64,000 nucleotides of DNA, taken from assembly GCA_947491315.1 (NCBI GenBank), contig CANLII010000006.1, positions 27,301 to 91,300 of the forward strand. Reading direction: 5' to 3'. The notes below the pieces were generated by a model. It had not been told where the DNA came from. It saw nothing but the letters and a program-made list of their open reading frames with translations, and searched no databases. Within the stretch, counting starts at the first letter, position 1. The number at the start of each line of letters is the position of its first letter. Position numbers and translations under genes: made by a program. The stretch comes from Ignavibacteria bacterium. GTDB taxonomy: Bacteria > Bacteroidota > Ignavibacteria > Kapaibacteriales > UBA961. This document shows positions 1-64,000 of the stretch, in pieces.

Positions 1-853
1 CTTCATGATATATCTCCCTTATAAAAAGATAACAAGCATTCTGAAATATCTATGTCTTTCATTACTCGTCTATTGCATCGTTCCCTTCTATTATGATGGA
101 ATATCTCTTTCTCATATCATCTCATCTTCATTGATTCCGGAAATTCATTTCACCAAAGAATATCTCATGATTCTTGTTGGTATTCTGGGCACTACCATTT
201 CACCCTATCTCTTTTTCTGGCAAGCATCAATGGAAGTGGAAGAAAAAGAGCATAAGAATATCATCTTGGTAAATAAAACCGATATCAAATCCATGGAATC
301 TAGTATAGATGTAGGAATGATATTCTCCGGCATCATCATGTATTGCATCATTCTTACAGCAGGTCTCGTACTTTTTCCAAATGGCATTCATGAAATCAAT
401 ACGGTGGAAGATGCCGCCGTGGCTTTATATCCTCTTCTAGGAAATTCTGCAACGATATTATTCAGTCTTGGCGTGATTGGCACTGGACTGATCGCAATTC
501 CCGTTTTAAGTGGTTCGCTCAGTTATATGTTCACCGAAATTCTTAATCTTCCCAAAGGATTGGATAGAACATTTAAGCAAGCCAAAGGTTTTTATAGCAT
601 CATGGCATTTTCGCTGATATTGGGATTATCACTGCATCTGTTTGGCATCAGTCCGATTGATGCATTGATTGCAACCGCTATTCTCTATGGGATAACAGCA
701 CCAATTTTAATCGGCGTTATTCTCCACATTGCGAACAATAAGGAAATCATGGGGGAATTTGTCAATTCGAAATGGATGAATATCGGAGGAATATTCACAC
801 TTCTCTTGATGTCGGCAGCTGCAATTACATTGGTTCTATTATACATGTTCTAA
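1..853 (+). CDS. mntH: Nramp-family divalent metal (Mn2+/Fe2+) transporter, C-terminal part; 5' end lies outside the window
   Basis: Polytopic hydrophobic ORF running off the left edge. The segment LYPLLGNSATILFSLGVIGTGLIAIPV aligns in shape with MntH LEPLLG..FGLSLVAAGLSSTV. TISPYLFFWQAS aligns with the MPHxLYLHS region. Confidence 0.65.
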   Translation, partial: FMIYLPYKKITSILKYLCLSLLVYCIVPFYYDGISLSHIISSSLIPEIHFTKEYLMILVGILGTTISPYLFFWQASMEVEEKEHKNIILVNKTDIKSMESSIDVGMIFSGIIMYCIILTAGLVLFPNGIHEINTVEDAAVALYPLLGNSATILFSLGVIGTGLIAIPVLSGSLSYMFTEILNLPKGLDRTFKQAKGFYSIMAFSLILGLSLHLFGISPIDALIATAILYGITAPILIGVILHIANNKEIMGEFVNSKWMNIGGIFTLLLMSAAAITLVLLYMF

Positions 854-942
854 ATTCTTCTATGTTTCCAATTCATAGTATTCAGAATATTTATTTAACA
901 TACTCTTCATACTCACTTTACATTCTCATAATATCCCACCGA

Positions 943-950
943 TAACTTTG
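943..950 (+). promoter_or_regulatory. Candidate Bacteroidetes-type -7 promoter element TAACTTTG (TAnnTTTG), about 35 nt upstream of the receptor ATG
   Basis: Exact TAnnTTTG match in the 132-nt intergenic region, with a TTTA roughly 22 nt upstream. Position fits a sigma-A(Bacteroidetes)-type promoter. Confidence 0.3.
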
Positions 951-984
951 CATCGTATTTCCTTCACTATACTTAGGATTAACG

Positions 985-3801
985 ATGCACAATCCGTACA
1001 GCATTCGACTCCTCTTTTCTCTCCTTTTCATTCCCTTTTCCATCATGACTACATTAGCCGGAAATGTATCCGGAATCGTACTCGATGAAAAAGGATTTTT
1101 ACCTTTACCAGGTGCCGGAGTTCAAATAAAGGAATTATCACGAGGAAAAATATGTGATAGTCGGGGTCAATTCTTTATTTCAAATGTTAAATCAGGGTCT
1201 TATACTCTGACAGTAACATCCATTGGATTTAAGAAATATTCTCAAAAAATTGAGGTTCCTGAAAATGGAACTGTTTCTGTGAAAGTACTCATGCAGGGAG
1301 CAACATCTGTCACAAATGATGTATTAGTCATGGGTGATGGACTCAAAGGACAAGCAAGAGCATTGAATCAACAAAAAGAAGGCATTTCAATAGCAAATAT
1401 CATTTCTTCGGATCAAGTTGGTCGTTTTCCCGATGCAAATGTCGGCGATGCTTTGAAGCGGGTACAAGGAATCACCGTTCAATATGATCAAGGTGAAGCA
1501 AGATTCGGACTTATCAGAGGTACCGCCGCTCGTTTGAACAGTGTGACAATCAATGGAGATCGCATTCCATCAGCAGAAGCGGAAAATCGTGAAGTGCAAT
1601 TGGATTTGATTCCTTCAGACATGATTCAAACAATTGAAGTAACCAAAGCGCTCACTGCCGATATGGATGCCGATGCAATTGGTGGTTCAATCAATTTGAT
1701 CACAAGAGGTGCTCCAGAAACAAGACGCTTATCACTCACCGGTGCAGGTGGTTACAATTTCCTCAGTGATAAACCAATTCTGACAGGAGCCGGTATTTAC
1801 GGTGAACGATTCATGGATAATAAGCTCGGACTTGTACTTTCAGGAAGCATCAATAATCATAAATTGGCTTCTGATAATGTCGAAGCCGAGTGGTCTGAAG
1901 ATGCCAATGGCAAAGCTTATGTTTCAGATCTTCAAGTGCGCAGATATGATGTTGAAAGAACAAGAAGAAGCATCTCGCTTGGTTTAGATTATAAATTCGA
2001 TGAAAAGAATCAAGTATTCTTCAATACCATCTACAATTGGAGAGATGACTGGGAAAATCGTTATCGCGTGAATTATCGCTATCCATCAGCACCAGATTCC
2101 AATGGTATTGTTTCAGGCGCAGAGGTGAGAAGAGAAACAAAAGGTGGTATCGGAAATGATCGCGTGGACAATAGAAGACTCGAAGATCAAAGAACTTTCA
2201 ATATTTCAATGTCGGGACAACATGTTCTTGGCGCAGTGAAAGCAAATTGGCAAGCCAATTATGCAAAAGCTTCGGAAGAGCGTCCGAATGAGCGTTATGT
2301 GTCATTCAGAACCAGAAAACAAAAACTCACGCAAGACATCAGTGATCCCGTTCAACCACAAGGAGGATTCGTTGCCGGTGAAACAGGCAATGATTTGAAT
2401 ACTTGGACATTGCGTCAGTTGACAGAACAATATGGCTATACAGAAGATGTGGATCTTAATGCCAAATTGGACTTGGAAACAACATTGAATCAAGGTGCTT
2501 ATGAATCCATTCTGAAAGGTGGTATTCGTTATCGCGGAAAAGAAAAGATGCGCGATAATAGTTTTAGCTTTTATACACCGAATAATACAAATGTGTTCAA
2601 TCCAAGTTCATTCGGTTCTATCCCTTTGATTGATATGGACAGAGGAAAAGCAAATCTTGCCGGTGATTATTCTTATGGTTCTTTTGCCCCATCATCATTC
2701 TTGGGTGCAATCAATATGAGTGATACTTCAAACTTCAAAGTAAGTGATGGAATAGCTGAATATGTGCCGGGTAATTTCAATGCAACAGAAACAATCAATG
2801 CCGGTTATCTTATGCTTACTCAACAAATGAGTGGAGGATATCTTCATTCAGATGATAAGTTGATGATTGTTGCGGGTGCAAGAGTCGAACACACTTCAGT
2901 TGAATACACCGGAAATTCATTCGATGCCGATGCTGAAACATATTTGGCAAAAACAGGCACAAATTCCTATTTGAATATTTTACCATCACTGCATGTGCGT
3001 TATGAGTATAATCCTGCATTGATCGTTCGTATGGCATATACGAATACCATCGCAAGACCAAATTATTATAATCTTGTGCCCTATCAATTATTCAGTCAGG
3101 ATGATGATGAAATCGCGCTCGGTAATCCAGATTTGAAGGCAACTACTTCATCCAATTTCGACTTGATGGCTGAATATTACTTTGAATCAGTCGGTATATT
3201 CTCAGGTGGTATCTTCCACAAGAATATTCAAAACTTCATTTATGATTATATCCTCCGTGGAGCAAATGTTCCATTGATCAATGGCGTGCAATATGCTCGG
3301 TATACTCAACCTCGTAATGGAGCCGAAGCAACAATTACTGGAATGGAATTCGGATTTCAAAGACAACTCGATTTCTTGCCGGGAATTCTTGGAAATACAA
3401 GTTTATACTTGAATTATACAAATACAGGTTCAAATGTACCAAGTGTTCCAACAGATGATACGGATCGCATAAATGCTTCCCTACCCGGAACAGCACAGCA
3501 TATGTTTAATACATCACTTTCCTATGAAGATAGTAAACTGTCAGCCAGAATATCTGTTAATTATACAAGTGCATATATCGATAGTTATGGAGTGAGCGAA
3601 TTCTATGACAGATACTATGACACTCAAACATTTGTGGATTTCAATGCAGCTTATAAATTCACACCTGAACTTCGTATGTTCGCAGAACTCAATAATATCA
3701 CCAATCAACCATTGAGATATTATCAAGGCATCAGCGAAAGAACAATGCAATCTGAATTCTATAATATGCGCTTGAATGTTGGTTTGAAATGGGATTTATG
3801 A
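985..3801 (+). CDS. TonB-dependent outer membrane receptor with N-terminal carboxypeptidase-regulatory-like domain
   Basis: 938 aa. Signal peptide, then a CarbopepD_reg-like stretch (GNVSGIVLDEKG..GAGVQIKE..SGSYTLTVTSIGFK). Plug-like region (ISSDQVGRFPDANVGDALKRVQGI). Long beta-barrel ending NVGLKWDL (C-terminal aromatic/hydrophobic). Terminator follows. Confidence 0.9.
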   Translation: MHNPYSIRLLFSLLFIPFSIMTTLAGNVSGIVLDEKGFLPLPGAGVQIKELSRGKICDSRGQFFISNVKSGSYTLTVTSIGFKKYSQKIEVPENGTVSVKVLMQGATSVTNDVLVMGDGLKGQARALNQQKEGISIANIISSDQVGRFPDANVGDALKRVQGITVQYDQGEARFGLIRGTAARLNSVTINGDRIPSAEAENREVQLDLIPSDMIQTIEVTKALTADMDADAIGGSINLITRGAPETRRLSLTGAGGYNFLSDKPILTGAGIYGERFMDNKLGLVLSGSINNHKLASDNVEAEWSEDANGKAYVSDLQVRRYDVERTRRSISLGLDYKFDEKNQVFFNTIYNWRDDWENRYRVNYRYPSAPDSNGIVSGAEVRRETKGGIGNDRVDNRRLEDQRTFNISMSGQHVLGAVKANWQANYAKASEERPNERYVSFRTRKQKLTQDISDPVQPQGGFVAGETGNDLNTWTLRQLTEQYGYTEDVDLNAKLDLETTLNQGAYESILKGGIRYRGKEKMRDNSFSFYTPNNTNVFNPSSFGSIPLIDMDRGKANLAGDYSYGSFAPSSFLGAINMSDTSNFKVSDGIAEYVPGNFNATETINAGYLMLTQQMSGGYLHSDDKLMIVAGARVEHTSVEYTGNSFDADAETYLAKTGTNSYLNILPSLHVRYEYNPALIVRMAYTNTIARPNYYNLVPYQLFSQDDDEIALGNPDLKATTSSNFDLMAEYYFESVGIFSGGIFHKNIQNFIYDYILRGANVPLINGVQYARYTQPRNGAEATITGMEFGFQRQLDFLPGILGNTSLYLNYTNTGSNVPSVPTDDTDRINASLPGTAQHMFNTSLSYEDSKLSARISVNYTSAYIDSYGVSEFYDRYYDTQTFVDFNAAYKFTPELRMFAELNNITNQPLRYYQGISERTMQSEFYNMRLNVGLKWDL

Positions 3802-3824
3802 TATAAATCACATGGAACTTGAAC

Positions 3825-3850
3825 GGGGGCATTCACTGCCCCCTTTTTTT
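3825..3850 (+). terminator. Rho-independent terminator (GGGGGCA-TTCAC-TGCCCCC + T7)
   Basis: Perfect 7-bp GC-rich stem with a 5-nt loop followed by TTTTTTT, immediately after the receptor stop codon. Confidence 0.85.
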
Positions 3851-3870
3851 ATCATACTTATATCTATATC

Positions 3871-4797
3871 ATGAAAAAGTTTCTGCTTGTAATCCTCTTC
3901 ATTTGTAATAATACTGTATACTCTGATATTCCGGGAATCATCATCCCAAAAGATGCATTACATTTTTTTGTGATTGGTGACTGGGGAAGAAATGGTGAAT
4001 ATGGTCAGAAAGAAATTGCAAAAGTAATGGCAGATGCCGCAGAACAAGTAGAGCCGAAATTCATCATAAGCACGGGTGATAATTTCTATCCAAGTGGCGT
4101 GAAAAGCGTCATGGATCCACATTGGAAGGCTTCATTCGAAGACATTTATCCTCAACATTCACTCCAAGGTGATTGGTATATTGTTTTAGGGAATCATGAT
4201 TATAAAGGAAATCCTGATGCTCAAATTGAATATTCCACCATCAGCAGAAGATGGAATCTGCCTGCAAGATACTATTCAAAGACATTTGGCATAAGCAAAT
4301 CACAGTCGGCACAATTTCTTTTCATGGACATGAATCCATTTGTTGAAGCATATCACAAAGAAAATGAAACATATCATGTGAAGGACATTGATACGGCAGG
4401 ACAAAGAAGATGGATGGATTCTTTACTTTCACAAACACCAAAAAATGATTGGAAATTCGTGATTGGACATCATTCCATTTATAGCTTGGGTAAAAGAAAA
4501 CCGGGCATGAATGATCTCATGAATAAATTTGATGCAACATTCAAAGCACAAGGAGTGCATGCATATATCTGCGGTCATGAGCATGATTTGCAGATCATAC
4601 ATCCCGAAAATAAATCAACTGTACATTTTATTTCAGGTGCAGGAAGCGAAATTCGTGATGCAGGAAAAGCAAAAGGACAAGACTTCTATCATGGAAAACA
4701 GGGTTTTATGATATTTTCTGTCATGGAAAATGAAACTCTTGTACAAGTGATCGATATCACCGGTAAAGTCATTACATCGTATTCCTTGAAGAAGTAA
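3871..4797 (+). CDS. Secreted metallophosphoesterase, purple/tartrate-resistant acid phosphatase (Acp5)-like
   Basis: Signal peptide. Calcineurin-like phosphoesterase motifs GDWG, GDNFY, GNHDY, GHHS and GHEHD in canonical order. 308 aa. Confidence 0.85.
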   Translation: MKKFLLVILFICNNTVYSDIPGIIIPKDALHFFVIGDWGRNGEYGQKEIAKVMADAAEQVEPKFIISTGDNFYPSGVKSVMDPHWKASFEDIYPQHSLQGDWYIVLGNHDYKGNPDAQIEYSTISRRWNLPARYYSKTFGISKSQSAQFLFMDMNPFVEAYHKENETYHVKDIDTAGQRRWMDSLLSQTPKNDWKFVIGHHSIYSLGKRKPGMNDLMNKFDATFKAQGVHAYICGHEHDLQIIHPENKSTVHFISGAGSEIRDAGKAKGQDFYHGKQGFMIFSVMENETLVQVIDITGKVITSYSLKK

Positions 4798-4800
4798 TAA

Positions 4801-5712
4801 TCAAAACTTCACGACAAAATCCACATAGGGTATACCAATAGGAAATACTTCAAAGAACTCTTCATTATTTATGAGTGCAAGATCAACGGATATGCTTTCT
4901 CCAAAGAAACGAATTCCATAAGAAAGAATCCCGCGATATACATCAGCGGGGAAAAACCAATTTTCCGTTACAAGGGATATTTTTCGAGAAAGTCTTGTCA
5001 TCCCACTCAATGTTATGACAGGATCGCTGCTGAAATTTCCATCAAAGAATCCAAAACCTAATCCCAATGTGGCATTGTGTTCGGGATTGCCATAGGTCAC
5101 CAAACCATATCCAACACCAAATCCACCAATATACGATGTGAGATTACCGTATAATACTCCAACACCGACTCTCACATGTTCTGATATCTGAGTACTGTAT
5201 TTTGGTGTCACAAAGAAAATGGGATTGAAATCACTTTCACCAAAGAAAGCAAAGGTTGAAAAGAACTCGAAACCAATTCCCATGGAAAAATTATCGGTTA
5301 TTCCATAATTAAAGGTATTGATGAAGAGATATGTATTCTGATAATATCCTTCCCCTTTTTTGAGATTGAATGCCGATGGGGCATACAGATATCGTGTTTC
5401 ATTTGGATTGGGGAACCAATATTCACCATTGTGAATCTGGGACTTTGGTATCGCCCTTATGTCCTGAATATTGACCAATAATATTTGAATTTTGGTATTT
5501 GCATCGGTTAATATGGTTATTTCCCTATCACTTCTTTCAATGATCGTGCCCACATAAGTGGTTCCGGATTCTCCCTTCATTTTAATCAAGGCTAACTCAC
5601 TCGGTCCGGGAATGCTGAATTGCTGATTATCAACTTGAGCAAAGACATCAACTGTTGATATTGCTAGCAAAGCACATAATACAAGGAAAGTAACAATACG
5701 CATGTTATTCAT
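4801..5712 (-). CDS. Hypothetical secreted protein, probable outer-membrane beta-barrel
   Basis: Signal peptide MNNMRIVTFLVLCALLAISTVDVFAQ (start chosen at the internal Met). Gly/aromatic-rich alternating segments (GVGVLYGNLTSYIGGFGVGYGLVTYG). C-terminal ..VDFVVKF with terminal Phe. Confidence 0.5.
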   Translation of the reverse strand: MNNMRIVTFLVLCALLAISTVDVFAQVDNQQFSIPGPSELALIKMKGESGTTYVGTIIERSDREITILTDANTKIQILLVNIQDIRAIPKSQIHNGEYWFPNPNETRYLYAPSAFNLKKGEGYYQNTYLFINTFNYGITDNFSMGIGFEFFSTFAFFGESDFNPIFFVTPKYSTQISEHVRVGVGVLYGNLTSYIGGFGVGYGLVTYGNPEHNATLGLGFGFFDGNFSSDPVITLSGMTRLSRKISLVTENWFFPADVYRGILSYGIRFFGESISVDLALINNEEFFEVFPIGIPYVDFVVKF

Positions 5713-5795
5713 ATACTTCTGGTAGAAATTGAGAGAAATCACCCACGAATATCGGTAAATCATAGCTATTCAGATAATAAATCTTGATTTGGCAA

Positions 5796-5803
5796 TATAT
5801 TTG
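5796..5803 (+). promoter_or_regulatory. Candidate -7 promoter element TATATTTG (TAnnTTTG) upstream of the first LCP gene
   Basis: Exact TAnnTTTG match. Its position argues the LCP1 start codon is 5816 or 5846 rather than the ORF-track start at 5789. Confidence 0.3.
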
Positions 5804-5845
5804 CTTACGGTTACAATGATATATTTTCTTAATCCTAGGGTTACT

Positions 5846-7093
5846 ATGGGTATGTATTATAGGGTATTCACACTAATATTCAATATTCTCTTTATTGTAA
5901 GTTGCTCACAGGAACCGAAAAATAGCGGACCTGAGAATATTCAATTTCAAGGTGCAAAGTCAGAGAACAAGACAGAAAACAAGTCTGACACAGTAGTAAT
6001 TTCGAAAGACACAATAGCTATTCAAAAGATTGACTCTGTCAAAAAGGACAGTATTGCAAAAATCTTGACCGATTCAACGATACTAGGGATCCGCAAGGAA
6101 TTCCCCATGCCTTCTGGTCGCGTAGTGAATGTGCTGATAACAGGCATTGATTCCAGACTTGGTCAAAAATCAGCTCGCGCAGATGCAAATCATATCGTTC
6201 GATTCTTCTTGGATTCCGGTTGCATTGAACTCATCTCTATCCCTCGTGGTACATTTGCAATGATTCGCAAAGGTGATACATCTGGTGGGAATATCATAGC
6301 CAATGTTCGATCGATTTTTGGACAAGAACGCTATATCCGAGAAATCACAAAAATCGCAAAAGTGAAATCCATTGATTATTATATCGAATTTGGATTTTCT
6401 CAAGCAATGGGAATTATCGAATTGCTGGGTTATAAAGACAATGCAGCTTCGACTCTTCGTGTACTGCGTTCTAGAAAAGCTTTTACGACAGGCGATCATC
6501 AAAGATCATATAATCAAGGACAATTCATCAGACAAGCAATTCTCAAGGTATTCGATCAGACTGATGATTTGGTTGGGAAAGTCGGCATAAGAGCCGCTCT
6601 TGCTTTGGCTAATACGAATCTTTCCTATGATGCTACCAATTATTTACTCAGTGAAATAAGAAAGCATGGATTCAGCTCGATGGGTCATGAAAGAATCTGG
6701 GTGCGCATGAAACCCAATTACCTTTCTCAAATGAAACACTTGAATTTCGACTCAGCAAATGTTGAGCAATTGGAATCTGGCATCGAGAAAAAGGTCAAAG
6801 GGATGCTCGAGGGTGATCGTAAAACTCCTGAAGGATATGCAAAGAAATTACAAAATCTTGTCAAAAAAGCCGCAGCGGATTCAGCCAAAAACCCTGCTCG
6901 TGTCATCAATGCACTTGCCTTCCCTTTTCAGCAAAAAGCATGGATGCAAGTAAAGGATAAACAAGAACGAGTACAATTGCGGAATCGGATTTGTACTTTG
7001 CTCATTGATGCATTTAACAGAACAAATAAAACCATTGATGCAAAAACAGTACAAGATTACGTGCAACTTGAACAAGAAGCATATCAACATTGA
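5846..7093 (+). CDS. LytR-CpsA-Psr (LCP) family lipoprotein, paralog 1
   Basis: Lipoprotein-like signal ..ILFIVSC. LCP core: VLITGIDSRLG..ARADANHIVRF..ELISIPRGT..IDYYIEFGFSQAMGIIELLGY..RVLRSRK..GDHQRSYNQGQFIRQAIL. This matches the LCP pattern LLxGxDSR..R.D..ISIPRDT..IDYYV.V.F.GF..VDALGG..R.R....GD..R..RQQ. Start may alternatively be 5816. Confidence 0.75.
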   Translation: MGMYYRVFTLIFNILFIVSCSQEPKNSGPENIQFQGAKSENKTENKSDTVVISKDTIAIQKIDSVKKDSIAKILTDSTILGIRKEFPMPSGRVVNVLITGIDSRLGQKSARADANHIVRFFLDSGCIELISIPRGTFAMIRKGDTSGGNIIANVRSIFGQERYIREITKIAKVKSIDYYIEFGFSQAMGIIELLGYKDNAASTLRVLRSRKAFTTGDHQRSYNQGQFIRQAILKVFDQTDDLVGKVGIRAALALANTNLSYDATNYLLSEIRKHGFSSMGHERIWVRMKPNYLSQMKHLNFDSANVEQLESGIEKKVKGMLEGDRKTPEGYAKKLQNLVKKAAADSAKNPARVINALAFPFQQKAWMQVKDKQERVQLRNRICTLLIDAFNRTNKTIDAKTVQDYVQLEQEAYQH

Positions 7094-7115
7094 TTTTTAT
7101 TCAACACCGATACAT

Positions 7116-8354
7116 ATGATGAAACAGTTTATTCTACAATCATGCATCATTGCATTCACGGGACTTATACTAATCTCTTGCGGAGAAAATCAACCGGTAC
7201 AGGAACCTCCAAAAACAGATGAAACAAATACAGTGCAATCTGTCCAAAAACAGAATATGCAGATTGGTGATCTTGAACAAGAAGAACCTATACAAGAAAA
7301 ACAGTATCAGCCAATTATTGGTGATACGACTGTTGACATAGACGACATTGAATATCCAATGCCTTCGGGCAGAGTCATTAGCGTTCTTATCACGGGCATT
7401 GATTCCAGATTGGGCGAGAAAACCGCTCGCGCGGATGCCAATCATCTTGTAAGATTTTTCTTGGATTCAGGTTGTGTGGAAGTCATATCCGTGCCACGCA
7501 GTACATATGCAGATGCAAAATTCACTGATCCGCGTGGTCAATTGATTGGCAATGTTCGCCTCACCCTTGGCCGTGATCGCTATATGAAAGAAATCAGAAG
7601 AGTTACTGAAGTCAAAAAGATTGATTTCTTTGTTGAATTCGGCTTTTCACAAGCGATGGGCATCATTGAAATCATGGGATATAAAGAGAATGCATCCAGC
7701 GCTTTGCGTGTGATCAGGTCTCGCAAGGTATATGCGGCAGGTGACAAACAGCGATCATATAATCAAGGTCAATTCATCAGACAAGCCATCCTACGATCAT
7801 TTGACCACACAGATGATTTGATGGGTCAATTAGGAATAAGAGCAGCACTTGTACTCTCCACGACAAATCTCTCTTATGATGCCGCATCCTATATTCTTGA
7901 TGAATTGAGAGCAAATGGATTCAATTCCAATACTCCTGATCGCATTTGGGTAAAAATGATGCCCAAGTCTAGTTATAAACTAAAAGTCTTTGATTATGAC
8001 TCTTCAAATATTGCAAATATTGAAACTTCAATTGAATCGAAAGTCAAGAATATCGTTGGTAAGAATGACCGTAAAAACCCTGAGTATTATGCCAATATCA
8101 TGCGATCCATTTTGGCAAAAGTTGAGAAGGACTCCAATAAACCTGAACGCGTGATTGATTCACTTGCTCATCCTTTCAGACAAAGATCATGGATACAAAT
8201 TCAAAATGTGAATGAACGCATCGCACTTCGTGATAAGCTATGTTATATGCTTGTCAATGCTTACAATAAAAAAGGCAAAACAGCAGAAGCATTTGAAATT
8301 GTGAAGTATATCGAAGAAGAGGACGCATTTAGGAAAAGTGGGACGATGAAGTGA
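7116..8354 (+). CDS. LytR-CpsA-Psr (LCP) family lipoprotein, paralog 2 (tandem duplicate)
   Basis: Signal peptide plus lipobox MMKQFILQSCIIAFTGLILISC. Same LCP core as paralog 1, roughly 55-60% identical across the conserved block by eye (not computed). Start taken at the internal ATG at 7116 because the ORF-track start overlaps paralog 1. Confidence 0.75.
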   Translation: MMKQFILQSCIIAFTGLILISCGENQPVQEPPKTDETNTVQSVQKQNMQIGDLEQEEPIQEKQYQPIIGDTTVDIDDIEYPMPSGRVISVLITGIDSRLGEKTARADANHLVRFFLDSGCVEVISVPRSTYADAKFTDPRGQLIGNVRLTLGRDRYMKEIRRVTEVKKIDFFVEFGFSQAMGIIEIMGYKENASSALRVIRSRKVYAAGDKQRSYNQGQFIRQAILRSFDHTDDLMGQLGIRAALVLSTTNLSYDAASYILDELRANGFNSNTPDRIWVKMMPKSSYKLKVFDYDSSNIANIETSIESKVKNIVGKNDRKNPEYYANIMRSILAKVEKDSNKPERVIDSLAHPFRQRSWIQIQNVNERIALRDKLCYMLVNAYNKKGKTAEAFEIVKYIEEEDAFRKSGTMK

Positions 8355-8366
8355 GGGCAGGATGGG

Positions 8367-8452
8367 CACGATTACCACGATTACCACGATTACCACGATT
8401 GACACGATTTCAGGATTACCAGGATTTTAAGATTTCAGGATTTTAAGATTTT
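8367..8452. repeat. Degenerate tandem repeat array: cacgattac x3.5, then cacgatt/caggatt units, then tcaggattttaagatt x2
   Basis: Direct reading shows about 9 heptamer cores (CACGATT / CAGGATT) with short variable spacers, lying 13 nt after the LCP2 stop and before an AT-rich stretch. Confidence 0.8.
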
Positions 8453-8530
8453 TTATTAAAATGTTCACTCTTTCTTTTTATGTGAAAGATCTTTTATTGA
8501 AAATATAATGAGCTTAACTTTGGTGAAACA

Positions 8531-8571
8531 AAAAAAACTATTCTACGCTTTTGCATAGAATAGTTTTTTTT
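8531..8571 (-). terminator. Hairpin terminator (A8-CTATTCTA-loop-TAGAATAG-T9) downstream of tRNA-Ser(GCT) on the minus strand; potentially bidirectional
   Basis: Perfect 8-bp stem with a 10-nt loop, flanked by an A-run on one side and a T-run on the other. Confidence 0.6.
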
Positions 8572-8573
8572 TG

Positions 8574-8664
8574 CGGAGGGAGAGGGATTCGAACCCTCGG
8601 TAGCGTCCTAAAACACTACAGCGGTTTAGCAAACCGGCGCCTTCAGCCACTCGGCCATCCCTCC
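8574..8664 (-). tRNA. tRNA-Ser (anticodon GCU), type II with long variable arm
   Basis: Reverse complement folds with acceptor GGAGGGA/TCCCTCC, T-arm GAGGG-TTCGAAT-CCCTC, anticodon loop UUGCUAA (GCU) and a roughly 21-nt variable arm. CCA is not encoded. Confidence 0.85.
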
Positions 8665-8724
8665 GTTTTTGGGAAAGCAAAGATAAAGAGTTACACTTTA
8701 CATCCCAAATTGTTTTTCATCTAT

Positions 8725-11214
8725 CTACAGTAAATCCAATTGTTGATTGTCAGTTTGAGGAGCATCATCACCGGGTTCTTCAACATCTTCCTCGTGAGGT
8801 ACTGTAGTAATATCCGCAATCTGATCACCTTCTTCGAGTCTGATGAGTCGAACGCCTTGGGTATTTCTTCCAATGATGCGGACATCCTTCACAGGTTGTC
8901 TAATCAAGATTCCACCTATTGTCATAACAACAAGATCATCGCTGTCTTGCACTTCCATGATGCTAACCACTTCACCAGTTTTGTCGGTGATATTCATGGA
9001 AATCACACCTTTTGCACCACGCTTTGTCAAGCGGAAATCTTCATAATTTGTCCGCTTGCCATAACCATTTTGTCCAACAACAATCACTTGTGAATCCGGA
9101 CGCTTAATGGCAACCATGGAAATGATACGATCTGTTTCAGCCAATTGCATACCTCTGACACCTGCCGCAGTTCTGCCCATGGCTCTCACATCACTCTCAC
9201 GGAAACGACATGCAAGACCTGCATTGGATCCGATGATGATATCATTTGAGCCATCAGTGATTTTAGCAGCAATCAATCGATCTGTATCATTGAGAGAAAT
9301 TGCTATCTTACCATTTGCGCGTACGCTTTCGAATTCGGATAATAATGTCTTTTTCACAGTACCATTTTCGGTAGCCATGAAGATAAACATATTCTCAGTG
9401 AATTCTTTGACGGTGAGTGTAGCTGTCACTTGCTCATCACTTGCCTTTTCAATCACATTTGCCAATGATCTTCCTTTAGCATTACGACTTGCTTCGGGTA
9501 AATCATAGACTTTAACGCGGAAAACACGACCTCTATCAGTGAAGAACAAGAGATAATGATGTGTTGCCGCACGGAATACCTGCTCTACATAATCATTCTC
9601 ATATGTACCAGCACCACTTGCTCCACGACCACCTTTATGTTGTCTTCGATAATTGGTGACAGCGGTTCTTTTGATGAAACCTTTATTAGAAATTGTCACG
9701 ATCATTTCTTCATTGGCAATCATATCCTCCAATGTGAAATCACGAGCATCATGTACAATTTCCGTTCTGCGTTCATCACCATATTTTGCTCTTAAACCTG
9801 CTAGCTCATCACTGATGATCTGCATCTGAGTTTCTTTGCTTGCAAGAATTGCACGAAGGCGCTCAATCAATTGAATGATTTCACGATATTCATTTTGGAT
9901 CTTATCGCGCTCAAGACCTGTCAATCTTTGCAAACGCATTTCAAGAATTGCTTTGGCTTGGATCTCTGATAAACCGAATCGCTGCTGCAAGTTGAGATTT
10001 GCAGTTGATGTATCTTTCGACTCTTTGATGGTCTTGATCACCTCATCGATATTATCCAAAGCGATGATGAAACCTTCCAAGATATGTGCTCGTTTTTCCG
10101 CAGCCTGAAGTTCAAAGCGTGTTCTACGAACAATGACTTCAATACGATGCTTCAGAAATTCTTCCATCATCTGTTTGATATTGAGGACTCTTGGGCGACC
10201 CTCAACCAGCGCAAGCATAATCACGCCGAATGTTGTTTGAAGTTGTGTATGCTTATACAGATTATTCAAAACAACCATCGGTGTTGCATCACGCTTAAGT
10301 TCTATCACGATGCGCATTCCATCACGATCTGATTCATCACGTATATCGGAAATATCTTCAAGAACTTTTGCTCGCACCAAATCAGCAATCTTCTCAATCA
10401 ATGATGCCTTGCTGACTTGATATGGCAATTCCGTGATAATGATTGTTTCTCTGGTTTTTGTGGCTTCAACACTGGCTTTTGCTCTGACAATAACTCGACC
10501 ACGGCCGGTGAGAAAGGCATCCTTAACACCTTCATATCCATAAATGATGCCGCCAGTTGGGAAATCAGGAGCTTTTATATGTTCCATCAATTCCGGAATG
10601 GTTACATCCGGATTCGTGATCATTACTTGCAAACCATCAATAATCTCTCTGAGATTGTGAGGTGGGATATTTGTTGCCATACCAACCGCAATACCACCTG
10701 CTCCATTGACAAGGAGTGTTGGCAGTGATGTGGGTAATACACTCGGCTCTTCCAGGGAATCATCAAAATTCGGCCTAAAATCTACAGTATCCTTGTCGAT
10801 ATCACGCAAGATTTCCATAGATAATGATGTCAGCTTGGTTTCAGTGTAACGCATCGCTGCAGGTGGATCACCATCTACAGACCCAAAGTTACCCTGACCA
10901 TCAACAAGAGGATAGCGCATTGACCATCCTTGAGCTAATCTGACCATTGCATCATATACCGATGAGTCACCATGGGGGTGAAATTTCCCCAATACCTCAC
11001 CTACAAGACGAGCAGATTTTTTATATGGCCTATTTGGCACTAATCCAAGTTCATACATCGCATAAAGAATCCTGCGATGCACCGGTTTCAGTCCATCTCG
11101 AACATCGGGTAATGCACGAGAGACAATGACTGACATGGAATAATCGAGATATGAACTGCGCATTTCATCTTCCAGGTTAACCGGAAGTATGCGCTCGCTG
11201 AGTAGCGATGACAT
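8725..11214 (-). CDS. gyrA: DNA gyrase subunit A
   Basis: 829 aa. N-terminus contains ..VHRRILYAM with the active-site Tyr region. C-terminal beta-pinwheel repeats and an acidic tail. Unmistakable GyrA architecture. Confidence 0.97.
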
Positions 11215-11252
11215 AGGAGTATTTTTGAGTATTGAATGAACTTAGTAAAGGG

Positions 11253-11260
11253 CAAATGTA
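11253..11260 (-). promoter_or_regulatory. Candidate -7 promoter element TACATTTG (TAnnTTTG), about 39 nt upstream of the gyrA ATG
   Basis: Exact motif on the minus strand in the gyrA leader. No clear -33 TTTG partner. Confidence 0.3.
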
Positions 11261-11325
11261 CGAATTTGAGACGTAATTTCTGAGTTAAAAAACACCTAAA
11301 AAAGCTGATATTTCCACATTCCCCA

Positions 11326-11357
11326 TAAAAAAAGCCGTCCTGATCCAGAACGGCTTG
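11326..11357 (-). terminator. Hairpin + T-run terminator after tRNA-Ser(GGA), minus strand
   Basis: AAGCCGTCCTG-ATC-CAGAACGGCTT stem (one mismatch), followed on the minus strand by TTTTTTTAT. Confidence 0.6.
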
Positions 11358-11444
11358 CGGAAAGGGCGGGATTCGAACCCGCGGTACCGTTACCGGTACA
11401 CACGCTTTCCAGGCGTGCCAATTAAACCACTCTTGCACCTTTCC
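11358..11444 (-). tRNA. tRNA-Ser (anticodon GGA), type II
   Basis: Reverse complement GGAAAGG..CACGC-CUGGAAA-GCGUG..GCGGG-TTCGAAT-CCCGC-CCTTTCC-G. Anticodon GGA with U33/A37 and a long variable arm. Confidence 0.85.
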
Positions 11445-11629
11445 AAGTGGTTCTCGTAAAAACGAATCGCAAATGTAGGGAATTCTTCCGAATTTTCGAT
11501 GCTACTTTCTCTATGGAAGGTTGCAACTGTGCACAACTTATTGGGATAGAACCTGCTTCATTGCTTTCAATTCACTACTTTTGCACAGCATATTACAGTA
11601 TTTCTGTTTCACTCATTCGGACTTCTATC

Positions 11630-12697
11630 ATGTTCGATTCGATTGTCTCCCTTTTAGGCGAAAACGCTTCTTATTTACTTGATCATCACTCAAACACTAT
11701 CCCGAAAGAGCAGCTTCATCTCCCTTCTCCGAATGCTGTGGATGAAATTTTTGGCATTTCGGATAGAAATAACAGAGTATTGTCGAATCTTCAGAGAATG
11801 GCTGATTCGGGAAGATTGGCAGGAACCGGTTATACTTCAATCCTTCCTGTAGATCAAGGCATTGAGCATTCCGCAGGTGCCAGTTTTGCAAAAAATCCTG
11901 CCTATTTCGATCCTGAGAATATCATCAAGCTTGCCATTGAGGGTGGCTGCAATGCAGTTGCCTCCACTTTCGGTGTTTTGTCGATGACAAGCAGAAAATA
12001 CGCGCATAGGATTCCTTATATAGTGAAAATCAATCATAATGAGCTTCTCACATATCCGAATAAAGCTGATCAAATCATGTATGGGACAATGAAGCAGGCC
12101 TATGATATGGGTGCCGCGGCTGTAGGAGCTACGATTTATTTTGGATCACCTGAAAGTACAAGACAAATTATTGAAGTATCCGAAGCTTTTGCCATGGCGC
12201 ATGATTTGGGAATGGCAACTATTTTGTGGTGCTATATTAGGAATTCAGCATTCAAAACTGCAGAGAAGGATTTTCATGTTTCTGCAGACTTGACGGGTCA
12301 GGCAAACCATCTCGGCGTGACGATCAATGCAGATATTATCAAGCAAAAACTCCCAGAGAACAATGGCGGCTATTCGGCATTGAACATGGGTGGATCTTCA
12401 TATGGTAAATTGGATAAACGAATGTATACCGAGTTATCCAGTGATCACCCTATAGATCTCTGCCGTTATCAAGTTGCAAATTGTTATATGGGAAGAATCG
12501 GACTCATCAATTCCGGCGGTGCATCTGGAGAAAACGACATGTCGGAAGCTGTTTCAACCGCGGTAATCAATAAAAGAGCCGGCGGAATGGGCTTGATTTC
12601 AGGCAGAAAAGCATTTCAAAAACCAATGAATGAAGGCATTGCATTATTGCAAGGCATTCAGGATGTCTATCTCTGCAAAGAGATTACCGTGGCATAA
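11630..12697 (+). CDS. fbaB: Class I fructose-bisphosphate aldolase (DhnA/FbaB type)
   Basis: Near-collinear match to E. coli FbaB from the internal Met: [66 protein letters not shown]. The 61 codons of ORF-track extension upstream of this Met are non-homologous and overlap the tRNA terminator region. Confidence 0.92.
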
Positions 12698-12701
12698 TTT
12701 C

Positions 12702-14474
12702 ATGAAAGAACTCTCGCGATTATTTCCCTATCTGAAAAGGCATAAGCTACGCTTGATGCTTGGATTTCTGTTTGTCACTATTTCCAATATATGTTCGACA
12801 TCCATTCCTCGTTATGTTGGGTTAATTGTAGATGGCATGCAAAAAACACAAACAAATCAAGATGAAGTCAATGCTTCTATTGTGATCATTCTGCTCTTGA
12901 CAATTAGTTCCGGTTTTTTCATGTATCTCACTCGCAAGACGATTATTGTTTCCTCGCGATTGATTGAATATGAATTGCGCAATGATTTGCTGATCGCGCT
13001 ACAAAGACAATCCCTTTCCTTCTATCACAAGAATCCAACGGGTTCTTTGATGGCTCTCACCACGAATGATATAGCTGCAATGAGAGAATTCCTTGGGCCT
13101 GCGCTGATGTATTCGGCAAATACAATCACAACATTCTCATTCGCACTCGCTTTCATGGGATCACTTAATCCTTCGCTGACATTGATGGCATTGCTCCCTC
13201 TTCCCTTCATGGCATTTCTGACATATTTCATTGGGAAGAAAGTCCATATCGGTTTTCGTGATGTACAAGAACAATTTTCGCAATTGACTTCGAAGGCGCA
13301 AGAGACATTCAGTGGCGTGAGAGTGATTCGAGCATATCGAAGAGAAGCTTTCGAGACCGGTGAATTCGAAAAGCAAAGTGAAGTCTATCAACAAAGAAAT
13401 ATTCGACTTGCCTTTTTGCAATCTCTCACCATGCCTTCAATGATGGCACTTGTGGGATTCTCAAATCTCTTAGTATTAGGATATGGCGGAATACTTGTCA
13501 TTGAGGGTAAAGCAACAATTGGAGACTTATCACAGTTTTTCATCTATCTCAATCAACTCATTTGGCCTGTTGCTGCGATAGGTTGGGTTACCAATCTCAT
13601 TCAAAGAGCAGCTGCATCAGCTAAAAGAGTCGGTGATATCATGGATATGCAATCAGAAATCATAAATGATATTTCTGAGACTGTCAAGCCGATAGGTATT
13701 TCCGAAATCTCATTTGAAGCCGTTGGTATGCGCTATCCCGGTCGATCAATTCCCGCTCTTGATGATATCACATTTAAAATCCCAAAAGGTTCTTCCATCG
13801 GCATCGTTGGAGCAACAGGAAGTGGCAAATCAACAATAGCGGCATTGCTTCCCAGATTATTCGATCCAACCTCAGGTGTCATCACCATTGATGGACACAA
13901 TATCAGGACAATGCCACTCGAAGTTTTACGAAAGAAAATCGGTCTCATTCAACAAGAAGCATTCTTGTTTTCAATGTCACTTGCCGATAATATCCGATTC
14001 GGGAATCCCGATGCAAGCTTGGAAGATGTAAAAAGAGCCGCTGAATTGGCAGGCTTAGCAGATGATATAGCTGATTTTCCAAAAGGATATGACACCATTG
14101 TCGGCGAAAGAGGTATCACATTATCCGGTGGACAAAAACAAAGGACTGCAATCGCAAGAGCAATCATCATAAATCCTGAATTGCTCATTTTTGATGATGC
14201 ATTCTCTGCAGTGGATACTGCAACAGAGGAACATATCATCAAAAGTCTTTCAATGCTTATGGAATATCGTACGACAATCATCATTGCACATAGAATCTCC
14301 ACAGTATCATTATGCGATGCGATCATTGTGCTTGATAAAGGACAAATCATTGAAAGAGGTACTCATAAAGAATTACTGACAATGAATGGTGTCTATGCAA
14401 ACATGCATGAGCGTCAACAATTGGAAGAAGAATTCAAGCATTATTCGACTGAGATTTCGGAGATTGAACAATGA
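12702..14474 (+). CDS. ABC transporter, fused permease/ATPase (MsbA-like lipid/glycolipid exporter)
   Basis: Six-TM exporter domain then an NBD with Walker A GATGSGKST, signature LSGGQKQR and Walker B LIFDDAFSAVD. Start at the internal ATG 12702 (MKELSRLFPYLK..), 4 nt after the fbaB stop. Confidence 0.88.
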   Translation: MKELSRLFPYLKRHKLRLMLGFLFVTISNICSTSIPRYVGLIVDGMQKTQTNQDEVNASIVIILLLTISSGFFMYLTRKTIIVSSRLIEYELRNDLLIALQRQSLSFYHKNPTGSLMALTTNDIAAMREFLGPALMYSANTITTFSFALAFMGSLNPSLTLMALLPLPFMAFLTYFIGKKVHIGFRDVQEQFSQLTSKAQETFSGVRVIRAYRREAFETGEFEKQSEVYQQRNIRLAFLQSLTMPSMMALVGFSNLLVLGYGGILVIEGKATIGDLSQFFIYLNQLIWPVAAIGWVTNLIQRAAASAKRVGDIMDMQSEIINDISETVKPIGISEISFEAVGMRYPGRSIPALDDITFKIPKGSSIGIVGATGSGKSTIAALLPRLFDPTSGVITIDGHNIRTMPLEVLRKKIGLIQQEAFLFSMSLADNIRFGNPDASLEDVKRAAELAGLADDIADFPKGYDTIVGERGITLSGGQKQRTAIARAIIINPELLIFDDAFSAVDTATEEHIIKSLSMLMEYRTTIIIAHRISTVSLCDAIIVLDKGQIIERGTHKELLTMNGVYANMHERQQLEEEFKHYSTEISEIEQ

Positions 14475-15424
14475 AACTCTCGATTGTCATACCTATGTAT
14501 AATGAAGAAGGTATTGTACATGCTCTCTATCAAAGACTTGAACATACAAAAGCTTTATTCAACAGAAAATTCGATCTCATGCCATCTGACATTGAAATCA
14601 TCTTCGTGAATGATGGCTCCTCTGATGGTACATTCGATGCGCTCAAACGCTTGTGCATGGATGAAGCACATTATCAATTACTCAATCTATCTAGAAATCA
14701 TGGCCATCAAATAGCCATTACCGCCGGCATTGATCTGGCAAAAGGAGATGCTGTGGCAGTGATTGATGGCGATTTGCAAGATCCCCCGGAAACGATTGTA
14801 GATCTCTATGGGAAAATGCAGGAAGGCTTCGATGTTGTCTATGCAGTTCGAAAAAAACGCGAAGGTGAAACTCCATTCAAATTATTCACCGCGAAATTGT
14901 TTTACCGATTGCTCAAAAAGTTGACCAATGTTGAAATCCCTGTTGACACAGGAGATTTTCGCATCATGAGCCGAAGAGTCGTAACGATTCTCATGTCCAT
15001 GAATGAAAGACATCGTTTCATTCGCGGGATGATCAGCTGGATTGGATTCAATCAAACAGGTTTTGAATATGAAAGACATGAAAGACATTCCGGAGAGACG
15101 AAATATACATTCTCAAAGATGATCAAATTTGCTTTTGATGGCATCACTTCGTTTTCTTCCATACCTCTGAAACTCGCTTCCTATATGGGAATCATTACTG
15201 CGATGTTCGGTTTTTTGTATAGCGTATATATTGTATTTCTGAAGCTATTTGTCCCAAAAGCACAAATAGAACTCGGTTGGGCTTCGATCATCATCTTTAT
15301 TCTATTGCTCGGCGGAATACAATTACTTGCACTTGGCATGATCGGTGAATATCTCGGAAGGATACATGATGAAACCAAATTCCGCCCATTGTATATTGTT
15401 GAACATATCTATAAAAAAGAATGA
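14471..15424 (+). CDS. GT2 polyprenyl-phosphate glycosyltransferase (ArnC/GtrB/DPM1-like)
   Basis: MKLSIVIPMYNEE..VNDGSSDGT..DGDLQDPPE, about 317 aa with two C-terminal TM helices. ATGA overlap with the ABC stop. Confidence 0.85.
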   Translation: MKLSIVIPMYNEEGIVHALYQRLEHTKALFNRKFDLMPSDIEIIFVNDGSSDGTFDALKRLCMDEAHYQLLNLSRNHGHQIAITAGIDLAKGDAVAVIDGDLQDPPETIVDLYGKMQEGFDVVYAVRKKREGETPFKLFTAKLFYRLLKKLTNVEIPVDTGDFRIMSRRVVTILMSMNERHRFIRGMISWIGFNQTGFEYERHERHSGETKYTFSKMIKFAFDGITSFSSIPLKLASYMGIITAMFGFLYSVYIVFLKLFVPKAQIELGWASIIIFILLLGGIQLLALGMIGEYLGRIHDETKFRPLYIVEHIYKKE

Positions 15425-16119
15425 GTGAATTTGATAAATATGCTCGAGATTATGATGACATGCATGCCGAGAATGTGAAGTCTTCAGGTTATACACCCGC
15501 TTTTTTTGATGAATACAAGGTAAAAGAAATTGCTCGTTTATTGCATGCTCGAAATCAGACAAATAAACCATTACATATTCTGAATTTTGGATGTGGAATT
15601 GGAAAGAGTGAGCAATATCTCCATAAGTATTTTCCCTATGCCTCGATTGTCGGAGCGGATGTATCAAATGATTCACTTGACATAGCAAAAAAAGCTAATG
15701 CTGATTTGGATTGCATTCGTTGGGAATTGATATCTGAGACCGAGACCATTGGTTTTGGTGATACATTTGATGTGATTTTCATTGCAAATGTCTTTCATCA
15801 TATACCGCATTCAGAGCATGAGCGGATGTTGAAAGATTTACGAAATCACCTCAGACCCGATGGTAGACTTTTCATGTTTGAGCATAATCCTTGGAATCCA
15901 ATCACCGTGAAGACCATCAAGGATTGTCCATTCGACATCGATGCAGTGCTTTTGTCTCCTGCTTATTCAAAATCCGTGTATCAAAAAGCCGGATTTTCAG
16001 GAACATCCTTGCGATTTACATTGTTCTTCCCCTCATTCGCATCATTCTTGCGCCCTTTGGAGCCCATGCTCTCTTGGCTACCACTAGGTGCCCAATACTA
16101 TATTGAAGCGAAACCATGA
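15421..16119 (+). CDS. Class I SAM-dependent methyltransferase
   Basis: Motif I ILNFGCGIGK, motif II/III region VGADVS..FDVIFIANVFHH. ATGA overlap with the GT2 stop. Confidence 0.75.
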   Translation: MSEFDKYARDYDDMHAENVKSSGYTPAFFDEYKVKEIARLLHARNQTNKPLHILNFGCGIGKSEQYLHKYFPYASIVGADVSNDSLDIAKKANADLDCIRWELISETETIGFGDTFDVIFIANVFHHIPHSEHERMLKDLRNHLRPDGRLFMFEHNPWNPITVKTIKDCPFDIDAVLLSPAYSKSVYQKAGFSGTSLRFTLFFPSFASFLRPLEPMLSWLPLGAQYYIEAKP

Positions 16120-16220
16120 TATATGGCTGTTTTTTGATAAACAGCGGATAAATCCATAGTTTTACAGTAGTTTTTATCGAATTTACACAAACCATCACAG
16201 CATTGTAAGGATACTCATCG

Positions 16221-16988
16221 ATGTCATCATTGCTACAATTTCTTCGATCCACAGTCTTCACGAAAATCGTGATGGCCATAACTGGCCTTCTTATTATCGG
16301 TTTTTTGATCGGACATATGCTTGGCAATCTCTTGATGTTTGCAGGGCCTGAAAAAATCAATGCCTATGCTCTTGGATTGAAAAATCTTGGACCGCTCCTC
16401 TGGCTTGTTCGACTCGGTATGATTGCGGCATTCGGTCTGCATATTTGGTCATCGATTCAACTCGCTTACAGAAATAAAATGGCAAGACCTGTTCAATATG
16501 ATACCAAGAAATCTCTCAAATCAACATTTGCATCAAGAACAATGTTGGTTTCCGGCCTGGCGATTCTCTTCTTTGTGATCTATCATTTATTGCATTATAC
16601 ATTCGGCATCATTCAACCGAATACCTATCATGCAGGTGGGTATCGCATGGAATCCACCGGTGAAATTGTACATCATGTGTACAATATGGTTGTTGCAGGA
16701 TTCCAAAATCCATACATTTCTATCTCCTATATTCTTGCCCTGATATTTTTGTCTTCACATGTGAGTCATGCCACAACTAGTGCATTTCATACTTTGGGCG
16801 TGATGAATCCTAATGCAAAAAAAATCACTTCAAAGATTGGGCCAGCATTAGCAGGCTTATTTCTTGTCGGTTATCTATCCATTCCAATTGGCGTAATGAT
16901 TGGAGTCATCAAAAAAGCTCCTGATCAGAAATATGTTTCGACAATGACCAAAGATTGTCCTGATACTCCCGATTGCAAATGCGAGTAA
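16221..16988 (+). CDS. sdhC: Succinate dehydrogenase/fumarate reductase cytochrome b subunit (Bacteroides FrdC/SdhC type)
   Basis: 255 aa, five predicted TM helices with conserved His residues, immediately upstream of the flavoprotein and Fe-S subunits. Cys-rich tail ..DCPDTPDCKCE. Confidence 0.8.
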   Translation: MSSLLQFLRSTVFTKIVMAITGLLIIGFLIGHMLGNLLMFAGPEKINAYALGLKNLGPLLWLVRLGMIAAFGLHIWSSIQLAYRNKMARPVQYDTKKSLKSTFASRTMLVSGLAILFFVIYHLLHYTFGIIQPNTYHAGGYRMESTGEIVHHVYNMVVAGFQNPYISISYILALIFLSSHVSHATTSAFHTLGVMNPNAKKITSKIGPALAGLFLVGYLSIPIGVMIGVIKKAPDQKYVSTMTKDCPDTPDCKCE

Positions 16989-17031
16989 TCCGATTAAATA
17001 AACAAGACTTTCACTATACCGTGATATATCC

Positions 17032-18945
17032 ATGAAACTTGAATCGAATATTCCTTCAGGACCCATTGAACAAAAATGGGATAAACACCGAGCGGAAGCG
17101 AAGTTGGTAAATCCTTCTAATAAGAGAAAATACCGTATCCTTATCGTTGGGTCTGGACTTGCCGGTGCATCTGCCGCAGCCACACTAGCAGAATTGGGAT
17201 ATAATGTTGATTGCTTCACTTTTCACGATTCACCACGCAGAGCACATTCTATTGCCGCTCAAGGTGGAATCAATGCTGCCAAGAATTATCAGAATGATGG
17301 TGACAGTATTTACCGACTCTTCTATGATACCGTAAAAGGTGGTGATTTTCGTGCAAGAGAAGGAAATGTGTACCGCCTCGCACAAGTCAGCGTAAACATC
17401 ATCGATCAGTGTGTGGCTCAAGGTGTTCCATTTGCACGCGAATATGGTGGATATCTCACCAATCGTTCATTTGGTGGCGCACAAGTGTCTCGTACTTTCT
17501 ATGCGAAGGGTCAAACAGGTCAGCAATTACTACTCGGTGCATATTCCGCTTTGTCTCGTCAGATTGGCGCAGGCACAGTGACGATGCACACTAGAAATGA
17601 GATGATGGAATTGGTACTAGTTGATGGACATGCTCGTGGAATAGTCACCCGCGATCTTGTAACCGGTAAGATTGAATCTTGGTCAGGCGATGCGGTCATT
17701 TTCGCAACTGGTGGATATTCTAATGTGTTTTATCTTTCAACAAATGCGATGGCATGTAATGTGACATCCATTTGGAGAGCGCATAAGAAAGGTGCAGGAC
17801 TTGCAAATCCTTGTTTCACTCAAATTCATCCTACATCGATTCCTCAACAAGGCGAATATCAAGCAAAGCTTACACTGATGAGCGAATCACTCAGAAATGA
17901 TGGTCGTGTATGGGTGCCTCTAAAAGCGAATGACAATCGCGCATCACATGATATTCCTGAAAACGAAAGAGATTATTACCTAGAAAGAAAGTATCCTTCA
18001 TTTGGAAATCTTTCACCTCGTGACATTGCTTCTCGCGCCGCAAAAGAAGTGTGTGATGAAGGTCGTGGAGTTGGTCCAGGTGGTCGTGGCGTATATCTTG
18101 ATTTTTCAGCAGCAATCAATAGACTAGGTGAAAAGACAATCGCAGAGCGCTATGGCAATCTGTTTGAAATGTATGAAAGAATATCAGGTGAGAATCCATA
18201 TACATCACCAATGAGAATTTACCCCGCACCTCATTATACGATGGGTGGTTTATGGGTGGATTATAATCTGATGAGTACCATACCAGGATTGCATGTACTT
18301 GGCGAAGCGAATTTCTCAGATCATGGTGCAAATCGTCTAGGTGCAAGCGCTTTGATGCAGGGCTTGGCTGATGGATATTTCGTGATTCCTTATACAATCG
18401 GACATTATCTTGCGGGTGTGAAACCTGGCGAGATAACGAATGAGCATCCTGAGTTTAAGAAGGCGGTTGCCGATGTAGAAGGCAGAGTATCCAAGTTTCT
18501 TTCCATCAATGGCAAACGCACGACATCTTCATTCCATAGAGAACTCGGAATGCTTATGTGGAATAATTGTGGTATGGCTCGCAGTGAGTCAAGCTTGAAA
18601 GAAGCACTCCAACGAATTCCTGAAATTCGTGAAGAATTTTGGAATAATGTCAATGTGGTTGGTTCAGCAAATGAATTGAATACAGCTCTAGAACATGCTG
18701 GCCGTGTTGCAGACTTCTTGGAATTTGCCGAACTCATGTGCATTGATGCTCTCGAAAGAGATGAATCATGCGGAGGTCATTTCAGAACTGAGCATCAAAC
18801 AGAAGATGGCGAAGCAAAAAGAGATGATGAAAAGTTCTGTCACTCATCGGTTTGGGAATATTCCGGTGATACCGCGAAGCCAAATTTGCATAAAGAACAA
18901 CTTACTTTTGAAAATGTTAAGCTTGCAACAAGGAGCTATAAATAA
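17032..18945 (+). CDS. sdhA: Succinate dehydrogenase/fumarate reductase flavoprotein subunit
   Basis: 637 aa. FAD fold with [10 protein letters not shown] and the covalent-FAD region [10 protein letters not shown]. Typical of the FrdA/SdhA family. Confidence 0.95.
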
Positions 18946-19688
18946 TGAAATTATCTCTGAAAATATGGCGACAGAAGAACAAGAATTCTGAAGGGATTTT
19001 CAAGAACTATGTTTTGTCAGACGTTAGCCCTGATATGTCTTTCCTTGAAATGCTAGATACTCTCAATGAACAACTGTTATCAAAGAATGAAGATCCCGTT
19101 GCATTCGATCATGATTGTCGTGAAGGTATTTGCGGTTCATGCTCCATGATGATCAATGGAAAACCGCATGGTCCGGAATCAAAGACAACTACATGCCAAT
19201 TGCACATGCGTAAATTTAAGGATGGAGATGAAGTTATTGTGGAACCATGGAGAGCAAGTGCCTTCCCTGTGATTAGAGATCTTGTTGTGGATCGTTCTGC
19301 ATTCGATAGAATCATTCAAGCAGGTGGTTTTGTATCCGTAAATACAGGCAATGCACAAGATGGTAATACTTTGCCAATTCCAAAACCTGATGCGGATGCA
19401 GCCATGGATGCTGCTGCTTGTATTGGATGTGGCGCATGTGTTGCAGCTTGCAAGAATGCATCAGCGATGCTGTTTACAGCGGCAAAAGTTTCGCATCTTG
19501 GATATTTACCACAAGGTCAACCAGAAAGACAGCGCAGAGTATTGAAAATGGTAGAGCAAATGGATAATGAAGGTTTTGGTAATTGCACCAATACTAATGA
19601 TTGCGAAGCGGCATGTCCAAAAGGCATCAGTGTCCATAATATTGCAAGACTCAATCGCGATTTCCTCAAAGCAAAATTATTCGGTTGA
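18945..19688 (+). CDS. sdhB: Succinate dehydrogenase/fumarate reductase iron-sulfur subunit
   Basis: 247 aa. 2Fe-2[10 protein letters not shown], 4Fe-4[12 protein letters not shown], 3Fe-4S C..C..CP motifs. Start overlaps the sdhA stop. Confidence 0.95.
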
Positions 19689-19708
19689 ACTGACTGAATT
19701 ACAGTATT

Positions 19709-19738
19709 GGGGAGATGAGTAATCATCTCCCTTTTTTT
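19709..19738 (+). terminator. Rho-independent terminator after sdhB (GGGGAGATGA-GTAA-TCATCTCCC + T7)
   Basis: Perfect roughly 10-bp stem followed by a T-run. Overlaps the stop codon of the convergent minus-strand gene. Confidence 0.85.
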
Positions 19739-20294
19739 ATGCTCCTAATAAACCTTTCTTCAAATCAGAATCTGCGGGAACTTCACCCAGCCAAATGCCG
19801 AATAATCCTTTTTTGAAATCAAGACCGGAAATCACACCTATATTATTTCCATTCTTCAATACAGTTATGCCTTTTCCGGGTTCATATATCATTGAAAAGA
19901 CATCGCCTTTCTTGATTTTTTCTTTGAAGAATGACTTAAACTGATCGATTCGAGAACGAAGTGAAGATATATTTCCATTAGCAGATTTTTCAAATCCCTC
20001 TTCAATTGCATCCGACATCTTATCACTTGTGATCAGAGAAGAAACTATGGTCAATTCCATAGCTATCGGTTCATCTGCAATAATGATGGAATGTGCATCT
20101 TTAGTCTTTTTTGTGACAAATAAAGCACCAACATACATGTCCATCCAGAATTTTTCTCTTGTTCCTGCACCATTCAAGGAAAGAGACTTACCGGCAAATG
20201 ATTTTGTTGATGGAATATTCACGCCGCCAATGTTCATATCGGCAAATGCAGATACAACAAAAAGAAAGGAACATAAAACGATTATTGCTCTCAT
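19737..20294 (-). CDS. Secreted chalcone-isomerase-like (CHI-fold, Chalcone_3-type) protein
   Basis: Signal peptide, then LNGAGTREKFWMDMYVGALFV, which fits the CHI-like GxGxR.K......Y..GLY signature. 185 aa. Confidence 0.55.
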   Translation of the reverse strand: MRAIIVLCSFLFVVSAFADMNIGGVNIPSTKSFAGKSLSLNGAGTREKFWMDMYVGALFVTKKTKDAHSIIIADEPIAMELTIVSSLITSDKMSDAIEEGFEKSANGNISSLRSRIDQFKSFFKEKIKKGDVFSMIYEPGKGITVLKNGNNIGVISGLDFKKGLFGIWLGEVPADSDLKKGLLGA

Positions 20295-20318
20295 GATTAT
20301 CTCCCAAATCGTAGTTCA

Positions 20319-22598
20319 TTAAAGAAGATCTTTGCGATGTCTTGCAATGGAAATAAAGAATCCTGTCACCATGAATATGACACCAAACCAAACAAGATTG
20401 ATGAGTGGTTTGATAGAAACTTCAACTGTAAATACTTCTTTTTTCTTTTGCAATGGTTTTGACATATCACGGAATGCGATTTCCACTTGAGAAGAAGCAA
20501 GATTCCCTTTTTGAGCAATAAGTTTTGCAAAGGAAATTTGCTGAGAAGTTCCGGGTAATGTAACTGGTTCCGGGGTAAGCTCCGTTGTTTGCATGTTCAT
20601 TGCTGCACGAAGCGAGATATCTGCTGAGTCTTTTATTGAATATATTCTGACAATAGCCGATGGGTAAATCTTCCCTGTGCTATCAGGCCCGGCACTCATG
20701 CGCGACATATCGAATGCTATAAATCGTATAGCCCTAGAGGAATCCGTCGGGAATTGTTCTTTTTGATCTTTTTTAAATATCAAAGTCGGAATTCCGCCAG
20801 TTTCTCCCGTAGCTTTTGGTGATACATATAGATCTCGTCCGAGTGTCCATGCAATTCCCGGCTCGAGAAATGCAGATTCCCTTTTATTGAAATCACTCCA
20901 AAAAAGCATAGGAGCAACTGATGATATGGTTCCATCTTTTTCAACTTCAATATGGAAACGATACTTCTCACGATCCACATATTCTTTTTCGATGCGCTCT
21001 TTTCCTTTGAAAGTCAATGTATAGCCCAACACTTTTGTTGGCACTCCTTGTACCAATTGTGCATGTTCCATGACAGAATATTTGGAAGTCCATACCACGC
21101 CAATCAACAGCAATGCAACTCCACTATGCGAGACATATGCACCTGCCGAACTAAATTTTGCTTGCATGACCTTGATCGCAAGTTCAAGATTGATAATCAA
21201 TGCAAACCAGGCCGCAAATGTGAGAATGACATATAGTGGATCTGTTACACCCAAGATCATTGATACAATTGTTCCCGCAAGAGTCAAAATCAAGGGCAGA
21301 ATTAATGACTTGTAATTCGGAATAAGAGATTTCCCTTTCCATCTCGCAATAAGGGATATCGCATTCATAAACATGATGAGAATAACCAAAGGCAAATGCG
21401 TGGAATTATAAAACGCTGGATCAATTGCAACTTTCGGTTGTTTGATGATCTCTGCAAAGAGAGGCCAACTCGTTCCGATAAACACAATAATTGCCGAACC
21501 CAAAAGCAAAGCAGAACCGATGGACATTAAAAACTCTCTACTCTGCATTGAAAAAGAAGCAGAAGAATACAGTAGATCTTTTCTGCGGAGATACATGATG
21601 GACAGAGCAATCAATAGAAATGTGGACATAAATGCAATCAGCATGACATAGGCAAACATGCCGGGATCTACAAAAGAATGCACAGATGTATCACCCAATA
21701 CGCCACTTCTGGTAAGAAATGTTGAGTATAATACTAGTATGAATGATAAAGAAGCAAGAATAATATTTGTTTTTACAAGACCACCAGTCTTCTTTTGTAT
21801 GATCATGGTATGAACCAAAGCTGCAGACACAAGCCAAGGAATGAGCGAGGAATTCTCTACAGGATCCCAAGCCCAAAATCCTCCCCAACCCAATGTTTCA
21901 TAAGCCCAGAAACCTCCAAGCATGATCCCAAAACCAAGAATTGCAGTAGAATATAATGTCCATGGCAAAGCATGTTTCACCCAATTTTGATAATCTCTTT
22001 TAAGTAATCCTGCCATTGCTAATGCGAATGGTGCACTCATGGCTGCAAATCCTGTGAAGAGAATTGGAGGATGAATGGTTATCCAAACATTATGCAGGAG
22101 TGGATTCAACCCTTTCCCATTTTGTGGAACAAATCCATCGGCAACGCCATCTTTTGCAAATGTTTCCCATACATAAGCAAATGGATTTTTGATGACCAAT
22201 AACAGTAATAAGAAAACAAGAATCAATGAGTAAAAAACCATGATTTCTGATTCCATGCCTTTTCTTCGACCAAAGGCCGAAAGAGCCACACCAAGCACAG
22301 CTACCCAAAGCGTCCATAACAAGAAGCTACCTTCTTGTCCGGCATATCCCGCGGCAAATAAATACCAGGCCTGTAATTCTCTTGAGGAATAGTTCCAAAC
22401 ATAATGGTATTCAAATCGATGATTAAAGACGAGCCAAAGAATTGCGAGAAAAGAAATGACAATTCCAATGGTCGTGAATCTGAACAGGAATCTACCGATG
22501 TCTGCCGCTCTTTCATTTCCTTTCAGTGCAAAGGCATAAAAACCCGTGCCAATGAGAGCTGTCGCAAATAAAAGATGAATGAGAATTTGGCCGATCAT
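20319..22598 (-). CDS. CcmF/NrfE-family cytochrome c heme lyase-like membrane protein (orphan)
   Basis: 759 aa polytopic. Trp-rich WWD motif FWAYETLGWGGFWAWDPVENSSLIPWL followed by a conserved His (LVHTMII). Long periplasmic C-terminal domain and a final TM, as in CcmF. Confidence 0.75.
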   Translation of the reverse strand: MIGQILIHLLFATALIGTGFYAFALKGNERAADIGRFLFRFTTIGIVISFLAILWLVFNHRFEYHYVWNYSSRELQAWYLFAAGYAGQEGSFLLWTLWVAVLGVALSAFGRRKGMESEIMVFYSLILVFLLLLLVIKNPFAYVWETFAKDGVADGFVPQNGKGLNPLLHNVWITIHPPILFTGFAAMSAPFALAMAGLLKRDYQNWVKHALPWTLYSTAILGFGIMLGGFWAYETLGWGGFWAWDPVENSSLIPWLVSAALVHTMIIQKKTGGLVKTNIILASLSFILVLYSTFLTRSGVLGDTSVHSFVDPGMFAYVMLIAFMSTFLLIALSIMYLRRKDLLYSSASFSMQSREFLMSIGSALLLGSAIIVFIGTSWPLFAEIIKQPKVAIDPAFYNSTHLPLVILIMFMNAISLIARWKGKSLIPNYKSLILPLILTLAGTIVSMILGVTDPLYVILTFAAWFALIINLELAIKVMQAKFSSAGAYVSHSGVALLLIGVVWTSKYSVMEHAQLVQGVPTKVLGYTLTFKGKERIEKEYVDREKYRFHIEVEKDGTISSVAPMLFWSDFNKRESAFLEPGIAWTLGRDLYVSPKATGETGGIPTLIFKKDQKEQFPTDSSRAIRFIAFDMSRMSAGPDSTGKIYPSAIVRIYSIKDSADISLRAAMNMQTTELTPEPVTLPGTSQQISFAKLIAQKGNLASSQVEIAFRDMSKPLQKKKEVFTVEVSIKPLINLVWFGVIFMVTGFFISIARHRKDLL

Positions 22599-22601
22599 AT
22601 A

Positions 22602-24284
22602 TTATGGTTTTGGTTTGGTAAATGGTGAATCAAGCAATGGTGGTTTGGCTTGTGATTTTTGTTTTTTCTGAACTTCAATGGTTTTCACAAAGAGTGAAGG
22701 TGAGCTTGCGGAAACGGGAACACCACCTGACTCAGCACCACAAACTCCATTGAAGATGCCTATATCATGAGAAGCAGCAATAATATTATTGAAGGTGGTG
22801 AGTGGAGTACCAATCAAGTCAACTCCACGAACAAGCTCATCGGGTCTTCCATCTGCATAGATTTTATACACAACTAATGGCTGAACATTAAAAGCATTAG
22901 GAATAGTTCTTGCTGTAAAAGTAAAGCCACCAGAAATTTCAACAAAGTACAATCCATACTCTTTGTTTTGTTTCAAGCATTCTTCACGAAGCAATGTTCT
23001 CAATGAATCGAAAGCAACAGTTTGAGAAGCTTGTACCAACAAATTGGACTGTCTAGAAACGGGTCGCAATCCCGGTTGTCTTCTGCCATGTCCATTCGAA
23101 ACCGGAAATGATTCAATTGGAGAGCGATTCATGAGAAAGTTCTTAAAGATACCTTTTTCAACTGCAATCACTTTTTCTGCCTTGACACCTTCATCATCGT
23201 ATTTATAATGACCAACAATATCTTGACCATTCAATGTCTTCAAGCCTGGATCAAAAACAACATCGATAAAATCAGGTAGAATTTTTTTATTGAGAAATGA
23301 TTTGAAAGTCTGTGATGAATTCGGATCTTTTTGACGATGACCTTCAACACGATGTCCGAATATTTCATGAAAAAACACACCTGATGCAGGCCCTGATAGA
23401 ATAGCAGGACCGGAATATGTTTCAGCCAAAGGTGCAAGTCTCAAAAGTCCCATTGTTTTGATCATGGAGTGAATATCATTTGCAACTTTTTCCTCGGTAG
23501 GTAAATTCTCAGGCAAGAATCCAAAATAACTTGAGAATAGAGGGAGCGTCATGCCATCATCGGCTTTCGTTGATGCAGATGCAAACATGCGAACATTTGG
23601 TTCACTTTGCTGAATGAGACTTCCCTCAGAGCTTACAAAATATTTTGTGATGATATCAGCTTGAAAATAGACTTCCCCTGTATAAATACTTGGATCATCC
23701 GAAAAGAGAGCAGAGAGTCTTTTAATTCTTTCCTGCCATTGTAATGAATCGATGGAAAATATTTGCTCATCCTCAACATATCGCACAATTTGTTGTCTGG
23801 AAAAATCGGCTGAACTATCTTCTTCTTTCACTTTGACAGCACGATTGGTGAGAACTTTTCCATATCGCTCAACTGCTTTTTTGTACAGTTTATCAGTAGC
23901 ATTCCATATAACTGCTCGAATTGATTGTTCATCACCAGACATTGGAAGTTCAATTCCTTTCCCTCCACCACCGAATTCAAATCTAGAACCACGGATTGTA
24001 TGCGTATTGTCCAATTCATAATTCCCTACTCGAATATCAATATCAAGTATTCGGGATGCAATATTTTCGATGTATTTTAATTTGCCAAATGATGCCGACA
24101 TCCGAATTGTCTTTGTTTCAGTTACCGCATAAGAAAGAAAATAAGGTGGATTATCTTGCTTTGATAATCCGTCCATTGTTCTCTGCATCTCATTCTTCAT
24201 AGCAATGAGAATGGGAAGCTCGGAAGCTTTAACAATTATAAGTGAACCGAACAGGATTAGGAAATATGCCGACATTGTTCTCAT
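22602..24284 (-). CDS. Secreted TldD/PmbA-family metallopeptidase-like protein
   Basis: Signal peptide. HEIFGHRVEGH resembles TldD HExxxH. C-terminal FNGVCGAESGGVPVSASSPSLFVKTIEV resembles the TldD/PmbA Gly-rich C-terminus. Stop is 3 nt before the CcmF-like start. Confidence 0.6.
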   Translation of the reverse strand: MRTMSAYFLILFGSLIIVKASELPILIAMKNEMQRTMDGLSKQDNPPYFLSYAVTETKTIRMSASFGKLKYIENIASRILDIDIRVGNYELDNTHTIRGSRFEFGGGGKGIELPMSGDEQSIRAVIWNATDKLYKKAVERYGKVLTNRAVKVKEEDSSADFSRQQIVRYVEDEQIFSIDSLQWQERIKRLSALFSDDPSIYTGEVYFQADIITKYFVSSEGSLIQQSEPNVRMFASASTKADDGMTLPLFSSYFGFLPENLPTEEKVANDIHSMIKTMGLLRLAPLAETYSGPAILSGPASGVFFHEIFGHRVEGHRQKDPNSSQTFKSFLNKKILPDFIDVVFDPGLKTLNGQDIVGHYKYDDEGVKAEKVIAVEKGIFKNFLMNRSPIESFPVSNGHGRRQPGLRPVSRQSNLLVQASQTVAFDSLRTLLREECLKQNKEYGLYFVEISGGFTFTARTIPNAFNVQPLVVYKIYADGRPDELVRGVDLIGTPLTTFNNIIAASHDIGIFNGVCGAESGGVPVSASSPSLFVKTIEVQKKQKSQAKPPLLDSPFTKPKP

Positions 24285-24295
24285 AGTATGCCTGA

Positions 24296-24997
24296 TTAAA
24301 AATCACTCGCTAATGTGGTAATGATCACCGATACATCGATTGGTGTTTTAAGATTTGCCTTTTCAAATGTAATTCGAGATTCTGGTGCTCCTGCGATAAC
24401 AAGTTTGGAACGAATCTCTTCCACTCTGAGATCATATAAAGTTTGGGCAGGAATACTACTAGCCCCTTTTTTACTCTTAGTTTTCTTTTCAGCTTTTGTT
24501 TTTTTTGCGGTTTTTTTACCTTCTGATACCAATACTTTGATCTTCAGATGAGGCATCTTTTTCAACATTTCTGGGATCATCGTAAAGAGTGGCGAAGGCA
24601 TTGCATTTGACTGTCCGGCCGGAAAAAGAGGAAACTGTTGAATGGTATCCCCTTTCGCGAATGTTCTTAGTTGAAATTCTTGAGAAATTTCTTGATAAGA
24701 TGTTCCATCAGGCACACGAAAATCTTGTTTGGCCATGAACAAGTCATTTCTATCAAATGACATGGAATAATATCTACCTGGCTTTAGTGTCATGGTGAAT
24801 TCACCATGTACAGTCGTCTTCGATTTGCCGGATACTTCATCGCCATCTTTTGCGACAACTTGCACACCTTGCAAAGCTTTCTTTTGACCATCCACTACTT
24901 TCCCTTTAATGAGGAAGGTCACACCCTGAGCCGATAGTTGTACAGTAACAAAGAATGTACATATAAACGGCATGGCCTTGATCAACATTTTCAACAT
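24296..24997 (-). CDS. Hypothetical secreted protein with carboxypeptidase-regulatory-like N-domain and Lys-rich linker
   Basis: Signal peptide MLKMLIKAMPFICTFFVTVQLSAQG. GKVVDGQKKALQGVQVV..GEFTMTLKPGRYYSMSF is a CarbopepD_reg-like beta-sandwich. KKTAKKTKAEKKTKSKK is a low-complexity stretch. Confidence 0.45.
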   Translation of the reverse strand: MLKMLIKAMPFICTFFVTVQLSAQGVTFLIKGKVVDGQKKALQGVQVVAKDGDEVSGKSKTTVHGEFTMTLKPGRYYSMSFDRNDLFMAKQDFRVPDGTSYQEISQEFQLRTFAKGDTIQQFPLFPAGQSNAMPSPLFTMIPEMLKKMPHLKIKVLVSEGKKTAKKTKAEKKTKSKKGASSIPAQTLYDLRVEEIRSKLVIAGAPESRITFEKANLKTPIDVSVIITTLASDF

Positions 24998-25027
24998 TGC
25001 TTTTGCTCCCAAAAAAAAACATATTGA

Positions 25028-25618
25028 TTAAATACAATGAACAATGATTTCGGTTTCAATGCACTGACCTTTGTCTTTAGCATAGAAACCATGTAATGAC
25101 TTATATATTTCTTGTTTTTCAGCATTCTGTGCTCGCAGTTCATCAAATAATTCCTGCGCTTTTTTTGGCCTAGGTCCCCAATTCCATTCTTCATTTCCGT
25201 GTATGTCACAAGCAATCAATTTGGGGATGCTCATCGAGCCATTTGTAGGATATTGTTCCAATAATTCAGGATACTCATCTCTTGACACAATTCGTAATTC
25301 AATCCTTCCTTCCGATGCTTGAGCTAGAGCGGCAATGATCGGAAGGGACTGTGCTGAATCTCCACACCAACCTTCCGTAATGACAATCCAAGTTTGTTTT
25401 GATTTCATTGTTTGCAATGCGTGTAAAGCTTGATCAGAGGGTTGATATACTTTTTCTACTCTAATGCTTCTTGCCCAGTTCAATTCATAATATGCAAACA
25501 TTTCTTGCTCTTTTTCTGTCATATCTCCTATTGGAGCATGTGATTTCAAAGAAAATGCTGTTTTATATGAATCATAGTCCATCGAATGTTTTACATATTC
25601 AAATGCAGTACTAGTCAT
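25028..25618 (-). CDS. Thioredoxin-fold protein (Thioredoxin_9-like, WCGDS motif)
   Basis: 196 aa, no signal peptide. ITEGWCGDSAQSLPI in a thioredoxin-like context. Confidence 0.55.
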   Translation of the reverse strand: MTSTAFEYVKHSMDYDSYKTAFSLKSHAPIGDMTEKEQEMFAYYELNWARSIRVEKVYQPSDQALHALQTMKSKQTWIVITEGWCGDSAQSLPIIAALAQASEGRIELRIVSRDEYPELLEQYPTNGSMSIPKLIACDIHGNEEWNWGPRPKKAQELFDELRAQNAEKQEIYKSLHGFYAKDKGQCIETEIIVHCI

Positions 25619-25709
25619 AATATAGTTATGTCAATTTTGTTAAATGAAGATAGCAGATAGGACAAATTGAACTGATCAAATTTTTATGCATACTTTGGTT
25701 ACTTATTCA

Positions 25710-26645
25710 TCAGGATAGTTCGATTGAACTTTCTTTTTTGGGAAAAACCAAAGAAAGAATCACTGATGCTGAAAGTATGAAAAGAACAAAGAGAAGGGCG
25801 AAATGTATGGGCACATGATAGAAACCACTGATCATCATTTTCACACCTATAAAACTCAAAATGATAGCAAGACCATAATTGAGATAGTGGAATAAACCCA
25901 CGACTCCTGCCAATGCGAAATACAGTGATCGCAAACCAAGAATTGCAAAAATATTCGATGTATAAACAATGAAAGGATCAGGAGAAACAGCCAAAACTGC
26001 CGGAATGGAATCCAAAGCAAATACCAAATCTGTAGTCTCAACGAGGGCTAATACAAGAAAGAGTGGCGTAGCAAATACATAACCCATTTTTCTTACAAAA
26101 AACTTATCTCCATGATAATTCTTCGAAACACCAAAGAATCTACGAACCAATTTCAATGTCCATGAAGATTCGGGTTTAAACTCTATATCATCTTTGGCGA
26201 AAAACAATTTGAAGCCGGTAAATACCAGGAAGGCACCGAGAATATAAATGATAAAACTGAACTTCGCCAGAATTGCCACACCGACAATTATAAACAAAGC
26301 ACGCATTACCAAAGCACCAAGAACACCCCAAAACAAGACTTTATGTTGGTATTTGTCAGGAACTTTGAAATAACTAAAAATCGTAAGGAAGATAAAAAGA
26401 TTGTCAACGCTCAGAGATTTTTCAATTAAGTAAGCTGTCACAAACTCCGTTGCCTGTACTGTCGATCGTAAGAAATATATACCAACTGCAAAAAGTCCTG
26501 AAAGAGCAATCCAAAAAGCACTCCACGATAAAGCTTCTTTCACTGAAATTGCATGTGCTTTCTTATGAAAAACACCAATATCTAATGCGAGCATTATAAG
26601 AATGAAGATGTGAAAGCCTACCCACAGGTATTGTTCATTGGACAT
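25710..26645 (-). CDS. TerC-family integral membrane protein
   Basis: Polytopic. Conserved DNLFIFLTIFSYFKVP and DSIPAVLAV motifs typical of TerC/Alx. Start chosen at the internal ATG at 26645 (MSNEQYL..). Confidence 0.75.
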   Translation of the reverse strand: MSNEQYLWVGFHIFILIMLALDIGVFHKKAHAISVKEALSWSAFWIALSGLFAVGIYFLRSTVQATEFVTAYLIEKSLSVDNLFIFLTIFSYFKVPDKYQHKVLFWGVLGALVMRALFIIVGVAILAKFSFIIYILGAFLVFTGFKLFFAKDDIEFKPESSWTLKLVRRFFGVSKNYHGDKFFVRKMGYVFATPLFLVLALVETTDLVFALDSIPAVLAVSPDPFIVYTSNIFAILGLRSLYFALAGVVGLFHYLNYGLAIILSFIGVKMMISGFYHVPIHFALLFVLFILSASVILSLVFPKKESSIELS

Positions 26646-26705
26646 AGTATATTCTGTACGATGTATTGTGGTGCAAACTGATGAAGACAATGAATTGAGT
26701 GGTGA

Positions 26706-27995
26706 TCATCCTTGCAATCCTTTGACTTGGCCTCTCAGTATTGAGAAGAGAATCTCCGCAAAATAATCAATTTCACTATCCGAAATGTATATGTTCGGCG
26801 TAATTCTTATCCCATCTATATTGGCATATTTGATGGGTGTTGTTATTATTCTATGTGTATTGAATAGGTATTCCCCGATTTTGGCATGATCAAATCCTTC
26901 GATTCTGAAAACCATCAATCCGCACCACTGAGATGAATCTTTAATATTTGTCATAAAACTCACTCTGGGATCATCCTTGATTCGGTTGATCCATCGCAAT
27001 TGCAATTCTCTCAATCTCATTGCTTTTCTTTCAACACCAACTCTTTCATTAAATGCAATTGCTTCGGTCACTGCATTATGCAAAGATGCGGGATGAGTAC
27101 CTATCTCCTCAAACTTCTTTATTGAATCATTCATTTCGGGTCCTGCCGCCATGAGTGGCCAAATTGATGGAATTTTGTCTTTGGCCACATAGAGCATTCC
27201 ATTTCCAACGGGGGCATACAGCCATTTATGGAGTGATGTCCCGAAATAATCACATTGGAGATCTACTTGAGTAAATGGAAAATGAGCAAATGAATGTGCT
27301 CCATCAACTATACATTCAATGCCCTTTTCCTTGGCTAGCATGCAAATTTCTTTTACTGGATAGATTTGACCGGAACAAAATGCAACATGCGACACATGAA
27401 TGACTTTTGTCTTTTTATTGATAGCCTGCTTAAAAGCATTCACTATGTCCATCGGATCCATAACGGGAACAATAATTGGTATTTTTTTAATTATTATGCC
27501 ATCTCTTCTCGATCTTTGTTCCCAAGCGGTTAGCATTCTTGGATAATCATGTTCGGTAGTGAGGACTTCATCTCCTTTTTGTAAGGTTAGGCCCATTTGA
27601 ACATGATGCAAACTTTCACTTGCATTTCTAGTAATGGCTATTTCTTCATTAGAAACGCCAAATACTTGAGCAATTCCTTGTCTCACCCTTTCCAAACCGG
27701 GTTCTTGTTGTTGCCAAATATTTCTTGCGGGAGCTTGATTGGCATAATCCAAACCGGTATGCAATGCTTGCATTACTGATCTTGGGCTGGGGCTTACTCC
27801 ACCATTATTCAAATTGATCATTGTTCTGTCCATCGGAAATTCTGTTCTGATGGATTGCCATAAGTCATTTTCATTCAACAATGTATGCTTTTCATTATCA
27901 GTACTTTGAAGAACTGACAATGCTTGCATTGGTGTTGCCAGCATTAGACCTGCTTTCAGTACCAATCTTCGATCAATCTGAGAAGGAAATTTCAT
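26706..27995 (-). CDS. Class-V aminotransferase-fold PLP-dependent enzyme with twin-arginine (Tat) signal (isopenicillin-N-epimerase / cysteine-desulfurase-like)
   Basis: N-terminus IDRRLVLKAGLMLATPMQALS (RR-x-hydrophobic-LK then h-region). About 400-aa fold-type I body with a lysine-containing SLHKWLYAPVGNG region. Confidence 0.6.
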   Translation of the reverse strand: MKFPSQIDRRLVLKAGLMLATPMQALSVLQSTDNEKHTLLNENDLWQSIRTEFPMDRTMINLNNGGVSPSPRSVMQALHTGLDYANQAPARNIWQQQEPGLERVRQGIAQVFGVSNEEIAITRNASESLHHVQMGLTLQKGDEVLTTEHDYPRMLTAWEQRSRRDGIIIKKIPIIVPVMDPMDIVNAFKQAINKKTKVIHVSHVAFCSGQIYPVKEICMLAKEKGIECIVDGAHSFAHFPFTQVDLQCDYFGTSLHKWLYAPVGNGMLYVAKDKIPSIWPLMAAGPEMNDSIKKFEEIGTHPASLHNAVTEAIAFNERVGVERKAMRLRELQLRWINRIKDDPRVSFMTNIKDSSQWCGLMVFRIEGFDHAKIGEYLFNTHRIITTPIKYANIDGIRITPNIYISDSEIDYFAEILFSILRGQVKGLQG

Positions 27996-28251
27996 AACTC
28001 ACACCTAATATTTATGGCGGAATTTATAAAAAAAGATTGAACATTCATGCTCAAAAGCTTAAATGAATGTGATGGTCTTGCAACACAAAAAGGAAAAAGC
28101 CATAAAATTCCACTGCAAAAGGCAATTAGTAGTGTGGAAAACTCTGAATTTTCGTATTTTTATCACCGTGGTAAGGTGTATTCTTTACAAAGCAAACCTT
28201 GGATTAAACCTATATTCTGTATTGCTTTTGTACAAACCATAGTTTGAGATC

Positions 28252-29373
28252 ATGATGAAACGCAGATCATTTCTACATTCGGTCGGAACAGGTTTTACAG
28301 TACTTGGGTTTGCATCAATGCAAGCAAAAGCAAGTACCGGAAACGGAGAATTTGTGAATACAACAGAGTCAGTGCTTTCCAATAATATGAACAAGCACTC
28401 TGATTTTGTTTCACTTCTTCCTCCTGCCTTGAAAAAAGGTTCTACAATTGGAATTACCGCTCCTGCAAGTGGCGTAGATAATGCAGAAATTCAAGAAGGC
28501 ATTGCTTTGTTGAAAGCAAGTGGTTATTCAATTGTGTTGGGCAATACATTAACAAGAAAATACGGATATCTCTCTGCTCCCGACTCTGAAAGGGCTGCAG
28601 AGTTCATGGAATTTGTAGAAAGACCAGACATAGATTGCATTCTTTGCGCAAGAGGCGGATATGGCGTGATGAGAATCCTTCCAATGTTGGATTTTGGAGT
28701 TATTCGGGCTAATCCAAAAATCATCATTGGTTATAGTGATATCACTGCTTTGCTTGTAGCTATTACCAAACTTAGCAATGTTGTTACATATCATGGACCT
28801 GTTGCGTCTTCAACTTTTGACGCTTTCACCGTTGATTATTTCAAGAGAGCATTGTGTGTATCAATTGCAAGTGAGATTATTACTGAACAAATTTCTCCTG
28901 AATACACTCCGATATCATTCAGTGACTCGAGAATGACCACATTATCCAAAGGTATTGCAAAAGGCATACTAACAGGCGGCAATTTGTCTATGATAGTTGC
29001 AACACTAGGCACTCCATATGAAATCGATACGAAGGACTCCATACTATTTCTTGAAGACATTGCAGAGGAACCCTATCGGATAGATAGAATGCTCACGCAG
29101 TTATGGCTCGCAGGTAAGCTTCAACAATGTGCAGGAATTATTCTTGGTCAGTTTAAGAATTGCGAAGCCAAGAAGGTACCCGGTTTTGAAGTATCATTCT
29201 CTTTACTACAAGTTTTAGAATCTAGAATTAGTTCGTTAGGTATACCGGCAGTTTATGGTCTTCCTATTGGGCATGTCAAGAGTAAAATGACAATTCCACT
29301 AGGAGTAATGGCCGAATTGGATGCCGGAAATAAAACATTTTCTATCATGGAAAGACCTGTCTCTCTTTCTTGA
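28252..29373 (+). CDS. ldcA: S66-family LD-carboxypeptidase (LdcA-like) with Tat-type signal
   Basis: MMKRRSFLHSVGTGFTVLGFASMQAKA, then the S66 hallmark ..IIGYSDITAL.. and a C-terminal catalytic region (..LPIGHVKS..). Confidence 0.8.
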   Translation: MMKRRSFLHSVGTGFTVLGFASMQAKASTGNGEFVNTTESVLSNNMNKHSDFVSLLPPALKKGSTIGITAPASGVDNAEIQEGIALLKASGYSIVLGNTLTRKYGYLSAPDSERAAEFMEFVERPDIDCILCARGGYGVMRILPMLDFGVIRANPKIIIGYSDITALLVAITKLSNVVTYHGPVASSTFDAFTVDYFKRALCVSIASEIITEQISPEYTPISFSDSRMTTLSKGIAKGILTGGNLSMIVATLGTPYEIDTKDSILFLEDIAEEPYRIDRMLTQLWLAGKLQQCAGIILGQFKNCEAKKVPGFEVSFSLLQVLESRISSLGIPAVYGLPIGHVKSKMTIPLGVMAELDAGNKTFSIMERPVSLS

Positions 29374-29424
29374 TGAGAATCGTGACTTTTTGTTGTCTTG
29401 ATTGTCCTTACTGTATCAAAGTCG

Positions 29425-29441
29425 TGAAATGCAGCATTTCA
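29425..29441. promoter_or_regulatory. Perfect 17-nt palindrome TGAAATGC-A-GCATTTCA, 54 nt upstream of the giant T9SS-cargo gene (candidate operator or hairpin)
   Basis: Read directly: an 8+1+8 inverted repeat in the 120-nt leader. Confidence 0.4.
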
Positions 29442-29494
29442 TGAGAACTTACATTGAATTACACTTTATCTCATAATCGATTGGAGAATCTTCA

Positions 29495-32400
29495 ATGATT
29501 CTATTCTTACGATCACTCGCAATATGCATGGTGATTTTCTCAGCAATAGGAGTCTCGTTCGCACAGAACAGATTTAATGCTTATACACCTGATGCTGAGA
29601 AATTCCCAAAGGTTCGCTCCTTTTATGAGGCTACGGACAATAACAATGTTCCCCTCACAGGTATTACTTCCAGTGATTTCCGAGTCATTGAAAATGGTAT
29701 CACAATACCTGCATCGGATATCACACAAAAATGCTCAACAATTGTTGATGGACCCGAATTGAGCGTTGTTTTGGTGATTGACAAAAGTGCGTCAATGTCC
29801 GAACAAGTAGGATCAAGCCCTGAAGATACTCGCTTCCGATTTGTGAAGCAGGCTTCAAAACTCTTCGTGAGCTTATTGAATTTTATTGGAAGAACCAAAG
29901 TTGCCATTGTATCTTTTGATGGTCAGGCATATCTCGAGCATGATTGGTCAAACAATAGAAATTCGCTTTTAAAGGCAATCGATTCGATGATTCTTGGTTC
30001 TGCCACTTATTATGATCCCCCACTTTTGCATAAACAATGGGGTGCCACAACTCTGATCAAAGACAGATATGTTCGTGAGAATTTGCCTGCAACGGTAAAG
30101 AAAGTCATCATCTTTTTGACAGATGGAGAGCCAAATCGTGCTCCCACTCGTGATACAATCAAAAAAGAATTACTTGATAATGGTATTGCATTTTATGCAA
30201 TTACAGCTTTTATGGGTATGAACAAAGATCTCGCCAATTGGGCAGATATTACAGGAGGTGAGCATTATGAAGCAAACTCAAAAGATGCATACTCCAAGTT
30301 GCAAGAGATTTATGCAGAGATTGTAAAGAAATTACAAGCAAAAGAAGTATGCTATCTTGAATGGAATTCCCCAATGGGATGTAATGAAGTTAGCAGAACC
30401 AGGACAGTGAATATAACATTACAAAAGAATATCAATATCATAGATACTTCTGTCTATCAAGCTCCTGCTTCCAGCGTCATGCAATTGGCTGTCAATCCTC
30501 CCATTGTTTCTTTTGGAAATCCTGCTGTTGGAGGATCCATAGATAAAACAGTCAATGTGGAAGCAAAAAATGGCAAGCTGATTTTCACCGCCGATCCTCC
30601 TGCACCTGCAGGAAATGCAAGCTTCTCCGTTACAAGTTTTAATGGAAATGCATGGAATGGTTCTACTCCTCAAGTAATTGATTCTGGAAAAACAGCGATT
30701 GTGGGAGTCCGATTCACTCAAGGCACCACACTCGATTTTAGACAGAGCGGTCTTCGGATAAAAGGTAATCCTTGTGATCCACCATTGATTCCTCTTGTAG
30801 GCGGAACTGCAGACATTCAACTTCTTGATCCAATCAATTCTGAAATTCGTTCAACTTGCAATGACTTGACAATTCTTTGGGCAGGTGTAGATTCTATACA
30901 AGAAGTCATTATTCAATATAGTGCAGATAATGGAGCGACTTGGAATCTTCTCACTGATAAAGCGAAGGGTCTCAAGTATATTTGGTCTTCTGATGAATTG
31001 AAGAAACTCAGCACAAACGGGCAGTATAAAATTCGTGTTGGTCTTCCTCCTTCCAAGACATTTGTCTGGGCAAAGAATATCGGTGGAACATTGACTGATT
31101 CAAGCGTGAGCATTGCATTGTCCCCTGATGGTCAATATTCATATGTTGCCGGAAATTTTGAAGGCAATGGATCATTTGATAGCAAACCTATGGCAAGCAT
31201 ATCCGGAAGTAGAGATGGATTCTTTGCCAAACTGGATGTCGGTGGTAATGTTGAATTCGTGAAAAATGTTGGTGGCCCCGGTGCGGATGCAGTAACAGGC
31301 ATTGCCGCAGGTGATAATAATGCCGCATATGTGACGGGACACTTTATCGGTGAATCCACATTTGGCTTTGTGACTAAAAGATCTTCAAGCTTGACAGGCA
31401 GAAACTTCTTCATGGCTCGTGTTGAGCCTGATGGAGGAACAGTCATCGTTCAAACTCTTGGTGCAACTGTAATCAATCCAACTGCAGAAGCATATGGTGA
31501 GCGTATTGCATGGGAACAATTTGAAAAACGCGTATATGTTGAAGGTATGTATAAAGGCGTGCTTACAGCAACCATGCGTGATGGCACCAAAGCAACAATC
31601 ACAAATCGTACTCAACCAATTGTCTGGAAACCATTCACAGCAGTGTTCGATCCTGCCGGAAATTGGCTTGATCTTCAGCCGACAAGAACTCAAGGCAAAC
31701 CATATACAACTCTCAATGCAACTGACAAAGATGGCTGTTTGTATGAGACAGGTACTTTTACAGGATCAGTGACAAAAGATCCCGGTAATAAGACCATTAC
31801 ATCTGCTGGACAAACTGATGGTTTTGTGACAAAATTCTGTGGTACCCCTTCAAGCCAATCTTCAAGTTTATTGGCATTTCCACTTGCAAAAGCAAGATTA
31901 TACAGCATTGATTCCAATATTCGTTTCAGTGTAGGTGTAACTTCAGTTGGTACTCCAAAGGATAAGGTATTGAACACAGGTATTTGTAATGATGGGAATC
32001 TTGACACATTCATCGATAGTGTCAGCGTTTCAGATCCTCAATTCAGTTTAAAGTCTGTATTGAATGGTCGTCTCTTCCCTTCTGTGAATTGCGATACAGT
32101 ACCTATTGAAATATTATTCACTCCAACTACTCCCGGTGAGCATTGCGCCACACTCACATTCTATGCTACTTGTTCCCCGGTTGTTAAAATGACCATTTGC
32201 GGTGAAGCAGTTGAACCTTGTGATTATGTACATGTGGAAGACACAATCTTTGCAAATACATTGGTTGGTAGTAATAGAAGCATCACAATTACCAAAGCAT
32301 TGGAAAACAAGAGCAATATCTTGATCAATGGTAAGATGTCAGTTGGTGGTGCTAATCCCGGAGATTTTGCAATAATAAGTTATCGGATGATTGACAGAAA

Positions 32401-34210
32401 TGGCAATCCTTCAGTTGGCGATCCTTCAAATACATTCACAATTAAACCCAGTGGACATTTAGAGATTACAACAGAGTTCAAACCAACAGCCGTTGGAAAA
32501 AGACTTGCATTCATCGATCTCGGTCTTGATACAGTTTGTGTTGATGCAAAGGTACAGCTCACAGGTGAAGGTGAAGCTCAACTCACAGCTTCAGCTACTG
32601 ACGCGATTTGGAATTGCGTTCCTGTTGGCAGCAAAGATCAGAAGAATGTGGTGATCACAAATAATGGTAATAGTGAACTTGCTGTTAAGACCATTGGACT
32701 TTTACAAAATAATGGCACATTCACAATATTGAATATTCCAACATTACCTGTAAATCTTAAAAAAGATGAAACAATCAATCTCACTGTAGAATTTGCTCCT
32801 ACAACAAATACAAATGGTTTGTGGGATTCCGTACTTGTTACTGCAGTATCAACAATTGATGCAAATATCAAGGCACCTGATTTTGGTGCTAGAGTACAAG
32901 GCAATGGTTGTATCGGTGCTCCTGAATATTCAAAGAACTGTTTTGATTCCACTCGCATCGGTAGCAAATCTGCACCGAAAACAAATGCATTGGTAATCAA
33001 AAACATGGGACAAGGTCCATTGAAAGTACTTTCAATCAAACCAATCCCACCAATTGAATTTGAAGCATTCAGCCCTGCAGGACCTTTTGATATTCCTTTG
33101 AGTGGCTCACAAGATATTTCTGCTATCTTCATTCCACAGAAAAAGGGCTTGCGTAGTGGTTTCGTTGAAATCGTGACAGATGCTCGTAATGTCCCTGATA
33201 CTGTTGAATTGTGTGGTACTGGATTCCTTCCGGATACTGTTATCAATCTTGGCAGGTTCAATGCTTGTGAAAATCCGATCATTACACTTCCTTATCCGAA
33301 TGTGAGCAGCTATGATGTTCAAACAACGAACTCTGCATCAGGTGCTACAGATCAATTCAGCATTTCACCTTTGGGTAATTTCAGAATCCCTGCGAATACG
33401 AATCATAATTACTTGATTGTATTTACGCCAAATGCAGCAGGTCCTTATTCTGTGACCGCGCAACTCGGTGAACGCAATGTGACAGTAAATGCAGAAGCAT
33501 TTACATTGCCCGTCAGTATAACTTCATCAATCAATCCCGGTGAAGTAACGCCCGGTCAAAAAGTTGCTTTCAAAGTAAATGCCGATATTCAAGGGGATGT
33601 TGGGTCAGCACAAATCAATGCAATTGACATCTTAGTACGTTATGATTTTAATGATCTTGATTTTACCGGTACAGTTCGCTCTTTGAATGGCTGGACATGG
33701 ACCCCGTCTGTGAATGGGAATGTGTTAACTGTTTCAGGTACAGGTAATCCTGGTCTCTCAGGCAAAAAGGATTTGTTTGAAGCGGACTTCAATGCATACT
33801 TGGGTGATTCAACAGCATTTAAAGTGTTTGTTGATGCAAAAACCAATGGTAAATTTTCAAAGTGCTTGGTCATTGGTAATGATACCTCCACATTGAAACT
33901 CTCTCCAATTTGCTTTTCAAATGGGAGATTCATCAGAGGTTCCGGTTTAGGTTATGCATTATCTGTTTCAGGTCAATCCCCTGCTTCAGATATCGCAATG
34001 ATTGACTACTCAATCGGTATCTCATCAAATACCATCATTGAGTTATATAATTCAATGGGTCAGAAAGTCCATACATTACTTGCAGGATATGTGAAAGAAG
34101 GAGCATATCAACTCAGCATTGATGCCCAACAATTACCGGCTGGCATGTACACATGTATCTTAAAATCCGGTCCATATGCAAATCAAGTACAACTCATCAT
34201 TGTCAAGTAA
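29495..34210 (+). CDS. Giant secreted VWA-domain protein with beta-rich repeat modules and T9SS C-terminal sorting domain
   Basis: 1571 aa. Signal peptide. VWA with MIDAS (VVLVIDKSASMSE ... IIFLTDGEPN). Many Gly/Thr/Asn-rich Ig-like segments. Terminal roughly 80 aa (..IIELYNSMGQKVHTLLAGY..LSIDAQQLPAGMYTCILKSGPYANQVQLIIVK) matches the Por/T9SS CTD pattern. Confidence 0.8.
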   Translation: MILFLRSLAICMVIFSAIGVSFAQNRFNAYTPDAEKFPKVRSFYEATDNNNVPLTGITSSDFRVIENGITIPASDITQKCSTIVDGPELSVVLVIDKSASMSEQVGSSPEDTRFRFVKQASKLFVSLLNFIGRTKVAIVSFDGQAYLEHDWSNNRNSLLKAIDSMILGSATYYDPPLLHKQWGATTLIKDRYVRENLPATVKKVIIFLTDGEPNRAPTRDTIKKELLDNGIAFYAITAFMGMNKDLANWADITGGEHYEANSKDAYSKLQEIYAEIVKKLQAKEVCYLEWNSPMGCNEVSRTRTVNITLQKNINIIDTSVYQAPASSVMQLAVNPPIVSFGNPAVGGSIDKTVNVEAKNGKLIFTADPPAPAGNASFSVTSFNGNAWNGSTPQVIDSGKTAIVGVRFTQGTTLDFRQSGLRIKGNPCDPPLIPLVGGTADIQLLDPINSEIRSTCNDLTILWAGVDSIQEVIIQYSADNGATWNLLTDKAKGLKYIWSSDELKKLSTNGQYKIRVGLPPSKTFVWAKNIGGTLTDSSVSIALSPDGQYSYVAGNFEGNGSFDSKPMASISGSRDGFFAKLDVGGNVEFVKNVGGPGADAVTGIAAGDNNAAYVTGHFIGESTFGFVTKRSSSLTGRNFFMARVEPDGGTVIVQTLGATVINPTAEAYGERIAWEQFEKRVYVEGMYKGVLTATMRDGTKATITNRTQPIVWKPFTAVFDPAGNWLDLQPTRTQGKPYTTLNATDKDGCLYETGTFTGSVTKDPGNKTITSAGQTDGFVTKFCGTPSSQSSSLLAFPLAKARLYSIDSNIRFSVGVTSVGTPKDKVLNTGICNDGNLDTFIDSVSVSDPQFSLKSVLNGRLFPSVNCDTVPIEILFTPTTPGEHCATLTFYATCSPVVKMTICGEAVEPCDYVHVEDTIFANTLVGSNRSITITKALENKSNILINGKMSVGGANPGDFAIISYRMIDRNGNPSVGDPSNTFTIKPSGHLEITTEFKPTAVGKRLAFIDLGLDTVCVDAKVQLTGEGEAQLTASATDAIWNCVPVGSKDQKNVVITNNGNSELAVKTIGLLQNNGTFTILNIPTLPVNLKKDETINLTVEFAPTTNTNGLWDSVLVTAVSTIDANIKAPDFGARVQGNGCIGAPEYSKNCFDSTRIGSKSAPKTNALVIKNMGQGPLKVLSIKPIPPIEFEAFSPAGPFDIPLSGSQDISAIFIPQKKGLRSGFVEIVTDARNVPDTVELCGTGFLPDTVINLGRFNACENPIITLPYPNVSSYDVQTTNSASGATDQFSISPLGNFRIPANTNHNYLIVFTPNAAGPYSVTAQLGERNVTVNAEAFTLPVSITSSINPGEVTPGQKVAFKVNADIQGDVGSAQINAIDILVRYDFNDLDFTGTVRSLNGWTWTPSVNGNVLTVSGTGNPGLSGKKDLFEADFNAYLGDSTAFKVFVDAKTNGKFSKCLVIGNDTSTLKLSPICFSNGRFIRGSGLGYALSVSGQSPASDIAMIDYSIGISSNTIIELYNSMGQKVHTLLAGYVKEGAYQLSIDAQQLPAGMYTCILKSGPYANQVQLIIVK

Positions 34211-34223
34211 ACCAGACACGCAT

Positions 34224-34262
34224 AAAAAAAGCCCGCTTCGTAATGGAAGCGGGCTTTTTTTT
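34224..34262. terminator. Bidirectional rho-independent terminator (A7-GCCCGCTTC-GTAATG-GAAGCGGGC-T8) between convergent genes
   Basis: Perfect 9-bp GC-rich stem flanked by an A-run and a T-run, so it can act on both strands. Confidence 0.9.
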
Positions 34263-34264
34263 CG

Positions 34265-36484
34265 TCATTTCTTATCTGGTATTTCCTTATATGTAATCCG
34301 GTGATGTCGCATTCCCAGAAGATTCTTTATAAAGGATTCTTTAATCTCATGTATCTCGGCAATAGTAAGTGGACATTCATCCAATTGTCCATCAAGCATT
34401 CTATCATTGATAATACCCTGAAGAATAACCTCAATGTCCTCTTTAGTTTCCGCATTATTCAAACGAACAACAGCTTCTGCTGCATCCGCTAGCATAAGAA
34501 TTCCCGTCTCTTTAGTATTTGGCTTGGGACCTGTATAACGATAATCCTCTTCTTTAACGATAGTCGGACCTTCCCCGTTCTGCGACAATTCAATTGCTTT
34601 GGCATAAAAATGTTTCACTAGCATTGTACCATGATGCATTGGAATAAAATCAATGATTCTTTGAGGAAGCTTATACTCTCTGGCAAGTTCAATACCATCA
34701 TGAACATGTTCCTTGATAATAGATGCGCTTTTCTTTGGAGGAAGGTGATTATGCTTATTATCAATATTTATCTGATTCTCAACAAAATATTCAGCCTTTG
34801 GTATCTTCCCTATATCATGATATAGTGAACCTACTTTCGCCAGTAAAGCATTGGCATGAATGGCATGAGCAGCGCTCTCAGAAAGTCTTGCTATTGTCAT
34901 GGTATGTTGGAACGTGCCAGGGGCTTTTTCATTCATTTCCACCAATAGTGGATGTTCCAAGGAATCATATTCATCAATTTTCAAGTCGGTGGTAACCGGA
35001 AATACTCTTTCGATCAAATATAGCACGCCGAATGTGAAAATAGGCGAAAACACAGCATTGATTCCGGCAACAATCAATTGCGGATACATTTCATCCCAAC
35101 TCAATGATCTTTCAGCACCAATCGATGCAATACTTACGGACATTCCAATAAAAACATAAGTGATTGATGCAAAAAGTTGTGTCCTTGCCTGAATATCTCT
35201 TACACTATACGCTGCTACCATACCACCGATCATCATTGCAAGGCCAACAGAATAATCACTTCCTCTGACACCTGCTATCAGCAAGGACATTACAACTGTA
35301 CTGTAAAATGCAGTTCTTGAATCAAATAGAATCGCAATCATCATTGATAAAGCAGGTACTATCACTGCATATTCCAATGGATAAGAACTATTCAAGAATA
35401 CTGTTATCCAAGAGAATATCGGTGCAATCAGTACTATTCCCAATAAACCAAACAATTGCTGATGATGAGCAAAAATGACCGGCCTTATGAAAAACAAGTA
35501 TAATATCATCATGGAAAAGATGAGAAGTGAATGTCCAATGCTTCCTAAAAGAATACTCCATGAATAGGTCGAAGTATCCGAATTACCTCTATTACTCACA
35601 TAAGATTGCACTTTCAAAGCCGATAATCGATCAAATCTTTCACCTTTTCTGATGAGTACTTCACCCGCTCTGACAATTCCGAGAGTGCGAGGTATAGAAG
35701 CCAATCTATTTGACTTTGTTTCCTGAGTAAGTGATTTTGACACTTCATACTTGGGCTTTATGATCTCAATCAAAGTGGATACCACTTTTTCAACATCTTG
35801 CATTTGTAACTTATCGGCAAACAATTCAGAGAGCTGAAGCCGCATCAATGATGTATCAGAGAAGACTGATTTAAGCATGGGGAAATCAACCCCCCTATTT
35901 TTACGAATGAATACAGTATCTGAAAGAGTAGATATGGCAACGGAAACAAGTGGCTTTCTTTCATAGTATGAACTAATAAGTTCTACTCTATATTTCTGTA
36001 CTATTTGACCAATTATTGCCTTTTTCTGCTGAGGAAATTCAAGAATATTTTTTGTGACTGTTTCATTGAGTATTCCTGATTCCTGCAATTTACCTTCGCA
36101 CATTTGAAGGAAGGCCGATAGCTTGGCTTCGGCTTCTGATACTGCATTCTCAATATTCAAACAAATAATAGGCGAATATTTTAACACTTTTTCCTTTTCG
36201 AGTTCAATCTCAGACGCGGGTCTTATGATCGCAAAAGGGAATTCAGCCTTGATTGTTTCATTCATCCAAAGAACACCAATATTCACTTGCCTGACATCTT
36301 CCCCATTTTCATTGATTGCTCTTTGATTCGGGAACATGAATCCTGTAAGGATAACGATGAGAGTCATACATGCTATTCGAACTCCACGATTTGCGAACAT
36401 TGATTTCTCAGTCACAGATTCCTGATGTTCAGCGCTCTTTAATTGTTCAAACAGTGTTTTTTGCTTTGCCATAGAAGTACTCAA
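34265..36484 (-). CDS. 7TM-receptor with intracellular HD (HDIG) phosphohydrolase domain (PgpH/YqfF-like, candidate c-di-AMP phosphodiesterase)
   Basis: 739 aa. N-terminal extracytoplasmic domain after one TM, then 7 TM helices, then C-terminal HD domain with H..HDIGK..H..H..D (LYHDIGKIPK..MHHGT). Confidence 0.75.
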   Translation of the reverse strand: MSTSMAKQKTLFEQLKSAEHQESVTEKSMFANRGVRIACMTLIVILTGFMFPNQRAINENGEDVRQVNIGVLWMNETIKAEFPFAIIRPASEIELEKEKVLKYSPIICLNIENAVSEAEAKLSAFLQMCEGKLQESGILNETVTKNILEFPQQKKAIIGQIVQKYRVELISSYYERKPLVSVAISTLSDTVFIRKNRGVDFPMLKSVFSDTSLMRLQLSELFADKLQMQDVEKVVSTLIEIIKPKYEVSKSLTQETKSNRLASIPRTLGIVRAGEVLIRKGERFDRLSALKVQSYVSNRGNSDTSTYSWSILLGSIGHSLLIFSMMILYLFFIRPVIFAHHQQLFGLLGIVLIAPIFSWITVFLNSSYPLEYAVIVPALSMMIAILFDSRTAFYSTVVMSLLIAGVRGSDYSVGLAMMIGGMVAAYSVRDIQARTQLFASITYVFIGMSVSIASIGAERSLSWDEMYPQLIVAGINAVFSPIFTFGVLYLIERVFPVTTDLKIDEYDSLEHPLLVEMNEKAPGTFQHTMTIARLSESAAHAIHANALLAKVGSLYHDIGKIPKAEYFVENQINIDNKHNHLPPKKSASIIKEHVHDGIELAREYKLPQRIIDFIPMHHGTMLVKHFYAKAIELSQNGEGPTIVKEEDYRYTGPKPNTKETGILMLADAAEAVVRLNNAETKEDIEVILQGIINDRMLDGQLDECPLTIAEIHEIKESFIKNLLGMRHHRITYKEIPDKK

Positions 36485-37309
36485 TTAATCTAATTCCGGA
36501 CAATATCTCATACCGATTTGCCAAGAATATCCTAAATACATGTGATTGAACATATTTACTTTTACAAAAATATCATCTAACAACATACTCAAACCTATTG
36601 TCACGGAAGAATGTGGTAAAGAAAATCCTATATGCGAACTAATATTATGGGTAAAATTCCACGAAATTGTGGGTCTAAGACCCGAAGAATACTCACTCAT
36701 AAGCATATCCACATCAATAGCCATGCCTTCAAATGGCACATATCCCAAGCCAATCGTTAAAAGTGGTTGCGTAAAACTTGCACTAAATTCTGCCATTGGC
36801 TTTGCAATCGGATATTGAAACAATATGCCTGCTCCAACTTTGTCATCAATCTTCATTATTGCACCAATACCCATATTTACTTCAGTACAATGCAATATGC
36901 CATCATCAAAAGATACAAATTCAGATGTAAGACCAAATCCCGGAATAAGTGACATCTCATGAGGATTCCATCCAATTGACAAATCACATTGCATCAGTGA
37001 AAATTGATCAATCTTCATGAATTCTGTCTTCAAATGCAGTCCAATTGATGGTTCCAATCGTAAATCTCCACAAATGGCAAGTCTTGATAGTTCTTTGATT
37101 CCAAATGGTACTGGTAATAATGAAATTCCGAAATGAGTACATGAATCAATCATTGAAAGTGAAGGATGAACGCTTCCACAATGGATTGGAGAAGTTATCC
37201 CAATGATATTTCCATGGATTTCAGAAATTCTAGATTGTGATTGCAGATGATTTACCATAAAATAGTTGCCGATGGCTCCTAAGCATAGTATTTTCGCAAT
37301 AGATAACAT
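36485..37309 (-). CDS. Hypothetical secreted/outer-membrane protein
   Basis: Signal-like N-terminus MLSIAKILCLGAIGNY (internal start chosen so as not to overlap the divergent gene). Beta-rich, Gly/aromatic periodicity. Stop abuts the PgpH-like start. Confidence 0.4.
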   Translation of the reverse strand: MLSIAKILCLGAIGNYFMVNHLQSQSRISEIHGNIIGITSPIHCGSVHPSLSMIDSCTHFGISLLPVPFGIKELSRLAICGDLRLEPSIGLHLKTEFMKIDQFSLMQCDLSIGWNPHEMSLIPGFGLTSEFVSFDDGILHCTEVNMGIGAIMKIDDKVGAGILFQYPIAKPMAEFSASFTQPLLTIGLGYVPFEGMAIDVDMLMSEYSSGLRPTISWNFTHNISSHIGFSLPHSSVTIGLSMLLDDIFVKVNMFNHMYLGYSWQIGMRYCPELD

Positions 37310-37333
37310 ATTCCCCCAAATCAAGGTGATTCC

Positions 37334-38233
37334 ATGCGAACTTTCATATTTTCCACCATATTTTTTGCACTGAATATCTTCCCGATGCTTCATGCACAGG
37401 AAATTGAATTGCAAGTGAATGTGGATTTGAAAAATATTTCATTTGACAATCGAATTGATATTCAGAATCTTCGACAAGACATCATCAGTTATATCAATAC
37501 TCAACGATATTCTGATTCTGATTGGGATAATCCAAAAGTGCCTGTCGATATTGGAATCACAATAACTTCGCGGGGTGCAAATAACACCTATAGCGGTATA
37601 CTCACCGTTATGTCCTATACTGTACTTGAAGATGGCTCAAAATCCATACTTATGAGAGCGATGGACAAACAGTGGACATTTGAATATGCTCCGGGCAATA
37701 TGATGTCATTTCAGGCAAATCGATTCAGTGCATTGTCATCACCGATTGATTTCTACATGTTGATGTCCCTTGGCATGTTTTTGGACACTTTCGCAGAACT
37801 TGACGGCACTCCATTTTATGAAAAAGCAAAAGTGATTTGTCGGGCAGGTGCCGGAGCAAATGTAACAGGTTATCCCACTACTCCGGATCCATCTGTTCCA
37901 TCCAAACTTGGACTTGCCACAGAGGCATCTGATTTATTATATGAAGAATTCAGAAGACTCATCTTCTCATATCATTTTGACGGTTTGGAAGCTGTGAATA
38001 AAGACAAGTCGCAAGGTTTGCCATTATTTGCTACAATCATCGAGCAAATGGCACAATTCAAAAAATCAAAAGTGACCATGCGTAGTCAATTCATGGATAC
38101 ATTTTTCAATTCTAAGTTTCAAGAATTGGCAGATCTTTTCAAAGGATATTCAGATGTCGGAGTATTTTCAAATCTATCACAATTAGATCCAGCTAATTCC
38201 AGCGTATATCAAGCCGCACAGGAGAATCGATGA
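37334..38233 (+). CDS. Hypothetical secreted protein (possibly DUF4835-like)
   Basis: Signal peptide MRTFIFSTIFFALNIFPMLHAQ. The mature N-terminus QEIELQVNVDLKN resembles Bacteroidetes DUF4835 proteins from memory. No catalytic motifs. Confidence 0.4.
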   Translation: MRTFIFSTIFFALNIFPMLHAQEIELQVNVDLKNISFDNRIDIQNLRQDIISYINTQRYSDSDWDNPKVPVDIGITITSRGANNTYSGILTVMSYTVLEDGSKSILMRAMDKQWTFEYAPGNMMSFQANRFSALSSPIDFYMLMSLGMFLDTFAELDGTPFYEKAKVICRAGAGANVTGYPTTPDPSVPSKLGLATEASDLLYEEFRRLIFSYHFDGLEAVNKDKSQGLPLFATIIEQMAQFKKSKVTMRSQFMDTFFNSKFQELADLFKGYSDVGVFSNLSQLDPANSSVYQAAQENR

Positions 38234-39291
38234 GTTCCATCACATTTGATTTGCGCAGTGATACTGTCACAAAACCAACCATCGAAATGCGCAAAGCGAT
38301 GGCGGAAGCTGAAGTAGGAGATGATGTTTATTCGGAAGATCCAACGGTCAATAGATTACAATCAATGATTGCTGAGCTTTTCGGAAAAGAATCCGCATTA
38401 TTTGTTCCAACCGGTGTAATGGGTAATCAAATTGCCATTGCCATTCACACAAAAAGAAGCGACGAAATCATTGTTGAATCGGAATCTCATATTTTTCATT
38501 ATGAGACAGCAGCTCCTGCCATCATTGCTGGTGTGCAGATGTATTGCATTCCAACTGAAAAAGGAGAATTAACAAGTTCATCAATCAATGAAGCCATTCG
38601 TCCCGGTGAGTATTATTTTCCCAAAACTTCCTTGATATGCATCGAACAAACCCATAATCGGCATGGTGGAACCATTCTTTCACTTTCATCAATCAATGAA
38701 GTTTCTGCATTCGCTCAAAGCAAGAGTATCCCTCTTCATTGTGATGGTGCGCGCATTTGGAATGCATGTGCTGAGACAGGCACTGAACCTCATGAATATG
38801 CTCATTACTTAGATACGCTTTCCGTTTGTCTTTCAAAAGGTTTGGGCGCACCGGCAGGTTCAGTTTTTATAGGTACAAAAGACCAAGTGGAATATGCCCG
38901 ACATTGGAGAAAATTGCTTGGCGGTGGAATGAGACAATCCGGAATATTGGCTGCGGCCGGTATTCATGCTTTACAATTTCATAAAGAGCATTTGAGGGAA
39001 GATCATGAAAAAGCAAGAATGTTTGCCGATCAGATTTTCTCGCAAACCTCATGTACATTGGCCAATGCAGGTGGCATAGTCGAAACAAATATTCTCATTA
39101 TAGATTGTGGAATCGATACCGATCCTCAAGCATTGAAGAATGAATGTTCCAAAAGAGGCTTGGAGATTTCATCCGGCAGAGGACAATATCTTCGGGCTGT
39201 GTTTCATAGAGATATTACCATACAAGAAGTGAAAGAAGCGGCATTGATTTTCATTCAAAGTGTTGAGAGCATCATGAAGGAAAAACGATGA
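38230..39291 (+). CDS. ltaE: Low-specificity L-threonine aldolase
   Basis: DLRSDTVTKPT..EVGDDVYSEDPTVN..FVPTGVMGNQ..CLSKGLGAPAGS..GGGMRQSGILAAAG is collinear with E. coli LtaE. ATGA overlap with the upstream gene. Confidence 0.9.
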   Translation: MSSITFDLRSDTVTKPTIEMRKAMAEAEVGDDVYSEDPTVNRLQSMIAELFGKESALFVPTGVMGNQIAIAIHTKRSDEIIVESESHIFHYETAAPAIIAGVQMYCIPTEKGELTSSSINEAIRPGEYYFPKTSLICIEQTHNRHGGTILSLSSINEVSAFAQSKSIPLHCDGARIWNACAETGTEPHEYAHYLDTLSVCLSKGLGAPAGSVFIGTKDQVEYARHWRKLLGGGMRQSGILAAAGIHALQFHKEHLREDHEKARMFADQIFSQTSCTLANAGGIVETNILIIDCGIDTDPQALKNECSKRGLEISSGRGQYLRAVFHRDITIQEVKEAALIFIQSVESIMKEKR

Positions 39292-39761
39292 AATCTCAAG
39301 ACAAACACATTGAGAACATAGACTTCACAGCATTTCATCATACAATGTCAGGAAGAGTAAAGACATTTGAAGTGGACAGACAAAATATCGTTCATAATAT
39401 CATCTATCTCTATTGGCTTGAAGATGCAAGAGTTGAATATTTCAGAGCTTTGGGATTGGAGATGAATGAGCGCACATTCATTGATTCACATCGTTTTGTG
39501 ATTGCCAAGACAGAGATTAATTATCTTGCTCCTGCACTCTTTGACAAACAATATGAAGTATTGACAAGAATCTCACACCTCGGCACATCTTCATTTATGT
39601 TTGATCAATTGATCATTTCCATTCCGGAAAGAACCATACTGATAATGGCACAATCGGTATTAGTTCAGTTGAATCCAACTTCAAATGAGAGCATGCCGAT
39701 CGACAATGAATATCGCACACTTGTTGGGGTTTTTGAAAGAAAAGAGTTTAAACAAGGTTAA
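39288..39761 (+). CDS. Hotdog-fold acyl-CoA thioesterase (YbgC/4HBT-like)
   Basis: 157 aa. VDRQNIVHNIIYLYWLEDARVEYFRALGL is typical of 4HBT thioesterases. ATGA overlap. Confidence 0.7.
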   Translation: MKSQDKHIENIDFTAFHHTMSGRVKTFEVDRQNIVHNIIYLYWLEDARVEYFRALGLEMNERTFIDSHRFVIAKTEINYLAPALFDKQYEVLTRISHLGTSSFMFDQLIISIPERTILIMAQSVLVQLNPTSNESMPIDNEYRTLVGVFERKEFKQG

Positions 39762-39765
39762 TTGA

Positions 39766-41913
39766 ATGCAACGTTTCAGCACATTTTTCAAGTCAGTATT
39801 TCTTGTAATAGCAATTTCAGCATCGTCATATTCACAAGATGAAAAACCTACTTGGTTCATAGGACCTTATGGTGCAATCATGCAAAGCATGCATTCCACA
39901 GGATTCAAAGATCTTCCTGGATATCCTTCATGCTGTTTTTCTGAAAGATCAGGTATAGGCATTGGATATGATATCGGAATGCTGCTTCGATTTCCCATCA
40001 ATGAAACAATGAGTTTTCGATTGTTTGGAGGAATCAATAGTCCGGGTGCAACAATATCAAGTGATGAAAAGATTGGTAATCAATTCATACGCAATCCACA
40101 ATTTCCATTTGATACAATTGCGCGGGATATCATGGTTCGACACTCCATTGAATCCATGATCACTCAGATATCAGCAAGACCAATGATTTCATATGCCTTG
40201 CCATTTGGCGGAGATATTTCTGCTGGATTTGGATTGAATTATGTGCTCAGTCAATCATTCAATCAAAAAGAAACATTGATTTCACCTAGTAATGCTGCAT
40301 TCTTGGATGGAAGAGGGAATCGCAATGACACTTCGGGAACAATTCCTGATATTTCCTCTTTTCAAACCACGCTTTCATTGGCATATTCATATGATCTACC
40401 AATTTCAAACACATCACTTCTTGTTCCATTCATAGAGTATCATTATCCACTCCAATCTCTAACTTCATATGATTGGAATATCAGTAGAATTCAACTTGGT
40501 TTGGCATTGCAATTTGGAATTGTCCCAAGCAAAGCCCCAAAAGTGATTACGGATACAGTGTATAGAAGAGACACAATCATCAAAGTTTCACCAATTGCAG
40601 TCAATACACCAACCATATTGAATGAAAGTCAAAAGGGATTTATCAAAGGTGAAGCACACAATGATATTCGCATTGATACAATCATGATTAGCGAAACATA
40701 TGTCACCACATTATTCACTCCTCCAGGGTATAAAGGAAATCTGTTGGTATATGGTCTCGATGAAAAAGGAAAACAAACCTTAAAGCCAATAATAAGGATT
40801 GAAGAATGGGAACAAATTGAGACATTCCCTTTGCTACCATATATATATTTTGAGGAGGGTTCATCTGACCTAGGTGGAACAAAACAAAGACTATTATTAC
40901 CCTCGCAGGCAGGATTATTCAATGAAGATTCATTGAATTCATCAACACTTGACATATACCGAGACATTTTAAATATCATTGGAAGTAGAGCAAAGGCATC
41001 ATCAGCATCATTTGATATATCGGGCTTTACCAATACACTAATCGAGGATGATGTCCCAGGGATCACACTCCAAAGAGCAAAAAGTATACAGTCCTATATG
41101 CAATCCATCTGGAGCATTAGTTCTAACAATATATCCTTAAACTCTGGGAGATTACCTCGTACTCCCACAAATCCATCGACACTTGATGGTAAGCAAGAAA
41201 ATGCGAGAGCTGAAATCTCATCGAAGGATCCTAATTTATTGAGTCCATTGAAGAAAAGAACTATCACCCGCACAATGAATCCACCGTTATTGGCGATTCA
41301 ACCCACGATTCAAGCAGGTGAGGCCATACAGTCTTGGAAAATCATCATTAAGGATGGAGAACAAATAGTACAAACATTTAAAGGAAATGGCAAAATCCCT
41401 GATAGTACTTTTACATGGATGATTTCCCCATCGAGTCAAATGTCCAATAAACCACTTGTAGTCTCATTACAAGCCATAGATACGATTGGAATCAATCATT
41501 CCTGGAACATAGATGTTCAAACAGAAAGAGTAACACTTCGAAATAAGCAGGAATTACGCATCAATGATACATTGATCGAGCGATTTGCGTTGATTCTTTT
41601 TGATTTTGACAAATCAAGTCTTAGTTCCGCGAATCAGAACATTGCCAAGACCATAAAGCAGTCTATTAAGGCAAATTCCACTATTACCATCACAGGTTAT
41701 ACGGATAGAACAGGTGATTCCACCTATAATCAAGTTCTTTCCGAAGAGCGCTGCAAACAAGTGAGCCAATATCTGGGTCTTTCCTCAGGAACCTATTCCA
41801 TTATACCTATGGGCGGAAAAGAGATTCCTTTTGAAAATGACACACCTCAAGGAAGGGCTTATTCGAGGACTGTGATGATCGAAGTCAAAACACCTATTAA
41901 AGAAGGGAAATAA
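39766..41913 (+). CDS. Large OmpA-family outer membrane protein (N-terminal beta-barrel-like region + C-terminal OmpA/peptidoglycan-binding domain)
   Basis: 715 aa. Signal peptide. C-terminal ..ITITGYTDRTGDSTYNQVLSEERCKQV..RTVMIEV is an OmpA_C-like domain. Confidence 0.75.
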   Translation: MQRFSTFFKSVFLVIAISASSYSQDEKPTWFIGPYGAIMQSMHSTGFKDLPGYPSCCFSERSGIGIGYDIGMLLRFPINETMSFRLFGGINSPGATISSDEKIGNQFIRNPQFPFDTIARDIMVRHSIESMITQISARPMISYALPFGGDISAGFGLNYVLSQSFNQKETLISPSNAAFLDGRGNRNDTSGTIPDISSFQTTLSLAYSYDLPISNTSLLVPFIEYHYPLQSLTSYDWNISRIQLGLALQFGIVPSKAPKVITDTVYRRDTIIKVSPIAVNTPTILNESQKGFIKGEAHNDIRIDTIMISETYVTTLFTPPGYKGNLLVYGLDEKGKQTLKPIIRIEEWEQIETFPLLPYIYFEEGSSDLGGTKQRLLLPSQAGLFNEDSLNSSTLDIYRDILNIIGSRAKASSASFDISGFTNTLIEDDVPGITLQRAKSIQSYMQSIWSISSNNISLNSGRLPRTPTNPSTLDGKQENARAEISSKDPNLLSPLKKRTITRTMNPPLLAIQPTIQAGEAIQSWKIIIKDGEQIVQTFKGNGKIPDSTFTWMISPSSQMSNKPLVVSLQAIDTIGINHSWNIDVQTERVTLRNKQELRINDTLIERFALILFDFDKSSLSSANQNIAKTIKQSIKANSTITITGYTDRTGDSTYNQVLSEERCKQVSQYLGLSSGTYSIIPMGGKEIPFENDTPQGRAYSRTVMIEVKTPIKEGK

Positions 41914-41997
41914 TACATATTTTTCTACGGGATTTCATGACAAATCTCTAACTTTACCGATTAAAATAATCATTGTTCCCGCTTTGGATCTTACCTC

Positions 41998-43266
41998 ATG
42001 TCGTATGAAAAATTAAACATCCCTCAACATGGTGAAAAAATCACTGTTCAACCTGATGGATCCCTCAATGTTCCCAATAATCCGGTCATCCCTTTCATAG
42101 AAGGTGATGGAATAGGTCCGAATATTTGGGCGGCTTCTGTACGTGTTCTCGATGCTGCTGTTGCGAAAGCATATGGTGGGTCGAAAAAAATTGAGTGGTT
42201 TGAGGTTTTTGCCGGTGAGAAGTCAAATGAAGTCTATGGACCCAATACATGGCTTCCTGAAGACACATTGAAAGCTCTTCGTGAATATATTGTTGGAATC
42301 AAGGGTCCTCTCACAACACCGGTTGGTGGTGGTATTCGCTCCATCAATGTTGCGCTCCGTCAATTAATGGATTTGTATGTATGCTTGAGACCTGTACGGT
42401 ATTTTCAAGGTGTACCTTCTCCTGTTAAGCGTCCGGAACTTGTGGACATGATCATTTTCCGTGAGAATACAGAAGACATATATGCTGGTATAGAATTCAA
42501 AGCCGGTGCTGAAGATACCGCTTCTATGCTCTCATTTCTTGAAACTTCTTTTCCTGCTTTTCATAAGAAGATTCGATTCGCTACCGAGGCCCCTGATCTT
42601 GTGGGTTTAGGTATCAAACCTATTTCAGCTCCCGGCTCCAAACGCCTCATTCGTGCAGCTTTGAAATATGCTATCAGTCAGAATCGTAAGAGTTTGACAT
42701 TGGTTCATAAAGGTAATATCATGAAATTCACCGAAGGTGCATTCAGGGATTGGGGTTATGAACTCGTAAAAGAGGAATTTTCTGATGTGGCAATCGGCTG
42801 GGATGATTGCGGTGGAAATCCAGGTGACAAATTATTGGTAAAAGATTCAATAGCGGATGCTTTTCTCCAGCAGATTTTGACAAGACCTGCTGAATATGAT
42901 GTGATAGCCACTTTAAATCTCAATGGTGATTATATCAGTGATGCGCTGGCAGCTCAAGTTGGTGGAATCGGTATAGCGCCTGGTGCAAATATCAATTATG
43001 ACACCGGTTATGCCATTTTTGAAGCAACGCATGGAACTGCTCCCAAATATGCAGGTCTGGACAAAGTAAATCCAGGTTCTGTGATTCTTTCCGGTGAGAT
43101 GATGTTCCGGTATTTGGGTTGGAATGAAGCTGCTGATCTTATCATCAAAGGAATGGATGGAGCTATTTCGGCAAAAACCGTTACTTATGATTTTGCTCGT
43201 TTAATGGATGGAGCGACCGAAGTATCATGTTCCGCATTCGGTGATGCCGTCATTCAACACATGTAA
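41998..43266 (+). CDS. icd: NADP-dependent isocitrate dehydrogenase
   Basis: Collinear with E. coli Icd from the N-terminus (..[31 protein letters not shown]..). 422 aa. Confidence 0.95.
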
Positions 43267-43289
43267 TTTTTACGCGATGAAGTCTTTGG

Positions 43290-43333
43290 GGAGACGCGAG
43301 ATACAGCAATGCACTCGCGTCTCCTCTTCTTTT
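43290..43333 (+). terminator. Rho-independent terminator after icd (GGAGACGCGAG - loop - CTCGCGTCTCC + T-rich)
   Basis: Perfect 11-bp stem with a 13-nt loop, followed by TCTTCTTTTG. Confidence 0.8.
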
Positions 43334-43364
43334 GTAGGCACTATTATTCACATCATAATGCTCT

Positions 43365-44972
43365 TTGATCATGGCTGCTAAGAAAACGAAATATATTTTC
43401 ATTTCAGGTGGAGTTCTCTCTTCACTTGGAAAAGGAATTGCCTCTGCCTCCCTGGGTTTACTCTTAAAACAAAGGGGATTATCGGTCACAATTATGAAAT
43501 TTGATCCATATATCAATGTGGATCCCGGAACAATGAACCCTCAACAACATGGTGAAGTGTATGTTACCGATGATGGTGCCGAATGCGATCTCGATCTCGG
43601 ACATTATGAGCGCTATCTTGATGTTGATGGAACCAGATCAAATTCCGTTTCTTCAGGTCAAGTGTATTTTGAAGTGATTCAAAGAGAGCGTCAAGGGCAA
43701 TATCTTGGTAAGACTGTACAAGTGATTCCCCATATCACCGATGAAATCAAAAAACGCATGACAATTTATGACAAACTCTTTGATATTGTCATCATCGAGA
43801 TAGGTGGAACTGTCGGAGATATTGAGTCCTTACCATTCATGGAATCCGTTCGTCAATTATGCATGGAGAAAGGTCCGAAAAGCACTCTGAATATACATTT
43901 AACCTATGTTCCCTATATCAAATCTGCTGGGGAGTTAAAAACAAAACCAACGCAACATTCAGTTAAGATATTGATGGAAATGGGGATTAGACCTGATATC
44001 CTCCTCTGCCGAACTGAGCAGCCAATGAATAAAGAATTGAAAAGCAAGATTGGTTTATTCTGTAATGTGGAAGAAGATTCCGTCATCGAAGTGCTTGATG
44101 CAGAAACCATATATGAAGTACCTCTCAGTCTTGCGAAACGCAATCTCGATCAAATCGTTCTCAAGAAGTTTTCTATGCCGCTCGGCAAATTGGACATGGA
44201 CACATGGACCAAATTTGTTAATCGCATCAAGCAACCAAAGCATACTGTGCATATCGGATTGATCGGAAAATACAATCAAGTGAAAGATTCATACAAAAGT
44301 ATTCTGGAAGCATTCGTTCATGCTGGTGCCATCAATAATGCCAAAGTTGAAATCACTTGGATTGATTCTGAGAATGTTAACAAAATAAGTGTGGCAACCA
44401 TATTGAAAGGTATGCAGGGAATTCTTGTGGCTCCGGGTTTTGGATCAAGAGGTATTGAAGGAAAGATTGAAGCCATTAGATATGCCAGAGAAAACAAGAT
44501 ACCCTTCTTTGGCATCTGTCTTGGAATGCAATGTGCTGTGATTGAATTCGCCCGCAATGTTGCAGGCATAAAAGATGCACATTCGGCTGAATTCAAAAAG
44601 GGAAAGGAATTGGTTATTCACCTGATGTCAACACAAAAGCAGGTAACAGATAAAGGTGGTACCATGCGACTAGGTTCCTATCCCTGCACCATTCGTAAAG
44701 GCACCATTGCGCATGCGGCTTATGGAGTTGATTCAATTCATGAGAGACATAGACATCGCTATGAATTCAACAATGCTTATCGCAAAACATTGGAAGATCA
44801 TGGCATGAAGCTAAGCGGAGTATCTCCTGATACAACATTGGTGGAAATCATCGAATTGAAAAATCACCCATGGTTTGTCGGCGTACAATTCCATCCTGAA
44901 TATAAGTCACGAGCCGTGAAAGGACATCCCCTCTTCATCAGTTTTGTTAAAGCAGCAATGCAAAAAATATAA
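43365..44972 (+). CDS. pyrG: CTP synthase
   Basis: [17 protein letters not shown].. N-terminal synthetase domain. C-terminal glutamine amidotransferase domain with GICLGMQ. 535 aa. Confidence 0.95.
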
Positions 44973-46202
44973 TCATCGGAATGTTTGACCTTTCCAATGA
45001 ACATCTTTCTTTAGTAAAAGAAAGGCAACCATGATTTCCATATAAATCATGAAGAGCATACCCGGGATCATCCAAGGGATATATCTGGTTCTTCTGAGTG
45101 CAAAGAGCGTAGGCATAACAATCATGCAGTCACCTATCACTCGCATGGCCAAGATGCTCAACACACTTGTCCAGTCACTCATATACCCTGAATAGATGAG
45201 TGAAGACCAAAACACAAAGGCAAAGAAGGCAAAAAGATATTTTTTCCAACCCAATGCATCTGAGCCACGGACCCATCTATGTTGTTGACTCACAAAGCTC
45301 TTCCAATCCGGGCATGGTTCTGTACTAACGGCATTAGAATGGTGACATGGGTAAGAAATTCCATAACCCGCTTTTGAAACCTCGGTCAATAATTGCAAAT
45401 CCTCTGTTACTGAAAATTTGATGCCAGCATAACCACCAACAGCATCATAGACAGATTTTCTTATTGATAAGTTATTACCAAAGCATCCAAGTGGATGCCC
45501 AAGAGACATTGCTGCAGATGCCAATGTATGATTCATCATCCATTCCATATCCTGCAAATGATGAAATGCTGTACTTGTGTTTATAGTTGTGAATCCTGCA
45601 ATCATTCCGATTGTAGGATTGGAATATGCATGCGCTATTGTGCGCACCCAATCATCAGGGAATATACAATCGGCATCAGACATTATGATGATCGTACCTG
45701 TTGCAGATGATATTCCCGCATGCAAGGCACCTGCTTTACCACGAACATTACCAAATCGTTCTTCGGTTAACTGAACAGACTTTATTCTTTTATCTTTTGC
45801 AGAAAAAGCATCAATAATTGCTTGCGTGGAATCTGTTGAGCGATCATTAACAATGATGAATTCAATTGTTGAATCAGTGTTTTTTAGGAGAGATTCCAGA
45901 CAGTAGGGCAATGCCTCTTGTTCATTTCTTGCTGGAATGATAATTGAGATTGCTTCATTCACTAGAGAATGATTGGGGAGAAGAATGCGTCTTGACCGGG
46001 CCGCACCATAGATAAAAACAAGAGTTTTTACCGCAAAAAGCAGGAGAACGAAATCGATCAATGACATAGAATCGTTCAATGAGATGTGAAAAGCGAAATC
46101 AGGATTATGCTCAAGATATAATGCCAGTTGCCAATCTACCAATACTGTGATATTCAAATCCTTCGGATGCAACAGAATCAGGATCGAATAAATTTCTACC
46201 AT
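44973..46202 (-). CDS. Processive family-2 glycosyltransferase / polysaccharide synthase-like membrane protein (QxxRW motif)
   Basis: N-terminal TM. GT-A core ISIIIPARNE..FIIVNDRSTD..IIMSDADC. QQHRWVRGS (QxxRW). Multiple C-terminal TM helices. Size and architecture like PgaC/HasA/Cps3S/NodC. An alternative start at the internal Met (46067) would remove the 92-nt overlap with ugd. Confidence 0.8.
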   Translation of the reverse strand: MVEIYSILILLHPKDLNITVLVDWQLALYLEHNPDFAFHISLNDSMSLIDFVLLLFAVKTLVFIYGAARSRRILLPNHSLVNEAISIIIPARNEQEALPYCLESLLKNTDSTIEFIIVNDRSTDSTQAIIDAFSAKDKRIKSVQLTEERFGNVRGKAGALHAGISSATGTIIIMSDADCIFPDDWVRTIAHAYSNPTIGMIAGFTTINTSTAFHHLQDMEWMMNHTLASAAMSLGHPLGCFGNNLSIRKSVYDAVGGYAGIKFSVTEDLQLLTEVSKAGYGISYPCHHSNAVSTEPCPDWKSFVSQQHRWVRGSDALGWKKYLFAFFAFVFWSSLIYSGYMSDWTSVLSILAMRVIGDCMIVMPTLFALRRTRYIPWMIPGMLFMIYMEIMVAFLLLKKDVHWKGQTFR

Positions 46203-47451
46203 CGAAAATCAATGATTGCTTCATTGATGCACGCAATACGGAAAAATCTGGCTTACGGAATTCATTCCATTCTGTTGCAATAATGAGTACATCAGCGTCT
46301 TTCAATGTATCATATGCGGAATTGGCATAGTGAATAGCATCACCATATATAGACTTGGTATTGGGCATTGCTTCGGGATCATAAGCAGAAATATTCGCAC
46401 CAACTTCCAATAGCCTATCAATGATTGTATAAGCAGGAGCTTCACGAACATCATCTGTATTGGGTTTGAATGACAATCCCCATAATGCAATTTTTGCATC
46501 TTTTGCAGAATTCAATCTATTGATGATCTTCTCCACAAAACGATTGATTTGTCTAGCATTTGCTGCTTCGACGGCATGAATGATTCCAAGCGGAGCACCA
46601 ACTGCATCAGTGGAATGTAATAATGCTTTTACATCTTTGGGGAAACAACTTCCGCCATAACCAATTCCGGAAAAGAGGAATCGCTTTCCTATTCGTGAGT
46701 CTGAACCAATTCCTATGCGAATATTTTCGATGTCGGCACCAATGATTTCACAATACTCAGAAAGTTCATTCATGAATGAGATACGCATTGCCAAGAAACA
46801 ATTTGCTGCGTATTTGGTGATTTCAGCACTCTTCTCATCCATCACATAAATTGGATTACCACTGCGCAGAAATGGCTCATATAAATCACGCATCTCATCT
46901 TCAGCGCGCTCATTGGAGGTGCCAACAACAACTCGATCGGGTTTCATGAAATCTTCTACCGCAAAGCCTTCTCTCAAAAATTCAGGATTGCTGACTACTT
47001 CGATATCAAAACCTGGAGCATGATTTCGACAAATCATGCGAACTTTATCTGCTGTCCCAACGGGTACGGTACTTTTATTGACCAATATTCGAAAATCAGT
47101 GATGTTTTCTTTCTTGATAATGTCAGCTATATTTTTCGCAGCATCCATCACATAATTCAAATCCGCAGAGCCATCTTCACCTGGAGGAGTGGGCAAACAC
47201 AAAAACAACATTGAGCATTGTTTTACGGCTTGCTCCAAATTCGTTGAGAATTTCAAGCGACCATTGCTGATATTCCTTTCGAGTAAATGCTCAAGACCCG
47301 GTTCGTAGATTGGCATTTTACCTTGTTGTAATGTTTCAACTTTATGTTGATCAACATCAATACAGAGAACATTATTTCCGCTTTCAGCAAAACAAGTTCC
47401 TGTAACAAGTCCTACATATCCTGTGCCGATGATTCCGATCGTTTGTGACAT
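46111..47451 (-). CDS. ugd: UDP-glucose 6-dehydrogenase
   Basis: MSQTIGIIGTGYVGLVTGTCFAE.. NAD-binding N-terminus. Catalytic GGSCFPKD. 446 aa. Confidence 0.93.
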   Translation of the reverse strand: MSQTIGIIGTGYVGLVTGTCFAESGNNVLCIDVDQHKVETLQQGKMPIYEPGLEHLLERNISNGRLKFSTNLEQAVKQCSMLFLCLPTPPGEDGSADLNYVMDAAKNIADIIKKENITDFRILVNKSTVPVGTADKVRMICRNHAPGFDIEVVSNPEFLREGFAVEDFMKPDRVVVGTSNERAEDEMRDLYEPFLRSGNPIYVMDEKSAEITKYAANCFLAMRISFMNELSEYCEIIGADIENIRIGIGSDSRIGKRFLFSGIGYGGSCFPKDVKALLHSTDAVGAPLGIIHAVEAANARQINRFVEKIINRLNSAKDAKIALWGLSFKPNTDDVREAPAYTIIDRLLEVGANISAYDPEAMPNTKSIYGDAIHYANSAYDTLKDADVLIIATEWNEFRKPDFSVLRASMKQSLIFDGRNLFDPDSVASEGFEYHSIGRLATGIIS

Positions 47452-47452
47452 A

Positions 47453-47635
47453 TCAAGGTTGATTGAGAAGTTTCAAAATGACGAGCGCAAGTATGATAAG
47501 CGCGAAAAGAGACAGTGCAAATTTAATGAAACTGCGTGCCACTTTCAGCACAATTAAGAGGAGAATTATCCCAAGTATGATTATGAGATACAGAGGCAAA
47601 CTTTCTATAAATAGGATGATATTATCTATTTCCAT
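47453..47635 (-). CDS. Small hydrophobic (2-TM) peptide, 60 aa, translationally coupled to ugd
   Basis: Stop TGA lies 1 nt before the ugd ATG. Almost entirely Leu/Ile-rich helices (LPLYLIIILGIILLLIVL..LSLFALIILALVILKLL). No homolog recognised. Confidence 0.35.
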   Translation of the reverse strand: MEIDNIILFIESLPLYLIIILGIILLLIVLKVARSFIKFALSLFALIILALVILKLLNQP

Positions 47636-47647
47636 CTTGATTCAGGC

Positions 47648-48406
47648 CTAATTTGGCTTAAATGTGAAGGTAATGATACCGGTCATCTGTATATCCGAAT
47701 CGAGTCGATTAAATTTCCATTTCTTCAATGTCCTGAGTGAAACCGATTCTAGACCTGGATCACCCTTTGTCATAGGACGCATATCGCCAACTGTACCATC
47801 AGGTAAAACAGAAAATCGAATCTTGATTGAGACCAATCTGTCGAGATTTCCGGGACTTGGTGGCAATATCTTGTTTAAAACGGTGCGATTTCCTCCACCA
47901 CCCCATTCAATGTCACCCAAACCCATACCTTTTCCGGGTCCTGTTCCCTTTTCTCCCAATCCTGTACCATTTCCACTTCCTGCTCCAACAGCCTTACCTT
48001 GTCCTTTGGAAGAATCCGTATCAGATTTGTTCGTGGATGATACATTATTCTTGGCAATTGGATTCGATGTTGACAATGGATCCTTTGCCGATGAGGTTGA
48101 CTTTACCTTGCCTGCATCTTCAAGTGGATTTTGAGGCTTTGCGCCTGAAGACTTAGCACCTTCTTTTGCCAAATTACCTTTGCTCCTTCCCGTTCCATCT
48201 CCTTCACCAAAATTCAATAAGATGATTGGACTGTAATTGACTTCTTTTTTATAGGGCTCAATAACAATACTAGTCTGAGAAAACCAGAACAGTAGAATAA
48301 ACATCAGCAATAATGCAATGAAAAATCCTCGTGCTGCATAGCGATCCCAGAGCACTTTAATGCTATATGTGAACCGGGTATCATTATATCGCTCTCTCAA
48401 TGACAT
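47648..48406 (-). CDS. TonB-C-terminal-domain (energy transducer TonB/TolA-like) membrane-anchored protein
   Basis: N-terminal TM anchor, a Ser/Gly/Lys-rich low-complexity linker, then C-terminal VSIKIRFSVLPDGTVGDMRPM..SLRTLKKWKF (TonB_C-like beta-alpha-beta pattern). Confidence 0.55.
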   Translation of the reverse strand: MSLRERYNDTRFTYSIKVLWDRYAARGFFIALLLMFILLFWFSQTSIVIEPYKKEVNYSPIILLNFGEGDGTGRSKGNLAKEGAKSSGAKPQNPLEDAGKVKSTSSAKDPLSTSNPIAKNNVSSTNKSDTDSSKGQGKAVGAGSGNGTGLGEKGTGPGKGMGLGDIEWGGGGNRTVLNKILPPSPGNLDRLVSIKIRFSVLPDGTVGDMRPMTKGDPGLESVSLRTLKKWKFNRLDSDIQMTGIITFTFKPN

Positions 48407-48413
48407 TACATAC

Positions 48414-49469
48414 TCACTTTACTCTATCTACCCATGAATTGGAATATCCGACTTTTTTGGCGGCAGTCTGTGCTTGTTTTCTATCTTCGAAAGATCCGAA
48501 ACGAACACGATACCACGTTTTTCCATTCAATGATTTCTTGGTAACTATTGCTGAAGAAATCCCTTTCGATTGTAAATTCTTCAGCGCTTTATCAGCCTCT
48601 TGTTTTGAAATGCTTGAAAGTACCTGTACAGAATATTCTTCACCAGAAGTATTTTTCACTTGCTTCTTGGCTTCCTGATTCTTTTTTACAGGTTCTTGAT
48701 CAAGAAAGGTTTCACTCCGAACTTGATCTTTTTCACTTTGGTTTTTAGAATTAATGTTTTCCGATTTCTTCTTCTCAGGATCTTTTTTCACGATCTTTTG
48801 AGCAATAGCCTTCTCTTGTTTTTTCTTTTTTTCAGGAGCAGGTGTTTGTACTTTTGTCTTTGGCTGAATAGGTTTATCTTTCTGTATAGATTCAGTCTGT
48901 TTGACATCATCTACTTCACGGTATTCAGGGAAAGTTTTTGCAGGGATGGGATCCGGTGGAACCACTTTCTTCTCAGGAGCTTTGGATTCTTCATTGATGA
49001 TCTCATCGCCCCTTTCATTATTGCCGATATTCTGTCCTTGCGACATTTGCATGCGAGCCAGATAATCTTGAACTCGAGCAATTGAATCCTGCTCCATCGT
49101 TGTAGCTAGAGCCTGCTTCCTGGCCTCCTCTTCATTCAATTCGGCAACTGTAACTGTGTCAACACTCACAATCTGTTCCGGATTGATTTCTTTTCCATCT
49201 TTGGATGTAATCATCCAAATAATGGCTAATGCAGAAACAGTGGCGATTGCAATCAATGCCATTTTTTTTACAGGAAACTGATCTTCAGGCGGAACATCAG
49301 GTTGTACATAAGAAATAAATCCTGAGCCGGACTCTTTGGATGTACCTTTTTCGGGTGATGATGCGGAATCACTTTCTGAAGACAATTTTGATTTGTCATG
49401 CAAAAAGGTTTGGTCATCTGATTCACCAAAACCACCAAATTCATCATGTGGATTTTGTTGATTACTCAT
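48414..49469 (-). CDS. SPOR-domain protein (septal peptidoglycan-binding, DedD/FtsN-like)
   Basis: Acidic N-terminus, one TM (MALIAIATVSALAIIWMI), a Lys/Glu/Pro-rich linker, and a C-terminal SPOR fold (YSVQVLSSISKQEADKALKNLQSKGISSAIV..WYRVRFGSFEDRKQAQTAAKKV). Confidence 0.75.
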   Translation of the reverse strand: MSNQQNPHDEFGGFGESDDQTFLHDKSKLSSESDSASSPEKGTSKESGSGFISYVQPDVPPEDQFPVKKMALIAIATVSALAIIWMITSKDGKEINPEQIVSVDTVTVAELNEEEARKQALATTMEQDSIARVQDYLARMQMSQGQNIGNNERGDEIINEESKAPEKKVVPPDPIPAKTFPEYREVDDVKQTESIQKDKPIQPKTKVQTPAPEKKKKQEKAIAQKIVKKDPEKKKSENINSKNQSEKDQVRSETFLDQEPVKKNQEAKKQVKNTSGEEYSVQVLSSISKQEADKALKNLQSKGISSAIVTKKSLNGKTWYRVRFGSFEDRKQAQTAAKKVGYSNSWVDRVK

Positions 49470-49483
49470 ATTTTCTCTTCCTT

Positions 49484-51091
49484 TTAGAAAAGATATCTCG
49501 CACCGAGTGCGACGAATGTTCCCCTCTCTCTAAACCTGTTCCATACATACACGGAAGAATTGAGGAGATTATCAATCCGAATAAATGCTTCGAGATCTTT
49601 TTGAATTGTATAATTGAGCTTGAAATTTGCCATGATATAAGATGGTAGTTCAATGGAATCATCTTTGGTAACGGTTCTTGCATCCACATATTCAAGGGAA
49701 ATGATGGAAGTGAATGATGCAAACCAATCACGCTCATATCGCATACCTATTGTGAGTGGCGCTAACATCGGAATAGCTATCGGTGAATCTGATAGAGAAC
49801 TAAAAAGCAAAGAAGCATATCCACCGATTCTGGTATGTTGAAAAGGTTTCCATTGACCTTCCAATTGCAAATCCAATATCGTGCCTGTTAGATACTCAAT
49901 TGTAAATCCTTGAAATTTTCCTGATTCAGTAGAATTTGGCAACATCACTGGTACATTCGATGAAGTCTGATATTTGGTCTTGAATGATACCGATACATCT
50001 ATGTCCGGATGCCAATGAATGATTGGAGTGATTACTATATCATCTCTTCTGAATGAAATCATTGGCATGTGAATCAAATATGGATTTCTCAAAAGCATTT
50101 CACTGAGTGAATTATTATTCAAACCACTGCTGAATTGAAGTGATGAGGTGAACTCAGATGATATTCTATAATCTGCATTACCATTCATCGAAATGGCTCC
50201 GAATTGAATACCTTCAGAATTTGTGGCAGTTTGCAATCCTGCACCAAATGTCACGGTCAAATCATCATCTGTCCATGTTCCGGATGCCCCTGCCTGTATG
50301 AAATTATACGAAGAAGTATCGCCATAGGAATGCAAATCAACATTGAGATTACCTGTCATTGACATCCCGAACAAAGGCGTTGTGACTTGTGCATATCCTT
50401 TTATTCGTGAATCAGACAAAGAAAGTGAATCTGTTCCTATTGTCAATGATTGCCAATGAGCACCCATTGTATATGCATATGAACCAATTGTTCCTTTTAC
50501 ATCTACCTGAGCTCCAAGATTATCGACGCTTCGTTCAACGACATTCATTTTATCGGCACCAAACAATTGATAGCGATTTGATGCATAATTCAAGCCTGTT
50601 TCAGTTCTACTACCACCAAAAAATACATATTTTTTTGGAGCATCATAAGCGGCTTGAAGCGCAATTCCAGTTTTTGAAAAATTAGCATTATCGATATGGC
50701 CTTGACTTCCTTCATAATTACCGAAGACATCAACAGAATATCCTCCTGATGCGAAAGAATATCCTGCATTGAGTTTCGGAGTCATGAAGATTCCGAATTC
50801 TCCCATTGCATACCCATTGACAGAATATGGTTTCATTGGACTTAAAGGCAATGGTATCGCAGGTAATAATGGTATTGGAATTTTTATATCTGTATTGATT
50901 GAATCTAGTTCTGCTTTTGTGAATACTCCGGGCTTAGCAGGCTTCATTTTTAATCCACCTTTGATATCTGCATTTGTTTTACCGGTAATCACGAATTCCT
51001 GCAAATCCAATGGCTGTTCTGCTGCGTTCTTGCTATCCTGAGCATACACAGAGCACACCATCAAGAGTACTATGAAACTTTTGATCATCAT
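49484..51091 (-). CDS. Hypothetical outer-membrane beta-barrel protein
   Basis: Signal peptide MMIKSFIVLLMVCSVYAQ. About 500 aa of alternating Gly/aromatic beta-strand-like segments. Terminal ..ALGARYLF. Start overlaps the stop of the TPR gene (ATGA). Confidence 0.6.
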   Translation of the reverse strand: MMIKSFIVLLMVCSVYAQDSKNAAEQPLDLQEFVITGKTNADIKGGLKMKPAKPGVFTKAELDSINTDIKIPIPLLPAIPLPLSPMKPYSVNGYAMGEFGIFMTPKLNAGYSFASGGYSVDVFGNYEGSQGHIDNANFSKTGIALQAAYDAPKKYVFFGGSRTETGLNYASNRYQLFGADKMNVVERSVDNLGAQVDVKGTIGSYAYTMGAHWQSLTIGTDSLSLSDSRIKGYAQVTTPLFGMSMTGNLNVDLHSYGDTSSYNFIQAGASGTWTDDDLTVTFGAGLQTATNSEGIQFGAISMNGNADYRISSEFTSSLQFSSGLNNNSLSEMLLRNPYLIHMPMISFRRDDIVITPIIHWHPDIDVSVSFKTKYQTSSNVPVMLPNSTESGKFQGFTIEYLTGTILDLQLEGQWKPFQHTRIGGYASLLFSSLSDSPIAIPMLAPLTIGMRYERDWFASFTSIISLEYVDARTVTKDDSIELPSYIMANFKLNYTIQKDLEAFIRIDNLLNSSVYVWNRFRERGTFVALGARYLF

Positions 51092-54000
51092 GGCTTCGCC
51101 TTCTGTATTCTCTTCAATCTTGCCGATGCGGTTTTACCATAATCATCATCGGGTCTTAATGTAATGAGTGTTTGGAATACCTCATTTGCCGCATCATAAT
51201 TTTTCAGTGTTTCATAACAATCACCAAGACCCAATAGTGATAAGGAGAACCAATCTTCTATGGAACTAGATTGCTCTCTCACTTCCAAGAATGCGGTGAT
51301 GGCATTTGCATATTCCTTTTGCTTCATCCACAATTCGCCGATTCGATATTGCGCTTCTGCTGCAATTGTTGGATTCTCCATTCTTTTGGCAATTTGCCTG
51401 AAATGAACTATCGCACTATCAAACATTGTGCGTGAACGATAATACATTGCAATTCTATATCTGGATTGATCTCCGAATTCAGTTTTATCATATGTTTCTG
51501 CCGTCAAAGAATATAGTCGCAAAGCTTGAAGTGAATCCCCAAGTGTCGTTGCGATTTGCGCTCTCTCAAATCCGGCTTGAGCCGATGAGGCATTTTCGGG
51601 AAATTCAGTCATCACCATCGCAAATGCAGTATCAGCTTCACGATATCTTTTATCCTGTACTTTCATGAGTCCGATTTCCAGCAATGCGAGCGGAGCAAAT
51701 TCTGTTTTTCCATATTTCTTGAATACATCTTTCCAGGATTGTTCGGCCTTGCCGGATTCACCCAAACTCGAAAAACTCTTACCTAGATAGAAGAGCGCCT
51801 CAGCATTTCTTTCTATATCACTATTGGACTTCAAAAAGGCTTCATATTCTGTGATTGCACCGGCATAATTCTTCCCATTATAAAAACTTAGTCCCCTATT
51901 CATCAGTAAATCTTTGGAGATTTCAGATTGTGGATTCTTGGAAATGAAATCATCTACAATCACATTGGCTTCATCCACCCTTCCCAAAAATTCCAAACTA
52001 TATTGAATGCTCTTTACTGCTTCTCCTGCCAAGGGCGAAGATGGATATTGATTTTTTACAACTGTATACGATGCAATTGCATCATCATAACGCTCAAGAT
52101 TATAATATGCATCCGCAATGGTATAATGTGTTCTTGCGGCAAGTTGCGTAGATGGAAATACAACTAACAAAGACTTCAATTCGTGAATTGCATCATCATA
52201 TTTTCTTTGTTGGAATAATGTCCAACCAACCGAATATAATGCAGATGCCGATAATGGAGATTGCGGATAAGAACGCGCGAATATTCTGAATGCTTTTATT
52301 GCCCCTTCGAAATCATCAATTCTATATAATGCCTGTCCATATTGATATGCAGAATATTGTCCTTCCTCAGAGCGAGGTCCGGCATTCATAGCAGACTTAT
52401 ACGCAGCGGCAGCATCTTTGAATTGTCTCAATGCATAATGTCCATCACCTTTTCTTGCCAAGGCATCGGTAGCAAAACGAGTTTGAGGAAATTCCTTGAC
52501 CAATTTTGAAAATGATTGCGAACTTTTTGCAAATTCTCTTCTACGAAATTGCGCCCAAGCAATACCATACATACTCTCTTCTTTGCGATTGCTATTGGGA
52601 TAATCTGAAAGTAACTGCGTAAAAAATTCCTCGGCATTTGTCAAGAGATCCGTTTTATAATACGATTCAGCAAGCCAAAACAATGCTTGATCTCTTCTAG
52701 CATCAACTTTATGCTCACCAAGGAAAGTAGATATCTCAATAATTGCATCTCTGTATTGTTCATTTTGATGCAGTGATATTCCTTGTTTCAGTCTTGCTTC
52801 CGCGAGAATGCTCTCTCTATTCTCTAATTCTCTTTTGGACATTGAAAGCACCATTCTCTCGGCTGATGCATATTCTCTGGCTGATTTTCCGAATTGCTCT
52901 TGATCATGATATACGCTTCCGAGCAATAAATGGAGTTTTACAGACAATGACTTTTCTTGAGTCTCACGCAATGCTCTTTCAAAAGTCTTTCGAGCCGTTT
53001 CCATTTCATTATCTTCATAGACCAATTGACCATATTCCAGCAATGCATGTCCCAACAATTGATATCCGGTCTGCATTGTCAAAGCAGCAAACTCTTTCTT
53101 TGCTCTATCTCTTTCGCCTTTCGCTTTTGCAATCAATCCATGATATAATTTTGCTCCGGCTTTGAGGAATGCATGTTCTTCATTTGTAGAATCAATCACA
53201 TAGCGATACAATGCTTCAGCTTCATTATACTTCCCAAGATGAAATGCAGCATAACCTGCAGACATTTTTGCGTGAGGCATAATCGGAGACTGTGGATATG
53301 CATTCATGAATGCAAGAAATGCATCATAGGCTTGACTGCTTTGTTTTGCTAAAACCAATGCTTGCGCTCGCATGAATGACAAATCTTCGATTGCATGATC
53401 AGAAAAAGATTGGACTTCAGGCTTGATGATTGTCGTGTCTTGCGATTGTAATTTGTCCACCAATGCTTGGGCTTGTTCCATATATGCAATCGCAGCATTC
53501 GGTTCTCGCATTCCAAGCTTGATATTGGAGGCACGAATGGAGGAACTCAATGCAGTGTTTCTCTGCGGATATGTTCGTAATAATTCTCCATATAAGGCTA
53601 TGGCTTCTTGCTCAGCACCGGATCTTTCACGCAACTGAGCTCGCATATACAATGCATCATCGGCCAATTCATGGATTGGATAGAGAGATTGTATTTCTTT
53701 GAGTGTTATACCTGCATCATCTGGATTTCCGCCTCTTGCTTGGGAAGCACCTTTCCAATACAATGACATCGCGCAATAATGAGCATGCAATGAATCGGTC
53801 TTGGCCTTCTCTCGAGATATCTCCACAACTTTACCAAAATACTCTATCGCTTTTGGCATATCCGTTTGAAAATATGCTATGGAACCCCTTTCAATCAACG
53901 CAATTGGAAGAAATGGTGAATTCGGTCTTTGTTGAATGAACTTGTCCAGTGCTATGTCAGCATATTGAACATCACCAGATTGTCTCATCATGAGAGATCT

Positions 54001-54213
54001 CAAGATTGAAGCTTCATCTGCATGAGACCCCTGTTCAGCAATAACTAGAGATTGACGGAATTGCTTTCCCGCTTCAGCCAGCATGCCGTCATCTATAAGT
54101 ATTGAAATACCTCGAAGATCCTTTATGCCATAGAGGACTCCCGGTTCTAACAATTGGCCATGCATGATATTCATTGAAATCACGCAAAAAGCCATGGATA
54201 ACCAATGCTTCAT
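51088..54213 (-). CDS. Large tetratricopeptide-repeat (TPR) protein with signal peptide
   Basis: About 1042 aa from the internal Met (MKHWLSMAFCVISMNIMHG). More than 20 TPR-like 34-aa repeats with W/L-G-Y-A-F-P periodicity throughout. Confidence 0.85.
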   Translation of the reverse strand: MKHWLSMAFCVISMNIMHGQLLEPGVLYGIKDLRGISILIDDGMLAEAGKQFRQSLVIAEQGSHADEASILRSLMMRQSGDVQYADIALDKFIQQRPNSPFLPIALIERGSIAYFQTDMPKAIEYFGKVVEISREKAKTDSLHAHYCAMSLYWKGASQARGGNPDDAGITLKEIQSLYPIHELADDALYMRAQLRERSGAEQEAIALYGELLRTYPQRNTALSSSIRASNIKLGMREPNAAIAYMEQAQALVDKLQSQDTTIIKPEVQSFSDHAIEDLSFMRAQALVLAKQSSQAYDAFLAFMNAYPQSPIMPHAKMSAGYAAFHLGKYNEAEALYRYVIDSTNEEHAFLKAGAKLYHGLIAKAKGERDRAKKEFAALTMQTGYQLLGHALLEYGQLVYEDNEMETARKTFERALRETQEKSLSVKLHLLLGSVYHDQEQFGKSAREYASAERMVLSMSKRELENRESILAEARLKQGISLHQNEQYRDAIIEISTFLGEHKVDARRDQALFWLAESYYKTDLLTNAEEFFTQLLSDYPNSNRKEESMYGIAWAQFRRREFAKSSQSFSKLVKEFPQTRFATDALARKGDGHYALRQFKDAAAAYKSAMNAGPRSEEGQYSAYQYGQALYRIDDFEGAIKAFRIFARSYPQSPLSASALYSVGWTLFQQRKYDDAIHELKSLLVVFPSTQLAARTHYTIADAYYNLERYDDAIASYTVVKNQYPSSPLAGEAVKSIQYSLEFLGRVDEANVIVDDFISKNPQSEISKDLLMNRGLSFYNGKNYAGAITEYEAFLKSNSDIERNAEALFYLGKSFSSLGESGKAEQSWKDVFKKYGKTEFAPLALLEIGLMKVQDKRYREADTAFAMVMTEFPENASSAQAGFERAQIATTLGDSLQALRLYSLTAETYDKTEFGDQSRYRIAMYYRSRTMFDSAIVHFRQIAKRMENPTIAAEAQYRIGELWMKQKEYANAITAFLEVREQSSSIEDWFSLSLLGLGDCYETLKNYDAANEVFQTLITLRPDDDYGKTASARLKRIQKAKP

Positions 54214-54336
54214 AATATTTTGGAGGATGGAAAGATGCTGCACTTCAAAAATACGAATATCCTGCAATTAGAAAGTGCATGAATTGCATTTTTATATGTT
54301 ATCGATTGAAATGATTGTATTGATTGTTCTCTATAC

Positions 54337-55089
54337 TTAAAGCAAACCCAAAAAAGCAATATTTCTACCCATATTCCCCTCTCTTCGATACGAATGAAAT
54401 CGATCATCTGTAATGGTACAAATAGTTGATAATTCAATGTGTTGTGACTGAACACCAGATTTCCTTAAAGTTGAAGCAATATATGATCGTAAATCAAAAT
54501 GGTATTTCAGGTTCACTTGAACAACAAATCCCGGAAACAAATCCTGGAACTCGGGTCCTACCTCATATTTATCTCTCCCTGCACAGGGGGTTAGCCAAAT
54601 CAATACATCTGAAGGATGTGTACCAAATTGTTCCTTCATGATTTCTATTCCCTTCGGTCCAATATCTAGCTTTGCTCCTCGCCAGCCGGCATGCAATGCC
54701 ATTATAGCCATATTTTTTGGATCATATATCATGATGCCACAACAATCGGCAAGTGCAATTCCCAATACTAATTCAGGGTTATTGGTGTATATCCCATCTC
54801 CATCAGGAAGCATGTTCAGTCCTGCTTCATGTATGTGATCTCCATGAACTTGATTCAAAGAGATAATCCTTTTTCCTATTCCACTTCCGATCGAATTTTC
54901 CATTGATTCAATATGAACTTGGAATTGCTCATCGGTAAGCGATGCTCTTCGGAATGAAAATCCTGAAGGCTGAAATTTACTCATCTCACCTTTCATCGAC
55001 ATTCCACAGAGAATTGAATTTTGCTTGAATATAGTAGGTTCTAAGCATTCCAATTTACTCTTCCTCATTACTCTGCAATGCAATGACAT
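54337..55089 (-). CDS. pgeF: Peptidoglycan editing factor PgeF (YfiH/DUF152 purine-nucleoside phosphorylase / laccase-like)
   Basis: NQVHGDHI.., ..ALADCCGI.. and ..LHAGWRGA.. motifs. 250 aa. 5' end overlaps the queG 3' end. Confidence 0.85.
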   Translation of the reverse strand: MSLHCRVMRKSKLECLEPTIFKQNSILCGMSMKGEMSKFQPSGFSFRRASLTDEQFQVHIESMENSIGSGIGKRIISLNQVHGDHIHEAGLNMLPDGDGIYTNNPELVLGIALADCCGIMIYDPKNMAIMALHAGWRGAKLDIGPKGIEIMKEQFGTHPSDVLIWLTPCAGRDKYEVGPEFQDLFPGFVVQVNLKYHFDLRSYIASTLRKSGVQSQHIELSTICTITDDRFHSYRREGNMGRNIAFLGLL

Positions 55090-56029
55090 TTCTTTGCAAA
55101 CCGGCTAATTTGGTTCTTTTCACAGGACTTTTCCTGAATCTATCTGAAAAATCCTCTTGCTTCATTTCCAAAATGGAGTGAAATGTCAAACCTGTTTCAT
55201 TATTCCTTGGTTGAAATTCTTGGATAGAGGTTTCTGATGAGAATCTATTCCAAGGACATATATCCTGGCAAATATCACATCCATATACCCATTGCTCCAT
55301 ATGAGTTGCAATTTCAATTGGAATGTCAATTGGTGGTTTTGCTTCTATCGTCCAATAAGAAATACATTTGTTTGCATCCACTGTATAAGGTTCTATGATT
55401 GCATTTGTAGGACAAGCATCCAAGCAAGCAGTGCAGGTTCCACAATAATCTTCCATCGGTGAATCATAATGCAATGGAATGGTGGTTATAATGATTCCCA
55501 AGAAAAACCAAGATCCAATCTCTCGTGAAATGATATTGGAATTCTTACCTTGCCATCCTATCCCTGCTTTGCGTGCCCATTGTTTTTCAGGAATCGGTCC
55601 CGTATCGACATATACTTTGGATTGTGAAGAAGGATCTATGGATTGTAATGTAGATACTATTTCTTGCATCTTCATTGGAAGTATTTCATGATAATCGGTA
55701 CCCCAAGCATAGCGCGAGATTTTTCCTTCTTCTTTGGAATCTTGGTGTGCATGAGGTGTATAATAGGACAATCCAACAACAATCACGGATTCAGCCCCCG
55801 GGAGTATTTCCCTTATATCTTTCCTTTTCTCAAGATTCTTTTCCAAATACTGCATTGTGGCATGATAACCAGAAGCAAGCCATTCTTGATATCGATCAAA
55901 CTCCTCCGGCAATGCTTCCGCCTTGGCAATGCCCACCAATTCAAATCCCGCTTTCTTTGCAGTTTGCTTTATGAGCTCTGAATGATAGGATTTGGAATAG
56001 TCCATCTTGATCAAAAATTCCGAAGCCAA
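55055..56029 (-). CDS. queG: tRNA epoxyqueuosine(34) reductase
   Basis: Two ferredoxin-type clusters (CGTCTACLDACP and CDICQDICP) after an N-terminal cobalamin-binding-like domain. 324 aa. Typical QueG length and order. Confidence 0.85.
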   Translation of the reverse strand: MASEFLIKMDYSKSYHSELIKQTAKKAGFELVGIAKAEALPEEFDRYQEWLASGYHATMQYLEKNLEKRKDIREILPGAESVIVVGLSYYTPHAHQDSKEEGKISRYAWGTDYHEILPMKMQEIVSTLQSIDPSSQSKVYVDTGPIPEKQWARKAGIGWQGKNSNIISREIGSWFFLGIIITTIPLHYDSPMEDYCGTCTACLDACPTNAIIEPYTVDANKCISYWTIEAKPPIDIPIEIATHMEQWVYGCDICQDICPWNRFSSETSIQEFQPRNNETGLTFHSILEMKQEDFSDRFRKSPVKRTKLAGLQRNVIALQSNEEE

Positions 56030-56421
56030 AGTGGAGTTAATTTTTCAGGTTTCTCAAGCCAGATGCTTCCATCCAATTCGAATACATGATATGTTTTGAG
56101 TCGTGCATTGCTACCCAATGCCTTACCGGAATCCAAAGAATAGATCCAACCATGAAGCGGACATGTAACAGTACCTTCTTCAATCAGTCCATCACAAATC
56201 ACGGCGGCATATTGATGAGGACAGATATTCGAAACAGCATAGTATGCACTGCCTTCACGAATAATTGCTATTTGCACATCCTCATCGAAAAAGATATTCT
56301 TGCCTTTCTTATGAAAGACTTCCTTTGAAGAGCAAATGCAAAGATATTCCCTGCCTTCATGTGTCATGCATTCAAAAGATGCGACTGCTTTGTCAAATGC
56401 AGATAATTCCGAATCCGACAT
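56011..56421 (-). CDS. Rieske [2Fe-2S] domain protein (NirD-like small ferredoxin subunit)
   Basis: CPHQYAA..(17)..CPLHGW, i.e. CxH...CxxH Rieske ligands. 136 aa. Confidence 0.8.
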   Translation of the reverse strand: MSDSELSAFDKAVASFECMTHEGREYLCICSSKEVFHKKGKNIFFDEDVQIAIIREGSAYYAVSNICPHQYAAVICDGLIEEGTVTCPLHGWIYSLDSGKALGSNARLKTYHVFELDGSIWLEKPEKLTPLWLRNF

Positions 56422-57269
56422 CAGATATTCACCATTTCATTATATGTGAAACCCTTCTCGGTTTTCTTGACTGTGCAAGCAATGGAAAAAGCATCATGTT
56501 CAAAACAAAGTATCCAATTCTGCTCCGCAGCTTTTGTCAGTAATTCTTCCTTTTCTTTCATACTGGTCAATGGGAAATTATCATAACCCATCACATATGG
56601 AACAGGAATATGTGCTCTTGTAGGAATGAGGTCAGCAGGAAACACAATATGATTGTCAACATCAAAGAGATGGATCATCTGCAGAGCTTGAGTGTGACCA
56701 TAGACTCTTTCGACATGAATTCCTGTAAACAGTTCACCGTCTCCTTGAATGATGTTCAGCATTCCATTTGCGATCAGTGGATCCCAATTCTCAGGCATGA
56801 AAGATGCTCTATCTTTATCTGTGGGTGATTTGGCCCATTGCAATTGCTCTTCTTGAACATGATATGTGGCATTGGGAAAGACAGGTACTATTTCACCTGT
56901 TTCCACTCTTTTCGTTGCTCCACCCACATGATCAAAGTGAAGATGCGTCAGAATGACATCCGTTATATCTTCCGACGAAATGCCATAACTCTGTAGAGAA
57001 TGCTCAATAGATGCTCTGGAATAATCCACTCGATAGATGGACTCCAATTTTTCCGACATTTTATGTCCGCATCCAGTATCAATGAGCATATTCTTCCCAT
57101 TCCCTCGAATGAGCAAACTTCTTGATGTCATGTCAATCCGATTGAATTCATCTCCCGGATGATATGCTTTTGTCCATAAAGTCTTTGGAACCACGCCGAA
57201 CATTGCTCCACCATCGAGAGCAAAATCACCGGTATCAAAAATGTCGATTGTATATGGGCCTATATTCAT
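56421..57269 (-). CDS. MBL-fold metallo-hydrolase
   Basis: ILTHLHFDHVGG zinc-binding motif plus downstream His/Asp ligands. 282 aa. Confidence 0.85.
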   Translation of the reverse strand: MNIGPYTIDIFDTGDFALDGGAMFGVVPKTLWTKAYHPGDEFNRIDMTSRSLLIRGNGKNMLIDTGCGHKMSEKLESIYRVDYSRASIEHSLQSYGISSEDITDVILTHLHFDHVGGATKRVETGEIVPVFPNATYHVQEEQLQWAKSPTDKDRASFMPENWDPLIANGMLNIIQGDGELFTGIHVERVYGHTQALQMIHLFDVDNHIVFPADLIPTRAHIPVPYVMGYDNFPLTSMKEKEELLTKAAEQNWILCFEHDAFSIACTVKKTEKGFTYNEMVNI

Positions 57270-57279
57270 ATTCTATCCG

Positions 57280-57882
57280 TCACTTTTTCCATTTGATAGA
57301 ACAACCGATTGCTTTTGTGGTTTCGGGTATGGGTGATTTTTGTGCAATCAATGATTCAATTGCATTTGACAAATACGTTTCCTTCACTGAGCTTGCATCA
57401 CTGTGATTATCATCGATTGCACCGATATATGCAATCTTGAATGTATTGTCAGACTGTTTTTTGAGAAGATACACATGCGGGGTGCGAGTTGCTCCATATT
57501 GCTTTGCAATAGATTGCGTTTCATCAAACACATAACGGAATGGAAAACCTTTCTCTTTGGATCGCTCAATCATTTTGTCAAAAGAATCTTCCGGAACCGT
57601 CACAGGATCATTCGAATTGATTGCCAAAACAGGGAAACCTTTGCCGGCATAATTTTTATGTAAAGCAATGATGCGATCTTCATATGCCTTTGAGAATGGG
57701 CAATGATTACAAGTAAAAATAACGACAAGTCCATTATCACCGGAATAATTTGCCAATGAGATTATTGAACCGTCAATGTTCTTGAGAGAAAATTCTTTTG
57801 CATCATCACCGATTTTTAAACCTTCGGCCGAAAATGCCTGTACTGCACCAAAGAAAAGCAGGGCTAGAATTAATGATTTCAT
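57280..57882 (-). CDS. Secreted thioredoxin-fold (AhpC/TSA-redoxin-like) protein
   Basis: Signal peptide. FTCNHCPFSK CxxC-type motif in a thioredoxin-like context. 200 aa. Confidence 0.65.
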   Translation of the reverse strand: MKSLILALLFFGAVQAFSAEGLKIGDDAKEFSLKNIDGSIISLANYSGDNGLVVIFTCNHCPFSKAYEDRIIALHKNYAGKGFPVLAINSNDPVTVPEDSFDKMIERSKEKGFPFRYVFDETQSIAKQYGATRTPHVYLLKKQSDNTFKIAYIGAIDDNHSDASSVKETYLSNAIESLIAQKSPIPETTKAIGCSIKWKK

Positions 57883-57886
57883 GTGT

Positions 57887-58360
57887 TCACTCCATCATGG
57901 ATTGTATAGTGGTAAATAATTCTTCTTTTTCCAATTGTTTTTCAAGAAATACTCTTTTCTTGATCCGATTTCGCAGAATGATTGTAGCAGGTAGAGAACC
58001 TGTCCAATCCGGTTCAATTGTATCTATCCATTCATTTGGATTTTGCTCATCAAGTAAAAGAATTTCCGATTTCAATTCTTTCTTCTTTACAAAAGGCAGA
58101 AGCACCCTTTCAAGTTCCGCGGGTGAATCTAAACTTACGAGGATGACACGCACATTTTTTTGAGCAAAAGCTGAAGTAGCTTCTTCGAAGTAAGGTAATT
58201 CTTCAATGCAAGGTTTGCACCATGTAGCCCAGAAATTGATCACATAGACAGAATCAGCATCATTATTGAGAAGCGAAGTCAATGCATCCAATTTCACTGT
58301 CTTGACTTGAGAAAAAGCCGTAACTGAAGAAAGCACTACCATGATTAAAAAAATTCTCAT
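57887..58360 (-). CDS. Secreted TlpA/ResA-like thiol:disulfide oxidoreductase
   Basis: Signal peptide. WATWCKPCIEELPYF is the TlpA-like WCxxC active site. 157 aa. Confidence 0.7.
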   Translation of the reverse strand: MRIFLIMVVLSSVTAFSQVKTVKLDALTSLLNNDADSVYVINFWATWCKPCIEELPYFEEATSAFAQKNVRVILVSLDSPAELERVLLPFVKKKELKSEILLLDEQNPNEWIDTIEPDWTGSLPATIILRNRIKKRVFLEKQLEKEELFTTIQSMME

Positions 58361-61300
58361 CGATTGATTCCCTGCATTTTCTGCAATCGATCAAAATATT
58401 GACGAATCATGATTTCATAATCTTTTGTATAACCTTTTCCAAGAGATCTGAGTACATCCTGCATGGCTTTTTGTTGACTTTCGGGAGTGGAAAGATCAAG
58501 TGGTGGCGGACTTTTTCCAAGTAAATCTTGTCCACTCCTTGCCTCTCTTTTCATTTCATAATCTCTTTCATTGATGGATTGGTTTGCATCAAGCAGACGA
58601 GAAAGTATTTTATCTTGTCTTCTCTTTGTTTCGGGTGTGATCATTCCATTCTGCATTGCACTCACAACTTCCTGCATTTCATCGGCAATTTGCTGTAAGT
58701 CTCCCAATCCCTTCTTTTTCCCACTTGGATCTTGTTGCTGTTTTGCCAATTCTTGCATTGCCTGCTGCGCTTTGCCTTGCTGAGCGGCGAGTCTGCCCAA
58801 TTGTTGCTGCTGTTGTGGAGACAAGCTACCGTCCGACCCAGGTTTCGGCATACCTTGATTGATTTGTTGTTGCATGCCTGCCATATTCTGCAATTGTTGC
58901 ATGAATCCTCCGCTTCCTGGTTTGGGGTCGCCATTTCCGCCAGGATTATCACAAGATCCATCTCCTTCACCTTGAAGTTTATTCAAGGCATCTTGCATTT
59001 TTATAGATGCCTTATTAAGTGAATTCATTGCTTGTGCTTGCGATTGAGAGGCCATTTGAGGATTTCTCTGCGACAATTGCTCAGATGCTTTTTGCATACC
59101 TTGCATAGCATTAGACATTTCTTTCACCATTTCTGGCGTGACAGATTGTGACTTTTGTGCCAACTGCATGAGTTCAGCAGCCATTTTCGACAACTGTTCT
59201 TGTAATTTGGATTGCTCTTGCGCTGATTGAGGCATTTGTGTGGAATTGAAATCCAATGTTTGATTGCGGGATTTTTGTGCTTCTTCTTGCTTGGAAAGTG
59301 ACAATGCTTCTTGAACCGATTTCTGCATTTGCTTGATCGCTTCTTTGTTCATGTTCTTTTTCATCTCTTGCTTCATCTGCTTCATTTGCTTTGCAAACTT
59401 TTTCATGGATTGCGAAGCTTTTTTCTGTTTTTGTGCAGAAGAATTCATCTGACCTTGCTGCATGTCACTTTGAGCTTCTTGCATGTCTTTGGATGTTTCT
59501 TGCTCCGATAATTCCTGCTTTGCTTTCTCCAGCTCATCCATCGGCATATTTTGCTTGAGCTCTTTCATCAATTCTTCCAGTTCTTTTAGCTCAGAAGCCA
59601 TGTCTTTCATGTCTTTTTGCAAAGACTCCTGATTTTTGCTCAATTCATCTCTTTCTTTTGCATCCTTCGGATTTGTATTCTCGGTTCTTTGAGTGAGCTC
59701 ATCTTGTTTTTGGGCGAGTTCTTCGGCTCGACGAATCAATGCATCTGTTTTTTGTTCCGCTTGCATTCTTTTGAGGAGATTCATAGTTCTTTCAATTCCC
59801 TTTTTGAATTCTTCCTCATTGAATTTCATATTTTTCATGGCTTGACGCATTTGCTCGGGGTCCACTTGCTGCATGGCTTTTTGCATTTCTTCCATTGCTT
59901 TGCGAAGTTCAGGTGAATTGATTTCTTTCATCAATTGCTGTAGTTTTTGATATTCTTGCATGGTTTCGGGAGACAATGCATTTTTTTCTTGAAGATCATT
60001 GGTCATTTCTTGCAATTGATCTCCAATTTCAGACAATTGCTTTTGGAGTTCTGCTTGCTTCTTGAGAATATTCTCGATATTCTTCACATCTTTCCATTCC
60101 ATGGATTGATCTTGCTTGAGCAATTCTCTTTGCAATTCCTCCAATTCCTTTCCAATCTTTTCTGCTTCTTTGGCAGTCTTCTCAAGCGTTTCTAATGCTT
60201 TGTCTTGTACGGAATCTGCTTGGGACAACACTTCATCGAGTGATGGTAATCTTACCATAATGATCCCGGTGCGAGCTCTGCCAGGTCCCGTCACGGAATT
60301 ATTATCTACAATCTCAATATAGAATTCATATTTGTCGCTTGGCGCTATTCCAATGAGATTCAAATCCCAAGTATAGCTAATATCTGCACTGAGTCCGGCT
60401 CCTGAAGGAATTGGCATCGACAATGAAGCATATTTCTCCATCGGTGGAGCATATTTGGAGTCAATCAATCGATAATACAATTTGAGCGAAGAAAATCCAT
60501 AATCATCACTTATATGAACTGTGATTGGAAGTCTAGCGGATTCAGTCAATACACCATTCCCTTGCGGATCAATGAGTGAGATGGTTGGACTATTATCGGA
60601 AATTGCGGTCACTGAATAATGAATTGGGTCAGCATTTGAACGACCATCCTTATCAATGATGCTGATGCAATATTCACCATCACGAGTAATGGTGAATGAA
60701 CCACTTGCCTTCATTGCATGTACATTCATTGCAATCTTGACTGTGTCATATAATGTCACATCAGAAGCTTTCTCCTCTCCTGACAACTTAGGATTCAGAA
60801 ATAGAATAAACGCTTTTGATAATTCTTTGTTCGCATCCACAATAAGCTTTACCGATGTTCCTTGCAATGCAAGAATATCAGCTGATTGCTCATCAATTGT
60901 TCTGCCGGATTGCTTGCTATATCCCGGAGGAGATACGGTTCCGGTCAAAGAACGAATCTCGGGTCGATCAATAACTTGGATATTTCCCTTTGGTGACAAT
61001 ACCTGCTCAGCAAGCCATTCTGCATGTGCATAGAATGAAAGCGATGCTTTTGCTGATGGAATCTGATATCGATATATATGCGCAGTATCTGTTATGATTG
61101 CAATAGTGTCATAAGTATCCTGCATTTCTTCTTTGATATGTAAGATAATCTTCGGAGGGAGAGTCCCTTTGACACTGATTAGAATTTCTTCTTTGCTACC
61201 GCGTAGAATTGTTTTGTTGATGGGAGAAATATCCAAACTATAGGGCGCAGGCGGTATGAATGATTGCTGATATTGAATCAATCTATTCAACGATTCTCTA

Positions 61301-61851
61301 AGAGGACTCATACCCAGAAACATGATGAGCGAAACACCGAGGGCTGACATAAACAGTAATAGAGCGCTCTTGCGTTCTTGTTCATCAATAACTTCATAAA
61401 AATTCTTTTCCCTACTTTTGCTCTCAACTTCATCGAAGGCAGCATTAATGAAAGGCAATGCCGAGAGTGGATATTGTTCTTTTTTCGACATCATTTGCAA
61501 TGCATTATGCAAAGTGTCTCGAATATCTTCAAAAATAGTACCAACACGATCTGCGATTGCAAAGTGTGTTTCTTCTTTTGAAGATCTCATTAATTGTCTA
61601 ATTGGAAAAAGGCTCAATATGCCAAGAGAACCTATTGATATGAGCAACCAAGCATAAAACAAGAATGTTCTGAATGCTATATTTCCATTGGCAAAAACTT
61701 CTATCCCTGAAAAAACAAGTAAAGTCATGATTGATATCAACAAAGCATGAAAAAAAGCAGTATTCAATTTGATGAATTGCTCTTTTTTATGAACAGAACG
61801 AAGTCTATCGATGACTTGTTCGGATGAATTGATTTGTGTGATATCCTGCAT
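58357..61851 (-). CDS. Very large membrane protein with N-terminal double-TM region and about 550-aa Q/K/E/M-rich coiled-coil low-complexity C-terminal half (DUF4175-like)
   Basis: 1164 aa. Two N-terminal TM helices, a beta-rich middle region, then an extreme compositional bias (MQ, KQ, EL repeats). Start lies 1 nt after the upstream DUF4159-like stop. Confidence 0.6.
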   Translation of the reverse strand: MQDITQINSSEQVIDRLRSVHKKEQFIKLNTAFFHALLISIMTLLVFSGIEVFANGNIAFRTFLFYAWLLISIGSLGILSLFPIRQLMRSSKEETHFAIADRVGTIFEDIRDTLHNALQMMSKKEQYPLSALPFINAAFDEVESKSREKNFYEVIDEQERKSALLLFMSALGVSLIMFLGMSPLRESLNRLIQYQQSFIPPAPYSLDISPINKTILRGSKEEILISVKGTLPPKIILHIKEEMQDTYDTIAIITDTAHIYRYQIPSAKASLSFYAHAEWLAEQVLSPKGNIQVIDRPEIRSLTGTVSPPGYSKQSGRTIDEQSADILALQGTSVKLIVDANKELSKAFILFLNPKLSGEEKASDVTLYDTVKIAMNVHAMKASGSFTITRDGEYCISIIDKDGRSNADPIHYSVTAISDNSPTISLIDPQGNGVLTESARLPITVHISDDYGFSSLKLYYRLIDSKYAPPMEKYASLSMPIPSGAGLSADISYTWDLNLIGIAPSDKYEFYIEIVDNNSVTGPGRARTGIIMVRLPSLDEVLSQADSVQDKALETLEKTAKEAEKIGKELEELQRELLKQDQSMEWKDVKNIENILKKQAELQKQLSEIGDQLQEMTNDLQEKNALSPETMQEYQKLQQLMKEINSPELRKAMEEMQKAMQQVDPEQMRQAMKNMKFNEEEFKKGIERTMNLLKRMQAEQKTDALIRRAEELAQKQDELTQRTENTNPKDAKERDELSKNQESLQKDMKDMASELKELEELMKELKQNMPMDELEKAKQELSEQETSKDMQEAQSDMQQGQMNSSAQKQKKASQSMKKFAKQMKQMKQEMKKNMNKEAIKQMQKSVQEALSLSKQEEAQKSRNQTLDFNSTQMPQSAQEQSKLQEQLSKMAAELMQLAQKSQSVTPEMVKEMSNAMQGMQKASEQLSQRNPQMASQSQAQAMNSLNKASIKMQDALNKLQGEGDGSCDNPGGNGDPKPGSGGFMQQLQNMAGMQQQINQGMPKPGSDGSLSPQQQQQLGRLAAQQGKAQQAMQELAKQQQDPSGKKKGLGDLQQIADEMQEVVSAMQNGMITPETKRRQDKILSRLLDANQSINERDYEMKREARSGQDLLGKSPPPLDLSTPESQQKAMQDVLRSLGKGYTKDYEIMIRQYFDRLQKMQGINR

Positions 61852-61852
61852 A

Positions 61853-62521
61853 TTATCTGCTCAATGCATAGACAATGATATTTGTTCCGATCTTTAAAGA
61901 TGCTTCTCTTTTTTCGGGTGGATCATGGTGAACATCTGGATCTGCCCACCCATCACTTGGATTGGTCTCATATGTGTAATACACACACAATTTACCCTCA
62001 TGAAAAAGACCCAAACCTTGAGGTGATTTAGCATCATGTTCATGAATTTTGGGAAGTCCATTTGGAAAAGTGTAATGAGCAGAATATAAAGGATGATCGA
62101 ATGGCAACTCGACAAACTTCTGATTTGGAAACACTTTACTCATCTCCTTTCTAATGGATGCATCCATTCCATAGTCATCGTCGATGTATAGAAATCCACC
62201 ATTCTCCAAATATACTCTCAGCCTTCTTGCTTCAGTATCTGTAAGATTCATGGTTCCATGTCCTGTCAGAAACAACAATGGATAGAGAAAGATATTATCT
62301 GTCGCCAAATCCACGAATTCATATATCGGTTCTGTCTGTATGGTTGTATGCTCATTCACATATTTCAATAAATTCACTTCTGAAGATTGATCATTGTACC
62401 AATCTCCGCCTCCCGAATATTTCACCCTGGCAAACTTAATCCTACTTGTGGTTTGCAATTGTGCTTCAAGTGTTACACACATAAGAAACATGAATAGGAA
62501 ATATGTTATTGTTTTTTTCAT
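61853..62521 (-). CDS. DUF4159-like secreted protein
   Basis: Signal peptide MKKTITYFLFMFLMCVTLEAQ (internal start). FARVKYSGGGDWYNDQSS and GGFLYIDDDYG resemble the DUF4159 family from memory. Start ATG overlaps the PGM stop (TGATG). Confidence 0.5.
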   Translation of the reverse strand: MKKTITYFLFMFLMCVTLEAQLQTTSRIKFARVKYSGGGDWYNDQSSEVNLLKYVNEHTTIQTEPIYEFVDLATDNIFLYPLLFLTGHGTMNLTDTEARRLRVYLENGGFLYIDDDYGMDASIRKEMSKVFPNQKFVELPFDHPLYSAHYTFPNGLPKIHEHDAKSPQGLGLFHEGKLCVYYTYETNPSDGWADPDVHHDPPEKREASLKIGTNIIVYALSR

Positions 62522-63879
62522 CAGTCCTGAAATTGCATCATGAGTGATTGAACATACAGTTGTACTACTTTCTCTTCTGGACATTCAACAATATATCGCA
62601 TAATCGGTTCGGTATTTGACATTCGTACATGCATCCATCCATCGGAGAATTGTATCCAGATGCCATCATCTTTACGAATCTCAATGATTGTACTTGCAAA
62701 ATGCCGTTCTATTCTCTGAAATATTTCATCTGCGGAGCCAGACCAAGGCATTTTTCCTTTGATCATATATGTTTTCGGCAGCATATCAGCCAATGTACTG
62801 AGAGATTTCCCTGTTTTCTTCATCAATGCAATGATGAGTGATATACCAATAAGAGAATCGCGTCCATAATGACATGCCGGGAGAATGACTCCACCGCTTC
62901 CCTCTCCACCAATGATGCAATCATATTCTTTCATCGCTTGCACCACATTGATTTCACCAACAGGAGTTCGATACACCTTCCAACCATTATTCTTAGCCAA
63001 TATCTCGCTCATGCTTGAAGTGGACATATTAATGGCGATTGAATGTGAATCTTGTTTCAAGTCAGCGCATTCAAGAATCGCCATGATACATAAGGCTATT
63101 GTTTTTTCCTCACCTATGGCATTTCCTTTTTCATCGATCAATACCAATCGATCCGCATCGGGATCCACGGCAATTCCGAGTTGAGCTGAATATTGCCGCA
63201 CGGCAGACATGAGATCTGTCAAATGCTGAGTCAATGGTTCAGGAGTATGAGGGAATTCACCCGTATTATCACAATACAGAGGAATGCACTCGCAGTCAAG
63301 AGATTCAAGCAAAGCAGGAACGAATGTGCTTCCCGAGGCATTCACTGCATCAACCACTGCACAAATGGGATATTTCACATGTGGTACTTCAATACCTAAA
63401 GCTTGAAGAGCAACATGAATCTTTGCAATGTGAGATTCCGAAGGATTTTCGATTATGCTACAAATTCCCGGATTGACATATTCCTGATTAGTTTTATTTT
63501 CAAGATATTTCCAGAAATCAAGATTTTCCTCAGCATTCAAAAATACACCTTCTGCATTGAGAAATTTCATTCCATTCCACTCACTTGGATTATGAGATGC
63601 AGTGATGGAAATTCCTCCAATTGCATTTGAGTGTTCGGTTTCAAGTTGTATTGTCGGCGTTGGAGCAATGCCCAATGATATAACAACTCTGCCATATGCA
63701 GTCAATGTGGAAATAACCACTTCTTCCATCCATAATCCTGAGGGACGGCCATCTCTTCCGATGACTATGGGTCCGGCTGGAAGATAAGCGGCAAAAGCCC
63801 TAGAATATGAAGCAATCAACTCTTGGGTCAATTCATCATTTGTAACTCTAAGCCCTGATATTGAGCGTATACATGCCAT
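62521..63879 (-). CDS. Phosphoglucomutase/phosphomannomutase family protein (alpha-D-phosphohexomutase)
   Basis: Active-site loop GISITASHNPSEWNGMKF (TASHNP). GEINV..DGDADR-like metal loop AVDPDADRLV. Start chosen at the internal Met (MACIRSISGLRV) 81 nt downstream of the ORF-track start. Confidence 0.85.
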   Translation of the reverse strand: MACIRSISGLRVTNDELTQELIASYSRAFAAYLPAGPIVIGRDGRPSGLWMEEVVISTLTAYGRVVISLGIAPTPTIQLETEHSNAIGGISITASHNPSEWNGMKFLNAEGVFLNAEENLDFWKYLENKTNQEYVNPGICSIIENPSESHIAKIHVALQALGIEVPHVKYPICAVVDAVNASGSTFVPALLESLDCECIPLYCDNTGEFPHTPEPLTQHLTDLMSAVRQYSAQLGIAVDPDADRLVLIDEKGNAIGEEKTIALCIMAILECADLKQDSHSIAINMSTSSMSEILAKNNGWKVYRTPVGEINVVQAMKEYDCIIGGEGSGGVILPACHYGRDSLIGISLIIALMKKTGKSLSTLADMLPKTYMIKGKMPWSGSADEIFQRIERHFASTIIEIRKDDGIWIQFSDGWMHVRMSNTEPIMRYIVECPEEKVVQLYVQSLMMQFQD

Positions 63880-63945
63880 TGTAATCTCAAATAGAATGCT
63901 GCAGAAAGGTCTTGCAAATATACCTTGTTCCACGATTATACAGTC

Positions 63946-63981
63946 AAAAAAAAAGGCCATCCGAATGTTCGAATGGCCTTT
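63946..63981 (-). terminator. Hairpin + T-run terminator (minus-strand sense) for a gene lying beyond the right edge of the window
   Basis: GGCCATCCGAATGTTCGAATGGCC imperfect palindrome preceded on the plus strand by A9, so on the minus strand it is followed by T9. Confidence 0.55.
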
Positions 63982-64000
63982 GATCCTTCTACTTGAAGAT

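Follow-up and report, generated by a model that had tools for sequence, protein, structure and literature searches.

A divergent pair of genes in a 64,000-nt window of an Ignavibacteria bacterium genome (the whole stretch of contig CANLII010000006.1 that was analyzed) raises two questions. One is whether both products, an LD-carboxypeptidase family S66 protein and a class-V PLP enzyme, are exported through twin-arginine (Tat) signals. The other is whether their adjacency reflects a common function in the periplasm.

Gene arrangement

The ORF list and the intergenic sequence placed the two genes in divergent orientation with 256 nt between them (27996-28251), and the ORF boundaries of both agreed exactly with the coordinates already assigned to them. 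The initial annotation had described a divergent S66 and class-V PLP pair with this spacing, and Pfam agreed with that description as well as the coordinates did. The genes considered here are the following.

25710..26690, minus strand: TerC/Alx-family membrane protein gene (TIGR03718, 395 bits, over the cutoff)
26706..27995, minus strand: PLP enzyme gene, class-V fold, PvdN-like, product predicted to be periplasmic (429 aa)
28252..29373, plus strand: S66 gene, LD-carboxypeptidase family, product predicted to be periplasmic (373 aa)
29495..34210, plus strand: VWA/Ig-repeat protein gene with a T9SS C-terminal sorting domain (1571 aa; Pfam)

The neighbors of the PLP gene were TerC, Thioredoxin_9, CarboxypepD_reg-like, TldD/PmbA, a cytochrome-c assembly protein, S66, and VWA/T9SS. 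The TerC gene begins 15 nt past the PLP stop codon, so in this lineage the two genes probably form an operon. This adjacency was retained in relatives down to 60% identity and was missing from 80 distant PLP loci. On the other side, the VWA/T9SS gene lies 121 nt downstream of S66 on the same strand, an arrangement retained in L091, L093, L094, and L095 at S66 identities as low as 51%.

N-terminal signals

Tat signals were called for both proteins from motif anatomy and conservation.

27906..27995, minus strand: Tat signal peptide predicted for the PLP enzyme, spanning residues 1 to about 30, with RR encoded at 27966-27971 (motif, conservation)
28252..28332, plus strand: Tat signal peptide predicted for the S66 protein, spanning residues 1-27, with RR encoded at 28261-28266 (motif, conservation)

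The PLP enzyme begins with MKFPSQIDRRLVLKAGLMLATPMQALSVLQS, in which the RR pair occupies residues 9-10. The motif DRRLVLK (residues 8-14) is followed by 18 uncharged residues with a mean Kyte-Doolittle value of about 0.9, and there is no lipobox Cys. A signal-peptidase site between ALS and V is a candidate only, and cleavage is less certain than for the S66 protein. The S66 protein begins with MMKRRSFLHSVGTGFTVLGFASMQAKAS, with RR at residues 4-5; KRRSFLH (residues 3-9) precedes 20 uncharged residues with a mean Kyte-Doolittle value of about 0.9, again with no lipobox Cys, and cleavage is predicted past residue 27, between AKA and S. Since the signal has no Cys and ends in an AxA site, the mature S66 protein is predicted to be soluble. 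Both uncharged stretches are longer than the 13 residues set as the minimum for a Tat h-region. Only these two of the 45 ORFs of at least 150 aa in the window had Tat-like N-termini, so the signals go beyond what chance would give.

The arginine pairs (R9/R10 in the PLP enzyme, R4/R5 in the S66 protein) were invariant columns in the homologue alignments, and the canonical motifs on both proteins bore out the RR signals that had been reported from the initial reading. The PLP clade had the signal consensus S-R-R-x-F-L-K/N/R, and the RR motif was found in 108 of 120 homologues and in 77 of 80 orthologues from at least 6 phyla; orthologues with RR came from Gemmatimonadota, Acidobacteriota, Ignavibacteria, Kapabacteria, Bacteroidota, and Verrucomicrobia. 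The S66 clade had the consensus K/S-R-R-x-F-L/I, with the RR motif in 97 of 120 close homologues. Among the 150 S66 cluster representatives nearest to the protein (50%-identity clusters), at least 57 (at least 38%) had Tat-type signals, as did 56 of 80 S66 metagenome loci. Some S66 relatives carried Sec-type signals.

Could these signals be annotation artefacts, with the true starts at downstream Met codons (e.g., M18 or M23) and both proteins cytoplasmic? In-frame Met codons do occur within both h-regions, and the 46-residue N-termini were unmatched by the Pfam and NCBIfam Tat-signal HMMs at E <=10, a search in which HMMER filters drop short, weak matches. However, each ATG is the earliest possible start after an in-frame stop in both genes, so the signals are not products of over-extended ORF calls. 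The RR-x-F-L motif was also kept at the amino acid level across phyla while the linker after it varied, a pattern expected only of translated sequence under selection, and the alignment with PvdN runs through the signal region of the PLP enzyme. The first-ATG position and the cross-phylum RR conservation led us to reject the idea that the signals stem from wrongly placed starts, and we give the artefact almost no probability.

A tblastn search of the 64-kb window with the TatC of L090 found nothing, which is uninformative for a piece of this size; the window has no tatA/tatC. Because the twin-arginine signals are real and conserved, both proteins are most likely periplasmic, a prediction from sequence.

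The initial annotation had treated both enzymes as normally cytoplasmic and an exported module of the two as uncommon. For S66, this did not survive the frequency of Tat-type signals among the nearest cluster representatives or the existence of a characterized exported enzyme, LdcA of N. gonorrhoeae. The description was equally inapt for the PLP enzyme: its PvdN-like clade, which had at least 578 species-level matches in many phyla, appears from the orthologue sequences to be Tat-tagged in essentially every member. Neither export is unusual, as both proteins belong to large exported subfamilies with precedent. Our searches of the literature on PLP or S66 enzymes exported by Tat in Bacteroidota, and on this PLP clade or characterized PvdN homologues outside pyoverdine synthesis, found nothing relevant.

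The S66 protein

Both the N- and C-terminal Peptidase_S66 domains of Pfam were matched at about E 1e-39 each (135.8 and 136 bits, with gathering cutoffs of 25 and 23.7, respectively). The sole NCBIfam match was LdcA (NF008424) at 186.5 bits, under its equivalog cutoff of 378. The top PDB match was the muramoyltetrapeptide carboxypeptidase 6uuk (E 4e-43, 151 bits). By phmmer, MccF structures scored E 4e-37 and 131 bits, and LdcA of E. coli and P. aeruginosa scored E 2e-31 and 108-113 bits. The substrate assignment is less sure because the score lies under the LdcA cutoff and likeness to MccF nearly equals likeness to LdcA.

The predicted catalytic triad is encoded at the following positions.

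28735..28737, plus strand: Ser162 codon, predicted nucleophile, GYSDIT motif (conservation, 6uuk alignment)
29053-29055, plus strand: Glu268 codon, predicted triad residue, FLEDI motif (conservation, 6uuk alignment)
29272-29274, plus strand: His341 codon, predicted triad residue, GHVK motif (conservation, 6uuk alignment)

S162, E268, and H341 were invariant across 22 S66 sequences, and all three motifs aligned with those of 6uuk.

The PLP enzyme

The PLP enzyme matched Pfam Aminotran_5 (E 1.3e-38). Its best NCBIfam match was PvdN (NF051467), aligned over residues 8-416 at 164 bits, which is well under the equivalog cutoff of 650, and the two proteins are about 24% identical. The top PDB sequence match was likewise PvdN (5i90), with an alignment that reaches into the PvdN signal DRRTFLK. 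In a fold search, PvdN was again the top match (TM 0.82/0.90, rmsd 2.3 A), with structures of C-DES cystine lyase and SufS close behind; when the C-terminal domain was searched alone, PvdN was the sole PDB match. The predicted structure had pLDDT <50 at residues 1-39 and an ordered fold from about residue 42.

27225..27227, minus strand: Lys257 codon, predicted PLP Schiff-base lysine, SLHKW motif (conservation, PvdN alignment)

K257 was kept in 118 of 118 homologues and aligned with the THKW lysine of PvdN. Residues 366-405 contained no Cys. The catalytic-Cys loop of SufS would be expected in this stretch, some 15 residues ahead of the conserved Arg397, a position that derives from the Cys-Arg spacing in PDB titles (for B. 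subtilis SufS, C361 and R376) and not from a shown alignment. C358 was replaced by Ala in 20 of 118 homologues. The SufS subfamily model TIGR01979 was the second-best NCBIfam match (121 bits; cutoff, 475), and all desulfurase models scored far under their own cutoffs. Source names of the homologues included "selenocysteine lyase/cysteine desulfurase" and, for some, "isopenicillin-N epimerase". We rejected a SufS-type, persulfide-forming desulfurase because the catalytic Cys is absent. Like PvdN, the enzyme combines a class-V PLP fold and a Schiff-base Lys with a Tat signal, and it lacks the catalytic Cys of SufS-type enzymes.

When ORFs lying up to 6 kb from the PLP gene were clustered at 80 loci, no widely conserved neighbor emerged. 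The best cluster, present at 16 of 80 loci, represented synteny within Gemmatimonadota.

Linkage of the two genes

Of 80 species genomes, 0 had an S66 gene at a distance of about 10 kb or less from the PLP gene. In the reverse test, 1 of 80 S66 loci had a PLP gene next to S66, in a close relative (81% identical). The pair persisted at PLP identities of at least 66%; among relatives at 66-88% identity, it was kept only inside the full block of about 15 kb, VWA-S66<>PLP-TerC-Trx9-CarbReg-TldD-CcsA. At 60% and 67% identity, synteny broke exactly at the intergenic region, with the two genes on separate contigs of one sample; after the break, PLP was still beside TerC and S66 was still beside VWA/T9SS. 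Retention of the whole block wherever the pair was kept suggests that the arrangement was inherited rather than selected for as a pair. Adjacency across distant genomes independent of the surrounding synteny, as expected of a conserved functional pair, was not seen. Two Tat-like ORFs of 45 would be adjacent with a chance of about 4% under random placement, so the PLP and S66 genes may be co-regulated in this lineage.

27996..28251, no strand: divergent intergenic region, 256 nt, of which about 40 nt (roughly 28132-28171) form a conserved block (alignment with four relatives)

The conserved block could be a shared operator. The intergenic region contained no direct or inverted repeats, and a scan for sigma-70 promoters and terminators found sites no commoner than in shuffled sequence and none within the region. 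The TerC gene downstream of the PLP gene carries the label "R_switched_Alx", which prompted a search for riboswitches and other RNAs; Rfam gave no match over the window at the gathering threshold, nor over 25600-28400 at E <=1.

Interpretation

Taken together, these data make it quite probable that the PLP and S66 genes are functionally independent, that they share only a divergent promoter region, and that their products are folded in the cytoplasm and exported by Tat. The S66 signal would be removed between AKA and S to leave a periplasmic serine LD-carboxypeptidase of the N. gonorrhoeae LdcA kind, whose Ser162-His341-Glu268 triad would most likely act in the periplasm, cutting the terminal D-Ala off the tetrapeptide stems of peptidoglycan or off muropeptides. 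The PLP enzyme, a member of the multi-phylum PvdN-like clade, would bind PLP at Lys257 in the cytoplasm, cross the membrane as a folded holo-enzyme, and act on a periplasmic substrate that bears an amino group. Use of Tat by a PLP enzyme loaded in the cytoplasm, as the initial annotation had reasoned, agrees with what has been published for PvdN and PtaA.

The same annotation had proposed that the two enzymes form a periplasmic stem-peptide editing or epimerisation module, in which S66 would remove the terminal D-Ala and the PLP enzyme would epimerise, transaminate, or cleave a stem amino acid. Both proteins are predicted to be periplasmic, they are the only Tat-like ORFs among the 45 and are adjacent and divergent, and the arrangement was kept to about 66% PLP identity together with a conserved intergenic block. 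However, the genes were unlinked elsewhere (0/80, and 1/80 in reverse), the result that had been set beforehand as refuting the proposal. Linkage is confined to one lineage, the pair was kept only with the whole block, and the break at 60-67% identity falls between the two genes, while the PLP clade occurs alone with no conserved partner. Its closest characterized relative, PvdN, is a siderophore-tailoring decarboxylase and not an epimerase, which leaves the claimed epimerase activity unsupported, and we regard such a module as highly improbable. A looser form of the idea, which we put forward as speculation and hold to be very unlikely, is that in this Ignavibacteria lineage the genes are co-regulated through the shared intergenic region and the enzymes act sequentially on periplasmic peptidoglycan peptides, S66 for example exposing a stem residue for modification by the PLP enzyme; in a wider version, the multi-phylum, Tat-tagged PvdN-like clade could carry out an undescribed envelope housekeeping PLP reaction.

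Two further readings concern the chemistry of each enzyme by itself. The S66 protein might be an MccF-like or other periplasmic peptidase whose substrates are not murein but, for instance, imported peptides or antibiotics of the peptidyl-nucleotide type, as would fit the higher score for MccF than for LdcA of E. coli and P. aeruginosa and the missed equivalog cutoff (186 vs 378 bits). Against this, the top PDB match is a muramoyltetrapeptide carboxypeptidase, the LdcA model is the sole NCBIfam match, the one characterized Tat-exported S66 enzyme is a peptidoglycan LD-carboxypeptidase/endopeptidase, and peptidoglycan is the obvious substrate in the periplasm; a non-murein substrate is unlikely. 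For the PLP enzyme, the second-place SufS model, the nearness of C-DES and SufS to PvdN in the fold ranking, and the desulfurase source names would suit a periplasmic cysteine/cystine C-S lyase or desulfurase of the SufS/C-DES type that supplies persulfide or sulfide in the envelope. The Cys-free stretch at 366-405 and the Ala substitutions at C358 weigh against a desulfurase, as do the C-terminal domain, which matched PvdN only, and the desulfurase models, which fell far under their cutoffs; a C-DES-like lyase, which needs no catalytic Cys, may still apply. We judge this role quite unlikely.

The gene pair itself carries little weight, as its adjacency is lineage synteny and both exports are of kinds already published. 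The frequency of Tat-type and some Sec-type S66 proteins among relatives indicates that the textbook view of LdcA as an enzyme of cytoplasmic recycling is too narrow. To our knowledge, periplasmic trimming of tetrapeptide stems by S66 enzymes has been shown so far in Neisseria alone; it may be common in the FCB group and also outside it. A second by-product is the highly conserved PvdN-like clade of predicted periplasmic PLP enzymes, which extends over many phyla in the absence of a conserved gene neighborhood.

Comparison with known systems

LdcA of E. coli and P. aeruginosa has no signal peptide and functions in cytoplasmic murein recycling. The S66 protein shares the two-domain S66 fold family and the catalytic triad with these enzymes; unlike them, it carries a leader plus linker of about 55 residues. 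MccF is a cytoplasmic S66 peptidase of microcin C7 immunity that cleaves aminoacyl-nucleotide amide bonds. The S66 protein belongs to the same family as MccF, but it matched no MccF-specific model and its locus has no microcin context.

The closer counterpart is LdcA of N. gonorrhoeae (NGO1274), a periplasmic LD-carboxypeptidase/endopeptidase that acts on peptidoglycan tetrapeptide stems. It has an SRRxxL Tat signal, truncation of which abolishes its effect on the sacculus, and a triad of Ser165/Glu260/His331 verified by mutation. The S66 triad lies at nearly equal positions (162/268/341 vs 165/260/331), as compared by description and not by sequence alignment. However, the gonococcal enzyme has a lipobox and is associated with the outer membrane, whereas the S66 protein has no signal Cys and an AxA site.

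For the PLP enzyme, PtaA of pseudomonads, described in a review as an ordinary PLP-dependent transaminase, is exported by Tat with its cofactor and is also found in species without pyoverdine; the two are alike in the logic of a periplasmic PLP enzyme and not by demonstrated homology. PvdN of Pseudomonas (PA2394) is a periplasmic, decarboxylating PLP enzyme of pyoverdine tailoring, exported by Tat in a folded state with PLP bound, and the Tat dependence of its signal has been shown experimentally. The PLP enzyme has in common with PvdN the class-V PLP fold, the HKW Schiff-base lysine, a C-terminal H-R-[IV]-I motif, a D-R-R-x-x-L-K signal, and the absence of the SufS catalytic Cys. Unlike pvdN, its gene has no pvdM/pvdO, NRPS, or pyoverdine-biosynthesis neighbors. 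Since the clade is found in Ignavibacteria, Gemmatimonadota, Acidobacteriota, Bacteroidota, and others without conserved context, the substrate of the PLP enzyme is almost certainly a compound other than pyoverdine.

Gene Pair and Flanking Sequence

Both open reading frames (ORFs) were found exactly where the initial annotation had placed them, and each ATG is the earliest possible start downstream of an in-frame stop. The features of the locus are as follows.

25710-26690, minus strand: TerC/Alx-family gene (TIGR03718, 395 bits), beginning only 15 nt past the PLP stop codon
26706-27995, minus strand: PLP enzyme of class-V fold, 429 aa (Pfam Aminotran_5, E 1.3e-38)
27996-28251: divergent intergenic region, 256 nt
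28132-28171: conserved intergenic block of about 40 nt from the alignment of relatives, plus strand GTGTGGAAAACTCTGAATTTTCGTATTTTTATCACCGTGG
28252-29373, plus strand: S66 protein, 373 aa (Pfam Peptidase_S66, both domains, each about E 1e-39)
29495-34210, same strand as S66 and 3' of it: VWA/Ig-repeat protein with a T9SS sorting domain, about 1570 aa

The 40-nt block was nearly identical at 78-87% PLP identity, where the flanking intergenic sequence diverged, and was weaker at 66-68%. It had no Rfam match and no repeat symmetry, and may be a promoter or operator of FCB type common to both divergent genes. The whole intergenic region contained no Rfam element, no repeat, and no sigma-70 consensus site. 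Upstream of the TerC gene, neither yybP-ykoY nor any other riboswitch was found, despite the model name 'R_switched_Alx'. The sole Rfam gathering-threshold matches across the 64-kb window were two long tRNA genes on the minus strand (8574-8664 and 11358-11444), which are probably class II (Leu/Ser/Tyr-type) given their length of about 87-91 nt.

Twin-Arginine Signals

The N-terminus is MKFPSQIDRRLVLKAGLMLATPMQALSVLQS for the PLP enzyme and MMKRRSFLHSVGTGFTVLGFASMQAKAS for the S66 protein. The uncharged stretch after the RR pair spans 18 and 20 residues, respectively, and is only weakly hydrophobic (mean Kyte-Doolittle about 0.9); the S66 signal has a cleavage site between AKA and S, and neither N-terminus contains a lipobox cysteine. 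By the same criteria, these were the only 2 Tat-like ORFs among the 45 of at least 150 aa in the window. Short Tat-signal HMMs did not match either N-terminus, and the reality of the signals was judged by conservation among homologs.

An N-terminal RR-x-hydrophobic-hydrophobic motif was present in 108 of the 120 best PLP homologs and 97 of the 120 best S66 homologs, with the exceptions being mostly truncated or mis-started gene calls. R9/R10 (PLP) and R4/R5 (S66) were invariant alignment columns, and the consensus sequences, S-R-R-x-F-L-K/N/R for the PLP clade and K/S-R-R-x-F-L/I for the S66 clade, are the canonical Tat motif. The motif was also found in 77 of 80 PLP orthologs from species-representative genomes of Gemmatimonadota, Acidobacteriota, Ignavibacteria, Kapabacteria, Bacteroidota, and Verrucomicrobia, including cultured Paludibaculum fermentans; two of the other three were cut at contig ends and one was an R-K variant. 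This variant, upstream of position 10001 in locus L065 (Balneola sp. chromosome OZ254085.1), reads SRKDFLK rather than SRRxFLK and is the sole complete ortholog among the 80 with R-K for the twin-arginine pair.

Because the sequence past the motif varies among homologs, the motif itself is under selection, and a mis-called start as the source of the signals was ruled out by this same pattern of a conserved RR followed by a variable region. In the AlphaFold model of the PLP enzyme (mean pLDDT 85), residues 1-39 are disordered and order begins at about residue 42. The closest database homolog, P0001 (97% identical, 447 aa), was called with 18 extra upstream residues (MNVQSFFHKFRHKFPVRI...), which would shift the Tat motif to residue 27; since the remaining close homologs all share the start Met of the window ORF, this extension is probably a mis-called start. 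Motif anatomy and homolog conservation bear out the initial annotation's reading of RR-motif signals in both proteins, and the conserved signals support its suggestion that both would be exported.

Identity of the Two Proteins

The top NCBIfam match of the PLP enzyme was PvdN, a Pseudomonas periplasmic pyoverdine-tailoring PLP enzyme, with an alignment starting at residue 8, within the signal. The score of 164 bits falls below the equivalog cutoff of 650; the enzyme is therefore not a PvdN ortholog. PvdN was nevertheless the nearest solved structure in sequence (5i90, E 6e-34), with D-R-R-x-x-L-K aligned to D-R-R-T-F-L-K and the HKW Schiff-base lysine also aligned. It was the nearest fold as well (TM 0.82/0.90, rmsd 2.3 A), ahead of C-DES cystine lyase and SufS desulfurases, and the only match to the C-terminal domain alone. 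No cysteine occurs in residues 366-405, the expected place of the SufS catalytic loop. Among 118 homologs, K257, H234, H256, and R397 were invariant and C358 was replaced by Ala in 20. Taken together, these data indicate that the enzyme is PvdN-like, and identity as a persulfide-forming desulfurase was rejected. Nothing resembling a pyoverdine or NRPS cluster was found near the gene (window ORFs, Pfam), and across the 80 PLP loci no neighbor was conserved beyond within-phylum synteny. On one Bacteroidota-like contig (L090), tatC (13137-13991) lies about 4 kb downstream of a 56%-identical PLP ortholog, which is probably coincidence.

The S66 protein has both S66 domains, with S162, E268, and H341 invariant. 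Its only NCBIfam match was the LdcA equivalog model (186 bits, under the cutoff of 378), and the PDB ranking was muramoyltetrapeptide carboxypeptidase 6uuk (E 4e-43), then MccF, then LdcA of E. coli and P. aeruginosa. The substrate could conceivably be MccF-like; by analogy with gonococcal LdcA, trimming of D-Ala is the most likely role. When 1.84 billion cluster representatives were searched exhaustively with HMMER, 2541 S66 relatives were returned at E ≤1e-30. Among the nearest 150, at least 57 N-termini were Tat-type, about 14 were apparently Sec-type, and about 48 had no extension; an RR/RK motif was present in 56 of 80 S66 metagenome loci. Judged by their N-termini, exported S66 peptidases are thus common, with experimental cases from Neisseria only.

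Linkage of the Two Genes

The initial annotation had proposed that the pair could form a periplasmic module for peptidoglycan stem-peptide editing or epimerization, to be refuted if the genes were not linked elsewhere. Linkage was tested both ways. For 80 PLP-ortholog genome loci (45-56% identity; flanks with a median of 10 kb, and 3 kb or more on both sides in 52 loci), tblastn found the S66 gene in none. For 80 S66-ortholog metagenome loci (36-81% identity), an adjacent PLP gene was found only in L093, a close relative (81% identity) with the remainder of the block too. These counts argue against the module. Close relatives aside, the only locus of the 160 with both families nearby was L171, where a truncated PLP-like C-terminal fragment at the contig end (4970-5227; 40% identity to residues 335-421) and an S66 gene of 39% identity lie 3.4 kb apart on opposite strands.

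The divergent pair was kept in relatives at 87, 78, 68, and 66% PLP identity, all four of which keep the full block: VWA/T9SS and S66, then, divergently, PLP, TerC, (GH57), Thioredoxin_9, CarboxypepD_reg-like, TldD/PmbA, and CcsA-like. The GH57 glycoside hydrolase gene lies between TerC and Thioredoxin_9 in the 66-68% relatives (L085, 8297-10306; L087, 8325-10364) and is in neither the window nor the 78-87% relatives. One tier further out, the block is split precisely at the PLP-S66 intergenic region. A 60%-identical PLP gene (L089) still has TerC downstream, with a CBM-containing protein upstream, and a 67%-identical S66 gene on another contig of the same activated-sludge sample still has VWA/T9SS downstream, with an ECF sigma factor upstream. 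More distant examples of either gene had neither partner. Since the pair is kept only with the whole block and then splits at the intergenic region, its adjacency is inherited synteny.

What endures of the block is two pairings, PLP-TerC and S66-VWA/T9SS. The former outlasts PLP-S66, to the 60% tier, and is not in the 80 distant loci. The latter occurs in four S66 loci (L091, L093, L094, and L095), of which L095 has the lowest S66 identity, at 51%; the VWA/T9SS protein is thus a steadier neighbor of the S66 gene than the PLP gene is. In L091 the giant VWA/T9SS gene is a tandem duplicate (9198-17146).

In favor of a link between the two genes are the adjoining positions of the window's sole pair of Tat-like ORFs (about 4% chance if randomly placed) and the intergenic block that they share among close relatives. 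Most likely, these are two independent periplasmic enzymes. A reading in which the two cooperate in this lineage alone, or in which the PvdN-like clade has a housekeeping role not yet described, is considered very improbable.

Proposed Functions and Known Systems

The S66 protein would fold in the cytoplasm, be exported by Tat, and be cleaved after AKA; it would then act on tetrapeptide stems or soluble muropeptides, removing their terminal D-Ala via a Ser162 acyl-enzyme. The PLP enzyme would bind PLP at Lys257 in the cytoplasm, be exported as holo-enzyme, and act on an amino-bearing periplasmic substrate. Candidate chemistries include PvdN-type decarboxylation, transamination, and a C-S lyase reaction that needs no catalytic Cys.

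Each gene adds to already known types of Tat-exported enzyme, and neither type of export is new. PvdN and the functionally unrelated periplasmic transaminase PtaA have been published as folded, PLP-loaded Tat substrates, and the Tat dependence of the PvdN signal is experimental. LdcA of Neisseria gonorrhoeae belongs to the S66 family and carries an SRRxxL Tat signal; its triad (S165/E260/H331) was confirmed by mutagenesis, and it has to be in the periplasm for tripeptide stems to be produced. These precedents, together with the frequency of Tat-type N-termini in both families, do not support the initial annotation's terms 'normally cytoplasmic' and 'uncommon'. The window PLP enzyme resembles PvdN in its D-R-R-x-x-L-K signal, HKW lysine, and class-V fold, but differs in lacking pyoverdine/NRPS neighbors and in scoring below the equivalog cutoff. 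The window S66 protein shares with gonococcal LdcA the S66 family, a Tat-type signal, and the Ser/Glu/His triad (S162/E268/H341 in the window protein).

Follow-up and report, generated by a model that had tools for sequence, protein, structure and literature searches.

The locus lies in a 64,000-nt stretch of a Kapabacteria/Ignavibacteria genome (the window, as analysed here), where seven tightly packed ORFs run in the same direction on the minus strand between 44973 and 54213. From 5' to 3' its features are:

54246..54253, minus strand: TATTTTTG, which fits TAnnTTTG, the Bacteroidetes-type -7 promoter motif, and lies 33 nt 5' of the TPR start codon
51088-54213, minus strand: gene 1, secreted all-TPR protein, 1041 aa, about nine YbgF/CpoB-type TPR modules
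49484-51091, minus strand: gene 2, outer-membrane protein (OMP), 535 aa, with signal peptide, N-terminal extension and 22-strand barrel
50978..51007, minus strand: candidate TonB-box-like motif D29-L-Q-E-F-V-I-T-G-K38, close to the mature N-terminus of the OMP
48414-49469, minus strand: gene 3, bitopic SPOR protein, 351 aa (58 bits to Pfam SPOR, whose cut-off is 21)
47648-48406, minus strand: gene 4, TonB_C-like inner-membrane-anchored protein, 252 aa (Pfam TonB_C, 17.8 bits)
47453-47635, minus strand: gene 5, micro-protein, 60 aa, two TM helices, its basic loop conserved
46111-47451, minus strand: gene 6 (ugd), nucleotide-sugar dehydrogenase, 446 aa, all three UDPG_MGDP_dh Pfam domains
44973..46067, minus strand: gene 7, membrane-embedded GT2, 364 aa, start and length taken from homologues

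The seven-gene string reported in an earlier note on this DNA is real, every ORF being found in its place, and the arrangement exceeds chance, since the order recurs in 81 related loci. By their coordinates the TPR and OMP genes share a 4-nt ATGA overlap, and the next four spacers (OMP-SPOR, SPOR-TonB_C-like, TonB_C-like-peptide, peptide-ugd) measure 14, 7, 12 and 1 nt; median spacers in the 81 related loci are 6 nt (TPR-OMP), 14 nt (OMP-SPOR) and 15 nt (SPOR-TonB_C-like). The OMP has 535 aa where "roughly 500" had been given, and one gene had to be resized: starting from ATG 46202 the GT2 would have the 409 aa first assigned to it and overlap ugd by 92 nt. Because nearly all of its homologues (~120 among the matches listed) are 364-375 aa long and align from ATG 46067, we read it as a 364-aa protein behind a 43-nt spacer past ugd. 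TAnnTTTG is the -7 promoter element of the FCB group. TATTTTTG sits in the 123-nt interval that follows pgeF; across the window the motif shows no enrichment (49 copies found against 57 expected), and TATTTTTG is a weak candidate promoter.

The length of gene 1 is counted from the ATG that opens its signal peptide, which is of type I and not that of a lipoprotein; the ORF itself extends back to a TTG at 54267. Pfam recognised TPR families alone, while the tol_pal_ybgF model TIGR02795 was satisfied with 304.8 bits over nine stretches and a BamD-type TPR model scored 166 bits. The C-terminus is basic and conserved among the termini of 49 orthologues (LRPDDDYGKTA..RLKR). The OMP belongs to a family of 1724 cluster representatives (E<=1e-30) that matches no Pfam family, and its barrel has the 22-strand fold of TonB-dependent transporters (TBDTs) with the plug domain absent; a Pfam search returned no Plug match. 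Its N-terminal extension of ~70 residues is conserved yet disordered (residues 1-86 are disordered), and alignment A1 shows L30, F33, I35, G37 and K38 of the TonB-box-like motif to be invariant. Counterpart motifs are EVVIEKD in a TolQR-linked lineage and VVNVVKPY in Flavobacteriales; in the window's own canonical TBDR the sequence NDVLVMGDG sits past its N-terminal domain and ahead of the plug.

Genes 3 and 4 each encode a protein with one TM helix and a C-terminal domain. In gene 3 an acidic cytoplasmic N-terminus precedes the TM helix (70-88), a K/E-rich linker and the SPOR domain (residues 276-347, window 48429-48644); the FtsN equivalog is not reached (17.6 against 107.65 bits). SPOR domains as a family bind septal peptidoglycan. 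Gene 4 has its TM helix at 24-42, a Gly-rich linker and the TonB_C-like domain, and its conservation profile picks out PWDxxTARGF ahead of the TM helix and LLNFGxGDGTG past it. The orthologue in locus L041 passes the Pfam TonB_C model at 32.9 bits. The gene 5 loop carries the motif K/R-x-F/L-I/V-K-F-A, and no family in Pfam or NCBIfam corresponds to this micro-protein.

In a synteny survey of the 81 loci, in which OMP identity falls as low as 23% and denominators differ per gene, the TPR gene stands immediately 5' of the OMP gene in 56/69 Kapabacterial loci (and in 20/22 of the Bacteroidota type), the SPOR gene follows the OMP gene in 68/70, the TonB_C-like gene is kept in 54/64, and a small hydrophobic ORF homologous to gene 5 lies directly 3' of gene 4 in 44/58. 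The conserved unit is thus a five-gene core of TPR, OMP, SPOR, TonB_C-like and 2-TM micro-protein, although common gene order inside one class may partly reflect inheritance rather than selection. The TPR-OMP pair is also kept in cultured Flavobacteriales and other Bacteroidota. A second, Bacteroidota-type lineage has the order TPR-OMP-SPOR-TolQ-TolR-TonB-like-FolC (locus L089), and the TolQ-containing order was found in 20/20 metagenome loci whose flanks were long enough. The Kapabacterial gene 4 family is homologous to the TonB-like family beside TolQR (hhalign 96.4%, E 1.3e-9), and the two share the LNFG motif past the TM helix. Neither the window nor the 10 kb around any Kapabacterial locus yielded a TolQ/ExbB or ExbD gene. 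Kapabacterial anchors lack the SxxxH motif present in most TolQR-linked relatives, and the TM helix of gene 4 contains no His.

The locus is composite: genes 1-5 form one envelope module of the FCB group and genes 6-7 lie outside it. The module is widespread in Bacteroidota/Ignavibacteria, undescribed, and resembles the Tol/TonB force-transducing systems. Anatomy and synteny lead us to a reading that we hold at about even confidence, in which genes 1-5 build a trans-envelope link resembling Tol-Pal and TonB, with the septum as its probable site of action. The TonB_C-like domain would capture the barrel's N-terminal strand through beta-strand augmentation, in the way that TonB engages the TonB box and TolA engages TolB, and so would connect inner membrane, peptidoglycan and outer membrane. 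The TPR superhelix would scaffold this link, perhaps by binding the Pro-rich part of the extension that remains beyond this strand, and the SPOR domain would gather it at the division septum, making the module a functional analogue of TolA-TolB-Pal-CpoB. Since the operon of the sister Bacteroidota-type lineage carries TolQ and TolR motor genes, the link there would be energised; in Kapabacteria, with no motor gene inside 10 kb and the usual TM histidine missing from the anchor, it may or may not be. Two suggestions of the earlier note gain from these results, namely that genes 1-4 might be a Tol-Pal/CpoB-like module with the sugar genes as mere neighbours, and that an energised trans-envelope link might be involved.

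With proteobacterial Tol-Pal the module shares an inner-membrane anchor ending in a TonB_C/TolA-III-type domain, CpoB/YbgF-type TPR modules, a partner whose N-terminal strand motif is disordered (as in TolB), a tie to septal-wall functions through SPOR and, in the sister lineage, TolQ/TolR-type genes within the operon. Unlike Tol-Pal, it has neither the TolB propeller nor the Pal lipoprotein, the partner being an integral 22-strand barrel; its TPR protein has 1041 aa and ~9 modules against the 263 positions of the NCBIfam CpoB model; it has its own SPOR protein and a micro-protein with two TM helices; and in the window no motor genes are close by and the anchor has no TM histidine. In Bacteroidetes, a 2025 survey could identify neither tol-pal loci nor pal genes (PMC12204202), and an unrecognised analogue is therefore plausible. 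The same paper proposes PorE as a compact Bacteroidetes counterpart of Tol-Pal, a single T9SS-tied lipoprotein with CpoB-, TolB- and Pal-like parts and a carboxypeptidase-like domain (PMC12204202). Like PorE, the module is a candidate for the "missing" OM-PG tether in this superphylum and has a CpoB-like TPR; unlike PorE, its parts are separate proteins (integral barrel, SPOR, TonB-like anchor) with adjacent TolQR in one lineage. Several observations count against the trans-envelope link: Kapabacterial loci have no motor gene close by and their anchors no SxxxH, the gene 4 TonB_C score lies under the cut-off of 24.6 bits, a plug-less 22-strand barrel should be an open pore unless filled, for which the model names no filler, and in roughly half of the Kapabacterial loci the core is followed by ugd, a linkage outside this account.

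In another explanation, which we consider unlikely, the OMP is a TonB-type gated conduit that imports or exports a bulky substrate (glycan or protein), the TonB_C-like protein opening or driving it, the TPR protein serving as periplasmic adaptor and SPOR only as wall anchor. The TBDT fold with its TonB-box-like motif, the wide lumen, the dedicated TonB-like gene and the ExbB/ExbD-type genes of the sister lineage fit such a conduit, and linkage to ugd might hint at a sugar-containing cargo. Myxococcus Oar, a TBDT serving protein secretion, offers a precedent. Yet no conserved substrate-binding protein, SusD-like lipoprotein, ABC/MFS importer or cargo gene accompanies the core, SPOR and the CpoB-like TPR suggest wall and septum rather than transport, and the sister-lineage motor protein is nearer TolQ (96 bits) than ExbB (59), both below cut-off. 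The OMP further departs from TBDTs in size (about 535-600 aa against 549-987 residues in matched solved chains) and in being obligately paired with a TPR protein of ~1000 aa.

Much the same parts would make up an Agl-Glt/Nfs-like surface-transport or gliding module: a TolQR-type motor, TonB-like GltG/J, TPR proteins GltC/D/E, outer-membrane barrels and a GltF-like small TM protein. A core of this kind was reportedly described by Luciano et al. in 2011. The AgmX/PglI C-terminal domain is the top NCBIfam match of the TonB_C-like proteins (19.2 and 23.1 bits), and the L089 TPR protein matches GltC faintly. Every Glt-related score is nonetheless under its cut-off (tail domain 40, GltC 450), NCBIfam gave no GltA, GltB, GltH or GltK-type match in the window or L089, SPOR is not among Glt components, and the barrel is TBDT-type rather than OmpA-like, leaving this reading very unlikely.

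The earlier note had itself favoured a split synthase-dependent uronic-acid exopolysaccharide (EPS) system, with Ugd providing UDP-GlcA, the QxxRW GT2 polymerising it, and TPR and OMP exporting the product like AlgK/AlgE or PelB. Such systems likewise couple a periplasmic TPR protein translationally to an outer-membrane barrel (here by the ATGA overlap), and in this window a GT2 and Ugd share one tight, co-directional gene string. Gene 6 is closest in similarity to UDP-glucose 6-dehydrogenase (TIGR03026 at 460.8 bits, cut-off 189.8; TuaD at 492 bits, under the equivalog cut-off of 700). The GT2 has a D, DAD, TED and QQHRW (QxxRW, residue 261 of the 364-aa protein), and its AF2 model (pLDDT 91.5) finds fold neighbours in PcManGT (best Foldseek match), hyaluronan synthases (TM up to 0.74, Xenopus HAS1) and BcsA. 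The proposal nevertheless failed on three grounds that the note had set for its own refutation, and we regard it as highly improbable. Co-conservation stops at the core: ugd follows it in 29/54 loci and in 0 Bacteroidota-type loci, a frequent but not obligate neighbour, and no more than 8/30, all of the nearest clade, have the GT2 inside 7 kb; it is a lineage-specific neighbour outside the conserved module. The adjacency of ugd and the GT2 is derived, a recent gene-order accident: fliLMNO separate them in L001 (ugd-fliLMNO-GT2), and GT2 orthologues elsewhere are solitary, amid housekeeping genes, beside rplY/prs or MatE; ugd would be the ancestral neighbour, which the GT2 joined only in the window's clade. 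The plug-less TBDT-type barrel is not of the AlgE/PgaA/BcsC type, EPS porins having 16-18 strands. Pfam and NCBIfam revealed no BcsB, PilZ, PgaD or Alg44-type partner, no co-polymerase, no c-di-GMP receptor and no polymer-modifying enzyme in the cluster, and in another lineage the core occurs with TolQR but without ugd or GT2. Synteny and fold thus largely refute an EPS-export machine.

A flagellum-associated periplasmic or outer-membrane scaffold, comparable to spirochaete collar or Campylobacter disk proteins, is barely credible: fliLMNO follow ugd in 9-12 loci (ugd-fliL-fliM-fliN-fliO) and gene 1 faintly matches the FlcA TPR model, but at 55 bits against a cut-off of 300, and the core persists with no fli genes nearby in the window's clade and L013-L015, and neither the operon of the Bacteroidota type nor the Flavobacteriales pair has flagellar neighbours.

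Two features of the GT2 itself also tell against the EPS system: it has four TM helices only (one N-terminal, three C-terminal; the AF2 model shows four long helices), and it falls far under every synthase equivalog (PgaC 74.5/422, NodC 53/550, CelA 17.6/699). It reaches the equivalog score of no characterised enzyme, which sets it apart from characterised minimal GT2s of cellulose-synthase-like fold. Its layout, a GT-A domain with DxD, TED and QxxRW between TM helices, is that of PcManGT (6YV7), NodC and cyanobacterial MgdA (Sll1377; PMC3916417). Two homologues carry the JGI name 1,2-diacylglycerol 3-beta-glucosyltransferase, and the most likely role of the enzyme is to glycosylate a membrane lipid or to assemble a short oligosaccharide.

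Seven consecutive minus-strand ORFs, listed below, confirm that the gene cluster described in the earlier note exists; the 409 aa given there for its glycosyltransferase (GT2) could not be kept, as the ATG chosen falls inside ugd. Because nearly all of the ~120 GT2 homologues listed are 364-375 aa long, we place the GT2 start at 46067, 43 nt past ugd.

Genes of the cluster (ORF calls, consecutive, 44973-54267, minus strand)
Gene 1: ATG at 54213 opens the signal peptide; minus strand; TPR protein of 1041 aa
Gene 2 (OMP): 49484-51091; minus strand; outer-membrane protein of 535 aa with a signal peptide and without a Pfam family
Gene 3: minus strand; 351 aa; single TM helix; SPOR domain at the C-terminus (58 bits)
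Gene 4: minus strand; 252 aa; single TM helix; linker rich in glycine; TonB_C matched weakly (17.8 bits, cut-off 24.6)
Gene 5: minus strand; peptide of 60 aa; two hydrophobic helices
Gene 6 (ugd): minus strand; UDP-glucose 6-dehydrogenase-type nucleotide-sugar dehydrogenase
Gene 7 (GT2): start 46067, stop at 44973; minus strand

Spacers within the cluster are -4, 14, 7, 12 and 1 nt, the 4-nt overlap of genes 1 and 2 being ATGA, and the closest homologues come from Ignavibacteria/Candidatus Kapaibacteria MAGs. At the distal end the stop codons of pyrG (+, ends 44972) and GT2 (-, ends 44973) abut with zero bases between them, so that a terminator of either gene must sit inside the other. Scans of 44000-55500 gave 7 intrinsic terminators vs 7.8 in shuffled sequence, no excess, and 33 sigma-70 sites vs 34.4, equal numbers that are uninformative on internal promoters. 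Nor is the motif TAnnTTTG enriched in the window, its sites 5' of the TPR gene and within the 60-aa gene being hints only. One of these, TAAATTTG at 47518-47525 (-), lies in the 60-aa gene, 67 nt 5' of the ugd start, and matches the Bacteroidetes-type -7 motif; a separate promoter for ugd is therefore conceivable here.

A genome collection was scanned with an OMP alignment, yielding 79 loci, all in Kapabacteria/Ignavibacteria-type MAGs; their gene content was then compared by tblastn and ORF clustering.

Conservation of the cluster among Kapabacterial loci (loci with the feature / loci whose flank is long enough)
TPR gene directly 5' of OMP: 56/69
SPOR gene after OMP: 68/70
TonB_C-like gene after OMP: 54/64
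Small ORF, two TM helices and conserved basic loop: 44/58
ugd after the core: 29/54
GT2 within 7 kb of OMP: 8/30

The conserved unit is genes 1-5, hereafter the core. Median spacers in these loci are 6 nt between TPR and OMP, 14 nt between OMP and SPOR and 15 nt between SPOR and the TonB_C-like gene. Neither the window nor any Kapabacterial locus, searched within 10 kb, has a TolQ or ExbD homologue. The TPR-OMP pairing is not absolute, since in six Kapabacterial loci (L072:513-3224 and five similar) the gene directly 5' of OMP encodes a 903-aa GH2 glycoside hydrolase instead of the TPR protein, and in two loci of the TolQR-linked lineage described below (L098 and L110) the TPR gene is likewise not the direct upstream partner. 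Directly 5' of the TPR gene in the window lies a PgeF/YfiH-type gene (54337-55089, -; Cu-oxidase_4, 161.7 bits), of a family that includes peptidoglycan editing factor; only the nearest clade retains this placement (9-12 loci), with queG, a Rieske protein and an MBL-fold gene preceding it.

The AF2 model of the OMP (mean pLDDT 75, barrel mostly >80) has 22 strands over residues 90-534, a barrel of the TonB-dependent transporter (TBDT) type, preceded by 86 disordered N-terminal residues, and its best PDB fold matches by Foldseek are ZnuD, OprC and BtuB (TM 0.65-0.68). Pfam detected no plug domain (PF07715), whether in the OMP of the window or in ten members of its family, and PDB sequence searches returned no close relative. 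The disordered N-terminus is the best conserved stretch of the protein (QPLDLQEFVITGK...ELDSINT...PLLPxxPLP, with L30, F33, I35, G37 and K38 invariant in the family alignment); its first motif, a conserved strand motif of the DLQEFVITGK type near the mature N-terminus, looks like a TonB box. In the canonical TonB-dependent receptor of the window (985-3801), NDVLVMGDG stands between N-terminal domain and plug. A profile search with the OMP reached distant relatives in cultured Flavobacteriales (Meridianimaribacter, Gaetbulibacter) and the 554-aa protein P0143. When an HMM of the family was run against 1.84 billion representatives, 1724 matches had E<=1e-30 and 3875 had E<=1e-10; nearly all of the top 150 are 510-604 aa, and none of these is long enough for a fusion to the ~1000-aa TPR protein. 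The members scanned belong to no Pfam family; in the NCBI and UniRef records of the OMP family, including those from Formosa, Myroides pelagicus and Cruoricaptor ignavus, the only names are 'TonB-dependent receptor' or 'hypothetical'. The literature searched contained no account of natural plug-less TonB-type barrels.

By Pfam, the gene 1 protein is composed solely of TPR repeats. It matches the NCBIfam Tol-Pal YbgF/CpoB model TIGR02795 in nine separate stretches (304.8 bits, cut-off 90.1) and a BamD-type TPR model in seven; the full-length CpoB equivalog NF008068 scores 148 vs 383, and the architecture differs from that of CpoB. BamD itself was rejected, the match being confined to the level of the TPR repeat, as was the type IX secretion (T9SS) protein PorW/SprE (110 bits vs a cut-off of 250, without a lipobox). 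Gene 3 encodes a bitopic protein with a TM helix at residues 70-88 and a C-terminal SPOR domain well above threshold (Pfam cut-off 21), a layout shared with the division proteins FtsN, DedD and DamX; it is not FtsN by the equivalog model (17.6 vs 107.65). At their N-termini, on the cytoplasmic side, the SPOR proteins have a conserved acidic motif, DEFGGFGESD in the window (protein 48414-49469), GGFEPGDPDDETF..(E/K)YPGDLP in most Kapabacteria (orthologues in L018-L080) and D(F/Y)GLP(E/D) in the TolQR-linked lineage (L091-L114). Perhaps a division protein of the cytoplasm docks on this peptide.

OMP relatives outside the Kapabacteria retain much of this arrangement. A ~1000-aa TPR gene lies directly 5' of OMP in M. 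flavus (L088) and in L090, and the order in L089 is TPR (1020 aa), OMP (554), SPOR (236), MotA_ExbB (227), ExbD (129), a 289-aa protein and FolC. The L089 motor protein scores higher with the tolQ model (96 bits) than with that of exbB (59 bits), both below cut-off, as is the tolR match in this lineage (41 bits). Scanning metagenomes with OMPs of the TolQR-linked lineage gave 25 loci, none with ugd or GT2. All 20 loci with at least 1 kb downstream have a TolQ-like gene after OMP (+SPOR), and where the flank suffices ExbD/TolR, a TonB-like gene and usually FolC come next; of 22 loci, 20 have the TPR gene on the upstream side. The 289-aa protein of L089, like gene 4 of the window, has weak TonB_C and AgmX/PglI-tail matches (the latter 19.2 bits vs a cut-off of 40 in gene 4), and a gene 4 orthologue passes the TonB_C cut-off at 32.9 bits. 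BLASTP found no match between the window protein and that of L089; the homology of the two families emerged at the profile-profile level only (hhalign, 96.4% probability, E 1.3e-9, 107 C-terminal columns). Both carry LNFG...G.G right after the TM helix. That helix contains S-x-x-x-H in most TolQR-linked TonB-like proteins, with N or Q replacing H in some, whereas the Kapabacterial family lacks SxxxH and conserves PWDxxTARGF before the helix. Directly after the TonB-like gene, a ~430-aa ORF recurs (L089:13727-15007, L091, L100, L104-L114); it is folC in L089 (TIGR01499, 368 bits), the other loci being judged by size and position alone. In E. coli the SPOR gene dedD is a neighbour of folC, and the recurring folC-SPOR neighbourhood may be coincidence.

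Compared with Tol-Pal, the window core has CpoB/YbgF-type TPR modules in a different architecture and a weakly scoring, putative TolA/TonB-type anchor without SxxxH; the TolQ/TolR motor genes are absent from the window cluster but present in the sister lineage. No TolB beta-propeller or Pal OmpA-like lipoprotein was found among the seven products. With a SPOR protein and an OMP bearing a disordered strand motif added to these parts, the core probably amounts, by analogy, to a trans-envelope link resembling Tol-Pal, in which a TBDT-derived barrel would replace TolB-Pal, and we rate the five-gene module among the Tol/Ton-type systems. In such a link the TonB_C domain would capture the N-terminal strand of the barrel, the TPR protein would scaffold the anchor-barrel connection and the SPOR domain would direct it to the septum. 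The earlier note had offered, as its alternative, a Tol-Pal/CpoB-like module beside unrelated sugar genes; of the two readings in the note this fits better, and it is extended here. A more specific version, which we put forward tentatively and think rather unlikely, is that in the FCB group genes 1-5 stand in for TolB-Pal-CpoB, pulling the outer membrane in at division. The TolA-like anchor would then grip the TonB-box-like N-terminus of the plug-less barrel, a giant CpoB-like TPR superhelix would scaffold the link and the SPOR protein would target it to the septum; Kapabacteria would have lost the in-operon TolQR motor and gained a two-TM micro-protein partner. A 2025 survey found Bacteroidetes without identifiable tol-pal loci or pal genes, and proposed PorE as a compact substitute, with further systems probably still undiscovered (PMC12204202). 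If true, the replacement would fill this gap and be the first TBDT barrel recruited as a structural tether. The literature searched held no account of the five-gene set, a large uncharacterised group of proteins that spans Kapabacteria/Ignavibacteria and cultured Flavobacteriales, provides an example of a TBDT barrel that lost its plug and is tied in one lineage to a TolQ-TolR-TonB-like motor in the same operon. It offers a genetically testable candidate for coupling of outer membrane, wall and divisome in the superphylum. One of the literature searches brought up only the 2025 survey, on Tol/TonB systems, and Luciano et al. 2011.

The main proposal of the earlier note, a split synthase-dependent system secreting a uronic-acid exopolysaccharide (EPS), is not supported. 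In its favour, a secreted TPR scaffold does adjoin an outer-membrane barrel gene, a feature that is generic and not peculiar to EPS systems. Ugd is also sound: it has three UDPG_MGDP_dh Pfam domains, passes TIGR03026 (460.8 vs 189.8) and, though the TuaD and AglM equivalogs are not reached, scores far above the UDP-ManNAc dehydrogenase models. GT2 has DAD131, TED221 and QQHRW261, all invariant in the GT2 alignment. The D, DxD, (T/S/G)ED and QxxRW motifs are those of class I hyaluronan synthases and Cps3S-type processive synthases, and also occur in non-processive and lipid GT2/GT21 enzymes. The GT2 model (AF2, pLDDT 91.5) has four long membrane-capable helices, one N-terminal and three C-terminal, plus the QxxRW helix, compared with the larger TM bundle of solved HAS and BcsA structures. 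Its best fold match is the 'minimal' membrane GT2 PcManGT (6YV7), with BcsA also matched and with TM 0.64-0.74 over the shared part to Chlorella-virus and Xenopus hyaluronan synthases; PDB sequence searches found no close relative. GT2 falls far below every curated equivalog (PgaC 74.5/422, HpnI 71.5/310, NodC 53/550, CelA 17.6/699) and passes Pfam Glyco_transf_21 (50.5 vs 21.7). JGI labels two homologues 1,2-diacylglycerol 3-beta-glucosyltransferase, and the same layout, with flanking TM helices, is seen in MgdA, a lipid glycosyltransferase of cyanobacteria (PMC3916417). By fold, a processive synthase is not distinguished from a glycosyltransferase that acts on lipids or makes short products. 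The argument against coupling to EPS is one of synteny.

The eight GT2-adjacent loci are all in the clade nearest the window, GT2 is absent near TolQR-linked and Flavobacteriales loci, and its pairing with ugd is not conserved across loci. Orthologues of 35-43% identity are solitary beside rplY/prs or a MatE gene, with no ugd or export genes nearby, which favours GT2 as a stand-alone enzyme. As ugd is followed by fliL-fliM-fliN-fliO in 9-12 loci and the order in locus L001 is ugd-fliLMNO-GT2, the ugd-GT2 adjacency is derived, via loss of flagellar genes. The OMP, with its TBDT-type fold, is not a porin of the AlgE/PgaA/BcsC/PelB type, and Pfam and NCBIfam revealed no co-polymerase or c-di-GMP receptor (BcsB, PilZ, PgaD, Alg44, PelD) among the seven products. 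We regard the window's sugar genes as ordinary. A flagellar role of the core was rejected because the core persists without fli genes nearby, and the Myxococcus Agl-Glt/Nfs machinery was dismissed as only its AgmX/PglI tail scores, below cut-off, and no other Glt model (GltA/B/C/D/E/F/G/H/K) matches any of the seven products at E<=0.01.

Elsewhere in the window, a 1571-aa protein (29495-34210, +) combines a VWA domain at its N-terminus with ASH/Ig-like domains and matches Por_Secre_tail weakly (25 bits vs a cut-off of 27); this T9SS sorting domain suggests that the organism has a type IX secretion system. A 715-aa secreted protein encoded outside the cluster (39766-41913, +) ends in an OmpA peptidoglycan-binding domain (59.6 bits) and is a possible further tether between outer membrane and peptidoglycan in this genome; its gene has the same relative position in locus L003. 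Also kept in L003 is the pairing of genes at 58357-62584 (-), which encode first a DUF4175 protein (1164 aa), containing a long coiled region rich in Q, K and E, and then a DUF4159 protein (216.7 bits).
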